Below are positions 1-64,000 of a DNA stretch of 64,000 nt, piece by piece. Under the pieces are notes generated by a model that had not been told where the DNA came from, ran no database searches, and worked only from the letters and a program-made list of their open reading frames with translations. The DNA is taken from NCBI GenBank assembly GCA_030539335.1, contig JAUNSG010000011.1:19238-83237 (forward strand), read 5' to 3'. Source of the DNA: Eubacteriales bacterium. Lineage in GTDB: Bacteria; Bacillota; Clostridia; Oscillospirales; Butyricicoccaceae. The position numbers were made by a program, and so were the translations under genes. Each line of letters opens with the position of its first letter. Within the stretch, counting starts at the first letter, position 1.

Positions 1-2
1 AC

Positions 3-842
3 TCACCGTCGGAATTGGTGGAAAGAGCAGCGGAGAAAGGTGTAGAACTGATTTCATTAACGGATCATAATTCCGTGCGCGGCGTAGCGGAAGCAAAGCG
101 AATTGCTCGAGCAAAGGGAATTCATTTTATCAATGGCATTGAGCTGGATTGTGTCTGTAGAAGAAAAAATGTACATATTTTGGGGTATGGACTGCCGGAA
201 GAAGCAGAGGAAACTCTGGACAAAATTGAAGAGTCCATTCTTGTACAGGAGCGGTATGCCGGAGGAATTCGAATTGAACTGATTCGGCAGTGCGGAATCG
301 CTGTGGATGGAGCCTGGCTTTTGGAAAACGCGATTAACGGCGTGATTACCGGAGAGCTGATCGCAGAATCTGCGTTGAACCACGAAGCAAACAGGAATTT
401 AAAACTGTTGGATCCGTATCGACCTGGCGGCGAACGGAGTGATTGTCCGTATTTAAATTTCTATTGGGATTTCTGTTCTCATGGAAAGCCGGCATATGTA
501 CCGATTCGATATAAGAGCAGTGCTGAAATTATCCGAATTATCCATGAAAATGACGGAATTGCAATTCTTGCTCATCCCGGAATATCCATTGGTCGGGAGA
601 AACAGATTACAAAGCAGCTGATGGATGAGGGGATTGACGGCATCGAAGTTTATACCAGTTATCATGATGCGGAAATGACACGGTTTTATCGCAATGTCGC
701 AGAGGAAAACAATTTGGTGATGACCTGCGGAAGCGATTATCATGGAAAAACTAAGCCGACCATCGAAATTGGATCCGTAAGTCCGGATGAGGGCTGTTTT
801 ATCATTGAAAAATTCGCATTGAGCTTGCTGGATGCAAGATAA
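3..842 (+). CDS. PHP-domain phosphoesterase (5'-truncated by window edge)
   Basis: LTDHN, GIEL, AHP and GSDYHG PHP motifs; the frame is open from position 3 (SPSELVERA) and the N-terminal HxH motif is missing. Confidence 0.85.
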   Translation, partial: SPSELVERAAEKGVELISLTDHNSVRGVAEAKRIARAKGIHFINGIELDCVCRRKNVHILGYGLPEEAEETLDKIEESILVQERYAGGIRIELIRQCGIAVDGAWLLENAINGVITGELIAESALNHEANRNLKLLDPYRPGGERSDCPYLNFYWDFCSHGKPAYVPIRYKSSAEIIRIIHENDGIAILAHPGISIGREKQITKQLMDEGIDGIEVYTSYHDAEMTRFYRNVAEENNLVMTCGSDYHGKTKPTIEIGSVSPDEGCFIIEKFALSLLDAR

Positions 843-872
843 AACCTAGTTGACAGAAAGGGGATCGTTGAA

Positions 873-1133
873 TTGAAAAACAGTTACGCATTTTTTGCGA
901 ATAAAGAGTGCAGGTATTTTCCTTGTCATGCTGGAGCAGACAGTGAGAATTTTAACTGCTTGTTTTGTTATTGTCCCTTGTATGTCCTTGGTGATCAATG
1001 CGGAGGAAATTTTACGTATTTGGGGAATGGGTATAAGGACTGTAGTACCTGTCTTTATCCCCATAATCCCGACAGTTATGGAAAAATTATAGAGCGATAT
1101 GGTGAGATCGTTCAGATGATGAAAAAGAGATAA
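873..1133 (+). CDS. small cysteine-rich putative metal-binding protein
   Basis: CRYFPCH, FNCLFCYCPLY, KDCSTCLYPH; typical clostridial Cys-rich small domain. Confidence 0.75.
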   Translation: MKNSYAFFANKECRYFPCHAGADSENFNCLFCYCPLYVLGDQCGGNFTYLGNGYKDCSTCLYPHNPDSYGKIIERYGEIVQMMKKR

Positions 1134-1146
1134 TAGGAGAAAAACA

Positions 1147-3783
1147 ATGAAGAAATGGGTATACGAGTTTTCAGAAGGCAATGCAAATATGCGTGAGCTT
1201 CTCGGCGGCAAGGGCGCGAACCTGGCTGAGATGACCAATCTGGGTCTGCCGATTCCGAATGGATTTACTGTTACCACAGAGGCCTGCACTGACTACTATA
1301 TACAGGGAAAGCAGATCTCTCAGGAGATTCAGGATCAGATTTTTGCAGCACTGGCAATTCTGGAGGAACAGCGCGGCAAGAAGTTCGGTGACGAGTCCGA
1401 TCCGATGCTGGTTTCTGTTCGTTCCGGCGCACGAGCATCCATGCCGGGCATGATGGATACCATTCTGAATCTTGGCCTGAATGATATTTCCGTTGAAGGT
1501 TTCGCAAAGAAGACCGGCAATCCGCGCTTTGCATATGACTCTTACCGTCGTTTCATCCAGATGTTCTCTGATGTAGTTATGGAGATGAGCAAGACCTTCT
1601 TCGAAGGCATTCTGGACGAGATCAAAGCTGCAAAGGGTGCAAAATACGATACAGATCTGACGGCAGAAGATCTGAAGGAAGTTATTGCAAAGTATAAGGC
1701 GATTTACGCGGAGAAAATGGGTGCAGAGTTCCCGCAGGACCCGAAGGTTCAGTTGATGGAAGCAGTAAAGGCTGTATTCCGTTCCTGGGACAATCCGCGG
1801 GCTATCGTATATCGTCGTATGAACGATATACCAGGCGACTGGGGCACTGCTGTTAACGTACAGTCGATGGTATTTGGCAACATGGGAGATACCTCCGGCA
1901 CCGGCGTTGCATTCACCCGCAACCCGTCCACCGGCGAAAAAGGTATCTTTGGTGAATACCTGATTAACGCTCAAGGCGAAGACGTAGTAGCAGGTATTCG
2001 TACGCCGCAACCGATTTCCCGTCTGGCGGCGGATCTTCCGGAATGCTACGCACAGTTCATGGAAATCGCTGAGTGTCTGGAGAATCATTATCGGGACATG
2101 CAGGACATGGAGTTCACCATTCAGGAAGGCAACCTGTTTTTCCTGCAGACCAGAAACGGAAAGCGCACTGCTTCGGCAGCGATTAAGATCGCTTGTGACT
2201 TGGTTGACGAAGGAAAAATCACCCCAGAGGAAGCCGTTCTTCGTATTGAGGCGAAGAGCCTTGATCAGCTGCTGCACCCGACCTTTGTTGCTGCTGCACT
2301 AAAGAGCGGCGAAGTAATCGGAGAGGCTCTGCCAGCATCTCCAGGCGCTGCTGCAGGTAAGGTTTATTTCTCTGCGGAAGACGCTAAGGCTGCTCGCGTT
2401 GAGCGCGGCGAAGCGGTTATTCTTGTTCGTCTGGAGACTTCTCCGGAGGATATTGAGGGCATGCATGCAGCGGAGGGCATCCTGACCGTTCGCGGAGGTA
2501 TGACCTCACACGCAGCCGTAGTAGCTCGTGGTATGGGTACTTGCTGCGTATCCGGCTGCGATGAGATTGCCATCGACGAAGAGGCTAAGGTATTCTCCCT
2601 CGGTGGCTATATTTTCCATGAAGGTGATGAGATCTCCCTCGACGGTTCTACCGGCAAGATTTATAAGGGTCTGATTCAGACTCAGGAAGCTTCTGTTGGC
2701 GGTGACTTCGCCCGTATCATGGCTTGGGCAGATGAGTTCCGCCGTCTGCAGGTTCGCACCAATGCGGATACTCCCTCCGACACTGCAAATGCAGTTCGTC
2801 TGGGCGCCGAGGGCATCGGCCTGTGCCGTACCGAGCATATGTTCTTCGAATCGGATCGTATTCCGAAGATCCGTAAGATGATTCTGTCTGACACCGTTGA
2901 GCAGCGTGAGTCAGCTCTGGCTGAGCTCCTTCCATTTCAGAAAGCAGACTTCAAGGTTATGTATACTGCACTGAATGGCCGTCCGATGACCGTTCGTTAT
3001 CTCGATCCACCGCTTCATGAGTTTGTCCCAACCGATCCGGAAGACATCGCAGTTCTGGCATCCGATATGGGTATGACTGCGGAACAGGTTCAGCAAAAGT
3101 GTGACGACCTCCATGAGTTCAACCCAATGATGGGCCATCGTGGTTGCCGTCTGGCTGTTACTTATCCGGAAATTGCTAAGATGCAGACCCGTGCGGTAAT
3201 GGAGGCCGCGATCGAGGTTCAGGAAGAGACCGGCAAGGCTATCGTCCCGGAAATCATGATCCCACTGGTAGGCGAGCGCAAAGAACTGAAGTTTGTGAAG
3301 GATATCGTTGTTGAGACTGCTGAGCAGGTTAAGTACGAAAAGAGAAGCGATATGGAATACCACATCGGTACTATGATTGAGATCCCGCGTGCAGCTCTGC
3401 TGGCTGACGAGATCGCTCAGGAAGCAGATTTCTTCTCCTTTGGCACCAACGACCTGACCCAGATGACCTTTGGCTTCTCGCGTGATGACTCCGGCAAGTT
3501 CCTGGATTCTTACTACAGTGCGAAGATTTACGAGTCCGACCCATTTTCCCGTCTCGACCGGAACGGCGTAGGCCAGCTGGTTAAACTGGCTACAGAGCGC
3601 GGCAAGGCTATCCGTCCGAACATCAAGCTTGGTATCTGCGGCGAGCACGGCGGCGATCCGGACTCGGTTGAGTTCTGTCACAAGGTTGGTCTGAACTATG
3701 TGTCCTGCTCGCCGTTCCGCGTGCCGATTGCACGTCTGGCAGCGGCACAGGCAGCGCTGCGAAATCCCGATTCATATAAATAA
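1147..3783 (+). CDS. ppdK: pyruvate, phosphate dikinase
   Basis: 878 aa; LLGGKGANLAEM, VSVRSGA, GGMTSHAAVVAR (phospho-His), GICGEHGGDP; RBS GGAG. Confidence 0.98.
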   Translation: MKKWVYEFSEGNANMRELLGGKGANLAEMTNLGLPIPNGFTVTTEACTDYYIQGKQISQEIQDQIFAALAILEEQRGKKFGDESDPMLVSVRSGARASMPGMMDTILNLGLNDISVEGFAKKTGNPRFAYDSYRRFIQMFSDVVMEMSKTFFEGILDEIKAAKGAKYDTDLTAEDLKEVIAKYKAIYAEKMGAEFPQDPKVQLMEAVKAVFRSWDNPRAIVYRRMNDIPGDWGTAVNVQSMVFGNMGDTSGTGVAFTRNPSTGEKGIFGEYLINAQGEDVVAGIRTPQPISRLAADLPECYAQFMEIAECLENHYRDMQDMEFTIQEGNLFFLQTRNGKRTASAAIKIACDLVDEGKITPEEAVLRIEAKSLDQLLHPTFVAAALKSGEVIGEALPASPGAAAGKVYFSAEDAKAARVERGEAVILVRLETSPEDIEGMHAAEGILTVRGGMTSHAAVVARGMGTCCVSGCDEIAIDEEAKVFSLGGYIFHEGDEISLDGSTGKIYKGLIQTQEASVGGDFARIMAWADEFRRLQVRTNADTPSDTANAVRLGAEGIGLCRTEHMFFESDRIPKIRKMILSDTVEQRESALAELLPFQKADFKVMYTALNGRPMTVRYLDPPLHEFVPTDPEDIAVLASDMGMTAEQVQQKCDDLHEFNPMMGHRGCRLAVTYPEIAKMQTRAVMEAAIEVQEETGKAIVPEIMIPLVGERKELKFVKDIVVETAEQVKYEKRSDMEYHIGTMIEIPRAALLADEIAQEADFFSFGTNDLTQMTFGFSRDDSGKFLDSYYSAKIYESDPFSRLDRNGVGQLVKLATERGKAIRPNIKLGICGEHGGDPDSVEFCHKVGLNYVSCSPFRVPIARLAAAQAALRNPDSYK

Positions 3784-3855
3784 CTTGGTATTTGACTCGT
3801 GGCCTCACTTGCTTGGATTTCTGGCAATAGTAACCTTTTTTTGGTCATGATAATA

Positions 3856-3899
3856 CCCCCTGATGTAGTACATTCGTTTTCCTACATCAGGGGGCTTTT
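3856..3899 (+). terminator. intrinsic terminator after ppdK
   Basis: CCCCCTGATGTAG / CTACATCAGGGGG stem followed by a T run. Confidence 0.8.
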
Positions 3900-4011
3900 G
3901 TCTATTGTCCGTTTTTTCTGGATCTGTTCAAAATCTGCCGGCGGTTTTAATCTGTTAAAAATGTCTGATTAGCGGGAAAAGAGCAGTTTCCAGATAGGCG
4001 GCAAGAATGTA

Positions 4012-5529
4012 TTATGCTTCTTCAGATGCGGTTGCGTGAATAAAATGCTCAATGCGGTAGGAAACGCGCAGCAGAAAACGAAGAGAGGGATCTTCTAAGT
4101 TCAGGTTTCCGATTTCAGCAATGCGGTCCAGACGGTAGGCCAGTGAATTTCGATGGATAAACAATGCATTGGCCGTTTCTTTGCTGTTGCACCAGCATTC
4201 CAGATAAACCTCCAGCGTATGGTGAAGATCGTTCCCGGTCTGCTTGTCGTGCTCTTTGAGCAGGGATAGGGCAGGGTGGATATAGTTCTTCAGCGTGGAG
4301 GAACGGGGGATTTGGTCGATTAGATCATAGAACTGCAGATCGACATAACGGCAAAAACGATTGGAATTGCCGAGCTGTTGATTCAGAGAAATTGCGGTGG
4401 AAGCCTGACGATACGAAAGAGAAAATTGCGAAATATCAGAAAATAGATTGGACATCCCAAGATATAGATTTTCTTTTTCCAATAGTCCTTCCAGTTGCGT
4501 TTGATACTCTTCCGGAAGATCCTTCATCGGCAAAGGCAGCAGGACGGCGATCGAATTCTCATGAACGGTCAGATAAGCTTCTGGAAGGATGAGAAGAATC
4601 TGACGGAGTATGTTCTGGAAGGGTTGTCTTTTCTTTAAATCGTGTGTTTGAATGCACAAGGCATACATTTGATTGGATAGCTTTAGCAAATTGGGAGAGG
4701 TATCGAGGCGTTCTAAAGGAGTCCCGATTAGGAGGTCGTCCAGCAACTGCTGGTACTTGCCGGTATGCTGTACAATATCCGGCTGATACCGATTGATGGT
4801 GTAGCTGAGCGCCCGGCTGACGTCGCGCATCGACTCCAAATGAGCCGATGAGAGCGAGACCTCCCCTTCAATCATCAGGACAAATCCGATCTGGACACCA
4901 TTTAGGAAGACCTTGCTGCTGCATTTCCGGTGCGGAGATTCCGGACAGGTCACCTCAATCGCATCGGTAGTGAACGTAGCCTTTCGCACCGTTTCCAACT
5001 GCTGCACGGCGCAGATGAATTCATAATTGCAAAACCCCTTTTCTACATTCTCTTTCCAGAGAAAATCCGTGACGGGAATGGTCGTGGAGTGGGAAAGGAT
5101 ACGGAATTTCATGTCGCAGAAAATCAAAGAATTTCCCAGCTTTAATGATGCCATATTCAAAACGGCATCGACATTGTGACTCTCGTTGGCCCGCTCGGCC
5201 AGCTCTTCGTATAAACTCCGCTGTGCGTGCGCAGAGATATACTGCTTGGCGGAATTGAAGGCGGCAAACAGAAACGGTGGTTCCACAGCGGCCAGATCAC
5301 TACAGGAGAAAGAAAACAGACCGGGAGAGACATCGGCCAAAATACATTGCTCCGGCTGAACGTTATTGGAAAGGGATTCCGCATAGCCGAAGTATACGAT
5401 TTGATCCGAAAATGTGGTTTGCTGGCCATCCAAAAGCGCAACATCCTTTATTTCATGAATATCGCTGATGCATATCGTGCGGATGGAAATCGTGTTCGAT
5501 AGATGCTGAAGCAGCTGTGAAAACAACAT
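4012..5529 (-). CDS. PucR/CdaR-family transcriptional regulator
   Basis: C-terminal TLEVYLECWCNSKETANALFIHRNSLAYRL HTH; likely start MLFSQ at 5529 after a GGGGGA RBS; divergent from the OYE-ADC gene. Confidence 0.9.
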   Translation of the reverse strand: MLFSQLLQHLSNTISIRTICISDIHEIKDVALLDGQQTTFSDQIVYFGYAESLSNNVQPEQCILADVSPGLFSFSCSDLAAVEPPFLFAAFNSAKQYISAHAQRSLYEELAERANESHNVDAVLNMASLKLGNSLIFCDMKFRILSHSTTIPVTDFLWKENVEKGFCNYEFICAVQQLETVRKATFTTDAIEVTCPESPHRKCSSKVFLNGVQIGFVLMIEGEVSLSSAHLESMRDVSRALSYTINRYQPDIVQHTGKYQQLLDDLLIGTPLERLDTSPNLLKLSNQMYALCIQTHDLKKRQPFQNILRQILLILPEAYLTVHENSIAVLLPLPMKDLPEEYQTQLEGLLEKENLYLGMSNLFSDISQFSLSYRQASTAISLNQQLGNSNRFCRYVDLQFYDLIDQIPRSSTLKNYIHPALSLLKEHDKQTGNDLHHTLEVYLECWCNSKETANALFIHRNSLAYRLDRIAEIGNLNLEDPSLRFLLRVSYRIEHFIHATASEEA

Positions 5530-5701
5530 AGGATGTCCCCCCCTTTTTTTCGGATAACGGAATGTTTTCTTCAGTATAGTGCGCCGTGCACAAAAGGTCA
5601 AGCATTTTTTAGGATGTATGCCGTTGTTTTGCACAGAACAAAACCGATAAAATGAATGCAACAAAAAAGACATTCTACGTCTGGGAAGAGGAGGAAACGA
5701 C

Positions 5702-8512
5702 ATGTATCAGAAGTTATTCGAATCCGGAAATATTGGCAAGGTAACGCTGAAAAATCGTCTCGTGATGTCTCCGATGGGCATTGGCCTGGCAGAGATGGAC
5801 GGCTCTCCGTCAGAGGATATGATCGCATTTTATGAAGCCCGTGCGATTGGCGGGGCCGGATTGATTATTCCAGAGATTACCCGTGTCAATGATATGCACG
5901 GAGCTGGTATGATGCGCCAGCTGTCTGTGACAAGGGATCGCAATGTGGAGGGTCTGGCCCGGCTGGCAGCGGCGATCCATAAGCATGGAAGCCGCATTTT
6001 TATTCAGCTGCATCATCCGGGCCGCGAGACGGTCACGGCATTGACCGGAGGGCCGGTGGTTTCGGCCTCTGCGATTCCATGTAAATATTTGCAGCAGGAA
6101 ACGCGTGCACTGACGACGGAGGAAGTCAAGCAGCTGATCGGACAGTTTATTGACGGTGCGGTTCGAGTCCAAAGGGCGGGATGTGACGGTGTGGAGCTGC
6201 ACGCTGCGCATGGATATCTGCTCCAGCAGTTCTTATCCCCGTATACGAATAAGAGAGAGGATGAATACGGCGGATCGTTTGAGAACCGCTTGCGCATGGT
6301 GAAGGAAATTATCGCGGGCATCCGCGAAGCGTGCGGTGCCGATTTCCCGATCGGCGTCCGTCTCAGTGTAGAAGAATTCCTGGATCAAACCGGAGTGACG
6401 GAAGATTACATTCATATTCAGGATGGCATCAAAATTGCCATGGCGCTGGAACAGAGTGGAATTGATTTTATCGATGTCTCGGTTGGTCTGTATGAGACGG
6501 GAAGCACCTGTGTGGAGCCGATTTCATTCCCGCAGGGCTGGCGGCGCGAGCTGCTCAAGGCGGTCAAGGATCATGTTTCCATTCCAGTGATCGGTGTCTC
6601 ATCGATCCGGGAACCGGCGGTTGCAGAAAAGATGTTGGAAGACGGCATTGAGGACTTTGTTTCCATGGGACGCAGCTGGCTGGCGGATGAACAGTGGGGC
6701 AGAAAGGTCCAGGAAGGCCGGGAAGAAGATCTGTGTAAATGTATCAACTGCCTGCGCTGCTTCGAGAGCCTGAATCAGTGGAACGGCGCCGGAATCCCGG
6801 CAGAATGCGCCCTGAACCCACGGATGGCGCGGGAGAAAAAATATGGCGATCTGATCTATGACCAGGAAGGCCATACCGCTGTTGTTGTTGGCGGAGGTCC
6901 GAGCGGCATGATCGCGGCCAAAACACTGGCAGAGCGCGGTGTGAAGGTTACATTGATTGACCGCGGCGAGGAATTGGGCGGCACGATCAATCTGGCGAAA
7001 AAGCCTCCGCTCAAGGAGCGGATGCAGTGGATCGCCGATTATTACCAGACGGCGTTGGATAAGCTGGGGGTTACGATCCAGCGGAACACAGAGGCAACGG
7101 CAGATCAGATTGCCGCGATGGCGCCGGATGCGGTGATTGTAGCGACGGGATCGAAGTCGGTGGTTCCATCGAAAATACCGGGAATCCAGCGTGAAACAGT
7201 ACATACGATTGAGGATGTTCTGTCCGGAAAGATTGCGCTGTCCGGAAAGAAGGTTGTCGTGGTCGGCGCAGGAAGCACGGGCATTGAGACCGCAGAATAT
7301 CTCTGCGCAGCCGGCAATACAGTGACGATTGCGGATATGCTGGACAAGGTTGCACCGAATGCAAACCATACCAATGTAGCGGACACTTGCGGCAGATTGC
7401 GCAAGTATGGGGCACAATTCCTTCTGGGTCATGCGCTGAAGGAAATCCAGGAAGGAAGTGTTGTTCTGGACCGTCAGAGCGACCACGAAGCGGTCACGGT
7501 TCCGGCAGATGCCGTTGTACTCTCCCTTGGATTCCGGCCGGACAATGGACTGGCACAGGAATTGAAGGAAAAAGGGATTCCGGTTGTTGTGACCGGCAAT
7601 GCCGTGAAGGACGGTACGATTGCCCCGGCGACCCGCAGCGGATACGAAGCCGCGCGAAAGCTGTTTGTCCGGGAAGAAAAGCGGCCGAGCTTCCTCACAG
7701 CCCCGGAGGAACTTCCGAATTTTGGAAAGGTTTCCCTGATGAAGAATCAGGAGGGAATCTATCTGGCATACTTGACGGACCCGGCTGCGATTGCGCGTCT
7801 CCTTCCGCCGCCGCTCAAGCCGTTTTCCGTTCCGGTGGTCACCCTGTCGGCATGTCATGTCAAGGAGCCGACCTTTGCGGACGATTATTATGAAGCGATC
7901 CTCGGCGTTTATTGTACGTATGGCAAGACACTGGGCCTGTATCCGATCGGACTGGTGCTGGGCGGCCCGGGCGCGGAGATGGCAGTGCAGTGTGGACGTG
8001 ACAACGGCTCCATCCCGAAAAAGCTCGGCGCAGAATTTGTGATCCGCCGCAATGGAAATGCGGTTACGGCACAGGTAACACGGCGCGGCACACAGCTTGT
8101 GGATGTGACGATGGAATTGGGCGAATACAACAATGCGATGACCGGCGTACTGTATCAGTTCCCGGAGGCAGGGAAAAAGACATATGGCGGCGGATTCTAT
8201 TTCCATCTGGATCGCGAGCCGGATGAAGCGGGGGTATCGCACTTCCAGAACGGCGCACTGCTGCAGAACTTGTGTGAATACAACTACCATTCCTGGGAGC
8301 CAGGCTTTGCCCGGCTGACGCTGCAATCCTCGATAGATGATCCATGGGCGGAGCTGCCGATCCATACAATCGTTGGCGGCGCATATTCCTGCAATGACCT
8401 GATGGTACACAAGCTGAATCTGGCAGAGAGGCTGGATGCCGATGAAATTGTTCCGTATCTGCTGACGGGTCGGTATGACCGTACCGCATTTATGGAAACC
8501 GGAAGAGTATAA
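5702..8512 (+). CDS. NADH:flavin oxidoreductase (OYE TIM barrel + 4Fe-4S + FAD/NAD domains) fused to a C-terminal acetoacetate-decarboxylase-family domain
   Basis: ELHAAHGYL, CINCLRC, VVGGGPSG and VVGAGSTG; from about aa 660 an ADC-like domain with GRDNGSIPKKLG (Schiff-base Lys pair). Confidence 0.88.
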   Translation: MYQKLFESGNIGKVTLKNRLVMSPMGIGLAEMDGSPSEDMIAFYEARAIGGAGLIIPEITRVNDMHGAGMMRQLSVTRDRNVEGLARLAAAIHKHGSRIFIQLHHPGRETVTALTGGPVVSASAIPCKYLQQETRALTTEEVKQLIGQFIDGAVRVQRAGCDGVELHAAHGYLLQQFLSPYTNKREDEYGGSFENRLRMVKEIIAGIREACGADFPIGVRLSVEEFLDQTGVTEDYIHIQDGIKIAMALEQSGIDFIDVSVGLYETGSTCVEPISFPQGWRRELLKAVKDHVSIPVIGVSSIREPAVAEKMLEDGIEDFVSMGRSWLADEQWGRKVQEGREEDLCKCINCLRCFESLNQWNGAGIPAECALNPRMAREKKYGDLIYDQEGHTAVVVGGGPSGMIAAKTLAERGVKVTLIDRGEELGGTINLAKKPPLKERMQWIADYYQTALDKLGVTIQRNTEATADQIAAMAPDAVIVATGSKSVVPSKIPGIQRETVHTIEDVLSGKIALSGKKVVVVGAGSTGIETAEYLCAAGNTVTIADMLDKVAPNANHTNVADTCGRLRKYGAQFLLGHALKEIQEGSVVLDRQSDHEAVTVPADAVVLSLGFRPDNGLAQELKEKGIPVVVTGNAVKDGTIAPATRSGYEAARKLFVREEKRPSFLTAPEELPNFGKVSLMKNQEGIYLAYLTDPAAIARLLPPPLKPFSVPVVTLSACHVKEPTFADDYYEAILGVYCTYGKTLGLYPIGLVLGGPGAEMAVQCGRDNGSIPKKLGAEFVIRRNGNAVTAQVTRRGTQLVDVTMELGEYNNAMTGVLYQFPEAGKKTYGGGFYFHLDREPDEAGVSHFQNGALLQNLCEYNYHSWEPGFARLTLQSSIDDPWAELPIHTIVGGAYSCNDLMVHKLNLAERLDADEIVPYLLTGRYDRTAFMETGRV

Positions 8513-8547
8513 GGATTGGCCGAAAGAGCAGAAAGGAAGCTTGACAT

Positions 8548-9303
8548 ATGAAATTGCAAAATAAAGTAGCCATCATTACTGGCTCCACACGTGGTATTGG
8601 ACGGGCAACGGCAAAATTATTTGCCAAGGAAGGCGCCAAGGTTGTCGTCGTCGGCACAAAGGAAGAGCTTGGCGAGAGCTGTGTCGCGGAAATCCGGCAG
8701 GATGGCGGCGAAGCTATTTTCTGCAAGACGGATGTGACGAGTGAAGCGAGCTTGGATGCGCTGCTTCAGGCCTCGTTGGATGCGTTTGGAAGACTTGATA
8801 TCCTGGTCAACAATGCCGGTGTCGGCGGGACTACCGCCAATATGAACCAGATCACCATGGAGGAATGGGATACCGTGCTGGCAACAAACCTGACCGCGCC
8901 GTTTGTCCTTTGTAAGAAGGTCATTCCGCTCATGGAAGAGCAGGGCGGCGGTACGATCGTCAACATTGCTTCCATGGCATCGACGGCAGCCGGACGCGGC
9001 GGACTGGCCTATACGGCGGCAAAGCATGGCCTGCTGGGTCTGACCCGTCAGATGTCCTTGGATCATGGACGCACAGGCATCCGTGTCAATGCCGTCCTTC
9101 CGGGACCGATTGATACAGAAATGATTGCCCGGGTCCTGGCAGTACCGCAGCACCCGGTTACGATGAAAGTAAAAATGAGCCCGGCAACGCGCCCCGGCAA
9201 GCCGGAAGAAGTTGCACAGGCCATTGCGTTCCTGGCAAGTGAGGAATCGTCCTTCATCCATGGAGCTGCGCTGGCGGTAGACGGTGGGTACACCATTTTC
9301 TAA
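8548..9303 (+). CDS. short-chain dehydrogenase/reductase
   Basis: TGSTRGIG, NNAG, YTAAK. Confidence 0.92.
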   Translation: MKLQNKVAIITGSTRGIGRATAKLFAKEGAKVVVVGTKEELGESCVAEIRQDGGEAIFCKTDVTSEASLDALLQASLDAFGRLDILVNNAGVGGTTANMNQITMEEWDTVLATNLTAPFVLCKKVIPLMEEQGGGTIVNIASMASTAAGRGGLAYTAAKHGLLGLTRQMSLDHGRTGIRVNAVLPGPIDTEMIARVLAVPQHPVTMKVKMSPATRPGKPEEVAQAIAFLASEESSFIHGAALAVDGGYTIF

Positions 9304-9602
9304 AGCGGAAAAGCATTCCGTAATAGGGATGATCCATTTGGAAGAAAAAGAAGCAATCACGGATAGGCAAACCAGAATTGGTGCGCTTATCCGTGATCTT
9401 TTTATGGAGCGAAACATGCTGATCGGCTGCGCGGGTTTGAAATAGACCGCGATGAGAAAAGCAATTGGTGATGCCGGATACACAAGCAGAGCATTTACCA
9501 ATTGCCAGAGCGGACAGGCCTCTTATACTGTCGCCATAAGAAAAACAGCTTTTCCGCCATGTTTGGGATATCCCATCTCTGGTCTGCAAAGCTGTTTTGC
9601 GT

Positions 9603-10169
9603 TCAATCATTCGGATCAATTTTTCGTATCACTCTGCATGGAACACCTCCTGCAAGCGAGTGATCCGGTATATCTGCGGTCACAACACTTCCTGCCGCAA
9701 TCACACACCCGGTTCCAATCGTCACGCCTGGCAGCACGGTTACATTTGCTCCTAGCCATACATGATCGCCGATGGTAATTGCCTTTGCCTGTTCCAGCCC
9801 CTGATCCCGCTCTCGATACGAAAGCGGATGATTTGCCGTATAAAATCCACAGGACGGACCGATAAATGCGTAATCGCCGATTGTAATCGGTGCACCGTCC
9901 ATAAAATAGCAATTCAAATTGACAAAAACCTTTTTTCCAAACTGGATATTCGTTCCATAATCGCAGAAAAACGGACTGCTGATCGCAAGCTCTTCCGGCT
10001 TGTAACCCAGCAGCTCTTCCAGTTTTTGCTGACGCTGTATCTCATCGCTCGGTCGGATGCGATTCAGCTCGTAGCACAGGTCCATCGCGTGTGTCCGTTC
10101 ATCCAGCAGATGTTTGTCGTAATTGGCATTATACCACTCTCCAGCCTTCATCTTTTGTTCTTCGGTCAT
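9603..10169 (-). CDS. maltose/galactoside O-acetyltransferase family protein
   Basis: Mac-type N-terminus, PFFCDYGTNI, hexapeptide repeats, AGGVPCRVIR. Confidence 0.9.
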   Translation of the reverse strand: MTEEQKMKAGEWYNANYDKHLLDERTHAMDLCYELNRIRPSDEIQRQQKLEELLGYKPEELAISSPFFCDYGTNIQFGKKVFVNLNCYFMDGAPITIGDYAFIGPSCGFYTANHPLSYRERDQGLEQAKAITIGDHVWLGANVTVLPGVTIGTGCVIAAGSVVTADIPDHSLAGGVPCRVIRKIDPND

Positions 10170-10330
10170 CGGTTCCTCCTTGGTTGTTCAAATTCACGGT
10201 TCATAGGATTTGCATACCCTGGTGTACCATATACATTTGTAGGTTCGTAATGGGGAGAACTCCTTCTGTGATCTTTCCTGTCCGCGTTGACGCTCGATAA
10301 CGAAGGGGCCGCTTTTGAATAATTGATTTT

Positions 10331-10367
10331 ATATTAATATATTATACTTGCGTTTGGATCTTGTCAA
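10331..10367 (-). promoter_or_regulatory. sigmaA promoter with overlapping GntR-type operator (acetyltransferase)
   Basis: minus strand TTGACA (10367-10362)-N17-TAATAT (10344-10339); ATATTAATATATTA at 10331-10344. Confidence 0.75.
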
Positions 10368-10586
10368 CCTAGGATTCTTCCGCTTCGCAGGGTCGCCCTA
10401 TTCTGCCTCACAGCTATAATTTCAGAGAGGTTGCATCAAGGGCGGATACACGGTTCTCTCAGATCGTCGAAGTCTTCGCAGGCGGGATGCACCATTCACA
10501 AAACTGGATTGCATAGATCGCATCGAGTGCTATCTCATGCAGCAGACGGTATCGGATAATATGGAAAGAAAATGATAGATTACTAC

Positions 10587-10624
10587 TTGACAAAATGGCA
10601 CAAATAAACTAATATATTAATATA
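10587..10624 (+). promoter_or_regulatory. sigmaA promoter with operator (ALDH)
   Basis: TTGACA 10587-10592, N17, TAATAT 10610-10615, within TAATATATTAATATA. Confidence 0.8.
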
Positions 10625-10660
10625 CCAAAAAGGCTTTGGACAGAAAGGCAGGTTGAAAGA

Positions 10661-12052
10661 ATGGGAGTTCTTACAGTTACCAATCCGATGACAGGTGAGG
10701 TCCTGGACAAGTTGACACTTTCTACGCATGAGGAAGTGTCTGCAATGGTAGAGGCAGCGGTTGCAGCACAGGAAAGCTGGGCGGCAACTCCGGTTTATGA
10801 GCGTGCAAAATATTTGTACCGTTTTGCCGACGCAATGGAGCAGGAAGAAGAGGTGATTTCGCGGCTATCTTCCATCGATATGGCGAAGCCGATTGCGCAG
10901 TCCCGTATAGAGACGGCGGATGGCATCAAGCTGCTGCGTGCCGCAGCAGAGCGGGCGAAGCACCTGTATGGTGACGTCCTGTCTGACAGCGGCCCGGGGT
11001 TCGAAGGCGATCTTGTGTTCACCAAGAGGGAACCACTCGGCACAATTGCGTGCATCATCCCGTTTAACTTCCCGATTGAGCTGACGTTCCAGAAGATTGC
11101 ACCGGCTTTGGCAATGGGCAATACGGTTCTGGTTAAGGCGCCGAGTTCCAACCCGTTGGCGGTCCTGTCGCTGGACAAGTACGCCAAAGCAGCAGGTTTC
11201 CCAGAGGGCGTGGTACAATTCTTTGTCTCCGAGCGGGATGTGGTCAATGAGTGCGTGCTGGCGAATCCCAAGGTGGATGCGGTCAGCTTGACCGGCAGCA
11301 CTGCCGCAGGCAAGAAGATCGTAGAGGCAGGAGCAGACACGCTCAAGCGCACCTTCCTGGAACTGGGCGGCAATGACGCATTGATTGTTTTTGAAGATGC
11401 AGATGTTGACAGGGCCGTAGAAGAAATGGTAACCAGCCGTCTGGAAAACAACGGACAGGTATGCTGTTCGTCTAAGCGGTTTATTGTTCAGCGAAAGATT
11501 TACAATTCGGTTGCCTCCAAGCTGCTGGAAAAGCTGAGTTCCCTCAAGCGTGGCGATGCATTGGAGGAAGATGCTGTAGTCACTGCTTTGGTTTCGGAAC
11601 AAGCGGCAAAGGCGGTAGAAGAACAGATTGCACATACGATAGAACAGGGGGCAAGGCTGCTGTATGGCGGCACCAGAGACGGCGCACGCATTGAACCGAC
11701 GGTTTTGCTGGATGTAACCCCGGAAATGGACATAGCATCTAACATGGAAATTTTTGGGCCGGTATTTCCGCTGATTCCGTTTGATACGGAAGAGGAGGGG
11801 ATCTCGATTGCCAACAATTCGATCTATGGCTTGTCTTCCGGCTTGATGACCAAGGACATGAATCGCGCATTCCGTGTAGCGAGCAAGCTCAAAGCTGGCG
11901 GCGCAGTGGTCAATGGCAGCGGCGGATATCGTCATCTGGATCAGCCGTTCGGAGGATTCAAGCAGAGCGGTCTGGGCCGGGAAGGGATTAGCATTTCCCT
12001 GGAAGAGTTTAGCCATATCAAAGTTTACGTCGTCAAAGGCGCATTCAATTAA
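10661..12052 (+). CDS. NAD(P)-dependent aldehyde dehydrogenase (lactaldehyde/succinate-semialdehyde DH-like)
   Basis: IIPFNFP, TGSTAAG, LELGGND, NGQVCCS (catalytic Cys), EIFGPV. Confidence 0.93.
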   Translation: MGVLTVTNPMTGEVLDKLTLSTHEEVSAMVEAAVAAQESWAATPVYERAKYLYRFADAMEQEEEVISRLSSIDMAKPIAQSRIETADGIKLLRAAAERAKHLYGDVLSDSGPGFEGDLVFTKREPLGTIACIIPFNFPIELTFQKIAPALAMGNTVLVKAPSSNPLAVLSLDKYAKAAGFPEGVVQFFVSERDVVNECVLANPKVDAVSLTGSTAAGKKIVEAGADTLKRTFLELGGNDALIVFEDADVDRAVEEMVTSRLENNGQVCCSSKRFIVQRKIYNSVASKLLEKLSSLKRGDALEEDAVVTALVSEQAAKAVEEQIAHTIEQGARLLYGGTRDGARIEPTVLLDVTPEMDIASNMEIFGPVFPLIPFDTEEEGISIANNSIYGLSSGLMTKDMNRAFRVASKLKAGGAVVNGSGGYRHLDQPFGGFKQSGLGREGISISLEEFSHIKVYVVKGAFN

Positions 12053-12082
12053 ATTTTCCTCCTTTTTCTCTCTCTCACACAT

Positions 12083-12184
12083 AGGAAGGCGCAGCATTGC
12101 GCCTTCCTGCATGGATACAAATTCCATTTTTCGCGTAGGATGAACGAACGCCTATCTCGTAGGAAGATAGGCGTTTGTTTCTTT
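12083..12184. terminator. two hairpins between convergent ALDH and B12-enzyme genes
   Basis: AGGAAGGCGC/GCGCCTTCCT (12083-12108) and AACGAACGCCTATCT/AGATAGGCGTTTGTT (12143-12179). Confidence 0.7.
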
Positions 12185-12190
12185 GCGTGA

Positions 12191-13966
12191 TTAATCCAGG
12201 TTCGAAAGCTGCTCTACGGTCAGGGCAATATCATTTTCGGCGTGAATGCCGAGATCCATCAGCATGTCGCCAATTTCGATTGGTTCCGAGTGACCGGGAA
12301 GGATTGCATTGAGCTTGCCACCCATAAAGATCCAATATTCTTTGCCGCGTTCCTCGGCAAGCTGGATGAGCTGACGGCCATAATCCAGAGCCTGGCCGTT
12401 GTGACAGCTGATGCCGATGTACTTGGTATCCACCTCATCCGCCAGGTCAAGCATGTCAACCGCATCCATATCGACACCGGCATTGACGGTTTCCGCTCCC
12501 ATCTCCTGCAAAACACCTTCGACAAGAACCAGGCCATACGTATGGGCATCGCCGGAGCCGACCACGACCTTTTTGCCGGTCAACGAACCGCGCAGTTGCT
12601 TGGCATCCAGACCGTCGATGATTTCCTGCTTCATCGCTAAGGTCTGCCGACCGAGTACCGTAGTGTAGAACGGCTTGATTTCCGTGTTTGCTGTGCCATA
12701 GGTCGAAGAGTGGAACATTTGCTCGTAACGGATCGGGTTCATTTCTGTGAGAACCAAAAGCATTTCCACCGGATCTTCGATGTCGATCCCCGCTTCTTTC
12801 AATCCCTCTAAGCTGTTGCGGAATAGCTTTTCGCCTTCTTCTGCCATGACATCGCGCATCTTTTCCAGCGGCGCAAAGTTGAAGTACGGAAGCCATTCGT
12901 CTGCCTTCTCTTCCGCACGCTTGCCGGCGGCAAAAATATCCTCCAGCTCCTGCAGCGTTGGAACACGCAGTTTCTCGGTGATGGAAACCGGATTGATGCC
13001 CAAACCCATGTGATATTTCTTTTCGACTAGAATTTCAAACAGCATTTCCGGAACGGAAACACCATAATTGCCATGGATGTCATGATCCCACTGCAAGTTG
13101 GTAGAACCGTTTAGGTAACGGAGAACCGGCTGGTCTTCGGTGGAGAGAACCTTATGCAGAGCCATTGCTACGGCACAGCGGGTGTCATTTTCACTCAGAA
13201 GACCGCCAAAGCCAATGGTATAGCGGGCGCCGCATAGGGTTGTGCAGATGTAGTGCTCCAACATGGCATAGCCAATATAGGAGGCGCAGTCCAAAAAGTA
13301 TCCGGCGTAACCGTCATCCAGATAGGTTTTTACTTCAAAGTATTCGTCACGTTTGGAGGCGACAACGCCCAGCGCTTTGACCATATTACACATGCGTTCG
13401 ACGTTGTCGTCATAGCCGAAAAAGCCCCAGTTAAACTGGCAGAATTCACCGATGGTTGGCGAACCATACTCTATTGCGAGAATGGTATTGGCCAGGCCGT
13501 TCGGTGTCGAGAGATGATAATCGTTGAAGGAGATATCGATCGGGCAGGCGTACTGCTGTACGGCGTAATCCTCCGGGGAATACATCTCATAGCTGGTAGT
13601 CGCGGGAGCCTTTTCACGCCATTCCGGAGGGAGGGCAACCAGGCCGCTTGGAATAGACTGAATCGAATGGATTTCCAGACCGGACCGCTGGGAGAATTCA
13701 TACAGCTTCTTTTCTGCCTCTACCTGTTCCTCCAGGGTGGCAAGTCCCAGAAGGATATTCCAATAGATTTTTCCCTGTTTCATCAAATCACGCTTCATTT
13801 CCGCATGATTTTTATATTTGTCCTGGCTGCGGATAAACCCACCGCGGCCAGCCTGGATGCTGTTGCCGATTTCTATGCCTTCCTTCAGCATGTCGCGTCC
13901 GTCGGGATGCTTTCCGGGCTTCAGGCTTTGAAGATATTCCAGCGAGACTTGATTTAGATGACCCAT
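12191..13966 (-). CDS. cobalamin-binding enzyme, 2-methyleneglutarate-mutase-like (putative AdoCbl radical mutase/lyase)
   Basis: 591 aa; C-terminal B12 Rossmann domain with SGDAHTYG (DxHxxG, His475), GISCHNG, FMGGKL; N-terminal segments (YLDDGYAG, ASYIG) match my recollection of Mgm; no CxxxCxxC. Confidence 0.75.
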   Translation of the reverse strand: MGHLNQVSLEYLQSLKPGKHPDGRDMLKEGIEIGNSIQAGRGGFIRSQDKYKNHAEMKRDLMKQGKIYWNILLGLATLEEQVEAEKKLYEFSQRSGLEIHSIQSIPSGLVALPPEWREKAPATTSYEMYSPEDYAVQQYACPIDISFNDYHLSTPNGLANTILAIEYGSPTIGEFCQFNWGFFGYDDNVERMCNMVKALGVVASKRDEYFEVKTYLDDGYAGYFLDCASYIGYAMLEHYICTTLCGARYTIGFGGLLSENDTRCAVAMALHKVLSTEDQPVLRYLNGSTNLQWDHDIHGNYGVSVPEMLFEILVEKKYHMGLGINPVSITEKLRVPTLQELEDIFAAGKRAEEKADEWLPYFNFAPLEKMRDVMAEEGEKLFRNSLEGLKEAGIDIEDPVEMLLVLTEMNPIRYEQMFHSSTYGTANTEIKPFYTTVLGRQTLAMKQEIIDGLDAKQLRGSLTGKKVVVGSGDAHTYGLVLVEGVLQEMGAETVNAGVDMDAVDMLDLADEVDTKYIGISCHNGQALDYGRQLIQLAEERGKEYWIFMGGKLNAILPGHSEPIEIGDMLMDLGIHAENDIALTVEQLSNLD

Positions 13967-13990
13967 AATTGTGTTCTCCTTTTTATTTTT

Positions 13991-15931
13991 TTAGGTCCAT
14001 TGCGGACTGCCGATAGCAGTAGCAACAATCTTTGATTGAATAAATGTTTTTTCTTCCGAGCCGACCGATTGGGTATAGGTTGGGATGATGGAATGACCAA
14101 CCGCACAGTTTCCACCGCCAGCGAGCGTTGCCTTCGCAGCGGCTTCGGTTTCGACCGTCTGAATGGCCCATTTTTCCGCGTCCTGCAAGTTGGGAAACCA
14201 GGTTGCTCCCCGCACGGAATGGACGACAAACCCTTTGTGATACTGGTCCGGACGAATTAAAGCCTCCGCAGTCAGAAGAACTTGCCCGACAGCGGCGCCG
14301 ATTGCATTGGCGACTTCTGCGTGTTCCGGAATCGTCAGATCCGTGTCAAGGGATTGACTGACCGTTGGAAACCAGGCAGCGACGGGCGCTCCGATTGCGA
14401 CGATTGGTTTTTTTAAAGACAGCTGTGACCGGAGGATTGGGTGATCGGAATCCAGCAGGAAACGGATACTTGGATGATAGAAATTGAATGTGCTGTGTTC
14501 GAAGTCCGCTGTGCTTTGCAGGCAGGCGATCTGAAGCTGACGATGGACTGCATCCAGACAGCTTTGCAAAAAGGAATCCGGAGTTTGTGCGGCCCGCTTT
14601 GCCAGAATGCCCAGTGCAGCGGCGGATGTTTTCGAATTTCCATGTACACGGCCGGCAGCATGAAGCAGATCGGTTGGCGTCAATGAGCACCGCTGCAACA
14701 CCCCGCGGCTGACATAGGAATCAAAGTCCAGCTTATCAAAGTCATGCCCCATCTTTTCGGAAAGATAGAACCGGGTATGCGGACCGTCGCGGAGGAGGGA
14801 AGTGAGTTTTTGCTCCTCGTAGTCCGCCTGCTCGGAAGGCTGTAGAAGTGTATAGCAGTCTACCGCCTGGCCGGTAAAGATCTCATGGGAATAGGAAGGC
14901 AGATAGGTTTCCCATTCCGCGATTAAATTGGGATTTTCCGTACCGGCCAGACAGAGCGGAATGACACGCTGTGGGCCGACAACAATATCCCCTTTGATAT
15001 TCCACTGGATGTAACTGTCACCGCCGATCCCATGTGTGGATATTTCAGCGGCACGCAGCTGTGTTTTCCAGCCGCCCACCGTAGCGCCGGAGTCCGAGAG
15101 GGAGATCTGTCCCTTGGTTACATTGGCGATATCCGTCGTCGTGCCGCCCATGTCAATGATGAGCGCGTCCTTGGACTGGGTTAAAAATAATCCGCCGGAG
15201 ATACTTGCAGCCGGGCCGGACAGGACCGTTTCGATCGGGCGGTTCAAGGCGAATTGATCCAACATCAGCGTGCCGTCGCCGCGGACAACCATGCACGGGG
15301 CATGGATGTTTCGCTCCTTTAACGCCCTCTGTACGGCGGCGATGAGGTGGGTGATATTGGGGATTAGAGCGGCATTCAGAACTGCGGTAACCGTGCGGTC
15401 GAAAAAGCCTAACGAATTGCTCAGTTCGTGCGCGCAGACAACCGGGATGGAGAGAATGCGCTGCACAGACGCTTTGACCTGAAGCTCATGCGCAGGGTTC
15501 CGCACGCTGGCAAAGCCGGAGATCGCAACCGCATCGATCTGACCACGCCAAGAAGCGGCAATCGACTCGATTTCGGCGGATTGCATAGGTTCTTTTTCTC
15601 GCCCTTTGATATCCAACTGCCCGGCGATCTGGTGGAGCTTATGCGCGGGAACTGCCTGCGCGTCTAAGGGACGCCCCATATACAGCAGACCGACCCGTCC
15701 TCCTCTCCCTTCCACCACGGCATTCGTAGCAAGCGTGGTGGAAAGGCAGACTGTAGAAATGGCATCCGGCTGCGAAAAGTGCAGATGTTCCAGGCTTTTG
15801 ACGATGCCGTGCAGCAGATTATTTTTTGTGGTATATGCTTTGGCTTTGTGAAGAATTCGGCGGCTGGCCGCGTCGATGATGACACTATCCGTGAAGGTTC
15901 CGCCCGTATCAATTCCGAGAATCACAGACAT
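13991..15931 (-). CDS. hydantoinase/oxoprolinase A-family ASKHA ATPase without a B subunit
   Basis: GIDTGGTFTD, IDMGGTTTD, SGPAAS, GIGGDS, ANAIGAA; 646 aa. Confidence 0.85.
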   Translation of the reverse strand: MSVILGIDTGGTFTDSVIIDAASRRILHKAKAYTTKNNLLHGIVKSLEHLHFSQPDAISTVCLSTTLATNAVVEGRGGRVGLLYMGRPLDAQAVPAHKLHQIAGQLDIKGREKEPMQSAEIESIAASWRGQIDAVAISGFASVRNPAHELQVKASVQRILSIPVVCAHELSNSLGFFDRTVTAVLNAALIPNITHLIAAVQRALKERNIHAPCMVVRGDGTLMLDQFALNRPIETVLSGPAASISGGLFLTQSKDALIIDMGGTTTDIANVTKGQISLSDSGATVGGWKTQLRAAEISTHGIGGDSYIQWNIKGDIVVGPQRVIPLCLAGTENPNLIAEWETYLPSYSHEIFTGQAVDCYTLLQPSEQADYEEQKLTSLLRDGPHTRFYLSEKMGHDFDKLDFDSYVSRGVLQRCSLTPTDLLHAAGRVHGNSKTSAAALGILAKRAAQTPDSFLQSCLDAVHRQLQIACLQSTADFEHSTFNFYHPSIRFLLDSDHPILRSQLSLKKPIVAIGAPVAAWFPTVSQSLDTDLTIPEHAEVANAIGAAVGQVLLTAEALIRPDQYHKGFVVHSVRGATWFPNLQDAEKWAIQTVETEAAAKATLAGGGNCAVGHSIIPTYTQSVGSEEKTFIQSKIVATAIGSPQWT

Positions 15932-16077
15932 GGAAATTCCTCCGTTTCCGACGGGAATATACCCAGGATAGGGAAACAGAGGCTGGCCAAATGGCTCAGC
16001 CTCTGCCTCCGCAAGTGTTTGTACATAGTGTGTGAAAAGGAAGTTGGATGTATACGAATTTGGTATGGAATTGTTTT

Positions 16078-17493
16078 TTACTTGATGTTGTATGTCTCAG
16101 AAACCTTGGCGATTTCAGCATCCAGGATATCAAAAATTTCGTCGACCTGTGCAATGGTGAGGTTGATCGGCGGGATAAAGGACAGGCGGTTGCCATAATA
16201 GCCGTTCAGCTGGGCGAGCAGACCGGCATCGCGCAGATTATTGACCAGTGCATGTGCTTCTTTCTTGGCCGGCTCCTTTGTCGTGCGGTCCCGAACCAGC
16301 TCCAGACCGAAGTATACGCCCTTTGCCGAGTAGGTACCAACGATGGGATACTTCTCCATGAGCTGATCCGCTCTCTTAACGATCTGCTCTCCGGCTCTGG
16401 TGCAGACCTCCAGAAGGTTGTCTTCTTCGATAATGTCAAGAACCGTGTTTGCTACGCGGCAGCCCATGGAATAGCCGGCATAGGTAGAGCAGATGAAGCT
16501 TACGTCAATGTCTTCAAACAGTTCGGCACGGCCGACGATACCAGACATTGGGATACCGGCGCCAAGCGCTTTGCCGAAGACCAGGATATCCGGGGCGACA
16601 TTTTCGTGCTCACATGCCCACATCTTGCCGGTACGGCCCATACCCGTCTGAACTTCGTCAAAGATCAGCAGGAAGCCGTATTTATCGGCCAGCTTGCGCA
16701 GTTCTCTGAGGAAGCCTTCCGGCGGAACGATGTATCCGGCCGAGCTTTGGCAGGGCTCAACGATCAGAGCAGCGACGTTGCAGATACCGGAATCCGGAGC
16801 ACCCATCGGCGTAACGCTGGTTGACATCATATTATCGATGAGCTGGACACACTGCTTTGCGCAATCGACACCGTCGCCGTCACCGTACGGGTTGCGGTAC
16901 GCATAGGGATAAGGGAACTGGTGGATGCAATTGTCCTGGGCCGGCATCGGGTTGTAATAGCTGGTCATGCGGCCGGAGCCGGTCAGTCCCATGGTCGCGG
17001 AGTTCTGGCCATGATAGGCGCCATAGAATGAAATGATGTGCTGGCGCTTGGTTGCATAGCGTGCCAAACGGATTGCATTTTCGACTGCATCCGAGCCGGA
17101 CAGGGCCAGACGGACACGCTTCGGGAAGTCACCCGGCGTGATGTCGATCAGACGGTTTACCAGCTTCAAACGCTCCGGAGTCGGGAAGTCAAACCAGAAA
17201 TCCAGCTCATTCATATACTGGTCGTACATTGCGTCGGCAATGCGCTTGTCAGAGTGGCCGAGGTTCATAGCGGACATGCCGGAGATACAGTCGATGTATT
17301 CCTTACCGTCAACGTCCCAGATGCGGTTACCCTTGCCTCTTTTGATAATCTGCGGATAGTCCCACTTGGTGAAGAGAACATTGCCCGGATGCTCGTGCTT
17401 CAGGAAGTCAATCAGCCCTTCCTTGTTGCCCGGAGTGACGCTCTCTGCGTTTTCAATGCGTTCCAGCAGTGCTTCATAAGGCTTCTTTGCCAT
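16078..17493 (-). CDS. class III PLP aminotransferase (omega-amine/GABA aminotransferase-like)
   Basis: SGSDAVE, AYHG, IFDEVQTGMGRTG, FGKALGAG (PLP Lys), STYAG. Confidence 0.93.
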   Translation of the reverse strand: MAKKPYEALLERIENAESVTPGNKEGLIDFLKHEHPGNVLFTKWDYPQIIKRGKGNRIWDVDGKEYIDCISGMSAMNLGHSDKRIADAMYDQYMNELDFWFDFPTPERLKLVNRLIDITPGDFPKRVRLALSGSDAVENAIRLARYATKRQHIISFYGAYHGQNSATMGLTGSGRMTSYYNPMPAQDNCIHQFPYPYAYRNPYGDGDGVDCAKQCVQLIDNMMSTSVTPMGAPDSGICNVAALIVEPCQSSAGYIVPPEGFLRELRKLADKYGFLLIFDEVQTGMGRTGKMWACEHENVAPDILVFGKALGAGIPMSGIVGRAELFEDIDVSFICSTYAGYSMGCRVANTVLDIIEEDNLLEVCTRAGEQIVKRADQLMEKYPIVGTYSAKGVYFGLELVRDRTTKEPAKKEAHALVNNLRDAGLLAQLNGYYGNRLSFIPPINLTIAQVDEIFDILDAEIAKVSETYNIK

Positions 17494-17506
17494 GATTCAT
17501 ACCTCC

Positions 17507-17523
17507 ATATATTAATATATTAG
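17507..17523 (-). promoter_or_regulatory. operator copy abutting the aminotransferase RBS
   Basis: ATATATTAATATATTAG directly upstream of the GGAGGT RBS. Confidence 0.75.
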
Positions 17524-17604
17524 ATTGGCTGATTTTTTTGGGCACAATCGATCTGTTTGAGGCCGATGTACCCAATGGAGATGCCGCTCCGTGATTTGTT
17601 ATAA

Positions 17605-17635
17605 ATATATTAATATATTAGTGCGAAAGTGTCAA
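17605..17635 (-). promoter_or_regulatory. sigmaA promoter with operator (aminotransferase-ATPase-mutase operon)
   Basis: minus strand TTGACA (17635-17630)-N17-TAATAT (17612-17607); ATATATTAATATATTAG at 17605-17621. Confidence 0.8.
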
Positions 17636-17679
17636 GGGGAAAATGAAAAAAACAAAGAGAAAAATTTTTGTGAAAGGTG

Positions 17680-17712
17680 TTGACAAACAATGAGTAATAT
17701 ATTAATATATAA
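17680..17712 (+). promoter_or_regulatory. sigmaA promoter with operator (ald)
   Basis: TTGACA 17680-17685, N17, TAATAT 17703-17708; TAATATATTAATATAT. Confidence 0.8.
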
Positions 17713-17787
17713 GAAAGAAGGCGGACAACCAATTCGAGTGCGCTGGAAAGTTCAAGCATATTCTATAGAATAAAGGAGTGTACAAAA

Positions 17788-18903
17788 ATGATCGTAGGAC
17801 TGGTTAAAGAAATCAAGAATCACGAGTACCGCGTGGGACTGACCCCGAATGATGTCAAGGCATATGTGGATGCCGGCAATAAAGTGATCGTTGAAACTGC
17901 CGCGGGTGAGGGCTCCGGGTTTACCAATGAGGAGTACACAGCAGCCGGCGCGGCCATTCTGGATACTGCGGCGGAAGTATGGGCCAAGGCTGACATGATC
18001 GTCAAGGTAAAGGAGCCGATTGCGTCGGAATATCCGTATCTGAAGAAGGATCAGATTCTGTATACTTATCTGCATCTGGCTGCGGACCGTCCGTTGACCG
18101 AGGCCCTCTTGAAGGCTGGAACCAAGGCGGTTGCTTATGAGACCATCACTGGAAAGAACGGCGGCCTGCCGTGCCTGACCCCGATGAGCCAGATTGCCGG
18201 ACGCATGGCGATTCAGGAGGGCGCGAAGTATTTGGAGAAGCCGTTCGGTGGCCGCGGCATGCTCTTAGCTGGCGTTCCGGGCGTTGAGAAGGCAAATGTT
18301 GTGATTCTTGGCGGCGGCGGAGTTGGAACCAATGCGTGCAAGATGGCGGTTGGAATGGGTGCAAATGTAACGATTCTGGACGTAAGTGCAGAGCGTCTGG
18401 CCTATTTAGATGATATTTTTGGAAGCCGCATCCAGACGCTGTACAGCAGCCGTGCAAATATTCTGGAATCCATCGCAAAGGCAGACCTGGTAATCGGCGC
18501 TGTTCTGCTGCCGGGCCGCAAGACACCGAACCTGATTCGGAAGGATGACCTGAAGCTCATGAAGAAGGGTGCGGTTGTCGTAGATGTTGCCGTTGACCAG
18601 GGCGGATGCATCGAGACGACCCATGCCACCACGCACGAGGAACCGGTATTCCTTGTAGATGGCATTGTTCACTACTGCGTTGCGAATATGCCGGGTGCCG
18701 TTTCGCGTACCTCGACGCTGGCGCTGGCAAACACCACACTGGCCCATGGCCTGGCGCTGGCAAACAAGGGATTCGAGCAGGCGATCAGAGAAGATGCTTG
18801 CCTGGCACAGGGAGTGAACTGCTACGACGGCAAGTGCACCTATGCCGGTGTTGCAGAAGCGCTGGACCTGGAGTTCCATGATATCCATGATCTGATTGGT
18901 TAA
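17788..18903 (+). CDS. ald: alanine dehydrogenase
   Basis: KEIKNHEYRVGLTP, KVKEP, YLHLAA, VILGGGGVG, DVAVDQGG, YCVANMPG. Confidence 0.96.
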   Translation: MIVGLVKEIKNHEYRVGLTPNDVKAYVDAGNKVIVETAAGEGSGFTNEEYTAAGAAILDTAAEVWAKADMIVKVKEPIASEYPYLKKDQILYTYLHLAADRPLTEALLKAGTKAVAYETITGKNGGLPCLTPMSQIAGRMAIQEGAKYLEKPFGGRGMLLAGVPGVEKANVVILGGGGVGTNACKMAVGMGANVTILDVSAERLAYLDDIFGSRIQTLYSSRANILESIAKADLVIGAVLLPGRKTPNLIRKDDLKLMKKGAVVVDVAVDQGGCIETTHATTHEEPVFLVDGIVHYCVANMPGAVSRTSTLALANTTLAHGLALANKGFEQAIREDACLAQGVNCYDGKCTYAGVAEALDLEFHDIHDLIG

Positions 18904-18950
18904 TCCAAATCATACATAGACAGTAATTCCTCTCTTAATTTCTGTGATGA

Positions 18951-18985
18951 AAGCCCTCCGACTTGCCACGGAGGGCTTCTTCCTT
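18951..18985 (+). terminator. terminator after ald
   Basis: AAGCCCTCCG/CGGAGGGCTT stem followed by a pyrimidine run. Confidence 0.7.
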
Positions 18986-19006
18986 ATATCGAAGGATAAA
19001 AAGTAC

Positions 19007-19048
19007 TTGATTTTGATGGCAAAATAGATTAAAGTATTAATATATTAG
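19007..19048 (+). promoter_or_regulatory. promoter with operator (alpha/beta hydrolase)
   Basis: TTGATT-N17-TAAAGT, then GTATTAATATATTAG at 19034-19048. Confidence 0.65.
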
Positions 19049-19066
19049 AAAGTGAGGGCGGTTGAT

Positions 19067-19846
19067 ATGAAATCAATATGCTATTCCAGCCGTGGCCAGA
19101 CTGTTTTCGGGTATGCACATGTACCTCAGACCAGGGGGAAAGCGCCGGCAATTCTGATGTGCCACGGATTTACGGGCTGTGCACAGGAAGGATCACGGCT
19201 GTTTGTACGATTTGCAGAGCAGGCATGCCGGCTTGGATTTTATGTCATGCGGATCGATTTTTTGGGTTCGGGGAACAGCGAACTGGATTTTGCAACGTAT
19301 ACTACGCCAAGCGGATGGATTGAGGACGCGAAAAATGGCATCCGGTTTTTAAAAGAGCAGCCGGAGGTGGACCCGGATCGGATCGCGATTCTTGGAGTCA
19401 GTCTCGGCGGATTTACTGCACTCATGACAGGAGCGGAGACCGATGTCGCGGCGGTGGTCGGCTGGGCTCCGGTGCTCAATCCTGCAAAAACCTTCCGTGG
19501 GATTTTGACGGAAAATAATTGGGATTATCTATTGGCGGGAAACCGGACAATCGAGTATATCTACTGTGGAAATCATTTTGCAGTCGGCAGTAAATTTGTA
19601 CAGGATCTGGAACGAATGTCGGTAACGGAGAGCTTAAAGCGGTATCGGGATATCCCGGTCTTGATTATGCAGGGAAGCAGCGATGCGGTGATCGACCCGC
19701 AGGATTCCGTAAAGCTGAAGCAATCCGGCGTATTCCCCTTTCAGCATGTCATGGTTGAAGGGGAAGAGCATTCCTTCCTGCTCCATGAGAAGAGCAATTT
19801 TTCCACGACGCTCGACTTCTTGCGCCGGGCGTTACTGGCCGTATAA
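19067..19846 (+). CDS. alpha/beta-fold serine hydrolase (esterase/amidase-like)
   Basis: CHGFTG, GVSLGG nucleophile elbow, DAVID, EEHSF; ATG at 19067 preferred over GTG at 19052. Confidence 0.88.
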   Translation: MKSICYSSRGQTVFGYAHVPQTRGKAPAILMCHGFTGCAQEGSRLFVRFAEQACRLGFYVMRIDFLGSGNSELDFATYTTPSGWIEDAKNGIRFLKEQPEVDPDRIAILGVSLGGFTALMTGAETDVAAVVGWAPVLNPAKTFRGILTENNWDYLLAGNRTIEYIYCGNHFAVGSKFVQDLERMSVTESLKRYRDIPVLIMQGSSDAVIDPQDSVKLKQSGVFPFQHVMVEGEEHSFLLHEKSNFSTTLDFLRRALLAV

Positions 19847-19909
19847 CGGTATGCATACCGATAAAAAAAGAAGCTGCATCGAGACAGCATCGATGCTGCT
19901 TCTTTCCTT

Positions 19910-20638
19910 CTATCTCATGAGCTGCCCTCCGTTGACATCCAGTGTTTCGCCGGTAATATAACCGGCATCGTCCGAAGTCAAAAAGCAGATGGCATGGGCC
20001 ACCTCCTCGGGAGAAGCGGCACGGCCAAGCGGTATCCCGTCGGCGGGAATGCCCTCCGTACGGGACATCGGCGTATCCACAGTCCCGGGGGAGACAGCGT
20101 TGACCGTGATGCCATGCTCTGCCCCCTGAAGGGCAAAGCATTTGGTCATCGCCAACAGGCCGCCCTTGGAGGCAGCATAGTGGATGCCGGAGAAAAAGGC
20201 TCCGCGCTGTCCGGCAATGGAGGAGACATTGACAATCCTGCCGTAGTGCTGCTGTTTCATGAAGGAAAATGCATGCCGACAGCAGAAAAATGGCGCCTTC
20301 AGATTGACGGTCATCATCCAATCCCATTCCGCCTCGGTGATTTCCTCCATTGTGTGAACGTTGGAGATACCGGCGCTGTTTACCAGGACGTCCAGCCGGT
20401 GATGACGGATGGAGATGGAATCCATCATGTCCTCGATCTGGCCTGGATCGGACAGATCACAGGGAATAAATTCCCCTGAGCCGCCGCGATCATATATTTT
20501 GCAGAGAGTTTTTTTCGCGTTTTCGGTGGAACGGCCGGTAAACAGAACATAGTCGCCGCGGGAAGCCAATTCAACGGCGGTTGCCTGGCCAATGCCGCTG
20601 GTTCCGCCCGTGACCAAAGAGATTCGTTTGTTACCCAT
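19910..20638 (-). CDS. short-chain dehydrogenase/reductase (FabG-like)
   Basis: TGGTSGIG, NSAG, HYAASK, LDVNGG. Confidence 0.9.
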   Translation of the reverse strand: MGNKRISLVTGGTSGIGQATAVELASRGDYVLFTGRSTENAKKTLCKIYDRGGSGEFIPCDLSDPGQIEDMMDSISIRHHRLDVLVNSAGISNVHTMEEITEAEWDWMMTVNLKAPFFCCRHAFSFMKQQHYGRIVNVSSIAGQRGAFFSGIHYAASKGGLLAMTKCFALQGAEHGITVNAVSPGTVDTPMSRTEGIPADGIPLGRAASPEEVAHAICFLTSDDAGYITGETLDVNGGQLMR

Positions 20639-20659
20639 GGTGCGCCCTCCTTTGTGTGA

Positions 20660-21187
20660 TTAAAATTCGATTCCTTCGCGGCTGGGCTGGCCACGATCAA
20701 ATGGATGCTTTATCTTGCAGATGTGGGATACATAATCCGCGTGACGCAGCAGGGTATCGCTGGGATTTTGTCCGGTAAGGATCACTTCCAGGTGGGATGG
20801 ACGATGGATCAGACAGGAAATCAGCTCTTCTTCGGCGATCAGGCCGGAAGCCACCGCGTAGACGGATTCATCTAGGAAGAGAAGATCGTATTCCGTGGAC
20901 CGGGCAAAGAGGTCCTTCAACAGCATGCGGTAGTGTTGAATGGTTTCCTCCCGCTCCGCGGGCGTCATTTGAAAGCTGAATTTTACATTGTCCGGTCCGT
21001 TTAACCGGGTTACGTTCGGCAGATGAGAAAGGGAACGGATCTCACCGGTGGAATTATCTTTCAAAAATTGATAGATCAGCACACGTTTTCCGCGCCCGGC
21101 GGCACGGATGCACAATCCCATTCCGGCGCTGGTTTTTCCTTTCCCGTCGCCGCAGTAGATGTGAATACAGCCTTTTTGTGTTTTCAT
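20660..21187 (-). CDS. cobO: cob(I)alamin/corrinoid adenosyltransferase (CobO/BtuR type)
   Basis: IHIYCGDGKGKTSA, QFLK, LDE, EVILTG, HPFDRG...REGIEF. Confidence 0.92.
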   Translation of the reverse strand: MKTQKGCIHIYCGDGKGKTSAGMGLCIRAAGRGKRVLIYQFLKDNSTGEIRSLSHLPNVTRLNGPDNVKFSFQMTPAEREETIQHYRMLLKDLFARSTEYDLLFLDESVYAVASGLIAEEELISCLIHRPSHLEVILTGQNPSDTLLRHADYVSHICKIKHPFDRGQPSREGIEF

Positions 21188-21255
21188 AGGGAAGCCTCCT
21201 GTTATATTTGTCCATAAAATGGGGACATTTTATTGATTTTCCAGCAAAAATGGTG

Positions 21256-21274
21256 TAGTATATTAGAGTATTAA
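21256..21274. promoter_or_regulatory. degenerate operator copy between cobO and gntR (possible autoregulation)
   Basis: TAGTATATTAGAGTATTAA; one mismatch to the TAATATATTA palindrome. Confidence 0.45.
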
Positions 21275-21320
21275 AATTGTGAGGATATAGAAAAATTATA
21301 TTGTATTGAGGAGTAAAACA

Positions 21321-22004
21321 ATGGCAGAGCTGAAAAGAAAGCGAGGACAGAATCGCACGGAAGTATATAACACGCTGAAGGATTCGATTCAATATCTGGA
21401 ACTGATGCCGGGATCGATTATCCACGAAAACGAATTGATCGAGCAGCTTGGTGTCAGCCGCACCCCCATTCGGGAAGCGCTGATCCGTCTGTCCAATGAG
21501 TACATGGTAGAGGTATATCCGCAGAGAGGTACATATGTATCAGCGATTGATTTCCATCTGGCACATGAGATTGCCTATATGCGGCACATTCTGGATACCG
21601 AAGTTTGTATGACTCTATGTAAAGGCAAGGTTCCGCTTCAGGATGCAGTGGATCAGGAGCTGTATTTTATGTCGCAGTGCGTAAAGAAGCAGGATGTTGT
21701 CGGATACATCAAGCACGACAATGCGTTCCATAATGAGATTTTTCGCGTGGCCGGTCACGAGATGATTTGGGAAATTATCTCGAATTCCCGCGCCCATTAC
21801 AATCGCATGCTCACATTGGATCTCCGACGTCCCGGCGTTCTGGAAAAATCGTATCAGGAGCATCAGGACATTGTCCGTGCGATTGAGAGCGGAGATGAGA
21901 CGGCATTGATGCAGATTTTGGACCGCCATCATGACCATCAAGATATGGAACGGCGTGAGGCGGAGATCCGTGCGATGTTTCCCGACTATTTTGCAAATGA
22001 ATAA
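21321..22004 (+). CDS. GntR-family regulator (FCD domain)
   Basis: ELIEQLGVSRTPIREAL winged HTH; DNAFHNEI FCD motif. Confidence 0.95.
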   Translation: MAELKRKRGQNRTEVYNTLKDSIQYLELMPGSIIHENELIEQLGVSRTPIREALIRLSNEYMVEVYPQRGTYVSAIDFHLAHEIAYMRHILDTEVCMTLCKGKVPLQDAVDQELYFMSQCVKKQDVVGYIKHDNAFHNEIFRVAGHEMIWEIISNSRAHYNRMLTLDLRRPGVLEKSYQEHQDIVRAIESGDETALMQILDRHHDHQDMERREAEIRAMFPDYFANE

Positions 22005-22060
22005 CGGATTCTGAGCTGTGGCAATGCTGCAGCTCTTTGTTTGGAAAAGAGAAATAACGC

Positions 22061-22097
22061 TTGACATCGGAATAATAATATATTAATATATTAATAT
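22061..22097 (+). promoter_or_regulatory. sigmaA promoter with extended operator (iolB-like)
   Basis: TTGACA 22061-22066, N17, TAATAT 22084-22089; TAATATATTAATATATTAATAT (two overlapping palindromes). Confidence 0.82.
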
Positions 22098-22147
22098 CGA
22101 AATTGCAAGAGGCTTGCGAAAAAAATAAAATGTAGGAGGCGAAATCA

Positions 22148-22939
22148 ATGTATATTGATAAGGAATGTGTGCGCGGCTACAACGAGTATATCCGCTGCGA
22201 TGTCAACAACGGAGAAAACAGCTATATGGATGTCGCGTTGCTTATCATGGAGGATGGAGATACGTATTCCTTCCATGAAAAAGAGAAAGAAATGGCATGG
22301 ATCCTGTTCCAGGGCAAAGCGACTGTGGAATATGACGGCAAGACGGTAGAGATGGATCGCCCGAATCCCTTTGACTACAGCACCTACTGCCTTCATCTCG
22401 CGGCCGGCGGGTCGTGCAAGCTGACGGCACACGACCATTGTGAGTTTTATGTGCAGAAGACCTACAATGATAAGAAGTTTGAGAATCATTTGTATCTGCC
22501 GGAGGAGACCGATACCTGGCGCAGAGGCGCCGACGGGGAATGTGCCGGATGCATCAAGCGTGACGTCCGCACCAGCTTTGACTATGAGATCAATCCGCTG
22601 TCCAACATGGTTCTGGGCGAGGTGGTCAATCTTCCGGGCAAGTGGTCTTCCTACCCGCCGCACTGGCATCCGCAGCCGGAGGTTTATTTCTATCACTTTG
22701 AGAAGAAGGAGGGCTTTGGCGCAGGCTGGGTAGACGGCAAGCTGGAGGAGCTGCATCACAACGGCCTCGCCATCATCACCAAGGATACGCACTCCATGGT
22801 GATGGCGCCGGGATATGCATGCTGTTACGCATGGGGAATCCGCCATCTGCCGGACAATCCCTGGAAGAAGACCCGCATTGATGATCCGGTCCATGAGTGG
22901 CTGTATGATCCGCAGGCGGAGTTCTGGAAGGGAGAGTAA
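22148..22939 (+). CDS. IolB-like (5-deoxy-glucuronate isomerase/KduI cupin family) isomerase
   Basis: GEVVNLPGKWSSYPPHWH, EVYFY, TH..V.APGY. Confidence 0.85.
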   Translation: MYIDKECVRGYNEYIRCDVNNGENSYMDVALLIMEDGDTYSFHEKEKEMAWILFQGKATVEYDGKTVEMDRPNPFDYSTYCLHLAAGGSCKLTAHDHCEFYVQKTYNDKKFENHLYLPEETDTWRRGADGECAGCIKRDVRTSFDYEINPLSNMVLGEVVNLPGKWSSYPPHWHPQPEVYFYHFEKKEGFGAGWVDGKLEELHHNGLAIITKDTHSMVMAPGYACCYAWGIRHLPDNPWKKTRIDDPVHEWLYDPQAEFWKGE

Positions 22940-23180
22940 TCTTGCGTTGTACTTGTACAAATCCTGACTGTCCGCTGCATCCCACCAGACGGCTGTACGC
23001 CGTGCATGGAGAAAAATCTGCGGCGCCGGGATTGGACTTCGCGGAGTTGGTTTTGAAAAACAGAGATCAATAAAGTCGACAGCACGGTATAACATGAGAG
23101 AACCACCGAAAAAATAAATACACAATAGCAAAGAGAAATCCTCTGCATGGGAAGAGACGCAACCATACAGAGGATTTTCT

Positions 23181-23675
23181 TTAGTTTGGTGTAGTTTCGT
23201 CGGAGTCAGAACGATCGGATGGCAAAGCGTGTGGCGTTGGGATTGGAAGACGAAGAAAAACGGTAAAGATGGAAGATACGATACCAATGCCCAAAGCCAG
23301 CGTACCTGCAATTCCAATGGTGTGAATACCGGTGTACAATGCGAGCATGGTGGAATTTTGGATGCAATACAACATGGTTTGATAGATTCCGCCGCCCGGA
23401 ACAAGAGGAATGAGGGAGACGGCGAGAAAAATACTGACCGGAGCATGCAGCGTCCGTGCACAGCACTCGGAATACAGCGTGATACCGATAGCCGCCAGAA
23501 AGTAACATGGGATACTGCTGGAGGAAAACGGGATGCCGCTCAGCGCGTAAATTAACCAACCGAGCATTCCGCCAAAGGCGGAAAACAGGAGCTTTCGCCC
23601 GGAAATTTGAAAGATAATACCGAAGCATAGGCTCGCAAAAAAGCTCATGGTGCATTCGTAGAGTATATTAACCAT
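23181..23675 (-). CDS. ThrE-family exporter, small subunit
   Basis: FGGMLGW, IPLVPGG; coupled to the upstream ThrE-family gene. Confidence 0.85.
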   Translation of the reverse strand: MVNILYECTMSFFASLCFGIIFQISGRKLLFSAFGGMLGWLIYALSGIPFSSSSIPCYFLAAIGITLYSECCARTLHAPVSIFLAVSLIPLVPGGGIYQTMLYCIQNSTMLALYTGIHTIGIAGTLALGIGIVSSIFTVFLRLPIPTPHALPSDRSDSDETTPN

Positions 23676-24438
23676 ATAACCCTCCCAAAAGAGTCAGGAT
23701 GCTGAGAGGAAGCGCAACACCAACAGCAATTCCGGCAGCGACCAGCAGGGCTTCGGCGAATTTGCTGATTCCAGCCATCACGTCACCGGCAACCAGGTCG
23801 CGGATTGCATTGGTGATCGGCAGCCCGGGAACAAGGAACATGATAGACCCGATAATCACATTGCTATAGGTGGGGATGAATCGCAGGCGATAACAGCATA
23901 CCGCGGCAAGCGAAACCCAGGCCGCGCTGATGATATGGATAAACAATCCATTGAAGCGCAAACGCTGCATACCAGAGTGGATCAGCCAGAGAATGATACC
24001 GATCCCAAAGGCACTTACGGCTTCAAAGAGAGATCCATGAAACAGCAAGGTGAAGAAAAAGCCGATACCGCCGGTGGCAAGACAGAGGTAATGGTTCGGA
24101 AACGTACAGCTTCCCGCGATTTCCGCAATGCGGGAATCGATTTTTCGGTAGTCCATAGGAGACGAACAGATTTCACGACAGAGAGAGTTTAGCTGATCCA
24201 ATTTGCCAAGATTGGTTCCGCGGTGATGTATTCTGCGCACACGGGTGACCGGCTGTGCCCCATCCCGCACAAAGGAAGTGATGATTGCCGTCGGTACCGC
24301 ATAGACATTCGCTTCCGTTGCACCGTAAGCAAAGCAGATGCGGGAGATGGATTCCTCTACTCGGTAGATTTCCGCTCCGTTTTCCAACAGAGCGGCGCCG
24401 ATGTTTACGGAGACCGTAATTAACTCAGAAGATGTCAT
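23668..24438 (-). CDS. ThrE-family threonine/serine exporter
   Basis: LLENGAEIYRVEESI, LVPGLPITNAIRDLVAGD; start MTSSE at 24438. Confidence 0.9.
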   Translation of the reverse strand: MTSSELITVSVNIGAALLENGAEIYRVEESISRICFAYGATEANVYAVPTAIITSFVRDGAQPVTRVRRIHHRGTNLGKLDQLNSLCREICSSPMDYRKIDSRIAEIAGSCTFPNHYLCLATGGIGFFFTLLFHGSLFEAVSAFGIGIILWLIHSGMQRLRFNGLFIHIISAAWVSLAAVCCYRLRFIPTYSNVIIGSIMFLVPGLPITNAIRDLVAGDVMAGISKFAEALLVAAGIAVGVALPLSILTLLGGLYG

Positions 24439-24590
24439 GATAAATCGTCGTCCTTTGGTTCGGAAAGAGTAATACAGTAGTATCATGAATGCCGGAGATT
24501 GTCAAGGTATTCCGTTGGAAAAGACAATTTGAGACAGGAAGAGAACAAAAATACAGACATACAAAAATAGGGAAAATTCCCCAATACTCC

Positions 24591-24624
24591 TTGACAAAAT
24601 GAGTGATATATATTAATATATTAG
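24591..24624 (+). promoter_or_regulatory. sigmaA promoter with operator (SSS symporter)
   Basis: TTGACA 24591-24596, N17, TAATAT 24614-24619; ATATATTAATATATTAG. Confidence 0.82.
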
Positions 24625-24756
24625 AGGATTACATGAGCTGCTGCAAACAGTGTTACATCGTACAACGAGAAAGGGTGTATGAGAAGGGAGCTTGAGGAGG
24701 TGTTGGCCCAGATCGGATAGAAAAAGAAGTAGAAACAGAAACGGAAGGAGAAAATA

Positions 24757-26496
24757 ATGAATTTTTTTAGTTCAATGGGATTCACGGCGGTATCGTTTCT
24801 TGCGTTTACCGTATTAGTTGCTGTAATTGCCTACTTTTACAGCAGAAATCGGGATATGAGCTCAGAGAGCGGATATTATCTGGCGGGCAGATCGCTGCCG
24901 GGTATTGTCATTGCCGGTTCGCTTATTATGACCGATTTATCGGCATCACAGCTGATTGGCAACAATGGACAATCGGTACAAGTCGGAATGGGCGTATTTG
25001 CGGCACAGGGATTTGGATTCTCTGGTATGATTCTGGTTGCACTGCTATTGGTTCCAAAATATTTGCAATCAGGAATCAGCACGATGCCGGAGTTTTATGA
25101 GCTTCGCTATGACAAATTCACCCGCAATTTGACCAGCATTATCATGATGATAAGTTATATTGTCGTTTTTCTGCCAAGCACCTTATATGCCGGCGCACAG
25201 GTATTCATCACGATTTTCAATGTAGATGGCATGCTGGGGATCTCTTACACAATGGCGATGACTATCATTTGTGTGATTATTGCGATCATCGGATTCTGTT
25301 ACGCGTTCTTTGGTGGTCTGAAGGCAATTGCAATGTCGGATACGATCAACGGCTTGGGAATGCTGGTTGGAGGCATTATAATAACGATTGCGGGAATGAT
25401 ATACCTGTCGAGTATATTAGGAGGAGACGGGTCGTTCCTAGACGGTTTGGATAAGTTCCTTCATACAGATCCTGCGATGATGAATATTATTAATGAAGCG
25501 GATTCCAACGAGCCGTGGTGGCCATGGCCGGTTATTTTAACCGGATTGACGGTAAATAACGTGTATTTCTGGGGCTGCGATCAGGCTATTGTCCAGCGCG
25601 CATTTGGAGCCAAGAGTATGGCCCATGCACAGAAGGGCATGATTTATGCCGGACTGTTGACATTGATCACCCCGTTTTTCCTGGTATTGCCGGGCATTAT
25701 TGCAAAATTTGTATTCACGGATATGGATTGGGCAACGAGTGGCGACCTTGCTTTCCCGATGCTGATTAATGCCGTACTGCCAAGGCCGGTTCTGGGATTC
25801 TTTGCAGCGTGTGTATTTGGCGCAATTATATCGACCTTCAATTCGTATTTGAACTCCGCATCTTCTATTTTTGCGATCAATATTTACAGCGATATTATTC
25901 ATCCGGAGGCGGATGAAAAGACCGTTGTTAAGTATGGCAGACTGTTTAGCGTCGTAGTTGCTGTCTGCGCGACCGCTATTGCGCCTTTCTTGGCGAATGT
26001 CAATGGTATTTTTTCATGGATGAATATGGCATTAGGTCTGTTTAATACACCAATTCTGATCATCACCTTGTTTGCGATCTTCTCAAAAAGAGCGCCTAGA
26101 TATCTGGGCAAGATTATCATTCCGATACATATTGTGATATATTTGCTGCTAAACTATCTGCTGCCGCATGTGATTCCGTTCTTTGGAACCATTCACTATA
26201 TGTATTACACGTTCGTACTATTTATTTTCGATGTCATTGTTTCGTTGATTGTCACGAAGATGAATCCGCTGGAGGAGGAGTACACGCTGCCAAACAACCC
26301 GCCGAAGGATATGGATCTGTCTCCATGGAAGTATCGAATTCATGCGTCGGTTGCGACACTGGCAATCGTGGCGATTATTTACGTTATATTCTCTCCGCTC
26401 GGATTCGGCAAGTGCGACGAGACGACCTGGGAGAGATACCAGAACAGCATGGACCGTTCTGCGGTTACCTGTGTCGTTGACCAGAGCGTACTATAA
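24757..26496 (+). CDS. sodium:solute symporter (YidK/SGLT-like)
   Basis: YYLAGRSL, STMPEFYELRY, YFWGCDQAIVQR, STFNSYLNS. Confidence 0.93.
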   Translation: MNFFSSMGFTAVSFLAFTVLVAVIAYFYSRNRDMSSESGYYLAGRSLPGIVIAGSLIMTDLSASQLIGNNGQSVQVGMGVFAAQGFGFSGMILVALLLVPKYLQSGISTMPEFYELRYDKFTRNLTSIIMMISYIVVFLPSTLYAGAQVFITIFNVDGMLGISYTMAMTIICVIIAIIGFCYAFFGGLKAIAMSDTINGLGMLVGGIIITIAGMIYLSSILGGDGSFLDGLDKFLHTDPAMMNIINEADSNEPWWPWPVILTGLTVNNVYFWGCDQAIVQRAFGAKSMAHAQKGMIYAGLLTLITPFFLVLPGIIAKFVFTDMDWATSGDLAFPMLINAVLPRPVLGFFAACVFGAIISTFNSYLNSASSIFAINIYSDIIHPEADEKTVVKYGRLFSVVVAVCATAIAPFLANVNGIFSWMNMALGLFNTPILIITLFAIFSKRAPRYLGKIIIPIHIVIYLLLNYLLPHVIPFFGTIHYMYYTFVLFIFDVIVSLIVTKMNPLEEEYTLPNNPPKDMDLSPWKYRIHASVATLAIVAIIYVIFSPLGFGKCDETTWERYQNSMDRSAVTCVVDQSVL

Positions 26497-26617
26497 TACG
26501 ACAATCCATTCGCAGCAGCATTCGCGAAGCACTAAGCTGTACCCGATATCTTCGGTACGGCTTGGTGCGCTGTTGGGGAATCCTAGCTGCTGTGTTGTGA
26601 AACGATGGAAACAGGGC

Positions 26618-26651
26618 TTGACAAGGAAAGATAAATATATTAATATATTAG
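26618..26651 (+). promoter_or_regulatory. sigmaA promoter with operator ([2Fe-2S] gene)
   Basis: TTGACA 26618-26623, N17, TAATAT 26641-26646; ATATATTAATATATTAG. Confidence 0.82.
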
Positions 26652-26695
26652 TTGGGAGTAAGAACTCACCGGATGAAATTATGGACGGAGGTGGC

Positions 26696-26986
26696 ATGAT
26701 GAAAATGCACGAGTATGTTGGTATCAAAAAGATGCCGAGAGGGAAGATGGTAATGTTTGAGTTCAATGGAAACCGGCTGTTTGGGCACGAAGGGGAACCG
26801 ATCTGTGTGACACTGGTTACGGAGGAACGGATTCATTCCTGTTTGAAGGATCGACCGTGCAATTCGTTCTGCAAAGTGGGAGATTGCAGAAAGTGTGCCA
26901 TGCTGGTGGATGGAGAGGTGCAGCACTATACTTGTTTGAAGCCAATCCGGGAGGGAATGGTTGTGAAGACGATGTGCAGTTGCTAG
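26696..26986 (+). CDS. small [2Fe-2S] protein (HcnA / sarcosine oxidase alpha N-terminal type)
   Basis: 96 aa from ATG 26696 after GGAGGT; FEFNG..GHEGEPI, FCKVGDCRKC..VDG..TCLKPIREGM. Confidence 0.75.
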   Translation: MMKMHEYVGIKKMPRGKMVMFEFNGNRLFGHEGEPICVTLVTEERIHSCLKDRPCNSFCKVGDCRKCAMLVDGEVQHYTCLKPIREGMVVKTMCSC

Positions 26987-27116
26987 TGTGCTGCAAATGT
27001 AAAATGCCAAACCACTTTTCTTTCTTCATTGCCGCGCTGTCCGTCCTTGGGCAGTGCGGCAGATTTTATCTTGGGACCATTGACAGGGAGCGGGAGGGCG
27101 CCGAAAGCCAACGCCA

Positions 27117-27149
27117 AAAGAGCTGCCGACGTGTGTCAGCAGCTCTTTG
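27117..27149. terminator. bidirectional terminator
   Basis: AAAGAGCTGCCGAC/GTCAGCAGCTCTTT. Confidence 0.7.
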
Positions 27150-27178
27150 AACGAACAGTCGGAGCAACGAGACCGGCG

Positions 27179-28132
27179 TTATGCCCCGGTCCCTCCGACG
27201 TTTACACGCAGACCGGAACGTTCCCAATACTCCTTGGCCTTCTGAATGGCCTCGTCCGTCGGAGGTTCCATCGTTTCACAGGAATAATCTCGATAGAGCG
27301 CAGACCACTTGTTGGAGCCCATCTGGTGGAAGGGAAGAATATGAATATCCTCAATGGAATTGTCTGCTGCAATGCGGGCGATCGTTTCGAGCATTGCGTC
27401 ACCGGTATTGACACCGGGGATCATTGGATATCGTAAAATCACGCGCGTCCCTTTGCGCCGCAAGCTTTCCAGATTGCAGAGGATCGGTTGGAATTGCTGG
27501 CCGGTTTGCGGAACGCTTGCACGGTCATCCGGAACCTTGATATCAAAAAGAACCAGATTGACATGATCCGTCACCTGGGTAAAACGTTCCGGCGCACAAA
27601 AGCCGCAGGTCTCAATCGCAGTGTGGATACCGGCGACCTGTAAACGGCGGAGCAGTTCCGAGGCAAAGGGGGCATACGTGGTACATTCGCCGCCGCTTAA
27701 TGTGACGCCTCCGCCGCTTTTTTCATAAAATACCTGATCGCGGATTGCGATGTCAAAGACTTCGTCCACGGACATCAGCGCGCCGGATACCTTCAGTGCG
27801 CCGGGATAGCAGGCTTCCGCACACTGTCCGCACCGTTTGCATTTTGTGACGTCGATGGAAATGCCTGCCTCGCCGACGGAAAGTGCGCCGTTTTTGCAGG
27901 TGCGGATGCAGTTTCCGCAGCCGATGCAATTGTCCTTGAAGTACATCAATTCCGGGGCCTGGCGCCAGGTCTCAGGGTTCTGGCACCAGCGGCAGCGGAG
28001 AGGACAACCTTTGAAAAAAACCATGGTGCGGATTCCGGGACCATCGTGAACCGTAAAGCGTTGAATATCAGTGACAACCGCCAGACGACCGTCTTTGATC
28101 TGTTCCCGTTGGGTCTGGTAAGTGTTCATCAT
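27179..28132 (-). CDS. glycyl-radical enzyme activating enzyme (radical SAM with ferredoxin insertion)
   Basis: QRFTVHDGPGIRT, CPLRCRWCQNPE, two CxxCxxCxxxC motifs, GGVTLSGGE; ATG at 28132 after GAGGTGA. Confidence 0.95.
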   Translation of the reverse strand: MMNTYQTQREQIKDGRLAVVTDIQRFTVHDGPGIRTMVFFKGCPLRCRWCQNPETWRQAPELMYFKDNCIGCGNCIRTCKNGALSVGEAGISIDVTKCKRCGQCAEACYPGALKVSGALMSVDEVFDIAIRDQVFYEKSGGGVTLSGGECTTYAPFASELLRRLQVAGIHTAIETCGFCAPERFTQVTDHVNLVLFDIKVPDDRASVPQTGQQFQPILCNLESLRRKGTRVILRYPMIPGVNTGDAMLETIARIAADNSIEDIHILPFHQMGSNKWSALYRDYSCETMEPPTDEAIQKAKEYWERSGLRVNVGGTGA

Positions 28133-28155
28133 ATGTAGGATCACCTCTTAGAATT

Positions 28156-28186
28156 ATGGGCTGTGTGCGAACAGCACACAGCCCAT
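28156..28186. other. perfect 13-bp hairpin between GRE and activase
   Basis: ATGGGCTGTGTGC-GAACA-GCACACAGCCCAT. Confidence 0.7.
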
Positions 28187-28209
28187 GGTTCGGTTTTCTG
28201 TGTTCAGCA

Positions 28210-30522
28210 TCAGATGCTGTGTTTGGTACGGTTGATAATGATTTCCTGCTGTGTTCGGGAAAGCGCAATGAAGTAAGCGGACAATCCGCCCAGATGGACA
28301 CGCAGGCCAGGATATTTTTCCGGGTGCTCCTGCGCATCCCGCAGCATCTCGGTGCTTGTGCCGGTGACCGTCATCATGATACCGCCGAGGTCGATAAACG
28401 ATTCGATCAGGGACTGGACGCGCTTGACGCCTTCCTCGCCTGCCAGCTCGTCGGAATTGATCTGCATATCGAGCGGACCGCCGGAATAATACGGCATGAT
28501 GTCCGGATGTGTGATGGACTTGATGACAGCGGTCGGCCCGTGAAGGTCAAGTCCGACGGACGGGGAGTAGTTGCTGCTTACGGTCTCCATAGAATGGCGG
28601 CCGTCCGCGGAAGCGCCGCAGCGGTGGCCAAAGTTTGCATAGCTCTCAAACGTGCCGCAGCCTACGTTGACAATGAAACCATTTTCCGCCTTTTCCTTGA
28701 CATCCGGCTGTGCGGCGCGCTCGTTGACGATGATCTCGAAATCCTTCATCAGGCGGGATGCAATCTCATCTGCCTCTGGATCGTCGTTGCCGAATTTCGG
28801 CGCGCGGTTGATGAGCATCTGCCGGAGGGCCTCCTGCCCCTTGAAATCGGTCCGAAGCGCTTTCCGGAGAGCCTCCATCGTCAATGTTTTCTCATCGTAG
28901 ACGAACTTCTTAATGGCAATCAGGGAATCCACACAATTGGCAAGGCCGGTCAGGAGGAAGGTATAAATGCTGTACTTTGCACCGCCGTTGGCGATATCCA
29001 ATCCTTGCGGGATGCAGTTATCGAGGAATGCGGAGAACAGTACGGATGGAGCAATCTTATAGCGCTCCTGCCAATAGCTGATTCGCAGATTCATAATGCG
29101 GTCAACATCATAACGGATCGAATCCAGAAAAGCTGCGTACAGATCTTCAAAGGTCTTAAACTGCAGCGGATCGCCGAAGGAAGGCGCTTCCTTGACGCCA
29201 CGCGCCATGCTTACACCTTCGTTCAAAAGGTATTCCAACAGCAGCAGAACCTGAATATGGCCATACTGGTAGTTGGTTTTGCCCGGAATCAGGACCTCCC
29301 AGCAACCATCGTTGGAATAGCAGCGGGCTTCCTCAAGCGGGATACCGGACTTCACCAGGCCATGGATGATCGGTTCGTCGTTGTAAATGGTCGGTTCACC
29401 GCTTCCGGTCCGCAGGATTCTTGCGCACATTTCATATAGCTTTTTCGGGCTGTTTTTGTGGAACCGAACAGACATAACCGGAGAGACAAGCTCAAAATAG
29501 TTCCACTGTTTGAGGATCATATAGGTCAATTCGTTGGTGGCATCCGAGCCGTCGGCCTTTACGCCACCGAGGATGACATTCTGCTCCCAATGGTTTGCGG
29601 AGGTGCCGAGGTTGTACTCCTCTGCATTCTCCATGGAAAAGACATTGTCGGCTTCATCCAGACAGCCGCCGTCATAGTTTTCGTCAACTGCGGTCATGTG
29701 ATCGAATTCCCAATGGGAGGAATCCATCTGGACACGCTCCGAGAATTTGACCAGCCAACTGCCGGTCAACTCCTCCGCCTGCTCTACGGTAATTGCACCG
29801 GATTCGATGTCTTTCTTATAGTACGGATAGAAATACTGATCGGGACGTCCGACAGCAACCTCTTCCATGCAGCTATGTAGGCTGAGGAAAAAGAAGAAAA
29901 AGCTCTGAAGCGCTTCGTGATAGCTTTCTGCCGGATATTCTGGCACTTTGTTGCAGATGCGAGCCATTTCCAGAAGCTCCTTGGCACGGGCCGGATCGGA
30001 TTCCCGATTTGCCTGACGAAGGCACATCTCTGCGTATCGGTGGGCGATGTCAACTACCGAATCCACACTGATAATCATTGCACGCCACAGATTGATTTTT
30101 TCCTGATCCGGGGAATCCTTTTGCAGTTCTGCTTCGACGGCCTGATAGATTTCTTCCTTGATGCCGCGGATACCGACGCGGAGCAGCTTCTCATAGTCGG
30201 CGGGATGTTTTGCCGCAACATTTTTCTCGGTAAAACCGGACTTTAAACCAGCTTCCTTTTCCTCCGGAAGAGCATACTGCGGAAATTCACGCCCGTAGCC
30301 GACAGACAGCATGTTGATTTTTCCGACAATCAGTTCATCGGACTTTAGCTCTGCCGGCATGTGACGCAGCAGGTGTTGGATGGCCAATGCTTTTCGAACA
30401 ACCAGTGGCTCTGCCTTGATCTCATCCGAGGTCAAGATGGTTTCATCCTTTCCCCACCATTCAATCTTCGTATAGTAGTCTTTTTTAAACAGACGTTCCT
30501 TGATTTTCTCCATTCGGGTCAT
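28210..30522 (-). CDS. glycyl radical enzyme, divergent uncharacterised subfamily
   Basis: 770 aa PFL2-like landmarks (GRPDQYFYPYY, PKFGNDD, ADGR); Cys loop NDGCWE (C407); Gly loop RVHLGGLSAYF (G746); adjacent activase. Confidence 0.88.
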   Translation of the reverse strand: MTRMEKIKERLFKKDYYTKIEWWGKDETILTSDEIKAEPLVVRKALAIQHLLRHMPAELKSDELIVGKINMLSVGYGREFPQYALPEEKEAGLKSGFTEKNVAAKHPADYEKLLRVGIRGIKEEIYQAVEAELQKDSPDQEKINLWRAMIISVDSVVDIAHRYAEMCLRQANRESDPARAKELLEMARICNKVPEYPAESYHEALQSFFFFFLSLHSCMEEVAVGRPDQYFYPYYKKDIESGAITVEQAEELTGSWLVKFSERVQMDSSHWEFDHMTAVDENYDGGCLDEADNVFSMENAEEYNLGTSANHWEQNVILGGVKADGSDATNELTYMILKQWNYFELVSPVMSVRFHKNSPKKLYEMCARILRTGSGEPTIYNDEPIIHGLVKSGIPLEEARCYSNDGCWEVLIPGKTNYQYGHIQVLLLLEYLLNEGVSMARGVKEAPSFGDPLQFKTFEDLYAAFLDSIRYDVDRIMNLRISYWQERYKIAPSVLFSAFLDNCIPQGLDIANGGAKYSIYTFLLTGLANCVDSLIAIKKFVYDEKTLTMEALRKALRTDFKGQEALRQMLINRAPKFGNDDPEADEIASRLMKDFEIIVNERAAQPDVKEKAENGFIVNVGCGTFESYANFGHRCGASADGRHSMETVSSNYSPSVGLDLHGPTAVIKSITHPDIMPYYSGGPLDMQINSDELAGEEGVKRVQSLIESFIDLGGIMMTVTGTSTEMLRDAQEHPEKYPGLRVHLGGLSAYFIALSRTQQEIIINRTKHSI

Positions 30523-30703
30523 AGTGAGTATCTCCTTTTCAAGCGGTTCAAAAACCTATGGTTTTGTTTCGGTTTGCCGTGCACGGATATCCATTTTGCA
30601 CTTGCCATCATCTGCATTTGATATTATAATTATATTACCTAAAAATGCACGATAATATAATTATAGTTGCGTATTTTTATATTATTCTATCAAAGGAGGG
30701 TGT

Positions 30704-31591
30704 ATGAGAAATTTTCAAATAGACCATACGCTGAAGGAGTCTCTGACCTATCATTCCGAAACCTTTCCGATTGAAACCTGTGTTGACCGGTATGATCTTC
30801 TTCCGGACCATACACTCAACTGCCATTGGCATGATGAATTTGAATTTGGGCTGCTGCTTTCCGGAGAGCTGGATTACAGCATCAGCGGGTATCAGACACG
30901 ATTGCAGCGCGGCGACTGCGTTTTTATCAATTCCGGGACAATGCATATGGCGCAGCAAGCGCCGGGCTGTCACAATGCCAATATGTTTATCATCGCGTTT
31001 TCCCATGCCTTTCTGACGGAGAATATGGATGGGGTGATTTATCAGAAATACTTCCGCCCGGCGTTGAAAAATCCGTTCCCAGGATTTGTACTGACAGGGG
31101 AGAGCGAAGTAAGGGAAGAAATTGCTTCCTATCTCACGGAACTGTATCAGCTGGAAACGGAAGGGGAACAGTATGAATTGTTGTGTATCAGTTTGCTCTG
31201 CCGGTTATGGGGCGTTACGCTGTCTTATCTGAACCGGATTTCTCCGGATTTGGGTATCCAGTTGATCGATAGGACGAGCGAAGAACGGGCAAAGGCCATC
31301 ATGTATTATATTCGCCAGCATTACTCCGAGGGAATTACCATTGAAAGCATTTCACGCAGTGCGAATGTGAGTCAAAGCGAGTGTTTTCGGTCCTTTAAGA
31401 AGTACACACAGAAAACCCCGGTGACGTATTTGAATGAATATCGTTTGGCGCAGGCCGCGAAGCGCCTGCGGGAATCCTCGGCTTCCGTGACGGAGATCAG
31501 TTCCGCCTGCGGGTTTTCTCATTCCAGCTATTTCTGCAAGCTGTTTAAAGAAAAATATGGTATCTCACCGACAAAATTTCGGAAGAGCTGA
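30704..31591 (+). CDS. AraC-family regulator (cupin sensor), divergent from the GRE
   Basis: HWHDEFE cupin; C-terminal double HTH, CGFSHSSYF..FKEKYGISP. Confidence 0.93.
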   Translation: MRNFQIDHTLKESLTYHSETFPIETCVDRYDLLPDHTLNCHWHDEFEFGLLLSGELDYSISGYQTRLQRGDCVFINSGTMHMAQQAPGCHNANMFIIAFSHAFLTENMDGVIYQKYFRPALKNPFPGFVLTGESEVREEIASYLTELYQLETEGEQYELLCISLLCRLWGVTLSYLNRISPDLGIQLIDRTSEERAKAIMYYIRQHYSEGITIESISRSANVSQSECFRSFKKYTQKTPVTYLNEYRLAQAAKRLRESSASVTEISSACGFSHSSYFCKLFKEKYGISPTKFRKS

Positions 31592-31635
31592 GGAGGCTGT
31601 CTTTATTAATTTGAGATTTTTGTTTTAAATAAAGT

Positions 31636-31671
31636 GGAGCATAGCAGAAAATATACCATCTGCTATGCTCC
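31636..31671. terminator. bidirectional terminator between araC and dctP
   Basis: GGAGCATAGCAGA/TCTGCTATGCTCC. Confidence 0.75.
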
Positions 31672-31743
31672 GGTTTGAGAAGAAAATTAAGATGCGGTTT
31701 TATTTCTATTAGGTAACAGGAGGGATGCGGCGCAAACGCCGAG

Positions 31744-32790
31744 TCAGTTGGCTGCCCGGTCTCTGGCTGCGATCACAGCGTCTACCACATCTGCTCCAGC
31801 TTTTTCCCGAACGAGCGGCCATACGTCAGCTTCCGCAACTTCTGCCATCCATTCATACGTTGCCTCATCCGGTTCAACGAATTCCATACCAGCATCCGTC
31901 AGAGCCTGAATGCTGGAATCGACCGATTCGTCTGCCATATCACGGCAGAGTGTAAGAAGTTCATCGCTCACTTCGTCGATGAGATCCTGATATTCCTTCG
32001 GCAGGCTGTCATAGAAGTCCTTATTGCACACCATTGTGATGTTATTATAGATATGATTGGTTGCACAATTGTATTTTTGCACCTCTGCGTATTTATTCAG
32101 CAGATTCTGGACATAGGAATCCTCCTGCGCATCCAGCAGACCTTGCTGCAGTGCAAGGAATACATCGCTGCGGTTCATCGGGGTCGGGTTTGCGCCAAGA
32201 GCCTTCCAGAAAGCAACATGGATGTCATTTGTCATCGTGCGGATATTCAGGTTCTTGAAGTCCTCTTTGGTTCGGAGTGGTGTGTTGCTTGTGGTCTCAC
32301 GGTACGCCTGATCGCCAATCATCAACAGCTTAATGCCCTTTTCCTCATATTTGCTGTTGAGCAGGCTGCGCAGCTCCGGGTCGTCAAAGGTTGCACGTCC
32401 AAGCTCAATGGTGTCGAACAAAGCGGGCATATCAAAAACATATGCTGCCGGAATATCTGTAGTGTGGTTGGCGCTATTGGATACGCCCATTTCGATCTGA
32501 CCACTTACAATATTCTCCATAACCTCTTTGTCACTGCCGAGCTGTCCAGCCGTATAGGCATCTACATGGATTGCGCCGTCGGATTTTTCTTCAACCAGAC
32601 GCTTAAACTCGGTAACGATTGTGCCGGTGATCGACTCTGTCGGTGCATCGCAGGAGATACTGAGCGAGTAAGTGCCCGAATCACTGCTGCCGCTTCCAGC
32701 AGCATCGCCGGTTGTCGACCCTCCGCAGGCCGTAAGTGCTGCGAGCATGCCGATAGATAATCCGGCGCATAACCATTTTCTCATTTTCAT
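31744..32790 (-). CDS. dctP: TRAP transporter substrate-binding lipoprotein
   Basis: lipobox LTAC, GQLGSD, NIRTM, LQQGLLDAQE. Confidence 0.92.
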   Translation of the reverse strand: MKMRKWLCAGLSIGMLAALTACGGSTTGDAAGSGSSDSGTYSLSISCDAPTESITGTIVTEFKRLVEEKSDGAIHVDAYTAGQLGSDKEVMENIVSGQIEMGVSNSANHTTDIPAAYVFDMPALFDTIELGRATFDDPELRSLLNSKYEEKGIKLLMIGDQAYRETTSNTPLRTKEDFKNLNIRTMTNDIHVAFWKALGANPTPMNRSDVFLALQQGLLDAQEDSYVQNLLNKYAEVQKYNCATNHIYNNITMVCNKDFYDSLPKEYQDLIDEVSDELLTLCRDMADESVDSSIQALTDAGMEFVEPDEATYEWMAEVAEADVWPLVREKAGADVVDAVIAARDRAAN

Positions 32791-32820
32791 TATAGGTGTC
32801 TCCTTTCATTTACAAATTGC

Positions 32821-34116
32821 TTAAGTGAGGCCAGGCAGCAACAAGCTGACCGGCGGAACAAACGTGATAATCAATTGGATTACAAAGAATACGAGTGCAA
32901 AGGGAACTGCCTTTTTGGCGATCGACATAACCGGCACCTTGGTCAGTGTACTTGCAACATATAGATTGTTGCCGATGGGCGGGGTGACATAACCAATCGC
33001 CAGATTGCAGATCATGATTACACCAAAGTGGATCGGGTGGATGCCAACTACGGCGACGATCGGCTGAAGGATCGGCGCAAGGATTAAGATTGCAGGGCCG
33101 GTGTCCATTACCATGCCGACAAACAGCAGGAATATATTGATGACAAGCAGCAGTACGATTTTATTGGTAAAAATACTGCCGATGGTCGATGCAATGACCT
33201 GCGGTGCCTGCGTCATGGTGAGTACCTTGCCAAATGCAGAGGCAGAACACAGGATAAATAAGATCGGTGCATATGTTCCGATGGATTCCTGAATAATACG
33301 GGGAAGGTCAGAAAACTTTGCCGAACGATAAATAAACAGGGAAACAATCAACGCGTATACGACAGAGATTACGGCAGCTTCTGTCGGGGTGACAAAGCCT
33401 CCATAAATACCGCCAAGAATAATAACAGGGGATAGTAATGCCCAAAAACTGTCCTTAAATACGTTCCAAAGCCCCTGGCTGCGCAGCTGCTGCACGGTTT
33501 CTCGGATCTTTTCTTTGTCCTCGCCGTGCTTGCGGCAGTAAAAGATACAATATAGCATCAGTGCCGAACCAACCAGAATACCCGGGAGGACGCCGGCGAT
33601 AAACAGAGAACCAACCGAACTACTGGTCGCCATGCAATAAAGGATGAACGGGATTGATGGCGGAATAATAATGCCCAAGCTTCCGGATACCGCAACCAAA
33701 GCAGTGCAGAACGGCAGATCATATCCCATAGCAACTAGAATCGGAATGGTCATAGAACCGACTGCGGCCGTAGTCGCTGGGCCAGAACCGGAAATTGCAC
33801 CATAGAACAGACAGGTGATAACGACTGCACAGGGCATGCCCGCGGTCTTATCTCCGATGAAATACGAGAAGATGTTAAAAATCTTTTTTGAAATTCCTCC
33901 GCGAGCCATCACAACACCGGAAAAGACAAACATTGGGATGGCAAGCAGGGGATTGCTGTTGATGCCGGTGACCATCTGACGGAGTAGGAAAACGGCGTCC
34001 GCAGCAAAATGCGGGTTGAGGAAGGTGGGGATAAAAGAAATCATGGCAAGGACGACGGAAATTGGTACTGCAATCAAAAGCAATACGATCATTGCCAGAA
34101 ATACTGGGGTTAGCAT
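32821..34116 (-). CDS. dctM: TRAP transporter large permease
   Basis: LLAIPMF, ISGSGPATTAAVG, IIIPPSIP, TPTEAA, GYVTPPIG. Confidence 0.95.
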   Translation of the reverse strand: MLTPVFLAMIVLLLIAVPISVVLAMISFIPTFLNPHFAADAVFLLRQMVTGINSNPLLAIPMFVFSGVVMARGGISKKIFNIFSYFIGDKTAGMPCAVVITCLFYGAISGSGPATTAAVGSMTIPILVAMGYDLPFCTALVAVSGSLGIIIPPSIPFILYCMATSSSVGSLFIAGVLPGILVGSALMLYCIFYCRKHGEDKEKIRETVQQLRSQGLWNVFKDSFWALLSPVIILGGIYGGFVTPTEAAVISVVYALIVSLFIYRSAKFSDLPRIIQESIGTYAPILFILCSASAFGKVLTMTQAPQVIASTIGSIFTNKIVLLLVINIFLLFVGMVMDTGPAILILAPILQPIVAVVGIHPIHFGVIMICNLAIGYVTPPIGNNLYVASTLTKVPVMSIAKKAVPFALVFFVIQLIITFVPPVSLLLPGLT

Positions 34117-34646
34117 TCGTTTTCACCTCCTTTTTCCATCGAGGCTTCTTCCTGCGAAGGATCCCAATGGAATTCATCACCTGTTTTGAAATGTCGTATA
34201 ATGCGGAACACATTTTGTGCCGCGCGGATCGTGGAAAGCGCACAGCCGATTAAAACAGATGCGTAAACATATACCATCGGCAGCCCCAGAGCGGGCGTTA
34301 TCTGCTGCGTATTGCTCAGCAATGCGAGGGAATAGGTGGTCAGCAGCCCGAAAAATACCATTACCAGAATCTGCGTTAAGAGCAGGACCGCATTGCGGAC
34401 CAGGCGGGGAAACGCTGCGACCAGCATCGTCAGTCGCATGGCTGTATTTCGGCGCAGTGTGTAGCTTACGCTGAGAAAACCGGACCAAACCAGCAGGATG
34501 CAGGATAATTCCTCCGCCCACGTAAGCGAGTTTTGGAAAACATACCGCATGATGATCTGTACCACCATGACAATTGTTATTGCAATGAGCAGCACCGCTA
34601 ATAACAATTCTTCGAGGTGGCGGTCCAGCCATTTTATTACCTTCAT
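34110..34646 (-). CDS. dctQ: TRAP transporter small permease
   Basis: QIIMRYVF, WAEEL; four TM helices. Confidence 0.9.
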   Translation of the reverse strand: MKVIKWLDRHLEELLLAVLLIAITIVMVVQIIMRYVFQNSLTWAEELSCILLVWSGFLSVSYTLRRNTAMRLTMLVAAFPRLVRNAVLLLTQILVMVFFGLLTTYSLALLSNTQQITPALGLPMVYVYASVLIGCALSTIRAAQNVFRIIRHFKTGDEFHWDPSQEEASMEKGGENEC

Positions 34647-34670
34647 GGGAAACCTCCTTACTTGTGTACT

Positions 34671-35267
34671 TTAAAATCCGAGATCCTCATCAACCAGTAT
34701 GACTTCCGAAGGCGTATGGTTTGGGGCACGATCGAGGATCAGAGTACAGCAGCAAATACGTTCTTTACCGCTGCAGTTGTAGCATTTTGGTGTCTCTCCC
34801 ACGGCGCATGGGGTTTTTGTACCCATGCGCCGTGCATTGAGCGGACCGGAAATCTGCTGCGCCCGAAGAAGGGCAGCATCCCGCGTCGACACAATTTTGT
34901 TGCGTCCCACCACATAGTAGACCTTTTCGGGGCCATACAGCATCATGGCCAGCCGGTTTCCCGCCCCATCGATGCAGACGATTTCACCGGTTTCTGAGAT
35001 GGCGTTCACACTGGTAATATAGATGCTGCACTGTGCCGCCAGATGTTTTACTTCATCACCGGCTATTTCGTGGTGCCATACCGTAACATTGTGCGCAGAT
35101 AACGCCTCATACAGTCCCATCTGTCGGACGGTAACACTTCCGCCAAAACCAATGGTTCTGCCAGAAAGGCATTGGGTAAGATAAGCCGTCGCCTGGACAT
35201 GGTCACGAAATGTGGATACCATAAACCCATGTGCTTCCAGTGCGTGCTGAATGTTGCTGTAATCCAT
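34671..35267 (-). CDS. LUD-domain (LutC/YkgG-like) protein
   Basis: GFGGSVT, SVNAISETGEIVCIDGAGNR, VGRNKIV, CxxCxxxxxxC tail. Confidence 0.85.
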   Translation of the reverse strand: MDYSNIQHALEAHGFMVSTFRDHVQATAYLTQCLSGRTIGFGGSVTVRQMGLYEALSAHNVTVWHHEIAGDEVKHLAAQCSIYITSVNAISETGEIVCIDGAGNRLAMMLYGPEKVYYVVGRNKIVSTRDAALLRAQQISGPLNARRMGTKTPCAVGETPKCYNCSGKERICCCTLILDRAPNHTPSEVILVDEDLGF

Positions 35268-35309
35268 AGCCGCCTCCTGTCCGATCCTTCTCCATGCATT
35301 GTCGGAGAT

Positions 35310-36197
35310 TTAGTCATTCCGTTCAATGCCAGACATTTTTTCGATAAGCTTCACAATACTCCAATTGTCGCCACCTGGCATGACGTTGATACCTGCCTGG
35401 AACATTTCGCGGCTGACCACTGCACACGGTGCAGGAACGCCCAGCTGCTTTGCAATCTCAACGCTCAACGTGATGTCCTTTTTCATTGTTGCGATGTGGC
35501 TGCCGGTATCCACAAATTTACGGTTAATGATCTTTTCTGTGGTGTTTTTGGTGAGTGCGCTGCCGATAATGCTTTCATTGAGCACTTTGGCAAACTGATT
35601 CAGATCCAGTTCAGCCTTTTCCGCCAGGACCATTGCTTCAAACAGTCCCTCGTAGGTTGAGCCCATAAACAACTGGATGCCCAGCTTCACCATCTGACCG
35701 TCACCCATGCGGGAGCCGACATGATAGATCTTTTCCTCATCGCCGATCGCACGCAGGACATCCATATTCTCGGAGATGACCTCTGCGTCACCTGCCGCCA
35801 TCAGGGAGAGCGTTCCGTCATTAGAACGGAAACGGCCACCGCTGACCGGCATGTCCACAACATGGATGCCACGCTCCTCCAATGGCTTTGCCTGACGTTG
35901 GATAAACCATGGTCCGATTGTCGCGGTAATAAATACGGTCGATCCAGGAGTGAGCACATCGGTCACGTCCGCCAGCACACCATCGACATGTTCGCCGTTC
36001 ATGACCATGATGAACAGAACATCCACATCGCGCGCGGTATCCGCCGTCGACTCTGCGAGCTTGCCGCCCGCTTTTACAAAATTCTCCCGGCGATCTTCAC
36101 GCAGGTCGTATCCCTTGATATCGAACCCTGCCTTCAGGATATTTTTTGCCATACCCATGCCCATATCGCCTAAACCAACAAATCCAACCTTTTTCAT
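35310..36197 (-). CDS. beta-hydroxyacid dehydrogenase (3-hydroxyisobutyrate DH family, LtnD-like)
   Basis: GFVGLGDMG, DMPVSGG, GQMVKLGIQLFMG, KDI. Confidence 0.88.
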   Translation of the reverse strand: MKKVGFVGLGDMGMGMAKNILKAGFDIKGYDLREDRRENFVKAGGKLAESTADTARDVDVLFIMVMNGEHVDGVLADVTDVLTPGSTVFITATIGPWFIQRQAKPLEERGIHVVDMPVSGGRFRSNDGTLSLMAAGDAEVISENMDVLRAIGDEEKIYHVGSRMGDGQMVKLGIQLFMGSTYEGLFEAMVLAEKAELDLNQFAKVLNESIIGSALTKNTTEKIINRKFVDTGSHIATMKKDITLSVEIAKQLGVPAPCAVVSREMFQAGINVMPGGDNWSIVKLIEKMSGIERND

Positions 36198-36216
36198 AAA
36201 AAGCTCCTCCGATCAA

Positions 36217-37125
36217 TCAATTAAAAATTTCCTGCAGATGCCGGATATCAATCCGGTAACCATCCAGACAGGTGCCGCCATCCGGACAATAGATGTTTTC
36301 GAGTGAGATGCATCCTTCATATCCATCACGTCGCAACGCCTGTGCAAGCGGCTCTAAATATGGTCCCAATTGACCGGTGCCAATCTCGCGGATGCCCATG
36401 TACGAGCGGCTGATGCTCAGTTCCGCATCTTTCACATGAATATGGGCCAAGATATCGCGGATCATTTCATAGGTTTCGAGGGTCGGCATTTCCCCATAAT
36501 ACATTGCATTGGACAAATCCCATAGATACTTTATTCGGCTCGATCCGAGATCATCGGCAAGTTTACGCATCAAGTAGGAAGAGCAAATCTGCCCATTTCC
36601 GTTTTCAACGACAAGGTCCATTTCTTCCGCCTCTGCCAGTTCGACTATCGGACGGTATAGGGTCAGCAGCTTATCCCATACGGTGTTATCGTTGGCCAGC
36701 CACTCTCTCGCACCGTGGTCACCAAAAGTAACCGGCTGTTTTGCAAAGCACATCACCCGCACCAGGGGAGCGCCCAGCACCTTCGCAAAGAAAATTGCGT
36801 TTTTTAACAGCTTCATATGGAGCTCATAAACCGCATCCCCGCATTCGGTGGAACGGATCGGAACGCCGCAAAACGCATGGCTGGTGATAATTGCCGGCTG
36901 GATTCCATAGCGGTCTGAGATTTCTTTGAGCCGGTAGGCTTCCTCGGCAACCAGTGTTTCGACAGGTACGCCGGGTACACTCCGTTTTTCGCCGCTGCAC
37001 AGCGTAGGATCCTGTATGCCATCCACGTGCTGGATTTCTGCGTAACTTATCCCGGTTTCTTTTAGGATTCGGCAGGACTCTTCGTAGTCCCCGCTGATTC
37101 CGTTTGTGATCGCTGTAATTTTCAT
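36217..37125 (-). CDS. sugar-phosphate isomerase/epimerase (xylose-isomerase-like TIM barrel)
   Basis: LVVEN, WDLSN, HIHVKD, ISLE metal ligands. Confidence 0.85.
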   Translation of the reverse strand: MKITAITNGISGDYEESCRILKETGISYAEIQHVDGIQDPTLCSGEKRSVPGVPVETLVAEEAYRLKEISDRYGIQPAIITSHAFCGVPIRSTECGDAVYELHMKLLKNAIFFAKVLGAPLVRVMCFAKQPVTFGDHGAREWLANDNTVWDKLLTLYRPIVELAEAEEMDLVVENGNGQICSSYLMRKLADDLGSSRIKYLWDLSNAMYYGEMPTLETYEMIRDILAHIHVKDAELSISRSYMGIREIGTGQLGPYLEPLAQALRRDGYEGCISLENIYCPDGGTCLDGYRIDIRHLQEIFN

Positions 37126-37562
37126 TCAAGGCCTCCTTTTCGTAATTGGTCAAAATGTATGAATTCCAGGTTTTATTTCTCCTGTGTTTTGTGTTTTTAG
37201 TATATCAGTGATTCCTTTATTAAGAAATGGATTATCGTCTGATGTTTGATCGCTTTTTGGATTCGTGAGATTTCGGAACTTTTCTTGTTCATTATCCGGC
37301 TTGTTTCGGAAAATTCCCCGTTTTTTGTCCGATTATTGGGGAAATAAAAAAATTCGGGCTTCGGTTTTCGTGAAGCCCGTTTGGATTTCTATCGTATTAT
37401 CTTCGCAAACTATTCCAATATTTTACATGGATATTGAATACATTGAATGATTATGTATTGACATTTTGTTTATTTGTTGTGTAAACTGTATATAGACAAG
37501 CATAAATCATGTCTTTTGTATGTTTATTTTGGTTCATTTTGTAGGAAAAGGAGGTTTGCTAC

Positions 37563-38459
37563 ATGAATAACATGCACGCTTTTTCGCAAGAAGTCTCCTG
37601 CGACTCTTTGCTGGATTCGCTGTTTTTTTACGAGAATCAGATCCCTCGTATGAAAAATATCATCCACGTCAGCAATTGTCCCATCTACTCTTACCGCAGT
37701 CATGCGCATGCCTCCTGGGCAGAAATTGTACTGATTGCAGGCGGACAGGGGGTATATCATGTTGGACGCGAACGGTATGAGGTGCAGGCAGGAGATGTTC
37801 TGCTGATTAATCGCATGGTACTTCATTCCTGTGAATCCTCCCCATCCGACGCACTGGATGCCTATACGCTTTCCCTGTGCGAGTTTCAAATTGTTGATTT
37901 AGAACCTGGTATGCTTCTGCCGGCCGACACATGCCCACTTATTAAAACCGGAGACCAATTCCCCTTTGTTCGTGAATTATTCTCGCAACTGCTATTTCAA
38001 AGCAGCGAAAAAAGGCCGGGCTACCGAATGGTTTGCGACCATATTATTTTTGTACTATGCCGCTTTTTCCACCAGTATATCCAGGATTCCTGCAATCACA
38101 TCCGCAGCAAAAGTATATCGCAATTAGCTAGCGAAGTTTTGGAGTATATTGAAGAGAATTTCACTTCCAACATCACGCTGGAAGGTCTGTCAAAACGTTT
38201 TTTTGTTACACCAAAGCACTTATGCCATATCATGTCTACCGAATGTGGTATTTCACCAATTGATTACGTGATTCGCAAGCGCATCAACTCTGCACAATGG
38301 CGCTTGGTAATGGAGGATACCTCGATCAAGGACATTGCTTATGCGTTGGGCTATGAAAGTCAGGATTATTTCACAAAGCAATTTCAAAAGCGCACGGGTA
38401 TGACACCCTCTACCTACCGTTCTCGCTATTCAAAGGTGTTGAAATTTGTATCCCCATAG
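37563..38459 (+). CDS. AraC-family regulator, divergent from the TRAP operon
   Basis: HAHASWAE cupin; LGYESQDYFTKQFQKRTGMTP. Confidence 0.92.
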   Translation: MNNMHAFSQEVSCDSLLDSLFFYENQIPRMKNIIHVSNCPIYSYRSHAHASWAEIVLIAGGQGVYHVGRERYEVQAGDVLLINRMVLHSCESSPSDALDAYTLSLCEFQIVDLEPGMLLPADTCPLIKTGDQFPFVRELFSQLLFQSSEKRPGYRMVCDHIIFVLCRFFHQYIQDSCNHIRSKSISQLASEVLEYIEENFTSNITLEGLSKRFFVTPKHLCHIMSTECGISPIDYVIRKRINSAQWRLVMEDTSIKDIAYALGYESQDYFTKQFQKRTGMTPSTYRSRYSKVLKFVSP

Positions 38460-38838
38460 CGTGCTTTAGCGAGGTGGCTTGGTGTGTTACAGAGTACAGG
38501 ATGATGAGCGGAGACCGTCACAACAACGAAGGAAACAAATAGGAAGACCGTCAGCGGAGAAATCTGCCGGCGGTTTCTTTACCTGCCGGTTATGCGAATT
38601 TTGCCGTGTAGCAATTAGATATTTCAACAGGTACTGAAAAATTTGGTGCGTTTTTCTTTCAAGGTGGTCTCCAAATTTCCACATATTTTGGTGAAAAAAT
38701 GAAAATGTTTCGAGTATTTTTGGAACATTTTTTCAATATATACAGATATTTTTCGCAGAACACGCGTGTTTTGTAAATTATTCCATTGATTTTTCTTCCG
38801 AGCCGAGTATACTTAAAAATAATCTCATATTTCCATAA

Positions 38839-39112
38839 TGCAGTGAACAGGAACACGGATCTACCTGATTCAACCTTTCAGAGAGCCGCCGGATGGTGCG
38901 AGGCGGCAGGACACAGGCAGGTTTATCCCCTGCGAGCAGGCCATACAACAATTGGCGCTGTCAGTTCAGTAATATAGTCCGGCATCCCTCCGTTATCGGG
39001 AAGCGCATTTGCGGCAGAGCGGTCGTATCCACGACAATTGGAGTGGTATCGCGGAGGAAAATTCCAGCCTCCGTCTCCAGCGGTTTTTCACGCGGGAGAC
39101 GGGGGCTTTTCT
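38839..39112 (+). ncRNA. T-box riboswitch leader
   Basis: stem I start TGCAGTGAACAGG with AGAGA and GGTGCGA boxes; T-box AATTGGAGTGGTATCGCGG (39036-39054); antiterminator GAG-TGGTATC-GCGGAGG/CCTCCGT-CTC; terminator GCCTCCGTCTCC/GGAGACGGGGGC+T run; upstream TTGATT-N16-TATACT. Confidence 0.85.
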
Positions 39113-39156
39113 GTTGTTGGAAAGAGTGGGAATTCTATAAGGGAAGTGTTGTTATT

Positions 39157-40839
39157 ATGAATGGTCTCACCATGATGGCAGTTGCCATTGTCGTACTTGG
39201 CGGTGCATATCTGCTGTATGGCAAATGGCTCGCCAAAACCTGGGGCGTCGATCCGAATGCAAAGACGCCTGCTTATGAAATGGAAGATGGCGTGGATTAC
39301 GTCCCGGCGGACCGCGGCGTTGTCTTTGGTCATCAGTTCGCATCGATCGCCGGAGCCGGCCCGATCAATGGACCGATCCAGGCCGCGATTTTCGGCTGGG
39401 TGCCGGTATTGCTTTGGTGCCTGCTGGGCGGCGTCTTCTTCGGCGCAGTACAGGACTTTTCCGCTATGTATGCCTCGGTAAAGAACAAGGGACATTCCAT
39501 CGGCGTCATCATTGAGCTGTACGTCGGCAAATTGGGCAAGAAGCTGTTCCTTTTGTTCTGCTGGCTGTTCTCCATCCTCGTCGTTGCTGCATTTGCCGAT
39601 ATCGTTGCCGGAACCTTCAACGGCTTTGCGGAAGATGGCAGCCTGATCGCCGCCAATGCCTCGGTCGCAACCACCAGTATTCTGTTTATCGCCGCGGCGG
39701 TTTGCCTTGGCTTCTTCCTCAAGTACACGCATCTGCCTGCCGCAGCGAACACAGCCATTGCCATTGTCCTGCTGATTGCCTGCATTGCACTCGGCCTTAC
39801 ATTCCCGGTCTACCAGACGACCGGTTTCTGGCACATGTTTGTGTTTATCTACATCTTTATCGCATCCATCGTCCCGGTTTGGGCGCTGCTCCAGCCGCGT
39901 GACTATCTGAACAGCTATCTGCTGGTTGCCATGATTGTGGCCGCCGTTGTCGGTATCGTGGTGTATAATCCGTCCATGAATCTTCCGACCTTTACCGCAT
40001 TCAATGTCAACGGCTCGTATCTGTTCCCGACCCTGTTTGTCACCATTGCCTGCGGCGCGATTTCGGGATTCCATTCCCTCGTCTCTTCGGGTACGGCGAG
40101 CAAGCAGATCAAGAACGAGCGCGACATGCTGCCGGTCTCGTTCGGCGCGATGCTGATGGAAAGTATGCTGGCTGTGATCTCCCTTGTCTGCGTTGGCTTC
40201 CTCGCCAATGGCGCCGCTCTGCCGGACGGCACCCCGCCGCAGGTCTTTGCCTCCGCCATCGCCACGTTCTTAACCAAACTGGGGATTTCCGAAACCGTCT
40301 CCTCGACCTTGATCCTGTTGGCTGTTTCGGCCTTTGGCCTGACCTCGCTCGATTCCGTTGCGCGCGTCGGACGCCTCTCCTTCCAGGAATTCTTTGTCGA
40401 TGCCGACACGGACATGGATAACCTCTCGCCGACGGTGAAATTCTTATCCAATAAGTATGTCGCGACGGCGGCGACACTGGTTCTGGCGTTCGCATTGGCC
40501 AAGATGGGCTATGCCAACATCTGGCCTCTGTTCGGTTCCGCCAATCAGCTGCTCGGTGCACTGTCGCTCATCGCCTGTGCGGTATTCCTCAAGCACACGC
40601 ACCGCAAGGGCTTTATGCTGTGGTTCCCGATGGTCTGCATGCTCGGCATCACCTTCACGGCGCTGACACTCAAGATTATCGCGCTGGCAACCGCCCTCTT
40701 CGGCGGTACCACAGTCAATGCCTTTGGCGACGGCCTTCAGCTGGTATTCGCTGTCCTGCTGTTCGCCCTCGGCGTGATTGTCGCCGTCATGGGCATCCGC
40801 AAGCTGGTGGAAAAGGAGCCGGTGCGCAGCAACGCATAA
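39157..40839 (+). CDS. cstA: carbon starvation protein A family peptide/pyruvate transporter
   Basis: DGVDYVP, FGHQFASIAGAGPINGP, IACGAISGFH, IWPLFGSANQLL; start MNGL at 39157. Confidence 0.93.
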   Translation: MNGLTMMAVAIVVLGGAYLLYGKWLAKTWGVDPNAKTPAYEMEDGVDYVPADRGVVFGHQFASIAGAGPINGPIQAAIFGWVPVLLWCLLGGVFFGAVQDFSAMYASVKNKGHSIGVIIELYVGKLGKKLFLLFCWLFSILVVAAFADIVAGTFNGFAEDGSLIAANASVATTSILFIAAAVCLGFFLKYTHLPAAANTAIAIVLLIACIALGLTFPVYQTTGFWHMFVFIYIFIASIVPVWALLQPRDYLNSYLLVAMIVAAVVGIVVYNPSMNLPTFTAFNVNGSYLFPTLFVTIACGAISGFHSLVSSGTASKQIKNERDMLPVSFGAMLMESMLAVISLVCVGFLANGAALPDGTPPQVFASAIATFLTKLGISETVSSTLILLAVSAFGLTSLDSVARVGRLSFQEFFVDADTDMDNLSPTVKFLSNKYVATAATLVLAFALAKMGYANIWPLFGSANQLLGALSLIACAVFLKHTHRKGFMLWFPMVCMLGITFTALTLKIIALATALFGGTTVNAFGDGLQLVFAVLLFALGVIVAVMGIRKLVEKEPVRSNA

Positions 40840-41098
40840 CGGATTTCTGAAAAAGTGTACAGAAAAATTTTTAAGCCGCTGGGGAGCGATCCGCTCCCCA
40901 ACGGCCTTCTCTTTGTCAGAGCAAATCCGGATCTAAAAATCGCAAGGAGTACGTTAACATGCCGAATTTGACAATTTCTTGACTTTTCCTTTCCCATTTG
41001 CTACAATAACAGATATTAAATAGGAACGTGCGTAATCCATGAGTTATCTCCGGCCTGCGCACTTTTTGTTTTGCTTTACCGGATCGGAGAGGATTCTT

Positions 41099-42472
41099 AT
41101 GCAAGAAAAACAAAATCCATTGAAAACCGAACGGATCAGTGTCCTGCTCCGTCGGTTTGCCGTCCCCAGTATCATCGCGATGCTGGTCGGCGCCCTGTAC
41201 AACATTGTCGACCAGTTTTTTATCGGGCAAAGTATCGGGGAGCTGGGCAATGCGGCAACCAATGTCGCATTCCCGCTGAGTACCATGTGCATCGCCATCT
41301 CCCTGCTGTTTGGCATCGGCGGCGCCTCCGCCTTTAACCTGACCATGGGGCGCGGCGACCCCAAGCGTGCGATACATTTCATCGGCAACGCCGCCGCCAT
41401 GCTGGTCCTGTGCGGCACGGTGCTGTGTATTGTCGTGCGGCTCTTTCTCACGCCGATGCTCTGTGCCTTCGGTGCGCCGGACAATGTGCTCCCGCTGGCC
41501 CGCACCTATACCGGAATCACCAGCCTTGGCTTCCCGTTTTTGATTTTATCCACCGGCGGCGGCCACTTGATCCGTGCGGACGGCAGTCCCCGGTTTTCAA
41601 TGACATGCAATCTGACCGGTGCGATCATCAACACGATCCTCGATCCGCTGTTTATTTTCGGCTTCGGCTGGGGCATGGCAGGTGCTGCACTGGCGACCAT
41701 TATCGGCCAGTTTGTCGCGGCGATCCTGGTCATCCGCTATCTGATGCATTACAAAACCGTGCCGCTTCAGCGCAGGCACCTGCGTCCGCGTTGGGAGTAT
41801 ATCCGTTGGATCATGTCGCTCGGCGCGGCAAGCTGTTTCAATCAGATTGCCATTACCGTCGTACAGATCGTCATGAACAACTCGTTGACGTATTACGGCG
41901 CGCTGTCCATCTATGGGGAATCCATTCCGCTGGCCTGCGCCGGCATCATCACCAAGGTCAATCAGATCTTTTTGTCGGTTATCATCGGCCTGGCACAGGC
42001 AATCCAGCCGCTGGCCAGCTTCAATTACGGCGCAAAGCAATACGGCCGCGTCCGTCAGACCTATCGCCTCGCGGTCTCGGTTGGCTTTTCGATCGCCCTT
42101 TTGTCCTTCGTTGTGTTCCAAGGCATTCCGCGTCAGATTATTTCGCTGTTTGGCTCCGGTGACGAGCTGTATTTCCAGTTTGCGGTCTCCTATTTCCGCA
42201 TCTTCCTGCTCTGCACCTTCCTCAACTTCCTGCAGCCGATCACATCGACCTTTTTCACCGCGATCGGCAAACCGAAGAAGGGTATGTTCCTGTCCATGAC
42301 CCGTCAGATCCTGTTCCTTCTGCCGCTGATCGTGATTCTGCCGCTTTGGTTTGGCATCGACGGCATCCTGTACTCCGGGCCGATTGCGGACTTTATCGCC
42401 GCGCTGGTATCCTTCCTCATGATCCGTTTTGAGATGCGGCATATGCCGGCCGACGGCTGCCCCGCATCCTGA
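41099..42472 (+). CDS. MATE-family efflux transporter (MepA-like)
   Basis: FAVPSII, YNIVDQFFIG, NTILDPLFIF, GAALATIIGQ, QPLASFNYGA. Confidence 0.93.
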   Translation: MQEKQNPLKTERISVLLRRFAVPSIIAMLVGALYNIVDQFFIGQSIGELGNAATNVAFPLSTMCIAISLLFGIGGASAFNLTMGRGDPKRAIHFIGNAAAMLVLCGTVLCIVVRLFLTPMLCAFGAPDNVLPLARTYTGITSLGFPFLILSTGGGHLIRADGSPRFSMTCNLTGAIINTILDPLFIFGFGWGMAGAALATIIGQFVAAILVIRYLMHYKTVPLQRRHLRPRWEYIRWIMSLGAASCFNQIAITVVQIVMNNSLTYYGALSIYGESIPLACAGIITKVNQIFLSVIIGLAQAIQPLASFNYGAKQYGRVRQTYRLAVSVGFSIALLSFVVFQGIPRQIISLFGSGDELYFQFAVSYFRIFLLCTFLNFLQPITSTFFTAIGKPKKGMFLSMTRQILFLLPLIVILPLWFGIDGILYSGPIADFIAALVSFLMIRFEMRHMPADGCPAS

Positions 42473-42631
42473 TATATGTGCAAAAAAACACCGCTGGGAG
42501 CGCGCGCTCCCGGCGGTGTTCCGATTTTATAACAGATCATTCAATTCCTGCCATAACGAAATTGCAGAGAGCCGATCCGCATGGTATACTATTGTTAAAT
42601 ATTGAGAGACTGCCAATGGGAGGTTGCCGCG

Positions 42632-43366
42632 ATGTTCACCGTAGAAGAGATTCAAAGCCTGAATGAACTGGAACTGGCTGTCTATGAGTACGTTATGCAG
42701 CACAAGAGCACGGTTGCATATATGCGGATTCGGGAACTGGCAACCGAGTCGCACGTGTCCACAACGACGGTGCTCCGATTCTGCAAGAAGATGGGCTGTG
42801 ACGGCTATGCAGAATTCAAGCTCCGGATGAAAGAATACATCGGACAGAAGCAGATCTCGGAGCTGCCGGAGGATTTTTCGGAGATCAAGGCGTTTTTTGA
42901 CCGGATGGAAAACCCGAAATTTCAAAAGAAGCTGGACGAAGCGACGGCGCTGATCACCAAGGCCGACCGTGTCGTTTTCATTGGCATAGGCAATTCCGGG
43001 CACATCGGGCAGTATGGTGCGCGGTACTTTACGAACCTTGGAAAGTTCAGTCTGTACATTTCCGACCCATTCTATCCGGTGAACATGCTGGACACCATGT
43101 CGACGGTAGCGGTTGTCCTGTCCGTGTCCGGAGAACCGCAGCAGATCATTCAAATCGTCAATGGTCTGAAAAAGTCCGGCTGTCAAATGATTGCGATTAC
43201 CAATTCCGAACAGAGCACGTTGGCAAAACTGGCCGATATTGCACTGACGTATTATATCACGATGCACCGGGGAGAAAATAATATCGATTTTACCTCGCAG
43301 ATTCCAGCGATTCATCTGGTAGAGACCCTGGGGAAGCGGGTGCGGAACCGGCTTGCCGAGCGCTGA
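42632..43366 (+). CDS. MurR/RpiR-family regulator
   Basis: HVSTTTVLRFCKKMG HTH plus SIS domain (GIGNS, LSVSGE). Confidence 0.92.
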   Translation: MFTVEEIQSLNELELAVYEYVMQHKSTVAYMRIRELATESHVSTTTVLRFCKKMGCDGYAEFKLRMKEYIGQKQISELPEDFSEIKAFFDRMENPKFQKKLDEATALITKADRVVFIGIGNSGHIGQYGARYFTNLGKFSLYISDPFYPVNMLDTMSTVAVVLSVSGEPQQIIQIVNGLKKSGCQMIAITNSEQSTLAKLADIALTYYITMHRGENNIDFTSQIPAIHLVETLGKRVRNRLAER

Positions 43367-43598
43367 GCGCAGGAAAAGACAAGGGAATCAAACGGTTGAG
43401 AAAACAGGTTGTTTTTTGGAAGGAACATGTTCCGAAAATACATGCCTGTTTTTTCTTGTGTCAAAAATACTGACTTTTCCGGACATTTTTTCTATAATAA
43501 ACACAGTTAACAAACCCGGCGCCGGACGAAACCCAATTCTGTAGAATGGCCAAGATACAGAAGGAAAGAAAAAAGAAAGAAAATGGGAGGAATCCACT

Positions 43599-46923
<3,325 letters not shown>

Positions 46924-47101
46924 CGCGATTTGATCCATAGTCCCCCCCGATAAGACCTGTCAGGCGAATGTCTTCGGACTTCGTCTGGCAGGTTTTTTCC
47001 TGCGGTTTCCGAAGGGGCACAGGATGCCGGTTATAAACACGTTCCGGTTGTTGGTTTTTTTGAAAAAAAACACCCGCCGAGCGCGGATGTATCTGGGGAG
47101 A

Positions 47102-48214
47102 TCACGCGGCTCCGGAGGGCTTGTGGATGTCTTCCCGCAGGAGGCGGTAGGCGGCCGCCGCAAGGGGGACGCTCAACAGCATGCCGAACACACCCATCAT
47201 GCCGCCGCCGACCGTGACGGCAGCCAGCACCCAGATGGCGGGCAGTCCCAGAGAAGACCCGACCACGCGGGGATAAATCAGATTCCCTTCCAACTGCTGC
47301 AGAACAACGATGAAAATCAGGAAGATGACGGCCTTCACCGGGGATACGGTCAATATCATAAAGGCCCCCACACCGGCGCCGAGGTAAGCGCCCGCAACCG
47401 GGATGAGTGCGGTAAAGCCCACCAGTGCGCCGATCATTGCCGCATACGGCAGGCGCAGGAGCAGCATACCGGCGATGCAAAGCAGGCCGAGGATGACCGC
47501 TTCGGTGCACTGCCCCACAATATACCGATGGAAGCAGTCGTTCAAAACCGAAAGCAGATCGATTGTTTTGTCGTACCAGCGCGGCTTCAGATAGCGTTTC
47601 ATCAGCCGGTTGCACTGACGGCGAAGCGTTTCTTTCCCGATCAGAAGATAAATGGCAAAGATCGTGCTGAGCAGCGCGGTGACAAAACCGGAAAAGACCG
47701 TGGAGATCGTGCGGATGACGACATCCATGACATTGCCGAAACCGGAGGTCAGCACCTGCAGGAACTGCACGGTTTTGGACTGCCAATCGACCGCAGACAG
47801 CGTATGCGCCACAGTCTCCGGCAGGATGTTCAGGCTTTCCAGCCCGGATGTCAGGGCGGCCAGGGTGTCCGGCAGGGTTGCAAAGATCAGCTGGATGCAG
47901 GAAGAGAGCTGCGGGACAACCAGGCGGAGAATGAGGGCGATGACGGCGATTAATGTGAGAAAGGCCGCCGCCATACAGACCGGCCGGCGGCTTTTGATGG
48001 CGGCGCTGTGGTTGGATTTGACGAAATAATGCCGTTCATAGAAGCTCATCAGGATGTTGAGCAGATAGGCAATGACACAGCCGATCCAGAGCGGTGCGGC
48101 GGCACCGAGCAGGGTGATGACAAAGCCTACGGCATCGTTCCAGTAAAGGATGCACAGGTACAGAAGAAATACACTGACACCAAGGCGAAAGCAATGATTC
48201 CATTCGATTTTCAT
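47102..48214 (-). CDS. AI-2E family transporter
   Basis: YIVGQ, ALIPVAG, QQLEGNLIYPRVVG. Confidence 0.9.
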   Translation of the reverse strand: MKIEWNHCFRLGVSVFLLYLCILYWNDAVGFVITLLGAAAPLWIGCVIAYLLNILMSFYERHYFVKSNHSAAIKSRRPVCMAAAFLTLIAVIALILRLVVPQLSSCIQLIFATLPDTLAALTSGLESLNILPETVAHTLSAVDWQSKTVQFLQVLTSGFGNVMDVVIRTISTVFSGFVTALLSTIFAIYLLIGKETLRRQCNRLMKRYLKPRWYDKTIDLLSVLNDCFHRYIVGQCTEAVILGLLCIAGMLLLRLPYAAMIGALVGFTALIPVAGAYLGAGVGAFMILTVSPVKAVIFLIFIVVLQQLEGNLIYPRVVGSSLGLPAIWVLAAVTVGGGMMGVFGMLLSVPLAAAAYRLLREDIHKPSGAA

Positions 48215-48249
48215 ATCAAAGCCTCTCTTGTTCTATCGGTTGTGATCCA

Positions 48250-49128
48250 TTACTCACTCTGGGAGGCGAGGAGCGGCTCGTCCCCACGGGAGATCAGATA
48301 GTAATAATCACAGGCATCGGTGACGGCGCGGGTCTTGATGAGAACCATACCGAGCGTATCCGTCGTCGTGACATTTTTCTTGCGGGTTTCATTTTCGTGC
48401 CATTTTCCCCGCAGGTAAAAGGGATCCATCACCGCCAGGGTCTTGTCGTCCACCTGTCCGATGATGGCGACATAGTGGCCGCTTTCGGCAAACAGATCGG
48501 TCGTTCCCCCATACAGTCCGGGGGTGTGAGCCAGAGCCATGCCGCCCGCCGTGATGTGCTCTTTCAGTTTGCGCTTGGAGCGGGTTAAGCTGTACTGGAA
48601 TCCACCCCATTTTTCCTGTGCGGCCGCCAACAGCTTGCGCGGATGGGTGCCGCCGTTGTAGCGCGCCCCGCAGTCGGTCGCCAGACGGCACATCGTGAGT
48701 GTGGTCGCCTCTTCAATTCCGCAATAGTTGCGCAGGATATTGCCGACGGAAACCGGACAGCAGCCGCCGGATGAGATGGTGGCCCCCTCCGGAAGGCCCT
48801 TTTTGTTGGTGTATTCCGTGTGGCGATAGCTCGTTTGAATTTCATAGTCGGGGAAATCCAGGGAAAGATTTGCCGTATAGACATAACCGATCTTTCCATT
48901 GACCTTGAGCTTGCACCAGTTCCCGGAGCGGGACATGCGGAGAATGGTCCGGGTTTCTCCCGGCTGCATTTGTGTCAGCAACTCGCTGGAGGATTTGGCA
49001 TAGGCCCGGACATCTGCCGGACGGATCGCGGTCGCCGTCGCATCCATCGCCAGCGAGGCAGAGGAGAGTAGCGTAGTGAGAACGAGTGCAGCAATACCTC
49101 CATAAACTGCTTTTCGGATAAATTTCAT
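48250..49128 (-). CDS. secreted SH3 + C39-like cysteine peptidase
   Basis: signal peptide; WCKLKVNGKIGYV SH3b; GGCCPVS, GHYVAI, VMDP catalytic residues. Confidence 0.75.
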   Translation of the reverse strand: MKFIRKAVYGGIAALVLTTLLSSASLAMDATATAIRPADVRAYAKSSSELLTQMQPGETRTILRMSRSGNWCKLKVNGKIGYVYTANLSLDFPDYEIQTSYRHTEYTNKKGLPEGATISSGGCCPVSVGNILRNYCGIEEATTLTMCRLATDCGARYNGGTHPRKLLAAAQEKWGGFQYSLTRSKRKLKEHITAGGMALAHTPGLYGGTTDLFAESGHYVAIIGQVDDKTLAVMDPFYLRGKWHENETRKKNVTTTDTLGMVLIKTRAVTDACDYYYLISRGDEPLLASQSE

Positions 49129-49441
49129 AATACTACCTCAAATACTCGAAAAAGGATTGTTTTTTAGTCATTGTAGGGAAAAATGGGCGATTGTCAACAC
49201 CAAAGTGTGGAATAACCGGTTTTTCTGTCGCAGGTCCCGGGGCGGGGCTTACAACGTATCATTTGAAACGGAATAACCGTGTAGCAGACGCCCCCGGATA
49301 TCAGAAAATTACCTGTGCGGTAAAAAAGTTACGGTTGAACCGAGGGAGGAGCGGTGGTATTCTGTAACCAGGGAAAGCATTCCCCCTTGTGCCCGCCAAT
49401 AAACTATATCTGGGGAACACCGCAGTCATTCCGGACTTGAA

Positions 49442-50365
49442 TTGGAAAATCAGGGACAAGGAATTTGTCATGGAATTTCACAGGATACGGTTATGTTTGA
49501 TTCTCTTATTTTTACGGATAAGGACCAGGCCGCGCCGGAGCATCCGATGGCGGAACTGCTTTGGGTTCGCAGTGCCCGTTCCTTTCAATTGGAACCACAT
49601 GAGAGCTATTATGGTGACAAGCAGCCGGAGGAGCTGCTTGTGTTTGCACTGCAAAAAGGGGAACTGAATGTGGAATCCGACTTCCTTCACGGGATCGTGG
49701 GGAGTGGACAGGTGTTTTTTCTGCCGCAGCAGACGCGGGACTGCAGCCTGACGGCGCGTCAGGACAGCGAGGGCATCGTGTTTGCCCTGGCCGGTTCTCT
49801 TCTGGAGCGCATTTTGGGTGAGCACATCCGGGAACAGCGGCTGTACTGCCCGCATGGCCTGCCCGGTATTTTGGATGCCGCCGCGGCGCTGCAAAGCGAG
49901 GCGATGTATCCGGAGCAGAATTCCGCCCTTGCCTACCGGCTGCTGATGGAGCTGTATCGAATGGCGGAGCGGTATGAGGGAAAACCCGGTTATCCGCCGT
50001 TGGTGGAGGCGGCGATGGGGATCATCCAGGAGGAATTTGCCCAGCTCGACGGCGTTTCGGAGGTTGCCGAACGGCTTGGCGTTTCCGAGAACCATCTGAT
50101 CCGGCTGTTTTCCCAGCATGTTGGGATCTCGCCGGGACGCTGCCTGAGAAAGCGGCGGATGCACTATGCCCGGGAGCTGCTCGCGCATTCGGATCTGCCG
50201 GTGTCGCTGATAGCGGAGCTGACGGGCTTTGCAGAAGCCAATTATTTTTCCAAGGTATTCCGCAGGGAAACCGGGCTGTCGCCGAGCGAGTATGCGCGCC
50301 AGTATGCGCAGACGGAGGCGATCGAACCATCTGTCCGCCGGCGAATGGACGAACTCTATTTGTAG
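49442..50365 (+). CDS. AraC-family regulator
   Basis: HLIRLFSQHVGISP, TGFAEANYFSKVFRRETGLSP; exact start uncertain. Confidence 0.85.
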   Translation: MENQGQGICHGISQDTVMFDSLIFTDKDQAAPEHPMAELLWVRSARSFQLEPHESYYGDKQPEELLVFALQKGELNVESDFLHGIVGSGQVFFLPQQTRDCSLTARQDSEGIVFALAGSLLERILGEHIREQRLYCPHGLPGILDAAAALQSEAMYPEQNSALAYRLLMELYRMAERYEGKPGYPPLVEAAMGIIQEEFAQLDGVSEVAERLGVSENHLIRLFSQHVGISPGRCLRKRRMHYARELLAHSDLPVSLIAELTGFAEANYFSKVFRRETGLSPSEYARQYAQTEAIEPSVRRRMDELYL

Positions 50366-50524
50366 TACCGAACGAATCTCGTGTGACAAAACTGTGCCGC
50401 GGCGCGTCTCGCGGTACGGTTTTTTTTCTTTGGTGTGCGGCGCGGGTCGGCGCTGTTTGCAGACAGGGACAATCTGTGGTAAAATAGGAAAACAAATTGA
50501 ATTTGTGGAAGGGAGAAAGGACAG

Positions 50525-51514
50525 ATGTCAATTTTAGTATTGGGCGGCGCGGGCTACATCGGTTCGCACACCGTATATGAACTGATTGACGCGGGGAAAG
50601 AGGTCGTCATCGCGGATAATCTGGAGACCGGACACATCGAGGCGGTCCATCCGAAGGCAAAATTCTATCCGGGTGACATCCGCGACCGCGCGTTTGTGGA
50701 TTCGGTCTTTGAGAATGAGACGATTGAGGGCGTCATCCATTTCGCGGCCAATTCGCTGGTCGGGGAGTCCATGACCAACCCGCTCAAGTATTACGACAAC
50801 AACCTGTGCGGCACCAAGGTTCTGCTGGAATCCATGGTGGCACACGGCATCGATAAGATTGTATTCTCGTCCACGGCGGCGACGTACGGCGAGCCGGAGC
50901 GCGTCCCGATTCTGGAGACCGACCGCACCGAGCCGACCAACTGCTATGGCGAGACCAAGCTCAGCATGGAAAAGATGTTCCGGTGGACGAGCGCGGCACA
51001 TGGCCTGCGGTTTGTCTCCCTGCGCTACTTCAATGCCTGCGGCGCGCATGTGTCCGGCACAATCGGCGAGGCGCACAACCCGGAATCCCACCTGATTCCG
51101 CTGATTTTGCAGGTTCCGAACGGGAAGCGCGAGTTTATCTCGATCTTTGGCGACGACTACGACACCAAGGACGGCACGTGCATCCGCGACTACATCCATG
51201 TCACCGACCTGGCACAGGCGCATATCCTCGCGATGGACTATCTGATGAACGGCGGGGAGAACAACATTTTCAACCTCGGAAACGGCGTCGGCTTCACGGT
51301 CAAGGAAGTCATCGACACCGCGCGCAAGGTGACCGGTCATCCGATCCCGGCGAAGACCACCCCGCGCCGCGCGGGCGATCCGGCACAGCTCATCGCATCG
51401 AGCGAGAAGGCCCGTTCGGTGCTCGGCTGGGACCCACAGCACGCCGACCTCGAGGAGATCATTGCGACGGCGTGGAACTGGCACAAGAACCATCCAAACG
51501 GCTTTGCAACGTAA
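50525..51514 (+). CDS. galE: UDP-glucose 4-epimerase
   Basis: GGAGYIGSH, SSTAATYG, YGETK, RYFNACGA, RDYIHV. Confidence 0.96.
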   Translation: MSILVLGGAGYIGSHTVYELIDAGKEVVIADNLETGHIEAVHPKAKFYPGDIRDRAFVDSVFENETIEGVIHFAANSLVGESMTNPLKYYDNNLCGTKVLLESMVAHGIDKIVFSSTAATYGEPERVPILETDRTEPTNCYGETKLSMEKMFRWTSAAHGLRFVSLRYFNACGAHVSGTIGEAHNPESHLIPLILQVPNGKREFISIFGDDYDTKDGTCIRDYIHVTDLAQAHILAMDYLMNGGENNIFNLGNGVGFTVKEVIDTARKVTGHPIPAKTTPRRAGDPAQLIASSEKARSVLGWDPQHADLEEIIATAWNWHKNHPNGFAT

Positions 51515-51713
51515 AAAAGCACACAGAAAAGAAGACCGCTGCATCATGCAGCGGTCTTTGTGTTTCTTTGTGGATTATTCTTCTGCTTTTCTTCTCAGGA
51601 AGCCGAATGCATAGGGGAAAAGTTGGGATTGCAGAGAACAGACCGGAAATGCTATAATCAAGGTGACCATAGACTTGTGGCGAGAAAACCGAAACGAAAA
51701 AAGGAGAGGTAAC

Positions 51714-52403
51714 ATGAAAAAGATCAAAGGGATCACAATGGCCGTGCTGGCAGGCGTCCTGGCGGTACTGCTGACCGCCTGTGGCTCGTCGTTCGACGCC
51801 GGAAAGTATATGCAGGCGGGGCTGGATGCCGCGATCCGCGGGGAATTTACGGATTATGTGGAGATCACAGGGATCACGGAGGAAGAAGCCGAGCAGGAAT
51901 ACAATGAGATTCTGGATTCGTTTACCGAGCAGATGAACGAGCTGGGGCTGTCGGACGAGCTGAATGAGAAGTACCGCACGTTCTTTGCCGATCTGCTCAA
52001 AAAGACCAAGTATGAGGTCAAGGATATCCGCAGCGGCGAAGAAAAGGGCAGCTATGATGTTGACATTGAGATTCAGCCGGTCACCGGTGTCTTTGACGGC
52101 CTGATGGATGAGCTGAATGACGTGGTGGATGAGTATATTGAGGAGATCCTCGGCAGTGGAGAGATCCCGACTGAGGAGGAGCTGACCGAATGGGCTGGCG
52201 AACAGGTATATGCCATCCTTTCGGCGAAGCTGGATGACGTATCCTATGGCGATGCGGAGACGGTTACCGTCACCATCGCAAAGGATGACAGCGGGGAATA
52301 CACGGTTTCGGACGATGATCTGGGGGCCGTTGCACTCAAGCTGATTGATCTGGGCGATCTGAAGGAATACGCCGAGGACGCGTTGGAGGACGCGGCGGAA
52401 TAA
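51714..52403 (+). CDS. acidic lipoprotein of unknown function
   Basis: MKK start, lipobox LLTAC, Asp/Glu-rich. Confidence 0.75.
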   Translation: MKKIKGITMAVLAGVLAVLLTACGSSFDAGKYMQAGLDAAIRGEFTDYVEITGITEEEAEQEYNEILDSFTEQMNELGLSDELNEKYRTFFADLLKKTKYEVKDIRSGEEKGSYDVDIEIQPVTGVFDGLMDELNDVVDEYIEEILGSGEIPTEEELTEWAGEQVYAILSAKLDDVSYGDAETVTVTIAKDDSGEYTVSDDDLGAVALKLIDLGDLKEYAEDALEDAAE

Positions 52404-52464
52404 CCGTTGGGAAACGAAGAAAAAAAGAGCACGGCCAGGATTTTCCCGGCCGTGCTTTTATCTT

Positions 52465-53892
52465 TTATTTTTTCTCGTCGTTCTGGTATTTTTCCGGCGT
52501 CTTGATGACCACCGTCAGCCCCGAACGATCCTGTGCTTTTTTCCGTTTGCGGCGGACGGCGCGGAGGATCAGGAACAGGACACTGAACAGGACAAGCACT
52601 GCGGCAAGGACCGTGATGATAAGAAGACGGAGGGTATCCATCGGCAGGACGGTTGCCACGGCGCTGCCGGAACCGGCAGAAACGGTTTTCTGAAGGGAGC
52701 GGGCGGAGGACTGTGCAGCGGCAAACAAACCGGTTTTCACCGGAAGTACCGTGCGGCTGAGAACCGCCGCCTCGCCCTGCATGTGCGTTGCCGCCTTGTA
52801 GGTATCCCAAGCCTCTTCCTTCAAGCCGAGGGTGAGGACCGGCGTCTCGCCGTCTTCCTCCATCGCCACGGAATAGGTGATGTCGTCGGCGCTCAGGTCG
52901 GACGGAAGGACGATGGGAAGATCGGGAAGTTCCCCGGTATCCAGATTGATCTCCAGCCCGGCGCTCTCGATCGCAGCGGTCAGCGAATCGCTATAATCCG
53001 CCGGTGTCAGCGTCAGTGGGGTGTAGTTGTCACAGCAGTAGTCCACGAGCTTTTCGGTATCGCTGTATTTGGCGCCCGGATCCATGCTGTTCATGACGAC
53101 GACGATCAGGCTGCGGTCACCGCGCTCCATGTAAGCAACAAAGGTGTGGTGGGCCAGATGGGTCCAGCCGGTCTTTCCCGCGATCAGCTCTTTGTTGTAG
53201 TATTCCGAGGCCGGGAGAAGCATGTCGACCTTTGTCCAGATTTCCCACGGCTCCGTGACAACGTCGTCCACCTCAAGGGCATACTGCTTCGCCCCGGCAA
53301 ACGTATAGTAGTCCGAATGCTTGCTGAGCTCATAGGAGATCAGCGCCATATCACGTGCCGAGCAGCGGTGGATTTGCTCGTCGTCCGGGTCCAGTCCGTT
53401 CGGATTGGCAAAGTGGGTGTGGGTGCAGCCCAGCTCATCGGCACGGGCATTCATCATATCCACAAACGTATCCAGATCGCCGCCGACATATTCCGCCAGA
53501 ATGTTGGCGGCATCGTTGGCGGAATCCACGAGCATACAGTACATCAGATCGCGGATCGTACGCTTTTGCCCCTCCTCAAAGCCGATCAGGGTGGAGGTCG
53601 GATCGACGGCAATCAGTGCGTCATAGGTGACCTCCGCCTTATCGTCGAGGGAAATCTCCCCGGCATCGACCTTTTCCAGCACGAGCAGAGCGGTCATCTG
53701 TTTGGTGATGGAGGCCGGACGCAGCGCGCGGTTGGCGTGCTTTTGGTATAAAATCTCCCCGTTGGATGCATCGATGACGCAGGCGGATTCCGAAACCAGC
53801 TTCGGTGTCTCTGCCAGAGCCTGACTGTGTGCGCCCAGCCCGACGATGCAGCCGATCAGCAGGCACAGGGTGCAGAGTAGTTTTTTCTTCAT
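52465..53892 (-). CDS. D-alanyl-D-alanine carboxypeptidase (PBP5/S11 family)
   Basis: PASITK (SxxK), SAN, NPNGL, GKTG; signal peptide and C-terminal TM. Confidence 0.93.
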   Translation of the reverse strand: MKKKLLCTLCLLIGCIVGLGAHSQALAETPKLVSESACVIDASNGEILYQKHANRALRPASITKQMTALLVLEKVDAGEISLDDKAEVTYDALIAVDPTSTLIGFEEGQKRTIRDLMYCMLVDSANDAANILAEYVGGDLDTFVDMMNARADELGCTHTHFANPNGLDPDDEQIHRCSARDMALISYELSKHSDYYTFAGAKQYALEVDDVVTEPWEIWTKVDMLLPASEYYNKELIAGKTGWTHLAHHTFVAYMERGDRSLIVVVMNSMDPGAKYSDTEKLVDYCCDNYTPLTLTPADYSDSLTAAIESAGLEINLDTGELPDLPIVLPSDLSADDITYSVAMEEDGETPVLTLGLKEEAWDTYKAATHMQGEAAVLSRTVLPVKTGLFAAAQSSARSLQKTVSAGSGSAVATVLPMDTLRLLIITVLAAVLVLFSVLFLILRAVRRKRKKAQDRSGLTVVIKTPEKYQNDEKK

Positions 53893-54077
53893 TGTTTTGG
53901 TTCCCCCCGGATGATGGCGATTGCAAAATCAAACGATTGCACAATCTTATGTTATTTGGTACTATTATATGTGTGAACAATACCTGTCTCATCATACACC
54001 CAACCGGTAGAAAGTACAATATAAAATCGGGATAAATTTCAGGAAACCGGTAGAATAAGTGGATAAAGGATCATTTT

Positions 54078-54356
54078 ATGAAAGCAATTTGGATTTATCT
54101 GCTGCTCGTCAACGGCATCGGTGCGGCGGTCACGGCGTGGGATAAACGCGCCGCCCGGCGCGGCGCCTGGCGGGTTGCGGAAAAGACGCTGTTTCTGTGG
54201 TGTGTCCTGGGCGGCTGTCCGGGAGTGTACCTGACGATGCGGTGTATCCATCATAAGACACGGCATAAGCGCTTTATGTGGGGCATCCCATTGATTTTTG
54301 TCCTGCAATGCGCGCTGGTGTTCCTGCTGTGGAAACGCGTTATCACCATACTGTAA
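54078..54356 (+). CDS. DUF1294-type small membrane protein
   Basis: WDKRAARRGAWRVAEKTL, GG..G, HHKTRH. Confidence 0.85.
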   Translation: MKAIWIYLLLVNGIGAAVTAWDKRAARRGAWRVAEKTLFLWCVLGGCPGVYLTMRCIHHKTRHKRFMWGIPLIFVLQCALVFLLWKRVITIL

Positions 54357-54380
54357 CGGGAGAAGAAAAGGAGAAGTATT

Positions 54381-55646
54381 ATGCTGTTATTGAAACATGG
54401 CCTGCTGCTCGATCCGTATACACAGACCGAGTGTCAGACAGATCTTCTGATTGACGACTATGGCATTCTGGCGGAGATCGGGCCGGCCCTGTCGGCGGAC
54501 TGCCCGACGGTGGATCTGGCCGGACGCACGGTTTCGCCGGGTCTGGTGGATGTGCATGTCCACTTCCGCGATCCGGGTCTGACGCACAAGGAGGATGTGA
54601 TCTCGGGCGCGGCGGCGGCCGCCGCAGGCGGCTTTACGACCGTGGTCTGCATGGCGAATACCAAACCGGTGGTGGACACCGTCGAGACACTGGAGTATGT
54701 GCAGGAGAAGGCCAGGCAGGTGCCGGTCAATGTCCTGCAGGCCGCGGCGGTGACCAAGGGCCTGAAGGGCACAGAGCTGACGGATTTTGCCGCGCTGCAT
54801 GCCGCCGGGGCGCCGGGCTTTACGGACGACGGCATCAATCTGACCAACCCAAAGCTCTGTCTGGAGGCCATGTGCCGCGCGAAAGATCTTGCGGTTCCGC
54901 TGTCCTTCCACGAGGAGCAGCCGGACTTTATCCTGTCGCCGGGCGTCAACTATGGCAGCGCCGCGTCGATCAAATTCGGCGTGCCGGGCGCCATGCCGTC
55001 CTCCGAGGAGTGCATGATCGCGCGTGATATCGCGCTGGCGCTGCGTTCCGGCGCCCGTGTGGCGTTCCAGCATGTCAGCTCCGCGATTTCGGTCCAGATG
55101 ATCCGGGCGGGAAAACAGCTCGGCGCGGACATCCATGCCGAGGTGACGCCGCACCATTTGAGCATGACGGAAGAGGACGTGCTGGATCACGGCGTGAATG
55201 CGCGGATGAATCCGCCGCTGCGCACCGAGCATGACCGCCGGGCGCTGATTGAGGGCTTGAAGGATGGGACGATCGATATGATCGCCACCGACCATGCGCC
55301 TCACGCCGCCGAGGAAAAGAACCAGCCGTTTGCCAAGGCGCCGTCCGGCATCACCGGGCTGGAGACATCGTTCGCCGTGTGCAACACGACGCTCGTCCAG
55401 ACCGGAGAGATGACCCGGCTGGAGCTGCTGCGCGTGATGAGCCGGAACCCGGCGGAGTTTTACGGCATGACCGGCAAGTCGGTCGAGGTCGGGAACCGTG
55501 CGGAGCTGATGATTGCCGACTGGGAGGCGCCTGTCGTCTTTACCCATTACCGTTCCAAATCGACCAACACCCCCTTTACCGGGCGGGAGCTGACCGGCAA
55601 GGTCTGCGCCATCGTCATGGGGGACCAGTATTACACGCAGGAATAA
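54381..55646 (+). CDS. pyrC: dihydroorotase
   Basis: DVHVHFRDPG, MANTKP, QHVS, EVTPHH, MNPPLR, ATDHAPH. Confidence 0.93.
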   Translation: MLLLKHGLLLDPYTQTECQTDLLIDDYGILAEIGPALSADCPTVDLAGRTVSPGLVDVHVHFRDPGLTHKEDVISGAAAAAAGGFTTVVCMANTKPVVDTVETLEYVQEKARQVPVNVLQAAAVTKGLKGTELTDFAALHAAGAPGFTDDGINLTNPKLCLEAMCRAKDLAVPLSFHEEQPDFILSPGVNYGSAASIKFGVPGAMPSSEECMIARDIALALRSGARVAFQHVSSAISVQMIRAGKQLGADIHAEVTPHHLSMTEEDVLDHGVNARMNPPLRTEHDRRALIEGLKDGTIDMIATDHAPHAAEEKNQPFAKAPSGITGLETSFAVCNTTLVQTGEMTRLELLRVMSRNPAEFYGMTGKSVEVGNRAELMIADWEAPVVFTHYRSKSTNTPFTGRELTGKVCAIVMGDQYYTQE

Positions 55647-55661
55647 GGAGGAGAGAGCAGC

Positions 55662-55841
55662 ATGGGAATTTTCGATCCGGTTTCGTATACCGTCATCCGC
55701 ATTGACGGGGACTATGCCTATCTGCAAAAGGAGGACGACCCGGGCGCAGAGCTGGCACAGGTTGCGCTGGCCCGCCTGCCGGAGGGAATCGCGGACGGCA
55801 GCCGCGTACAGCGTGTCCTGACAGATTACGAGCTGTTGTAA
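55662..55841 (+). CDS. 59-aa conserved-type small protein (below ORF-track cutoff)
   Basis: GGAGGAG RBS; MGIFDPVSYTVIRIDGDYAYL...ALARLPEGIADGSRV. Confidence 0.65.
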   Translation: MGIFDPVSYTVIRIDGDYAYLQKEDDPGAELAQVALARLPEGIADGSRVQRVLTDYELL

Positions 55842-55903
55842 TCCGGAAACTGCCGCACCGAAGAAAGAAACACCGGTCCCAATGGACCGGTGTTTCTTTT
55901 GCT

Positions 55904-56749
55904 TTAAGTGCCGGACGGCAGTCCGGTTTCCCCGATAGCTGTTCCGACAAGGCCGTTTAGTGCCCGAATACTCGTCAGCTGCAGCTCGGTCGGTTCGCTT
56001 CCGAAATTACATTTTTCCACATGGACGTTGTAAACAATTACGGCCATTCCTTCCTGATATCCCCAGTTTTTTTGGATGATTTCTTTTGTGTTCCGGGAAT
56101 CCTTCCGGTCGACTGTGATGCAGGGATACACCCCTTCCGGGAGGACGGACAGGTTGGAGCCGGTATTTTCTTTGGTGGCGACTTCAAGAAAAAAGCTGCA
56201 CACTGTTTGCTCCGGATTCTGGTAAATCAGCAGCTGATTGGCGGGAAGGAGCGGCATCAGCGCATTTTCCTGCGCGGTTTTATACAGCTTGGCGACTTCG
56301 ATTTCGATCTGTCTGCGCTCTGGAAGCTCCGGAAAGATGGTTGTCATGATAATATGCCGCCGACGGATGTGCCGCTCGTATACCGTGTTTTTGTCCCTGG
56401 GGACACGGTTCTGTTCCATATTTTGAAGGAAAAACTCGACCGAGTTCAGATTCCTCTGGATTTTCTCGATTCTCTGCTGTGCCAGCGCTTTGCCTTCGAC
56501 CAATAGCTTCTGGAATTGTAAGACGCCCTGCTCGTCCAGGTATTGCGTCAGGTTCTTCAGGGGGATCCCGAGATCAATGCATAAAAGGATGGTATCCAGT
56601 GTGGGAAGCTGTTCGGCAGAGTAGTACCGGTATTTTGTTTTTTCATCGATGTATGCAGGGGCCAGCAGGCCCTTTTTCTCATAATAGCGCAGCGAATTGA
56701 TGTTGATATTTCGCAGTCTGGCAAATTCGCTGATGGTAAAATACTGCAT
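55904..56749 (-). CDS. MerR-family regulator
   Basis: FTISEFARL, SLRYYEKKGLLAP, YRYYS. Confidence 0.9.
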   Translation of the reverse strand: MQYFTISEFARLRNININSLRYYEKKGLLAPAYIDEKTKYRYYSAEQLPTLDTILLCIDLGIPLKNLTQYLDEQGVLQFQKLLVEGKALAQQRIEKIQRNLNSVEFFLQNMEQNRVPRDKNTVYERHIRRRHIIMTTIFPELPERRQIEIEVAKLYKTAQENALMPLLPANQLLIYQNPEQTVCSFFLEVATKENTGSNLSVLPEGVYPCITVDRKDSRNTKEIIQKNWGYQEGMAVIVYNVHVEKCNFGSEPTELQLTSIRALNGLVGTAIGETGLPSGT

Positions 56750-56830
56750 CTTTCTCGCCTCCTGTTGACTCTGTTATTATAACAGGGTTTAACATGATAG
56801 GGAACCCAAAGTTATGGAGGAATTTATCCG

Positions 56831-57994
56831 ATGAATACAAAATCAAAAAACTATCTTCTCTTCCTGTCGGTACTTTCTGTGTTTGCCTTTGGCAACTGTA
56901 TGGGAGCGATCGATGGCGCGTTATCCAAAATTGCCGTGGCGCTGGAGGTGGATCACACCGTGGCCCTGTATGTCGGAAGCATCCCGGCGCTGACCTCTGT
57001 GGCATCCAGCCTGTTCCTGGGATTTGTTGCGGGGAAAAAGCTTCCGTTTAAGGCCTGTGCCGTTTGCTGTGCGGTTTTGATGATTTTTGCGGGTACGATC
57101 CCCTTCCTGGCACAAAATTTTGCAGCAATCCTGCTTGCGAGGGGATTCTTTGGCTTGGGGCTTGGCGGGATGATGAGCCTGCAAAACCCGATCGCGACAA
57201 AGCTGATCCCGCTGGAAAGCAGGGCTGCGATCCTCGGTGTGGGGACGTGCATAGCGTTTCTGTTTCAGTGCATTTTACAGCTTGTGGGTGGGATTCTGGC
57301 GGATGTTCGTTGGAATCTGGTCTTTTTCACCCATCTGATTCTGCTGATCCCGCTTGTGGCCATGGCGTTTCTGCTTCCCAAAATGGCGCTGGACCCTCCC
57401 GAAGCAAAACAGGAGGGAACGGAAAAGCTTTCGGCGACTGTGCTTGTGATGTGCGTAATCCTGGGGGTCATTGTCATGAATCTGGCGCCGCTCCTGTTCG
57501 GCAGTGCGTTTTATGTGGCCGCCCTTTCCGACAGCGCCACGATCGCTTCCGTGATAGCCATGCTGTTTTCCATTGGATGCATGATCGGTGGCTTGCTCTA
57601 TCCGACACTGTATCGCGTGCTGAAAGAGAAATGCTTCGCCGCTTTTTTGTTGATTGGTGCAATGGGCCTTCTCATCAGTGCGACGGCGACTTCCATCCCG
57701 CTGCTTGGGATCGGTTTCTTTATCGGCGGCATCAGCTTTGCCAGCACACAGACCGGAATGATGATGCTGATCGGGCTGCTCTGTCCCCCGGAGCGAGTGG
57801 CGTTTGCATCCGCCCTCATGATGGTGTTTTTAAATCTCGGGGCTTTTCTTTGCTCCAGCTGGGAAAGGATGATTGGAACGATCACAGGCGATTCCCTGTA
57901 CGCACCGCTTCTGGTGGGTGCAGTGATTTTTGTCATTCTGGCCGTGATCCTGTTTGTGAGATCGCCGTTCCCGCGGGGCAGGAGGAGCGCATAA
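56831..57994 (+). CDS. MFS transporter
   Basis: about 12 hydrophobic segments, LLARGFFGLG; divergent from MerR. Confidence 0.88.
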   Translation: MNTKSKNYLLFLSVLSVFAFGNCMGAIDGALSKIAVALEVDHTVALYVGSIPALTSVASSLFLGFVAGKKLPFKACAVCCAVLMIFAGTIPFLAQNFAAILLARGFFGLGLGGMMSLQNPIATKLIPLESRAAILGVGTCIAFLFQCILQLVGGILADVRWNLVFFTHLILLIPLVAMAFLLPKMALDPPEAKQEGTEKLSATVLVMCVILGVIVMNLAPLLFGSAFYVAALSDSATIASVIAMLFSIGCMIGGLLYPTLYRVLKEKCFAAFLLIGAMGLLISATATSIPLLGIGFFIGGISFASTQTGMMMLIGLLCPPERVAFASALMMVFLNLGAFLCSSWERMIGTITGDSLYAPLLVGAVIFVILAVILFVRSPFPRGRRSA

Positions 57995-58225
57995 TCCGGA
58001 CGACGATACCATTCCGGCAGGGGCAGATCTTACCCACTTGTCCGGAAATTGAAAAAAATTACAGATAAAAGAAGAAGGATGACAAAATTGTTGTGCAACC
58101 TGGCGGAGTTGTTACGAAACTGTTTCTAATTTGTTCATGGGTTGTTCCTTCCCTTTTCATAAATTCGTGTTATAATACCACTAGATGTAAAAAAGAAGCG
58201 CGAAATTGCAACGAAAGATCGCGCT

Positions 58226-58954
58226 TTGGGGGGACGCACTTCGCACGAGAAAGAAAATGGAGGCAATTCATTGACAGAGAAAAAGGACTTTTGCTGCATG
58301 GTTCTGTGTGGCTATGGCTCCGGCCAGCAGGACGGACAGACACTGTGCCAGCACTTACAGAGAAACGGGATGGATGCCGTTTTGGTTCCGCCGTGCGCCG
58401 GGGAGAAGGCACGGCTGTCCCGCCGGTTTTGGATTCATACCGTCCGGATGAGATATCTGACCTTGCGCCGGCAGTACCGGCGCATCGCCGTGATCGGCCT
58501 GTCGATCGGCGGCATGATGGAATTTCATCTGGCGGAATTCCGGCCTGCGGCGGCGGTATTCATCAACTCACCGATGGGGAACAGCTCATTGCAGGAAATC
58601 CGCCGTCTGTTCCGCCGGGACCTGCAGCCGGAGCTCGGGTTCCTGCGCTCGCCGTTCGGATGCTATCAGCTCTGGCGGTTTGTGCAGGATACGCGCAGAT
58701 GCCCGATTTCCGATTTGGAATGCCCGACCCTGATCATCCAGACGCGGGATGACAAGGTGAGCGATCCAAACAATGCCGAGGAGCTGTACAAGCGCCTGCG
58801 CGTCAGCAGCAAAAACCTCCGCTATTATGACAACGGAGGACACAATGTTCTGGACAGCCGCATGGATCTGTCTGTATGCAGTGACGTATTTCAGTTCTGT
58901 TCCTCCATACGCGGGGAAGCAGAGGAAAAAGAACCCGCAGAGACTCTTTCCTGA
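58226..58954 (+). CDS. alpha/beta hydrolase (carboxylesterase-like)
   Basis: GLSIGG, QTRDDKV, GGHNV; start uncertain. Confidence 0.7.
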   Translation: MGGRTSHEKENGGNSLTEKKDFCCMVLCGYGSGQQDGQTLCQHLQRNGMDAVLVPPCAGEKARLSRRFWIHTVRMRYLTLRRQYRRIAVIGLSIGGMMEFHLAEFRPAAAVFINSPMGNSSLQEIRRLFRRDLQPELGFLRSPFGCYQLWRFVQDTRRCPISDLECPTLIIQTRDDKVSDPNNAEELYKRLRVSSKNLRYYDNGGHNVLDSRMDLSVCSDVFQFCSSIRGEAEEKEPAETLS

Positions 58955-58974
58955 GCTGCTCTGCGGGTTTTCTA

Positions 58975-59562
58975 TTACAGCGATCCCTTGGTGGACAGGA
59001 CATCCACAATGCGCGGGTCGTGCTGGGTTGCCATATCGAGCGCCTTGGCGAACGCTTTGAACATCGCTTCCATGATGTGGTGGTTGTTCGAGCCGTAGAA
59101 TACCTTGATGTGCAGGTTCATGCCGGCGGCATAGGAGATGGCATAGAAGAACTCCCGTGCCATTTCGGTGTCCATATCGCCGCAGCGGTCCGCGGTGAAT
59201 TCGCCGTCAAAGACCAGATACGGGCGGCCGGACAGATCTACGGCGCAGAGCACCAATGCCTCATCCATCGGGAGGATGCAGGAGCCATAGCGGCGGATGC
59301 CCTTTTTGTCACCGACCGCCTCGCGGATCGCGGTGCCGAGGACGATGCCGGTGTCCTCTACGGTGTGATGGCAGTCGACCTCCAAATCGCCGTCCACCTT
59401 GACCTCCAGGTCAAACAGGCCGTGACGGGCGAAGCCGTCGAGCATATGATCGAAAAAACCGATGCCGGAATCTAGGGCGGCCTTTCCGGTGCCGTCGAGA
59501 TTCAGATCGAGTGAAATTTTTGTTTCCTTTGTGTTGCGCTGTACGCGGCTGGTTCTGGGCAT
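58975..59562 (-). CDS. hisB: imidazoleglycerol-phosphate dehydratase
   Basis: RNTKET, GFFDHML, DCHHTVED, NNHHIMEAMFKA, STKG. Confidence 0.97.
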   Translation of the reverse strand: MPRTSRVQRNTKETKISLDLNLDGTGKAALDSGIGFFDHMLDGFARHGLFDLEVKVDGDLEVDCHHTVEDTGIVLGTAIREAVGDKKGIRRYGSCILPMDEALVLCAVDLSGRPYLVFDGEFTADRCGDMDTEMAREFFYAISYAAGMNLHIKVFYGSNNHHIMEAMFKAFAKALDMATQHDPRIVDVLSTKGSL

Positions 59563-59784
59563 AACTGCGCGCTCCTTTCTGATAGATCGCAATTGCTAAA
59601 CCAATTATAACGGGTGGAGGACGGTTTTGCAACATTTCGGAGGAAATACCATGGTGTGCCGGGAAAATGGATCTGTGCCGTCCGGTTGTTTTTCCATAGT
59701 AAAATGTTAAATTTTCTTGGAAAAAGGCCATAGCCGAAAAAATATGGTATACTGGTAACGGAATGTGAAAAGGAGAGATTCGGC

Positions 59785-60348
59785 ATGAGCGAATGGAAAG
59801 AAAAAGTAGAGAACTATTTGCAGCAGCAGGAGGAAATCCATGCGGCTGATTTTGCGGTAAAACGAAATGTGGTGCAGTCCGGCTATGCGTTTTCCATGAG
59901 CGCGTCCTACCGGAACGATGACCCGCGCTATATGCTGGGGATCAAGGGGGCGCTGGAAAATGACAATCTGTGCAGTGAATACTGCTTTTTTGCGGACTGT
60001 GAGGAGCTGACGGCGGAAAAGCTGGACTGGTACTTCACGGCGGGCAATGAGATCCGGGATGCGCTGACCGAACAGGGACAGTCAGGACATCAGTTCACGA
60101 TGATCGGGCTGGTGCTGTGCACCGAGAATTTCCCGAAAAACCTGCACCGCAAGGTGCGCCGCCATTCGGACATCAAGCGGTATAAAAAGACCGGAACCGG
60201 CTGGAGTGAGGTGCGCATCTGCGTGGTCGACCTGGCGGACGGGATGATCTATGCCAACGCGGACGGCGACGCGCTCAAGCGCCGGCTGACGCAGGGTGTC
60301 CCGCAGCAGAAGCCGAGCCTTTGGGCGAAGCTGCTCGGACGGGCGTAA
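59785..60348 (+). CDS. hypothetical protein
   Basis: 187-aa ORF with GGAG RBS and upstream promoter-like sequence; no family recognised. Confidence 0.65.
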   Translation: MSEWKEKVENYLQQQEEIHAADFAVKRNVVQSGYAFSMSASYRNDDPRYMLGIKGALENDNLCSEYCFFADCEELTAEKLDWYFTAGNEIRDALTEQGQSGHQFTMIGLVLCTENFPKNLHRKVRRHSDIKRYKKTGTGWSEVRICVVDLADGMIYANADGDALKRRLTQGVPQQKPSLWAKLLGRA

Positions 60349-60463
60349 CCCATGCTTCGGGCATGACCACAGAAGAAGCAGCCGCAAAAATGGACGCTTC
60401 GGTGGAAGATTTGACAAAGCGGTTGAACGGCGGGAAGAACTAGAACGACAAGGGGGAAAGCAA

Positions 60464-60868
60464 ATGGGCATTGGATTTGATATCGGCTTTGGCGTATTTG
60501 AGGTTCTGTTTGTCGTTGTCTTTGTGATTGTCCTTGGGACGTTCCTTGTGACGGCGGTAAAGGGAATTGGCACATGGAACAAAAACAACCATTCCCCGCG
60601 GCTCACGGTTTCGGCGGTGGTCGTGACGAAACGCACGGAGGTCTCGCACATGACCCATGCCAATGCGGGCGATCCGACCGGCGCCCATGGATTCCACACG
60701 ACCTCTTCGTCGCGGTATTTCGTGACCTTTGAGGTGGAAAGCGGGGACCGGATGGAATTTTCCATCGACGGTGCCGAGTACGGCATGCTGGCGGAAGGGG
60801 ACAGAGGGTATCTGTCCTTTCAGGGGACGCGGTATCTGTCGTTTGAACGGGGAAACAAAGACGGGTGA
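60464..60868 (+). CDS. DUF2500-type membrane protein
   Basis: N-terminal TM, WNKNNHSPRLTV, YFVTFEVESGDR, FQGTRY. Confidence 0.85.
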   Translation: MGIGFDIGFGVFEVLFVVVFVIVLGTFLVTAVKGIGTWNKNNHSPRLTVSAVVVTKRTEVSHMTHANAGDPTGAHGFHTTSSSRYFVTFEVESGDRMEFSIDGAEYGMLAEGDRGYLSFQGTRYLSFERGNKDG

Positions 60869-61004
60869 GCGGAAACCACTTGTAACAGCGTGAGAAGGAG
60901 GCGGATGGGTTGTACCGTGCATCCAGACCGTCTGCCCGATAATTTCATAGACAAACAAAGCCTGCTGGGCAAACCCAGCAGGCTTTTTGTATGGTCAAAA
61001 CAAC

Positions 61005-62273
61005 TTATTTTTCCTGCAAGCGGACGCGGACGGAGTTTTCGTGTGCCATCAGGCCCTCCTCATGCGCCAGACGGGTGCAGGTATCCGCCAGATTGCGGCA
61101 GCCCTCGCGGGAGATGTGCTGGGTGAAGGAGGCTTTGAGGAAGGTACCGACCCAGACGCCGTTGGAATACTTGGCGGTTGCCATGGTCGGCAGGGTGTGA
61201 TTGGTGCCGGAGCAGTAGTCGCCGAATGCAACCGGGGTGTATTCCCCGATGAACAGCGAACCGAAGTTGGTCAGGCGGGATGCAACCGATTCCGCGTTGT
61301 GGGTGTGTACCTCCAGATGCTCCGGAGCGATGTCGTTGGTGAGTGCAATCGCCTCGTCCATGCTGTCGGCAATCAGGATCATGCCGTTGTCATTCCAGGA
61401 CTGCATCGCGGTCTCTCCGGTAGAGAGCGTCGGCGCCATCTTTTCCAGGGAATCCAGCACCTTCTGGGCGAATTCCGGCGAGGTGGTGACCAGCGTGCTG
61501 CGCGCATTCAGATCGTGCTCACTTTGGGCGAGCAGGTCTGCGGCGGTAAAGTCCGGATTGGCCTGTCCGTCCGCCAGAACCAGAACCTCACTCGGTCCGG
61601 CCAGGCTGTCGATGCCGACCGAGCCCATGACCTGACGCTTGGCCTCTACCACAAAGCGGTTGCCCGGACCGGCGATCAAATCGACCTTTTTGACGGTTTC
61701 CGTGCCATAGGCCATCGCCGCGATCGCCTGTGCGCCGCCGGTGCAGTAGATTTCATCGACACCGGCGATATCCATCGCCACGAGCACCGCCGGATGGATC
61801 GTGTCATAGCCCTTGGACACCGGGCTGCATGCGACGACGGTCTTGACCCCGGCGACCTTGGCGGGGATTGCGAGCATGAGCGCCGAGCTGGGCAGTGGAT
61901 AGCGGCCGGCAGGGACATATGCACCGACGGTTTCCACCGGGATCAGACGATGGCCCAGAGTGACGCCCGGCACCGGTGTCGCCGTGGTCAGTGGGCGGAT
62001 GCATTCGAGCTGCTTTTCCGCGAAGAAACGGATCTGTGCAGCGGCGGCGCGGATGGCATCGACGGTTTCCGGTGCAACCTGCGTATAAGCCGCATGGATC
62101 TGTTCGTCCGAGATGCGCACGGTGTCCATTTCCACGTTATCAAACTTTTTGGTCAGGGCGAGAAGCTCCTTATCGCCCTTTTCACATACGCTGCGGATGA
62201 TCTCCGCGACGAGATCGGTTGTGGCCTGATCGCGCTCATAGGTCTTGCGCGGCGCGTCCTTCATCAAATACAT
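61005..62273 (-). CDS. hisD: histidinol dehydrogenase family protein
   Basis: GPGNRFV, AGPSE, QSEHD, APEHLE, GDYCSGTNHTLPT; monocistronic with its own promoter; may be a paralogue (see findings). Confidence 0.8.
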   Translation of the reverse strand: MYLMKDAPRKTYERDQATTDLVAEIIRSVCEKGDKELLALTKKFDNVEMDTVRISDEQIHAAYTQVAPETVDAIRAAAAQIRFFAEKQLECIRPLTTATPVPGVTLGHRLIPVETVGAYVPAGRYPLPSSALMLAIPAKVAGVKTVVACSPVSKGYDTIHPAVLVAMDIAGVDEIYCTGGAQAIAAMAYGTETVKKVDLIAGPGNRFVVEAKRQVMGSVGIDSLAGPSEVLVLADGQANPDFTAADLLAQSEHDLNARSTLVTTSPEFAQKVLDSLEKMAPTLSTGETAMQSWNDNGMILIADSMDEAIALTNDIAPEHLEVHTHNAESVASRLTNFGSLFIGEYTPVAFGDYCSGTNHTLPTMATAKYSNGVWVGTFLKASFTQHISREGCRNLADTCTRLAHEEGLMAHENSVRVRLQEK

Positions 62274-62441
62274 GGGATAGGCTCCTTTTTTTGAGTTATC
62301 AGAATGTCAGTTTCCATCATAGGCTTACAGTTGCCTTTATTATAATGCGGATCGAAGGGGGTTGTCAATGTTGCGCGGTTTCGGGACAGAGAACGCAAAG
62401 CGGGAGTGGGCCTCCCGCCCACTCCCGGTCCGTTTGTCTGC

Positions 62442-63188
62442 TTACCGTGCGACCTTCGTCAGGAACGCCTGGGTCCGCGGATTCTGCGGGTTGTCCAAAA
62501 CATCCTCCGGACGGCCCTGCTCGACGATGTATCCATCCGCCATGAAAATCACGCGGTCGGACACCGCCTTGGCGAAGTCGATCTCATGGGTGACAATGAC
62601 CATGGTCATCTTCTCCTCGGCCAGTTGGCGCAGGATCTTGAGGACCTCGGTCGTCAGCTCCGGATCGAGCGCGGACGTCGGTTCATCAAAGAACAGCATT
62701 TTCGGATTCATCGCCAGGGCACGGGCGATAGCGACGCGCTGCTGTTGTCCGCCGGAGAGCTGGCAGGGATAATTGTCCGCCTTTTCGGCCAGACCGACGT
62801 CATTCAGCAGCTTTTTTGCCTCAGCGATGACCTCGTTCCTGCCGCGCTTCTGGATGTGGATCGGCGCATCGATCAGGTTTTTCAGGACGGAGTAATGCGG
62901 GAACAGATTGAAGTTCTGGAAGACCAGTCCGTAAAAGCTCTTGAGCTGGGCCAGCTTGCGTTTGTCGGCATAGACGCCGTTTTTTACCGCGGCATCGCCG
63001 CCGTAAATCAGATCGCCGCCGTCCATGGTTTCCAGCATGGTGGCACAGCGCAGCAGGGTGGATTTGCCCGAACCGGAAGGGCCGATGATCGAGACGACCT
63101 CGCCCTCTGCCACAGACATGGAGATGTCGTGCAGGACATGCAGATCGCCAAAGCTCTTTTTCAAATGGTTGATTTCCAACAGTTTCAT
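62442..63188 (-). CDS. polar amino acid ABC transporter ATP-binding protein
   Basis: [27 protein letters not shown]. Confidence 0.95.
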
Positions 63189-63202
63189 TGCAGCACCCCT
63201 CC

Positions 63203-63856
63203 TTACTGATAGTACGCCAGCTTGCGCTCGACGGCATTCATCGCAAAGGCGACGAGGTAATTAAAGACATAGTAGAACAGGCCGGCGACAAACAGCGGGG
63301 CAATCGAAGCCTGTGCCGCTGCAACCTGCTTGGCGAGCGTGAACATCTCGGCATAGGCAAGAACGAATGCCAGAGAGGTGTCCTTGGTCAGTGTGATGAT
63401 CTCGTTGGTCACCGGAGGCAGGACACGCTTTGCCATCTGCGGGAAAATGATCTTGCAGAAGGTCTGTGCACGGCTGTAGCCCAGTACCGCCGCGGCCTCA
63501 TACTGTCCGACCGGAATGGATTGGATGCCGGCGCGGTAGATTTCTGCGAAATAGGCGGCATAGTTGATGGAGAAGCCGACGATAGCAGCCCAAAATCTCC
63601 AGGTGTTGGATACGGCGACACCAAATACATAATACGGTCCGAAGAATACCACGACGAGCTGGAGCATCAGCGGCGTGCCGCGCAGGACGGAGATGATAAA
63701 GTTGACCACAATCGCGAGCGGACGGAGTTTCGACATGCGTCCGAAGCAGATCAGCAGGCCGAGCGGCATGGAAAAAATCAGGGTCAGGATGAACAGCAGG
63801 AGAGATGCACCGATACCGGGGACAATCTGCTGTACGACGGACAGGATATAAGCCAT
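63203..63856 (-). CDS. polar amino acid ABC transporter permease
   Basis: [24 protein letters not shown]. Confidence 0.95.
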
Positions 63857-63957
63857 TCTGTTTCCTTCTTTCTCTCTTTCGATTCTACTCTCTGAAAAAC
63901 GAGCAAAGCGGCGGAAACTGGAACTGCTCCGCCGCTCTGTTTCATTGCATTACTTTG

Positions 63958-64000
63958 TTATTCTGCGCCGTAGCACCAGGTATCTGCCAGATAGCTGTAC
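63958..64000 (-). CDS. 3' end of a probable amino-acid ABC substrate-binding protein (partial)
   Basis: YSYLADTWCYGAE-stop upstream of the permease on the same strand. Confidence 0.45.
   Translation of the reverse strand, partial: YSYLADTWCYGAE

Follow-up and report, generated by a model that had tools for sequence, protein, structure and literature searches.

What does a glycyl radical enzyme (GRE) do when the loops by which such enzymes are recognised have been rewritten? The question is raised by a gene in a 64,000-nucleotide stretch of DNA from a Eubacteriales bacterium (contig JAUNSG010000011.1), the whole of which is called the window here. Past GRE discoveries have concerned the conversion of choline to TMA, hydroxyproline, the route from sulfonates to H2S, and anhydro-sugars. 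It is proposed, with moderate confidence, that the gene encodes a functional, oxygen-sensitive GRE of a large, deep and uncharacterised clade, termed the CWE clade, that it is a 1,2-eliminase, and that it works as an arm of a larger catabolic island. The features on which this proposal draws are collected in Table 1.

Table 1. Features of the window discussed in the text (positions are those of the window).
Feature	Position	Strand	Basis
NAD(P) aldehyde dehydrogenase (Aldedh), probable consumer of the GRE product	10661..12052	plus	synteny
B12-binding enzyme	12191-13966	minus	orthologue 90% identical, L225
Hydantoinase-A-like ATPase	13991-15931	minus	orthologue 46% identical, L225
Class III aminotransferase	16078-17493	minus	orthologue 82% identical, L225
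Alanine dehydrogenase	17788-18903	plus	orthologue 79% identical, L225
SDR oxidoreductase	19910..20638	minus	synteny
KduI/IolB-like cupin isomerase	22148..22939	plus	synteny
Sodium:solute symporter (YidK-like), candidate importer	24757..26496	plus	NF007790, 561 bits
GRE-activating radical SAM enzyme with ferredoxin-like insert	27179..28144	minus	TIGR02494, 331 bits against a cut-off of 174
Hairpin, 18-bp stem, in the 65-nt gap between GRE stop and activase start	28151..28191		terminator-like scan
GRE gene, NDGCWE (CWE) clade, 770 aa	28210..30522	minus	Pfam PF02901 (PFL-like), 471 bits; PF01228 (Gly radical domain), 53 bits against a cut-off of 22
Gly loop R741-V-H743-L-G745-G746-L747-S-A-Y-F; G746 the predicted radical site	28270..28302	minus	translation; ungapped against RVAGYSA
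Cys loop N404-D-G-C407-W-E409, predicted thiyl Cys and catalytic Glu	29296..29313	minus	translation; aligns with GCVE of GD, PD and CutC
Divergent promoter region GRE/AraC1	30523..30703		promoter-like TTGCCA-17-TATAAT at 30602-30630
AraC-family regulator (cupin sensor and HTH), divergent from the GRE	30704..31591	plus	Pfam

The original prediction of a GRE at 28210-30522 held for the 770-residue reading frame, which has to be placed on the minus strand; this strand carries the sole open frame, with its ATG at 30522 and the ribosome-binding site AAGGAG 8 nt upstream. The frame is full length and covers its homologues to 100%. It is under strong purifying selection, with a pN of 0.10 and a saturated pS. 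An AF2 model (pLDDT 94.6, pTM 0.93) predicts the full GRE fold with high confidence, and a Foldseek search with this model returned 50 GRE chains at TM-scores of 0.80-0.85. The dedicated ferredoxin-containing activase and the divergent AraC regulator, both predicted earlier, were recognised by their domain models. The activase has the DGPGIRT and CPLRCRWC motifs and all eight ferredoxin-domain Cys, and an activase adjoins the GRE in 33 of 38 family loci.

Every motif quoted in the original prediction was found at the residues given for it. The Cys loop reads YSNDGC407WE409, the C-terminal loop is EKYPGLRVH743LGG746LSAYF, and residues 713-721 are GGIMMTVTG. In HMMER alignments with glycerol dehydratase (1r8w) and propanediol dehydratase (5i2a), Gly746 falls on the radical Gly without an indel; His743 takes the place of the fingerprint Arg, Leu747 that of the Tyr and GCWE that of GCVE. 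The catalytic Cys is present as C407, a single Cys followed by Trp, and the adjacent Cys-Cys pair of the formate-lyases (PFL, TdcE) is absent. The loops are as odd as had been described, but most of the oddity is shared: Leu747, the GG doublet, the Trp and the missing HxQFN are clade-wide, and the change of Arg to His alone is special to close relatives. Among 90 family members, N404, D405, C407, E409 and G746 are invariant and W408 is at least 90% conserved; G746 is kept across all clades, with G745 becoming Ala or Ser outside the GG subclades.

The fingerprint of GREs is RVxG[FWY] (PMC11528403); the query has H-L-G-G-L at this place, and its family R-[ML]-G-G-[LW]. In the aminoacyl radical enzymes (AAREs), homologues of GREs whose radical loop is likewise non-canonical, the radical Gly is replaced by Ala, Ser or Thr (PMC11528403), whereas the query keeps Gly746 and has a Gly before it as well. 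With three of the four specified fingerprint positions changed, the protein might be taken for a decaying or non-catalytic homologue, the loss of RVxG[FWY] blocking its activation. Such decay is highly improbable, considering the intact frame, the purifying selection and the intact activase that is always adjacent. Moreover, His743 persists in clusters that are 78-99% identical, and the same exchange evolved once more, in P0074 and P0094. The degenerate gene for which the original prediction had allowed is, then, not what the locus holds. A DNA pattern search over the non-AGR codons for Arg741 found the variant in only one other species genome. No activase column covaried with Arg or His at position 743 in a comparison that included two His-type activases.

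As to its place in the superfamily, NDGCWE marks a deep clade that spans many phyla and at least 109 species genomes. The query is 22-29% identical to all solved GREs. In the trees, a branch with 99-100% support separates the clade from the glycerol and propanediol dehydratases (GD and PD), from YbiW and PflD, and from the HpsG equivalog, represented by the genome's own copy; the fragments of GD and PD fall among canonical CVE sequences. The TIGR01774 model (PFL2/glycerol dehydratase subfamily) gives 425 bits against a curated cut-off of 678. The NCBIfam equivalogs, with cut-offs of 994-1150 bits, gave 400 for HpsG (the best match; cut-off 1000), 382 for HypD, 344 for HpfG, 340 for CutC, 62-291 for PFL, 292 for indoleacetate decarboxylase and 194 for HPAD, all below threshold. 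A review from June 2026 that covers the characterised GREs (PMC13450708) does not include the clade, and no description of it was found in the published literature searched. The claim of an uncharacterised GRE lineage is thus borne out, and the query does not cluster with any of the characterised GREs placed in the trees.

The closest known systems are the B12-independent glycerol dehydratase of C. butyricum (1r8w) and the GRE 1,2-propanediol dehydratase of R. inulinivorans (5i2a/5i2g), which are the best matches both in sequence (345 and 314 bits) and in fold (Foldseek TM 0.84-0.85). Like them, the query combines Cys-x-Glu in the loop with an activase of the ferredoxin type and with partners that handle aldehydes. 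However, the identity is only 27-29%; the query has GCWE for GCVE and HLGGL for RVAGY, lacks the HxQFN strand, has a shorter N-terminus and, around residues 262-300, contains an insert specific to its family. All characterised GRE 1,2-eliminases and isomerases keep the CxE motif, in which the Glu is hydrogen-bonded to a substrate hydroxyl (PMC13450708). In the query, this motif is present as C407-W408-E409.

At the position of GD His164, 43 of 63 canonical GREs have the general-acid His, as do almost all CWE members; the query has Lys105 in place of this catalytic residue (His164/166 in GD/PD). Where the alignment has GD Ser282 and Tyr339, which we take to be substrate-contacting residues, the query has Glu221 and Glu313 in place of Ser/Ala and of aromatic residues, respectively. 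These three residues, like His743, are confined to the close subclade (at least 78% identity). Because of Lys105, Glu221 and Glu313, plain diol dehydration is not assured, and together with the exchange of the fingerprint Arg for His they count against the 1,2-eliminase assignment.

Evidence on the kind of reaction also comes from the gene neighbourhoods of 38 non-redundant CWE-family loci. The recurring neighbours include Aldedh (9 loci), tungsten aldehyde:ferredoxin oxidoreductase (AOR; 5), Zn-ADH (5), Fe-ADH (3), ribose-type sugar ABC transporters (7-14) and split transketolase (6-7); PfkB, ROK and DeoC also recur. Taken family-wide, the Aldedh, AOR, ADH and sugar transporter genes point to an aldehyde-making Cys-x-Glu 1,2-eliminase, and the substrate of the family looks like a sugar, polyol or cyclitol. 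Earlier, the retained Glu had been read as a sign of an eliminase or a decarboxylase. The first half of that claim fits CxE and the aldehyde partners; the second found no support, and a small subunit and an arylacetate context are both absent.

Some of the same loci could be read as those of a GRE isomerase. Such an enzyme would open a ring at a C-O or C-N bond, as YbiW, PflD and HplG do, here in a non-phosphorylated anhydro-sugar, cyclitol or cyclic amine, and would yield an isomeric keto product. The isomerases also keep CxE. In L084 the GRE is accompanied by genes for a sugar ABC importer, PfkB kinase and class II aldolase, and in L089 and L175 by ROK and DeoC, pairings that resemble the kinase and aldolase steps after YbiW and PflD. 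These two 1,5-anhydrohexitol-6-phosphate C-O lyases are sugar-acting CxE enzymes, and kinase/aldolase neighbours are common to them and part of the CWE family. They differ, however, in their canonical loops (GCIE/GCVE, VVRVAGYSAFF) and their PTS-linked phosphorylated substrates, and they lie outside the clade, across a 99%-supported branch. The frequent aldehyde-oxidising partners (Aldedh, AOR) also fit an aldehyde better than a ketose, and the isomerase is considered quite unlikely.

The original prediction had gone further and proposed new chemistry. A reaction class new to GREs, or else a decarboxylase, might be expected from a deep, separate clade in which the Cys loop (ND-GC-W-E), the Gly loop and the preceding strand have all been rebuilt and which, in the window, is co-located with a second radical enzyme that is B12-dependent. 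Nevertheless, the kept Cys-x-Glu and the aldehyde-handling neighbours are explained by known 1,2-eliminase chemistry; a novel reaction, or a decarboxylase, is judged improbable.

For the 1,2-eliminase, the analysis shows the sequence, fold, conserved residues, clade membership and synteny, whereas the chemistry in all its steps and the nature of the substrate are inferred. The activase would install a radical on Gly746, from where it would pass to Cys407 as a thiyl radical. The thiyl would take a hydrogen from the hydroxyl-bearing carbon of the substrate and Glu409 would deprotonate the hydroxyl, so that the neighbouring group, most likely a second hydroxyl, could leave in a 1,2-elimination of the dehydratase type. 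The carbonyl or aldehyde product would then be oxidised by the Aldedh and processed by the SDR, the expression of the GRE being set by the divergent AraC.

The partners of this scheme are suggested by synteny. In L223, the closest genome-resolved relative, the order is AraC|GRE-activase-SDR-Aldedh; the SDR orthologue (67%) directly follows the activase and the Aldedh orthologue is 79% identical to that of the window. An adh_short fragment follows the activase in L224, and homologues of the Aldedh at 42-46% flank family GREs in at least seven loci. In L225, the orthologues of the B12 enzyme, the ATPase, the aminotransferase and the alanine dehydrogenase lie within 10 kb of a GRE that is 84% identical, and the B12, aminotransferase, alanine dehydrogenase and KduI set stands next to AraC|GRE. 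The KduI-like orthologue (75%) is immediately upstream of AraC|GRE in L225 and L226, and a 39% homologue adjoins the GRE in L194. An aminotransferase (80%) follows the activase in L227, and a B12 enzyme (58%) is 8 kb from the GRE in L002. Homologues of the symporter (34%) are found beside GREs of sister subclades in L155 and L174 (adjacent and on the same strand) and at the GRE locus in L139.

Since AraC|GRE-activase stands beside orthologues of the window's B12-cluster genes in close relatives, the GRE and the B12 cluster are probably one pathway. The GRE module would be one arm of a catabolic island with the B12-dependent enzyme, the aminotransferase and alanine dehydrogenase, and the KduI/IolB-like isomerase. 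Against this island stands L081, an 84%-identical relative in which AraC-GRE-activase occurs alone, with no partner genes nearby. A family-wide link to the B12 enzyme was also considered and rejected; the link is specific to the subclade, because a homologue was present in no more than 5 of the 29 genomes that carry a GRE. The B12 enzyme itself matches PDB entries in its B12-binding domain only.

On the other side of the GRE lies an operon for a TRAP transporter, LUD, HIBADH and TIM-barrel proteins (31744-37125). It was rejected as a partner, as it has its own divergent AraC2 and no gene of it is syntenic with a family GRE. Judged by gene order, the GRE belongs functionally with the B12 cluster and not with this TRAP operon. 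AraC orthologues (36-53% identity) diverge from the GRE in L081, L138, L002, L090, L156 and L224-L227. Membership of the GRE in a GntR regulon was rejected too: an operator search gave 22 matches in 10327-26650, whereas the stretch between the GRE and AraC1 was free of them, as it also is in L225. The absence of this operator, common to the partner genes, from the GRE promoter also weighs against the island; it suggests that control is separate though the function is linked. The hairpin between the GRE and its activase may be an attenuator or mRNA stabiliser.

The leaving group deserves separate attention. The parts list of the taurine pathway (Tpa, Ald, SarD, IslAB) is that of the island: class III aminotransferase, alanine dehydrogenase, reductase, GRE with activase, and Aldedh. 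By analogy, an amine could be converted to an alcohol, from which the GRE would then remove a group other than hydroxyl. A vicinal amino alcohol could also be deaminated by the GRE directly. In either form the enzyme would be a heteroatom lyase, acting on C-N or, with lower probability, on C-S or C-P bonds, and not a dehydratase. Lys105, Glu221 and Glu313 add charge at positions aligned with GD substrate contacts, and in CutC an acidic residue at the His164 position binds the ammonium group. Also in its favour, the aminotransferase and alanine dehydrogenase are syntenic in L225, L226 and L227, and the Aldedh gets similar scores from the models of aminobutyraldehyde, betaine-aldehyde and sulfoacetaldehyde dehydrogenases. 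However, the remainder of the clade occurs in sugar contexts. The sulfonate form was rejected: the sulfonate anchor Arg/Gln/Arg of the C-S lyases IslA, IseG and HpsG aligns with Thr98, Val102 and Gly621 (in an alignment with the genome's own HpsG whose N-terminal part is of low confidence), and a genuine HpsG (1486 bits) is already encoded elsewhere in the genome. A heteroatom lyase is regarded as unlikely.

With the 1,2-eliminase retained, the GRE probably strips water or an amine from a sugar-like or amino-alcohol compound, and the substrate of its subclade may be an aminated or charged relative of the family's sugar, polyol or cyclitol. More tentatively, and with some doubt, the subclade with Lys105, Glu221, Glu313 and His743 is proposed as the GRE half of a pathway that pairs two radical enzymes, the AdoCbl enzyme and the GRE, and acts on an amino alcohol or on an aminated polyol or cyclitol. 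Working with a Gly loop devoid of the fingerprint Arg, this GRE would catalyse elimination from a substrate that is new to GREs, and the leaving group may be new as well. On a wider view, the GREs marked by NDGCWE would make up a new functional class that acts on sugars or polyols.

The CWE clade occurs in many phyla, gut Clostridia included, and departs from the RVxG[FWY] pattern used to recognise GREs. Two residues that are generally regarded as essential have been exchanged by nature in the query, where His stands for the fingerprint Arg and Lys for the general-acid His. Its partner set of AraC sensor, SDR, Aldedh, aminotransferase and B12 enzyme is a handle for deducing the substrate. If the B12 link is true, the organism would possess a catabolic route in which an AdoCbl-dependent enzyme is coupled with a GRE.

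Translation of both strands shows that the glycyl radical enzyme (GRE) gene is open on the minus strand alone, where it encodes a product of 770 aa. Its ATG is preceded, 8 nt upstream, by AAGGAG. Pfam identifies a PFL-like domain at 471 bits and a Gly_radical domain at 53 bits, and the Cys-loop, IMMTVT-strand and Gly-loop motifs of the original prediction were all found in the translation. In HMMER alignments with glycerol dehydratase (GD, 1r8w) and propanediol dehydratase (PD, 5i2a), G746 pairs with the radical Gly of both with no indel, H743 falls on the fingerprint Arg, L747 on the Tyr and GCWE on GCVE. The retained radical Gly and the Arg to His and Tyr to Leu changes are thus as had been described.

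Coordinates of the features (window positions unless another locus is named)
Feature	Position	Strand	Basis or remark
GRE gene	28210-30522	minus	start codon at 30522
Cys loop NDGC407WE409	29296-29313	minus	translation
GGIMMTVTG	residues 713-721
Gly loop RVH743LGG746LSAYF	28270-28302	minus	translation
Hairpin	28151-28191
Fer2_4 ORF	26636-26986	plus	last operator copy at 26636
Operator-marked regulon	10.3-26.7 kb		GRE partner genes
Regulon region	9603-27000
Aldehyde dehydrogenase	10661-12052
SDR	19910-20638
AraC2 operon	31744-38459
HpsG gene, same genome	G000:C32:146192-148138		L211 1297-3873
Deoxyribosyltransferase-like gene	L227 6510-6929		one close relative
GRE and B12 enzyme region	L002 404-8868		66% relative

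The alternative of a degenerate gene was also considered. The protein spans its homologues end to end, and its AlphaFold2 model, built on 90 relatives, is confident (pLDDT 94.6, pTM 0.93) and superposes on all solved GREs (TM 0.80-0.85), with GD and PD ranking first. Comparison with an 84%-identical orthologue gives 0.10 non-synonymous differences per site and saturation at the synonymous sites. The gene downstream is a ferredoxin-type GRE activase (TIGR02494, 331 bits vs a cut-off of 174), which retains DGPGIRT, CxxxCxxC and all eight ferredoxin-domain cysteines. Because of this coverage, fold, low non-synonymous difference and intact activase, decay is very unlikely. The divergent gene upstream is an AraC-family regulator, so that both predicted companions are present by profile matches. 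The GRE stop and the activase start are 65 nt apart, and a perfect hairpin with an 18-bp stem takes up most of this space; it may attenuate transcription or stabilise the mRNA and in this way set the GRE:activase ratio. A small 2Fe-2S (Fer2_4) ORF, convergent with the activase, lies just past the last operator copy, and its product could be an electron donor to a radical enzyme.

The protein lies under every NCBIfam cut-off, including that of the broad TIGR01774 subfamily (425 vs 678); its top equivalogs are HpsG (400 vs 1000) and HypD (382 vs 1100). It shares 22-29% identity with every solved GRE. In two trees, one branch (SH-aLRT 100% and 99%) parts all GREs with the Cys loop NDGCWE (the CWE clade) from every canonical sequence, and GD, PD, E. 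coli YbiW, PflD and the HpsG equivalog of the same genome all stand across it. A June 2026 review lists the eliminases GD, PD, HpfG, HypD, HpyG, HpzG, CutC, IslA/IseG and HpsG and the isomerases HplG, YbiW and PflD as characterised, and whole GRE clades as still without assigned function (PMC13450708). The CWE clade is not among its characterised GREs, and a literature search found no description of it. On these grounds, the proposal of an uncharacterised GRE class stands.

The genome (2.76 Mb) is one of the Clostridia, and its PPDK reaches no more than 84% identity to Lachnospiraceae-type genomes. Its only other PFL-like gene is a genuine HpsG (NF048011, DHPS type, 1486 bits), whose sulfonate-binding residues are unmatched in the present GRE. 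Its locus also holds an activase and a taurine/sulfonate-type ABC ATPase, which indicates that the organism degrades sulfonates as well. Two NIR_SIR sulfite-reductase-like genes occur elsewhere in the genome.

A Y-x-NDGCWE DNA pattern matched at least 120 loci in the species-genome collection, with 109 GREs among the matches listed. At 90% identity, the relatives form at least 120 clusters (43-99% identity), all with NDGCWE and LRVR[LM]GG[LFY]SAYF. By Gly loop, three groups are seen: that of the present GRE (RVR[ML]GGL with xILTIT; Bacillota, Spirochaetota and one Tetrasphaera), a second (RVRMGGW[CS]AYF with xMMTLT; Chloroflexota, Planctomycetota and Armatimonadota) and a third with a more canonical VR[VI][SA]GWSARF loop (Kiritimatiellota, Lentisphaerota, Bacteroidota and others). 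Near-canonical SVRVSGWSARF members (L100, L104, L106, L158, L164, L168, L171, L185, L192 and other loci) come from Kiritimatiellota, Lentisphaerota, Bacteroidota, Planctomycetota and Nitrospirota. This third subclade indicates that the Cys-loop Trp arose before the Gly-loop changes. From the clusters, groups and trees, the Trp, the GG pair, Tyr to Leu and the loss of HxQFN are clade traits. The unusual loops are therefore real, but mostly not specific to this gene.

Arg743 to His is limited to close relatives (at least 78% identity) and to P0074 and P0094, in which it arose independently; its codon pattern matched one other species genome. This close subclade carries further private changes at columns aligned with GD active-site residues. 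Glu221 occupies the column of GD Ser282 and Glu313 that of Tyr339, both of which we take to be active-site residues; the two Glu are presumed to lie in the substrate pocket. The G-H motif of GD His164 reads A-K in the subclade, while His occupies this column in 43/63 canonical and 80/85 CWE sequences. GD His164 is named as an active-site residue in the review (PMC13450708).

Within the clade's GGL group, 38 non-redundant loci were compared. An activase is present in 33, parts of a ribose-type sugar ABC transporter in 7-14, aldehyde dehydrogenase in 9, AraC in 7, GntR-FCD in 6, split transketolase in 6-7, tungsten aldehyde:ferredoxin oxidoreductase in 5, Zn-ADH in 5 and Fe-ADH in 3; PfkB, ROK, DeoC and SSS symporter genes recur. 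Aldehyde oxidisers and reducers beside a Cys-x-Glu GRE are the signature of an aldehyde-making 1,2-eliminase. To judge from the transporters and kinases, the family acts on a sugar, polyol or cyclitol.

In the window, the GRE partner genes are those of the adjacent regulon. Its region holds a B12-binding 591-aa enzyme (the N-terminal ~460 aa gave no match in a PDB sequence search), hydantoinase-like ATPase, aminotransferase, alanine dehydrogenase, alpha/beta hydrolase, SDR, aldehyde dehydrogenase, CobA, GntR, a KduI/IolB-like protein, ThrE and an SSS symporter. In one MAG (L138 and L223; GRE 78% identical), the order is AraC|GRE-activase-SDR-aldehyde dehydrogenase, the last two being 67% and 79% identical to the window's. 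In L225 (GRE 84% identical), orthologues of the B12-binding enzyme (90%), alpha/beta hydrolase (43%), hydantoinase-like ATPase (46%), class III aminotransferase (82%), alanine dehydrogenase (79%) and KduI/IolB-like isomerase (75%) lie within 10 kb of AraC|GRE-activase. An 80%-identical aminotransferase follows the activase in L227, where a nucleoside 2-deoxyribosyltransferase-like gene lies between the two, and a GntR regulator (76%) adjoins AraC in L224; L081 has only the three-gene AraC-GRE-activase module. L002 (GRE 66% identical, Arg retained) has a B12 enzyme (58%) and an aldehyde dehydrogenase within 8 kb. There, a Glu/Leu/Phe/Val-type amino-acid dehydrogenase replaces the aminotransferase and alanine dehydrogenase, and two xylose-isomerase-like TIM barrels, a ROK protein and a GDSL esterase accompany the GRE; the region is a variant of the same catabolic island.

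Owing to this synteny in several relatives, the regulon and GRE module probably form one pathway. The regulon operator is missing from the GRE promoter in the window and in L225; therefore, the GRE arm is switched separately by AraC, yet belongs to the same island. A B12 enzyme homologue occurs in only 5/29 other GRE-bearing genomes, and the B12 link is thus specific to the subclade. The AraC2 operon (DctPQM TRAP transporter, LUD-domain protein, L-threonate-dehydrogenase-like HIBADH and xylose-isomerase-like TIM barrel) lies beside the GRE gene but was rejected as a partner, as it has its own AraC2 and no family GRE shows synteny with it; it resembles a pathway for tetronates or sugar acids.

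By homology, the activase would form a radical on Gly746, and from it a thiyl radical would arise on Cys407. The thiyl radical would take hydrogen from the carbinol carbon as Glu409 deprotonates the hydroxyl; the vicinal group would depart, Cys407 would give the hydrogen back, and the carbonyl product would pass to the aldehyde dehydrogenase and SDR. Because of the Lys in place of the general-acid His, the two new pocket Glu and the amine-handling partners, the substrate of the close subclade may be aminated or charged, with a leaving group possibly other than hydroxyl; a C-N lyase and an isomerase are both live rivals to the eliminase. Of the predicted new chemistry of eliminase or decarboxylase type, the eliminase type is upheld, but the novelty of the chemistry is not. 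The main addition is an Arg-less, His-less CWE subclade and its linkage to a B12 island.

Follow-up and report, generated by a model that had tools for sequence, protein, structure and literature searches.

Introduction

CstA-family transporters are widespread and have been tied only to pyruvate uptake and, in earlier work, to peptide use; we know of no member of the family that carries an amino acid. The members that have been assayed, E. coli CstA/BtsT and C. difficile CstA (CD630_26000), import pyruvate, a 2-oxo monocarboxylate (NCBIfam family name; bioRxiv 10.1101/2021.01.23.427917). A 2008 survey of T-box-regulated transporters lists the families ABC, APC, DAACS, LIVCS, MFS, NhaC, and NSS, with CstA not among them, and in published cases the transporter under T-box control carries the cognate amino acid (PMC2494555). 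The BrnQ/LIVCS carriers of that survey are likewise transporters placed behind Ile- or Leu-type T-boxes, and their codon switches among the branched-chain amino acids within the family. CstA (PF02554) is a transporter family unrelated to BrnQ/LIVCS. The only published T-box/cstA juxtaposition found in a full-text search of the literature is (T-box)-cstA1 of Bacillus methanolicus MGA3, a table entry without a specifier, which its authors suspected to be a relic, with transcription breaking between the start site and the gene (PMC4342826). That locus shares the juxtaposition with the one described here.

In T-box leaders, a loop-E/S-turn is described as exposing the specifier to the anticodon (PMC4574755). 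The Class III ileS T-boxes of Actinobacteria, such as those of Nocardia farcinica and M. tuberculosis, hold the codon–anticodon duplex with an S-turn in stem II (PMC10482949). These leaders have an ultrashort stem I that presents the codon in its apical loop, have no distal platform, and are mostly translational. The leader analyzed here precedes the cstA gene of a Butyricicoccus-like organism; its CstA shares 93% identity with the B. porcorum protein.

A Full-Length T-Box Leader Upstream of cstA

The window, a 64,000-nucleotide stretch of DNA, was searched with the Rfam T-box model RF00230. With E-value reporting, the search returns a match at 88.9 bits (E 5.7e-20) that covers all model positions, 1–219. 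At the Rfam gathering score, no RNA family is returned from the window; the RF00230 cutoff is 93 bits, and the leader falls about 4 bits short of it. This small shortfall coincides with the absent S-turn bases discussed below. A search of the whole genome affords 12 T-boxes, among them the cstA leader with an identical match, and the cstA leader of Blautia likewise lies below the cutoff (88.2 bits). The sequence-only reading had claimed a complete T-box directly upstream of cstA; all of the elements that it named were found in place (Table 1), and the Infernal match that it proposed as a check is full-length, though below the cutoff.

Table 1. Features of the T-box–cstA locus (window positions)
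Feature	Position	Strand	Basis or remark
Sigma-70-like promoter	38786-38813	+	-35 TTGATT 38786-91, 16-nt spacer, -10 TATACT 38808-13; consensus scan
T-box leader, full-length	38834-39081	+	RF00230
Stem I	38840-38937	+	Alignment to RF00230, covariation, folding
Basal stem of stem I	38848-51/38929-32	+	
Specifier internal loop, 5' strand AACAC	38852-38856	+	Leader alignment
Stem I helix	38857-63/38918-24	+	
AG bulge AGAGA	38880-38884	+	In stem I
Distal loop (tRNA-elbow platform)	38891-38901	+	In stem I
Specifier loop, 3' strand: AUC 38925-27 plus C	38925-38928	+	C at usual purine site
Stem II (with AGUA) and stem IIA/B region	38938-38995	+	cmscan alignment
Stem III	39021-39036	+	cmscan alignment, folding
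Antiterminator with 7-nt bulge UGGUAUC (39044-39050)	39038-39080	+	Alignment, folding
Intrinsic terminator: hairpin 39066-39107, U-rich tract 39108-18	39066-39118	+	Fold, about -33 kcal/mol
Candidate ribosome-binding site AAGGGAAG	39139-39146	+	Read from sequence
cstA, 560 aa	39157-40839	+	Pfam CstA match; start ATG 39157
GC-rich hairpin after cstA, bidirectional terminator-like	40873-40907		Strand not assigned

Stem I also contains a K-turn, as seen in the RF00230 alignment and in the comparison of orthologues. The TATACT -10 element is present upstream of orthologous leaders as well. UGGU (39044-47) in the antiterminator bulge is the complement of the tRNA 3' end, ACCA. Folding places the 3' arm of the antiterminator over the 5' arm of the terminator, making the two folds mutually exclusive.

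The distance from the leader to the cstA start codon is 75 nt; a longer open reading frame, from 38893, reads through the leader. The gene is a single-gene unit flanked by two hairpins, and the genome has no second CstA-family gene. Its product matches Pfam CstA as its sole Pfam family (483 bits; cutoff 27), the family to which the E. coli and C. difficile pyruvate importers also belong. It is, however, no equivalog of E. coli CstA, scoring 232 bits on the pyruvate/proton symporter CstA model (NCBIfam NF011590; cutoff 1188), and it is a shorter form. A sequence search for a solved structure of a CstA-family member found none.

The Specifier Codon

Orthologues were collected as 80 cstA loci from different species (67-95% identity), and 35 distinct stem I sequences from their leaders were aligned with MAFFT. 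Separated from the basal stem by a single base, three columns give AUC (Ile) in 30 of the 35 leaders and CUC (Leu) in the other five (L034, L035, L040, L042, and L073). Within these columns, U and C are invariant, and the bases preceding the codon vary freely. Because the codon columns are conserved and their flanks variable, we read the specifier of the cstA leader as AUC, and the alignment argues that the specifier is under selection across the class. Given the five CUC leaders, class specificity is not strictly for isoleucine. The AUC also satisfies both rules of TBDB, by which the codon lies at loop positions 2-4, counted from the 3' end, and carries C at its third position (PMC7778990). 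The same geometry, applied to other T-boxes of this genome, yields CUC for leuA, GUC for ilvB and valS, UUC for pheS, UGG for trpE and a trpB-like gene, GCC for alaS, and ACC for thrS. These codons validate the method by which AUC was read.

The sequence-only reading had left AUC, UAU (Tyr), and UUU (Phe) as candidate codons and had proposed a comparison of orthologous leaders as a check. That comparison selects AUC; UAU and UUU were ruled out, as their positions vary or are base-paired in a covarying helix of the orthologues.

A Specifier Loop without an S-Turn

The absence of the usual GAA-NNN-A pattern, also pointed out from the sequence alone, is borne out by the alignment to RF00230. In the cmscan alignment of the cstA leader, the conserved GUA of the 5' strand falls on GAU, and the GAA of the 3' strand falls on GUU. 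The loop-E/S-turn, AGUA opposite GAA, is absent in cstA leaders. In its place, a covarying helix reaches the base before the codon across the 35 leaders. When this structure, as specified by us, is imposed on the 35 leaders, 89.8% of the cells in the helix abutting the codon are paired, versus 34-46% after the partners are shifted 1-3 columns. Beside the codon, a single pair shows as many as six standard pair types, and unconstrained folds of most leaders agree with the helix. The 5' strand of the specifier loop has the consensus A-Y-A-N, whose two A's are each retained by at least 90% of the leaders, and the 3' strand consists of the codon and one further base only, A in 21 of 35 and C in 14 of 35. 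The present leader is one of those with C, rather than a purine, right after the codon. Judged from this covariation, the atypical loop is a conserved structural variant that extends class-wide among cstA leaders.

The variant is best seen against Class I AUC leaders of the same organisms, namely the ileS leader of Blautia schinkii (L116) and an oxidoreductase leader of this genome (L011). All share the AUC codon and the terminator/antiterminator switch, together with a long stem I that bears a K-turn, an AG bulge, and a distal platform, the codon in an internal loop, stem II, stem IIA/B, stem III, and the UGGU bulge. In L116 and L011, the 5' strand has AGUA and the 3' strand has GAA(-N)-AUC-A, whereas the cstA class has a helix against the codon, A-Y-A-N on the 5' strand, A or C after the codon, and a score just under the Rfam cutoff. 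Among 23 other T-boxes of this genome and B. schinkii, GAA precedes the codon in 19, GGA in two, and AAA in one; only the alaS leader of this genome has no GAA-like bases. Both genomes also carry canonical GAA-N-AUC-A leaders, which suggests that the same tRNA-Ile is read by both types of loop.

The nearest published analogue is the Class III ileS T-box, which resembles the cstA leader in its bare A-U-C-A presentation and in having no S-turn in stem I. Unlike Class III leaders, the cstA leader retains a long stem I and acts on transcription termination. One feature of the window copy stands apart from the class: GGAU (38857-60) is able to base-pair with AUCC, which would mask the codon, at -28.6 versus -25.5 kcal/mol for the class fold. 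This alternative pairing is not conserved (L014 has GAAU), and we therefore treat it as probably incidental.

The Proposed tRNA Partner

Bacterial tRNA-Ile carries A73. In this genome, A-CCA is the 3' terminus of the tRNAs for Ile(UAU), Leu, Phe, Tyr, and Val. The discriminator is matched elsewhere in the genome, where the thrS T-box reads UGGA and tRNA-Thr has U73 (U-CCA), with UGGU matching the A73 tRNAs. The earlier proposal that the U of the bulge fits an A73 discriminator is thus upheld, but because these five kinds of tRNA share A-CCA, UGGU cannot choose among AUC, UAU, and UUU. A tRNA-Ile(GAU) gene is not in the 45-tRNA set of the draft assembly (completeness 100%). A pattern search for this tRNA in 21 relatives likewise found none, the likely reasons being an overly strict pattern or unassembled tRNAs.

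Distribution and Age of the T-Box–cstA Linkage

Of the 80 orthologous loci, 41 have a full T-box about 100-250 nt upstream of cstA, and the pairing extends across gut Clostridia. Partial or decayed T-boxes occur at four loci (L027, L045, L064, and L084), and at three of the 80 the upstream sequence is too short to judge. In a quick maximum-likelihood tree of the 80 CstA proteins, the T-box-bearing loci are scattered through the clade, in Butyricicoccaceae, Lachnospiraceae, Oscillospiraceae, and Christensenellales-like MAGs, whereas the T-box is missing from the orthologues of Spirochaetota MAGs. Well-supported branches require at least 11 gains or losses of the T-box, and there were no fewer than four origins of the Leu codon. 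Orthologues with and without a T-box are interleaved on the tree and are often more than 85% identical. Given this scatter and the decayed remnants, the T-box–cstA pair looks like an old unit with a history of repeated loss. A DNA search at BLAST level in 60 genomes of the family was too insensitive for counting; it returned one full-length leader and otherwise generic pieces of stem I.

The genes next to cstA are not conserved among orthologous loci, and no operon partner was found. CodY boxes are not enriched upstream of the orthologues that have no T-box. Between Ile- and Leu-set leaders, no residue of the protein tracks the codon beyond the clade signal.

Other Isoleucine T-Boxes and Branched-Chain Importers

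The only other AUC T-box of the genome, L011, precedes a four-subunit porCDAB/vor-like 2-oxoacid:ferredoxin oxidoreductase, and a separate single-chain PFOR is also encoded. This pairing of T-box and oxidoreductase is kept in all five Butyricicoccus-group genomes checked. In B. schinkii, a third Ile T-box controls a TRAP transporter (DctQ and DctM-DctP-DctP) of a carboxylate-binding family.

The present genome, at 100% completeness, gives no match to BrnQ (PF05525) and only marginal hits, none convincing, to Liv-type binding proteins. Across the orthologue set, BrnQ is present in 6 of 41 genomes with T-box–cstA and in 7 of 34 without the T-box, which is no difference. A Liv-type binding protein occurs in 26 of the 41, and BrnQ and Liv are both absent only in the Butyricicoccus group. 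BrnQ/Liv gene content therefore shows no non-orthologous displacement of the known importers of branched-chain amino acids. An auxotrophy test was uninformative: of 42 genomes, 36 have ilvD and 34 have ilvC, those without them being MAGs. Because most genomes have ilvC and ilvD and many have Liv or BrnQ, no need for an importer can be argued from gene content.

Proposed Mechanism and the Substrate of CstA

The RNA elements, the codon, the loop architecture common to the class, and the conservation of T-box with cstA, all observed here, allow a mechanism to be proposed. In it, the leader would function as a transcriptional T-box riboswitch of Class I, tuned to tRNA-Ile(GAU), with transcription starting near 38820. 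While tRNA-Ile is charged, the terminator hairpin would end the transcript ahead of cstA. Uncharged tRNA-Ile would pair its anticodon with AUC and stack its elbow on the distal platform of stem I, and its free ACCA end would pair with UGGU, locking the antiterminator so that cstA is transcribed. From these elements, we infer that read-through into cstA depends on the tRNA. The codon would be presented in a reduced internal loop against the helix, with no S-turn in stem I, and would probably be steadied by docking of stem II; this last step is suggested by the AGUA of stem II and by the likeness to Class III leaders.

CstA would then import a compound that restores the isoleucine pool, or the leucine pool in some lineages. 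The codon tells which charged tRNA the gene helps to replenish, not the identity of the transported molecule. Our leading candidates are isoleucine and leucine, free or in di- and tripeptides; that the substrate is an amino acid or peptide is plausible, at roughly even odds. For such a substrate we note that the genome has neither BrnQ nor convincing Liv and that published T-box transporters carry their cognate amino acid (PMC2494555). The older link of CstA to peptide use points the same way. The full proposal, a tRNA-Ile T-box together with a CstA that imports Ile/Leu or their peptides, is assigned a probability of about 0.5. Counted against it were the score 4 bits under the cutoff, the missing S-turn and post-codon purine, and the codon-hiding fold, along with the tRNA-Ile(GAU) gene not found in the draft and the pyruvate transport of the assayed CstA members.

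The isoleucine regulon, which includes 2-oxoacid and carboxylate functions in this genome and in Blautia, makes a branched-chain acid precursor a serious alternative, though one that we hold to be somewhat unlikely. The riboswitch would be the same, but CstA would import a carboxylate such as 2-oxo-3-methylvalerate, 2-oxobutyrate, or 2-methylbutyrate (isovalerate or 2-oxoisocaproate in the Leu-set lineages), and its conversion to isoleucine would be helped in this genome by the co-regulated 2-oxoacid:ferredoxin oxidoreductase. The 2-oxo monocarboxylate carried by the assayed family members is consistent with such a substrate, as are the AUC T-box kept in front of the oxidoreductase despite a separate PFOR, the Ile T-box on the Blautia TRAP transporter, and the retention of ilvC and ilvD in most genomes with T-box–cstA. 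However, none of the cstA loci shares an operon with a CoA ligase, oxidoreductase, or aminotransferase gene, and the T-box–oxidoreductase pairing is found only in the Butyricicoccus group, whereas T-box–cstA is much wider. Transport of branched acids by CstA is also hypothetical for every member of the family.

A further possibility, which we regard as improbable, is that CstA is an ordinary pyruvate importer and that the Ile/Leu T-box boosts pyruvate for branched-chain amino acid synthesis. Ile and Leu synthesis both begin from pyruvate, which fits this idea, and Val requires pyruvate too; yet no Val-set leader occurs among the 35. The family members of E. coli and C. difficile provide the precedent, and the interleaving of closely similar orthologues with and without the T-box, with no residue tracking the codon, indicates that the substrate is probably uniform through the clade. 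Speaking against this reading, these organisms ferment sugars and have pyruvate at the center of their metabolism, and the protein stands well apart from the E. coli equivalog in both score and length. Control would differ as well, with a tRNA-Ile sensor governing the present cstA in place of catabolite control or a LytS/LytTR pyruvate sensor, and no LytS/LytTR pyruvate-sensing system was found among the sampled neighbors.

It is very improbable that the leader has become a relic, in decay and without control over cstA, or that its specifier is UAU or UUU: the sub-cutoff score, the missing S-turn, the four loci with decayed T-boxes, and the doubts of the B. methanolicus authors about regulation (PMC4342826) speak for it, but the switch elements are intact and covary across the 35 leaders, the codon is under selection, the U's that precede AUC differ from leader to leader or are paired in a helix, and a transcription break at the leader is what a T-box in its off state produces.

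Implications of a Proposed tRNA-Ile Sensor before cstA

Under the proposed tRNA-Ile control, a conserved Ile/Leu tRNA sensor stands before a CstA subfamily in the abundant gut genera Blautia, Dorea, Lacrimispora, Enterocloster, and Butyricicoccus, which would be a lead to a new class of substrate or a new role for this transporter family. We advance only tentatively the combined view that CstA is the uptake step of a carboxylic-acid-based response to isoleucine starvation and that its leader is a natural Class I T-box decoding its tRNA without an S-turn in stem I. If so, uncharged tRNA-Ile would turn on a relative of pyruvate transporters, and in Blautia a TRAP transporter as well, to scavenge 2-methylbutyrate or branched 2-oxo acids, and Butyricicoccus would co-induce a dedicated 2-oxoacid:ferredoxin oxidoreductase that converts the scavenged acids to isoleucine. 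This bears on the branched-chain amino acid supply of gut anaerobes, possibly from fermentation acids.

The leader itself offers a natural experiment, in which a long-stem-I transcriptional T-box without an S-turn coexists with canonical Ile T-boxes that would read the same tRNA. As the cstA leader class lies just under the Rfam threshold, annotation at that cutoff would miss it.

Specifier Loops in the Source Genome

The GGAU segment at 38857-38860 of the cstA leader can pair with AUCC at 38925-38928, which would sequester the specifier. The prediction favors this fold over the class-consensus one by approximately 3 kcal/mol, but close relatives do not conserve the pairing. The alaS T-box of the same genome (L008) likewise has no GAA preceding its codon, GCC, and its sequence may form a 4-bp helix, GAUA/UAUC, adjoining the specifier loop. 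The missing GAA and this possible helix suggest that reduced specifier loops may extend beyond cstA leaders. A further T-box (L005, contig G000:C9) has an ambiguous specifier, ACC or CUG, preceded by GGA. It lies ahead of a long-form, leuA-like gene resembling 2-isopropylmalate synthase; no true citramalate synthase match was found in this genome.

The draft assembly contains only 45 tRNA genes, including tRNA-Ile(UAU). Genes for tRNA-Ile(GAU) and for the Asn, His, Lys, and Trp tRNAs are absent from it and probably sit in unassembled rRNA/tRNA clusters.

Apparent Loss of the T-Box Upstream of cstA

T-box leaders upstream of four cstA orthologues (L027, L045, L064, and L084) are incomplete or decayed, the remnants comprising stem I alone, the 3′ half alone, or short pieces. 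They look like stages of riboswitch loss. The cstA genes of Spirochaetota (Treponema-like) metagenome-assembled genomes (L039, L051, and L054) share approximately 70% identity with the Clostridia genes, nest within them in the tree, and have no T-box upstream. They were probably acquired by horizontal transfer of the gene without its T-box.

Genes near the T-Box Unit or behind Other Isoleucine T-Boxes

The genes flanking the T-box-cstA unit in the window, which encode an AraC-family regulator, a MatE efflux protein, and a PTS EIIBCA protein, appear to have no link to it.

Coordinates of neighboring and related features
Feature	Location	Strand	Remark
AraC-family regulator	window 37563-38459		ends 330 nt before T-box-cstA promoter
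Promoter TTGACT-17-TACAAT	window 40979-41007		strong; belongs to MatE gene
MatE efflux gene	window, within 41039-45473		downstream of T-box-cstA unit
PTS EIIBCA gene	window 43599-45473		downstream of T-box-cstA unit
Ile T-box and oxidoreductase	L093 7080-10387	-	source genome, G000:C1, outside window
tRNA-Ile (UAU)	G000:C13:17105-17179		source genome
TRAP transporter genes	L117 2387-6223	-	Blautia schinkii, G029:C18; Ile T-box itself in L107

In Blautia schinkii, a TRAP transporter is under the control of an Ile T-box with the codon AUC; its DctQ is followed by a 1110-aa fusion protein, DctM-DctP-DctP, in which the DctP binding domain occurs twice. The T-box-regulated transporter families listed in PMC2494555 do not include TRAP systems. 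A canonical Ile T-box (GAA-A-AUC-A, UGGU) in the source genome precedes the four subunits (gamma, delta, alpha, and beta) of a 2-oxoacid:ferredoxin oxidoreductase, encoded in addition to a single-chain PFOR. The unit is found in five related Butyricicoccus-group genomes (L096-L100) with AUC conserved, and it suggests reductive carboxylation of acyl-CoA as a route to isoleucine.
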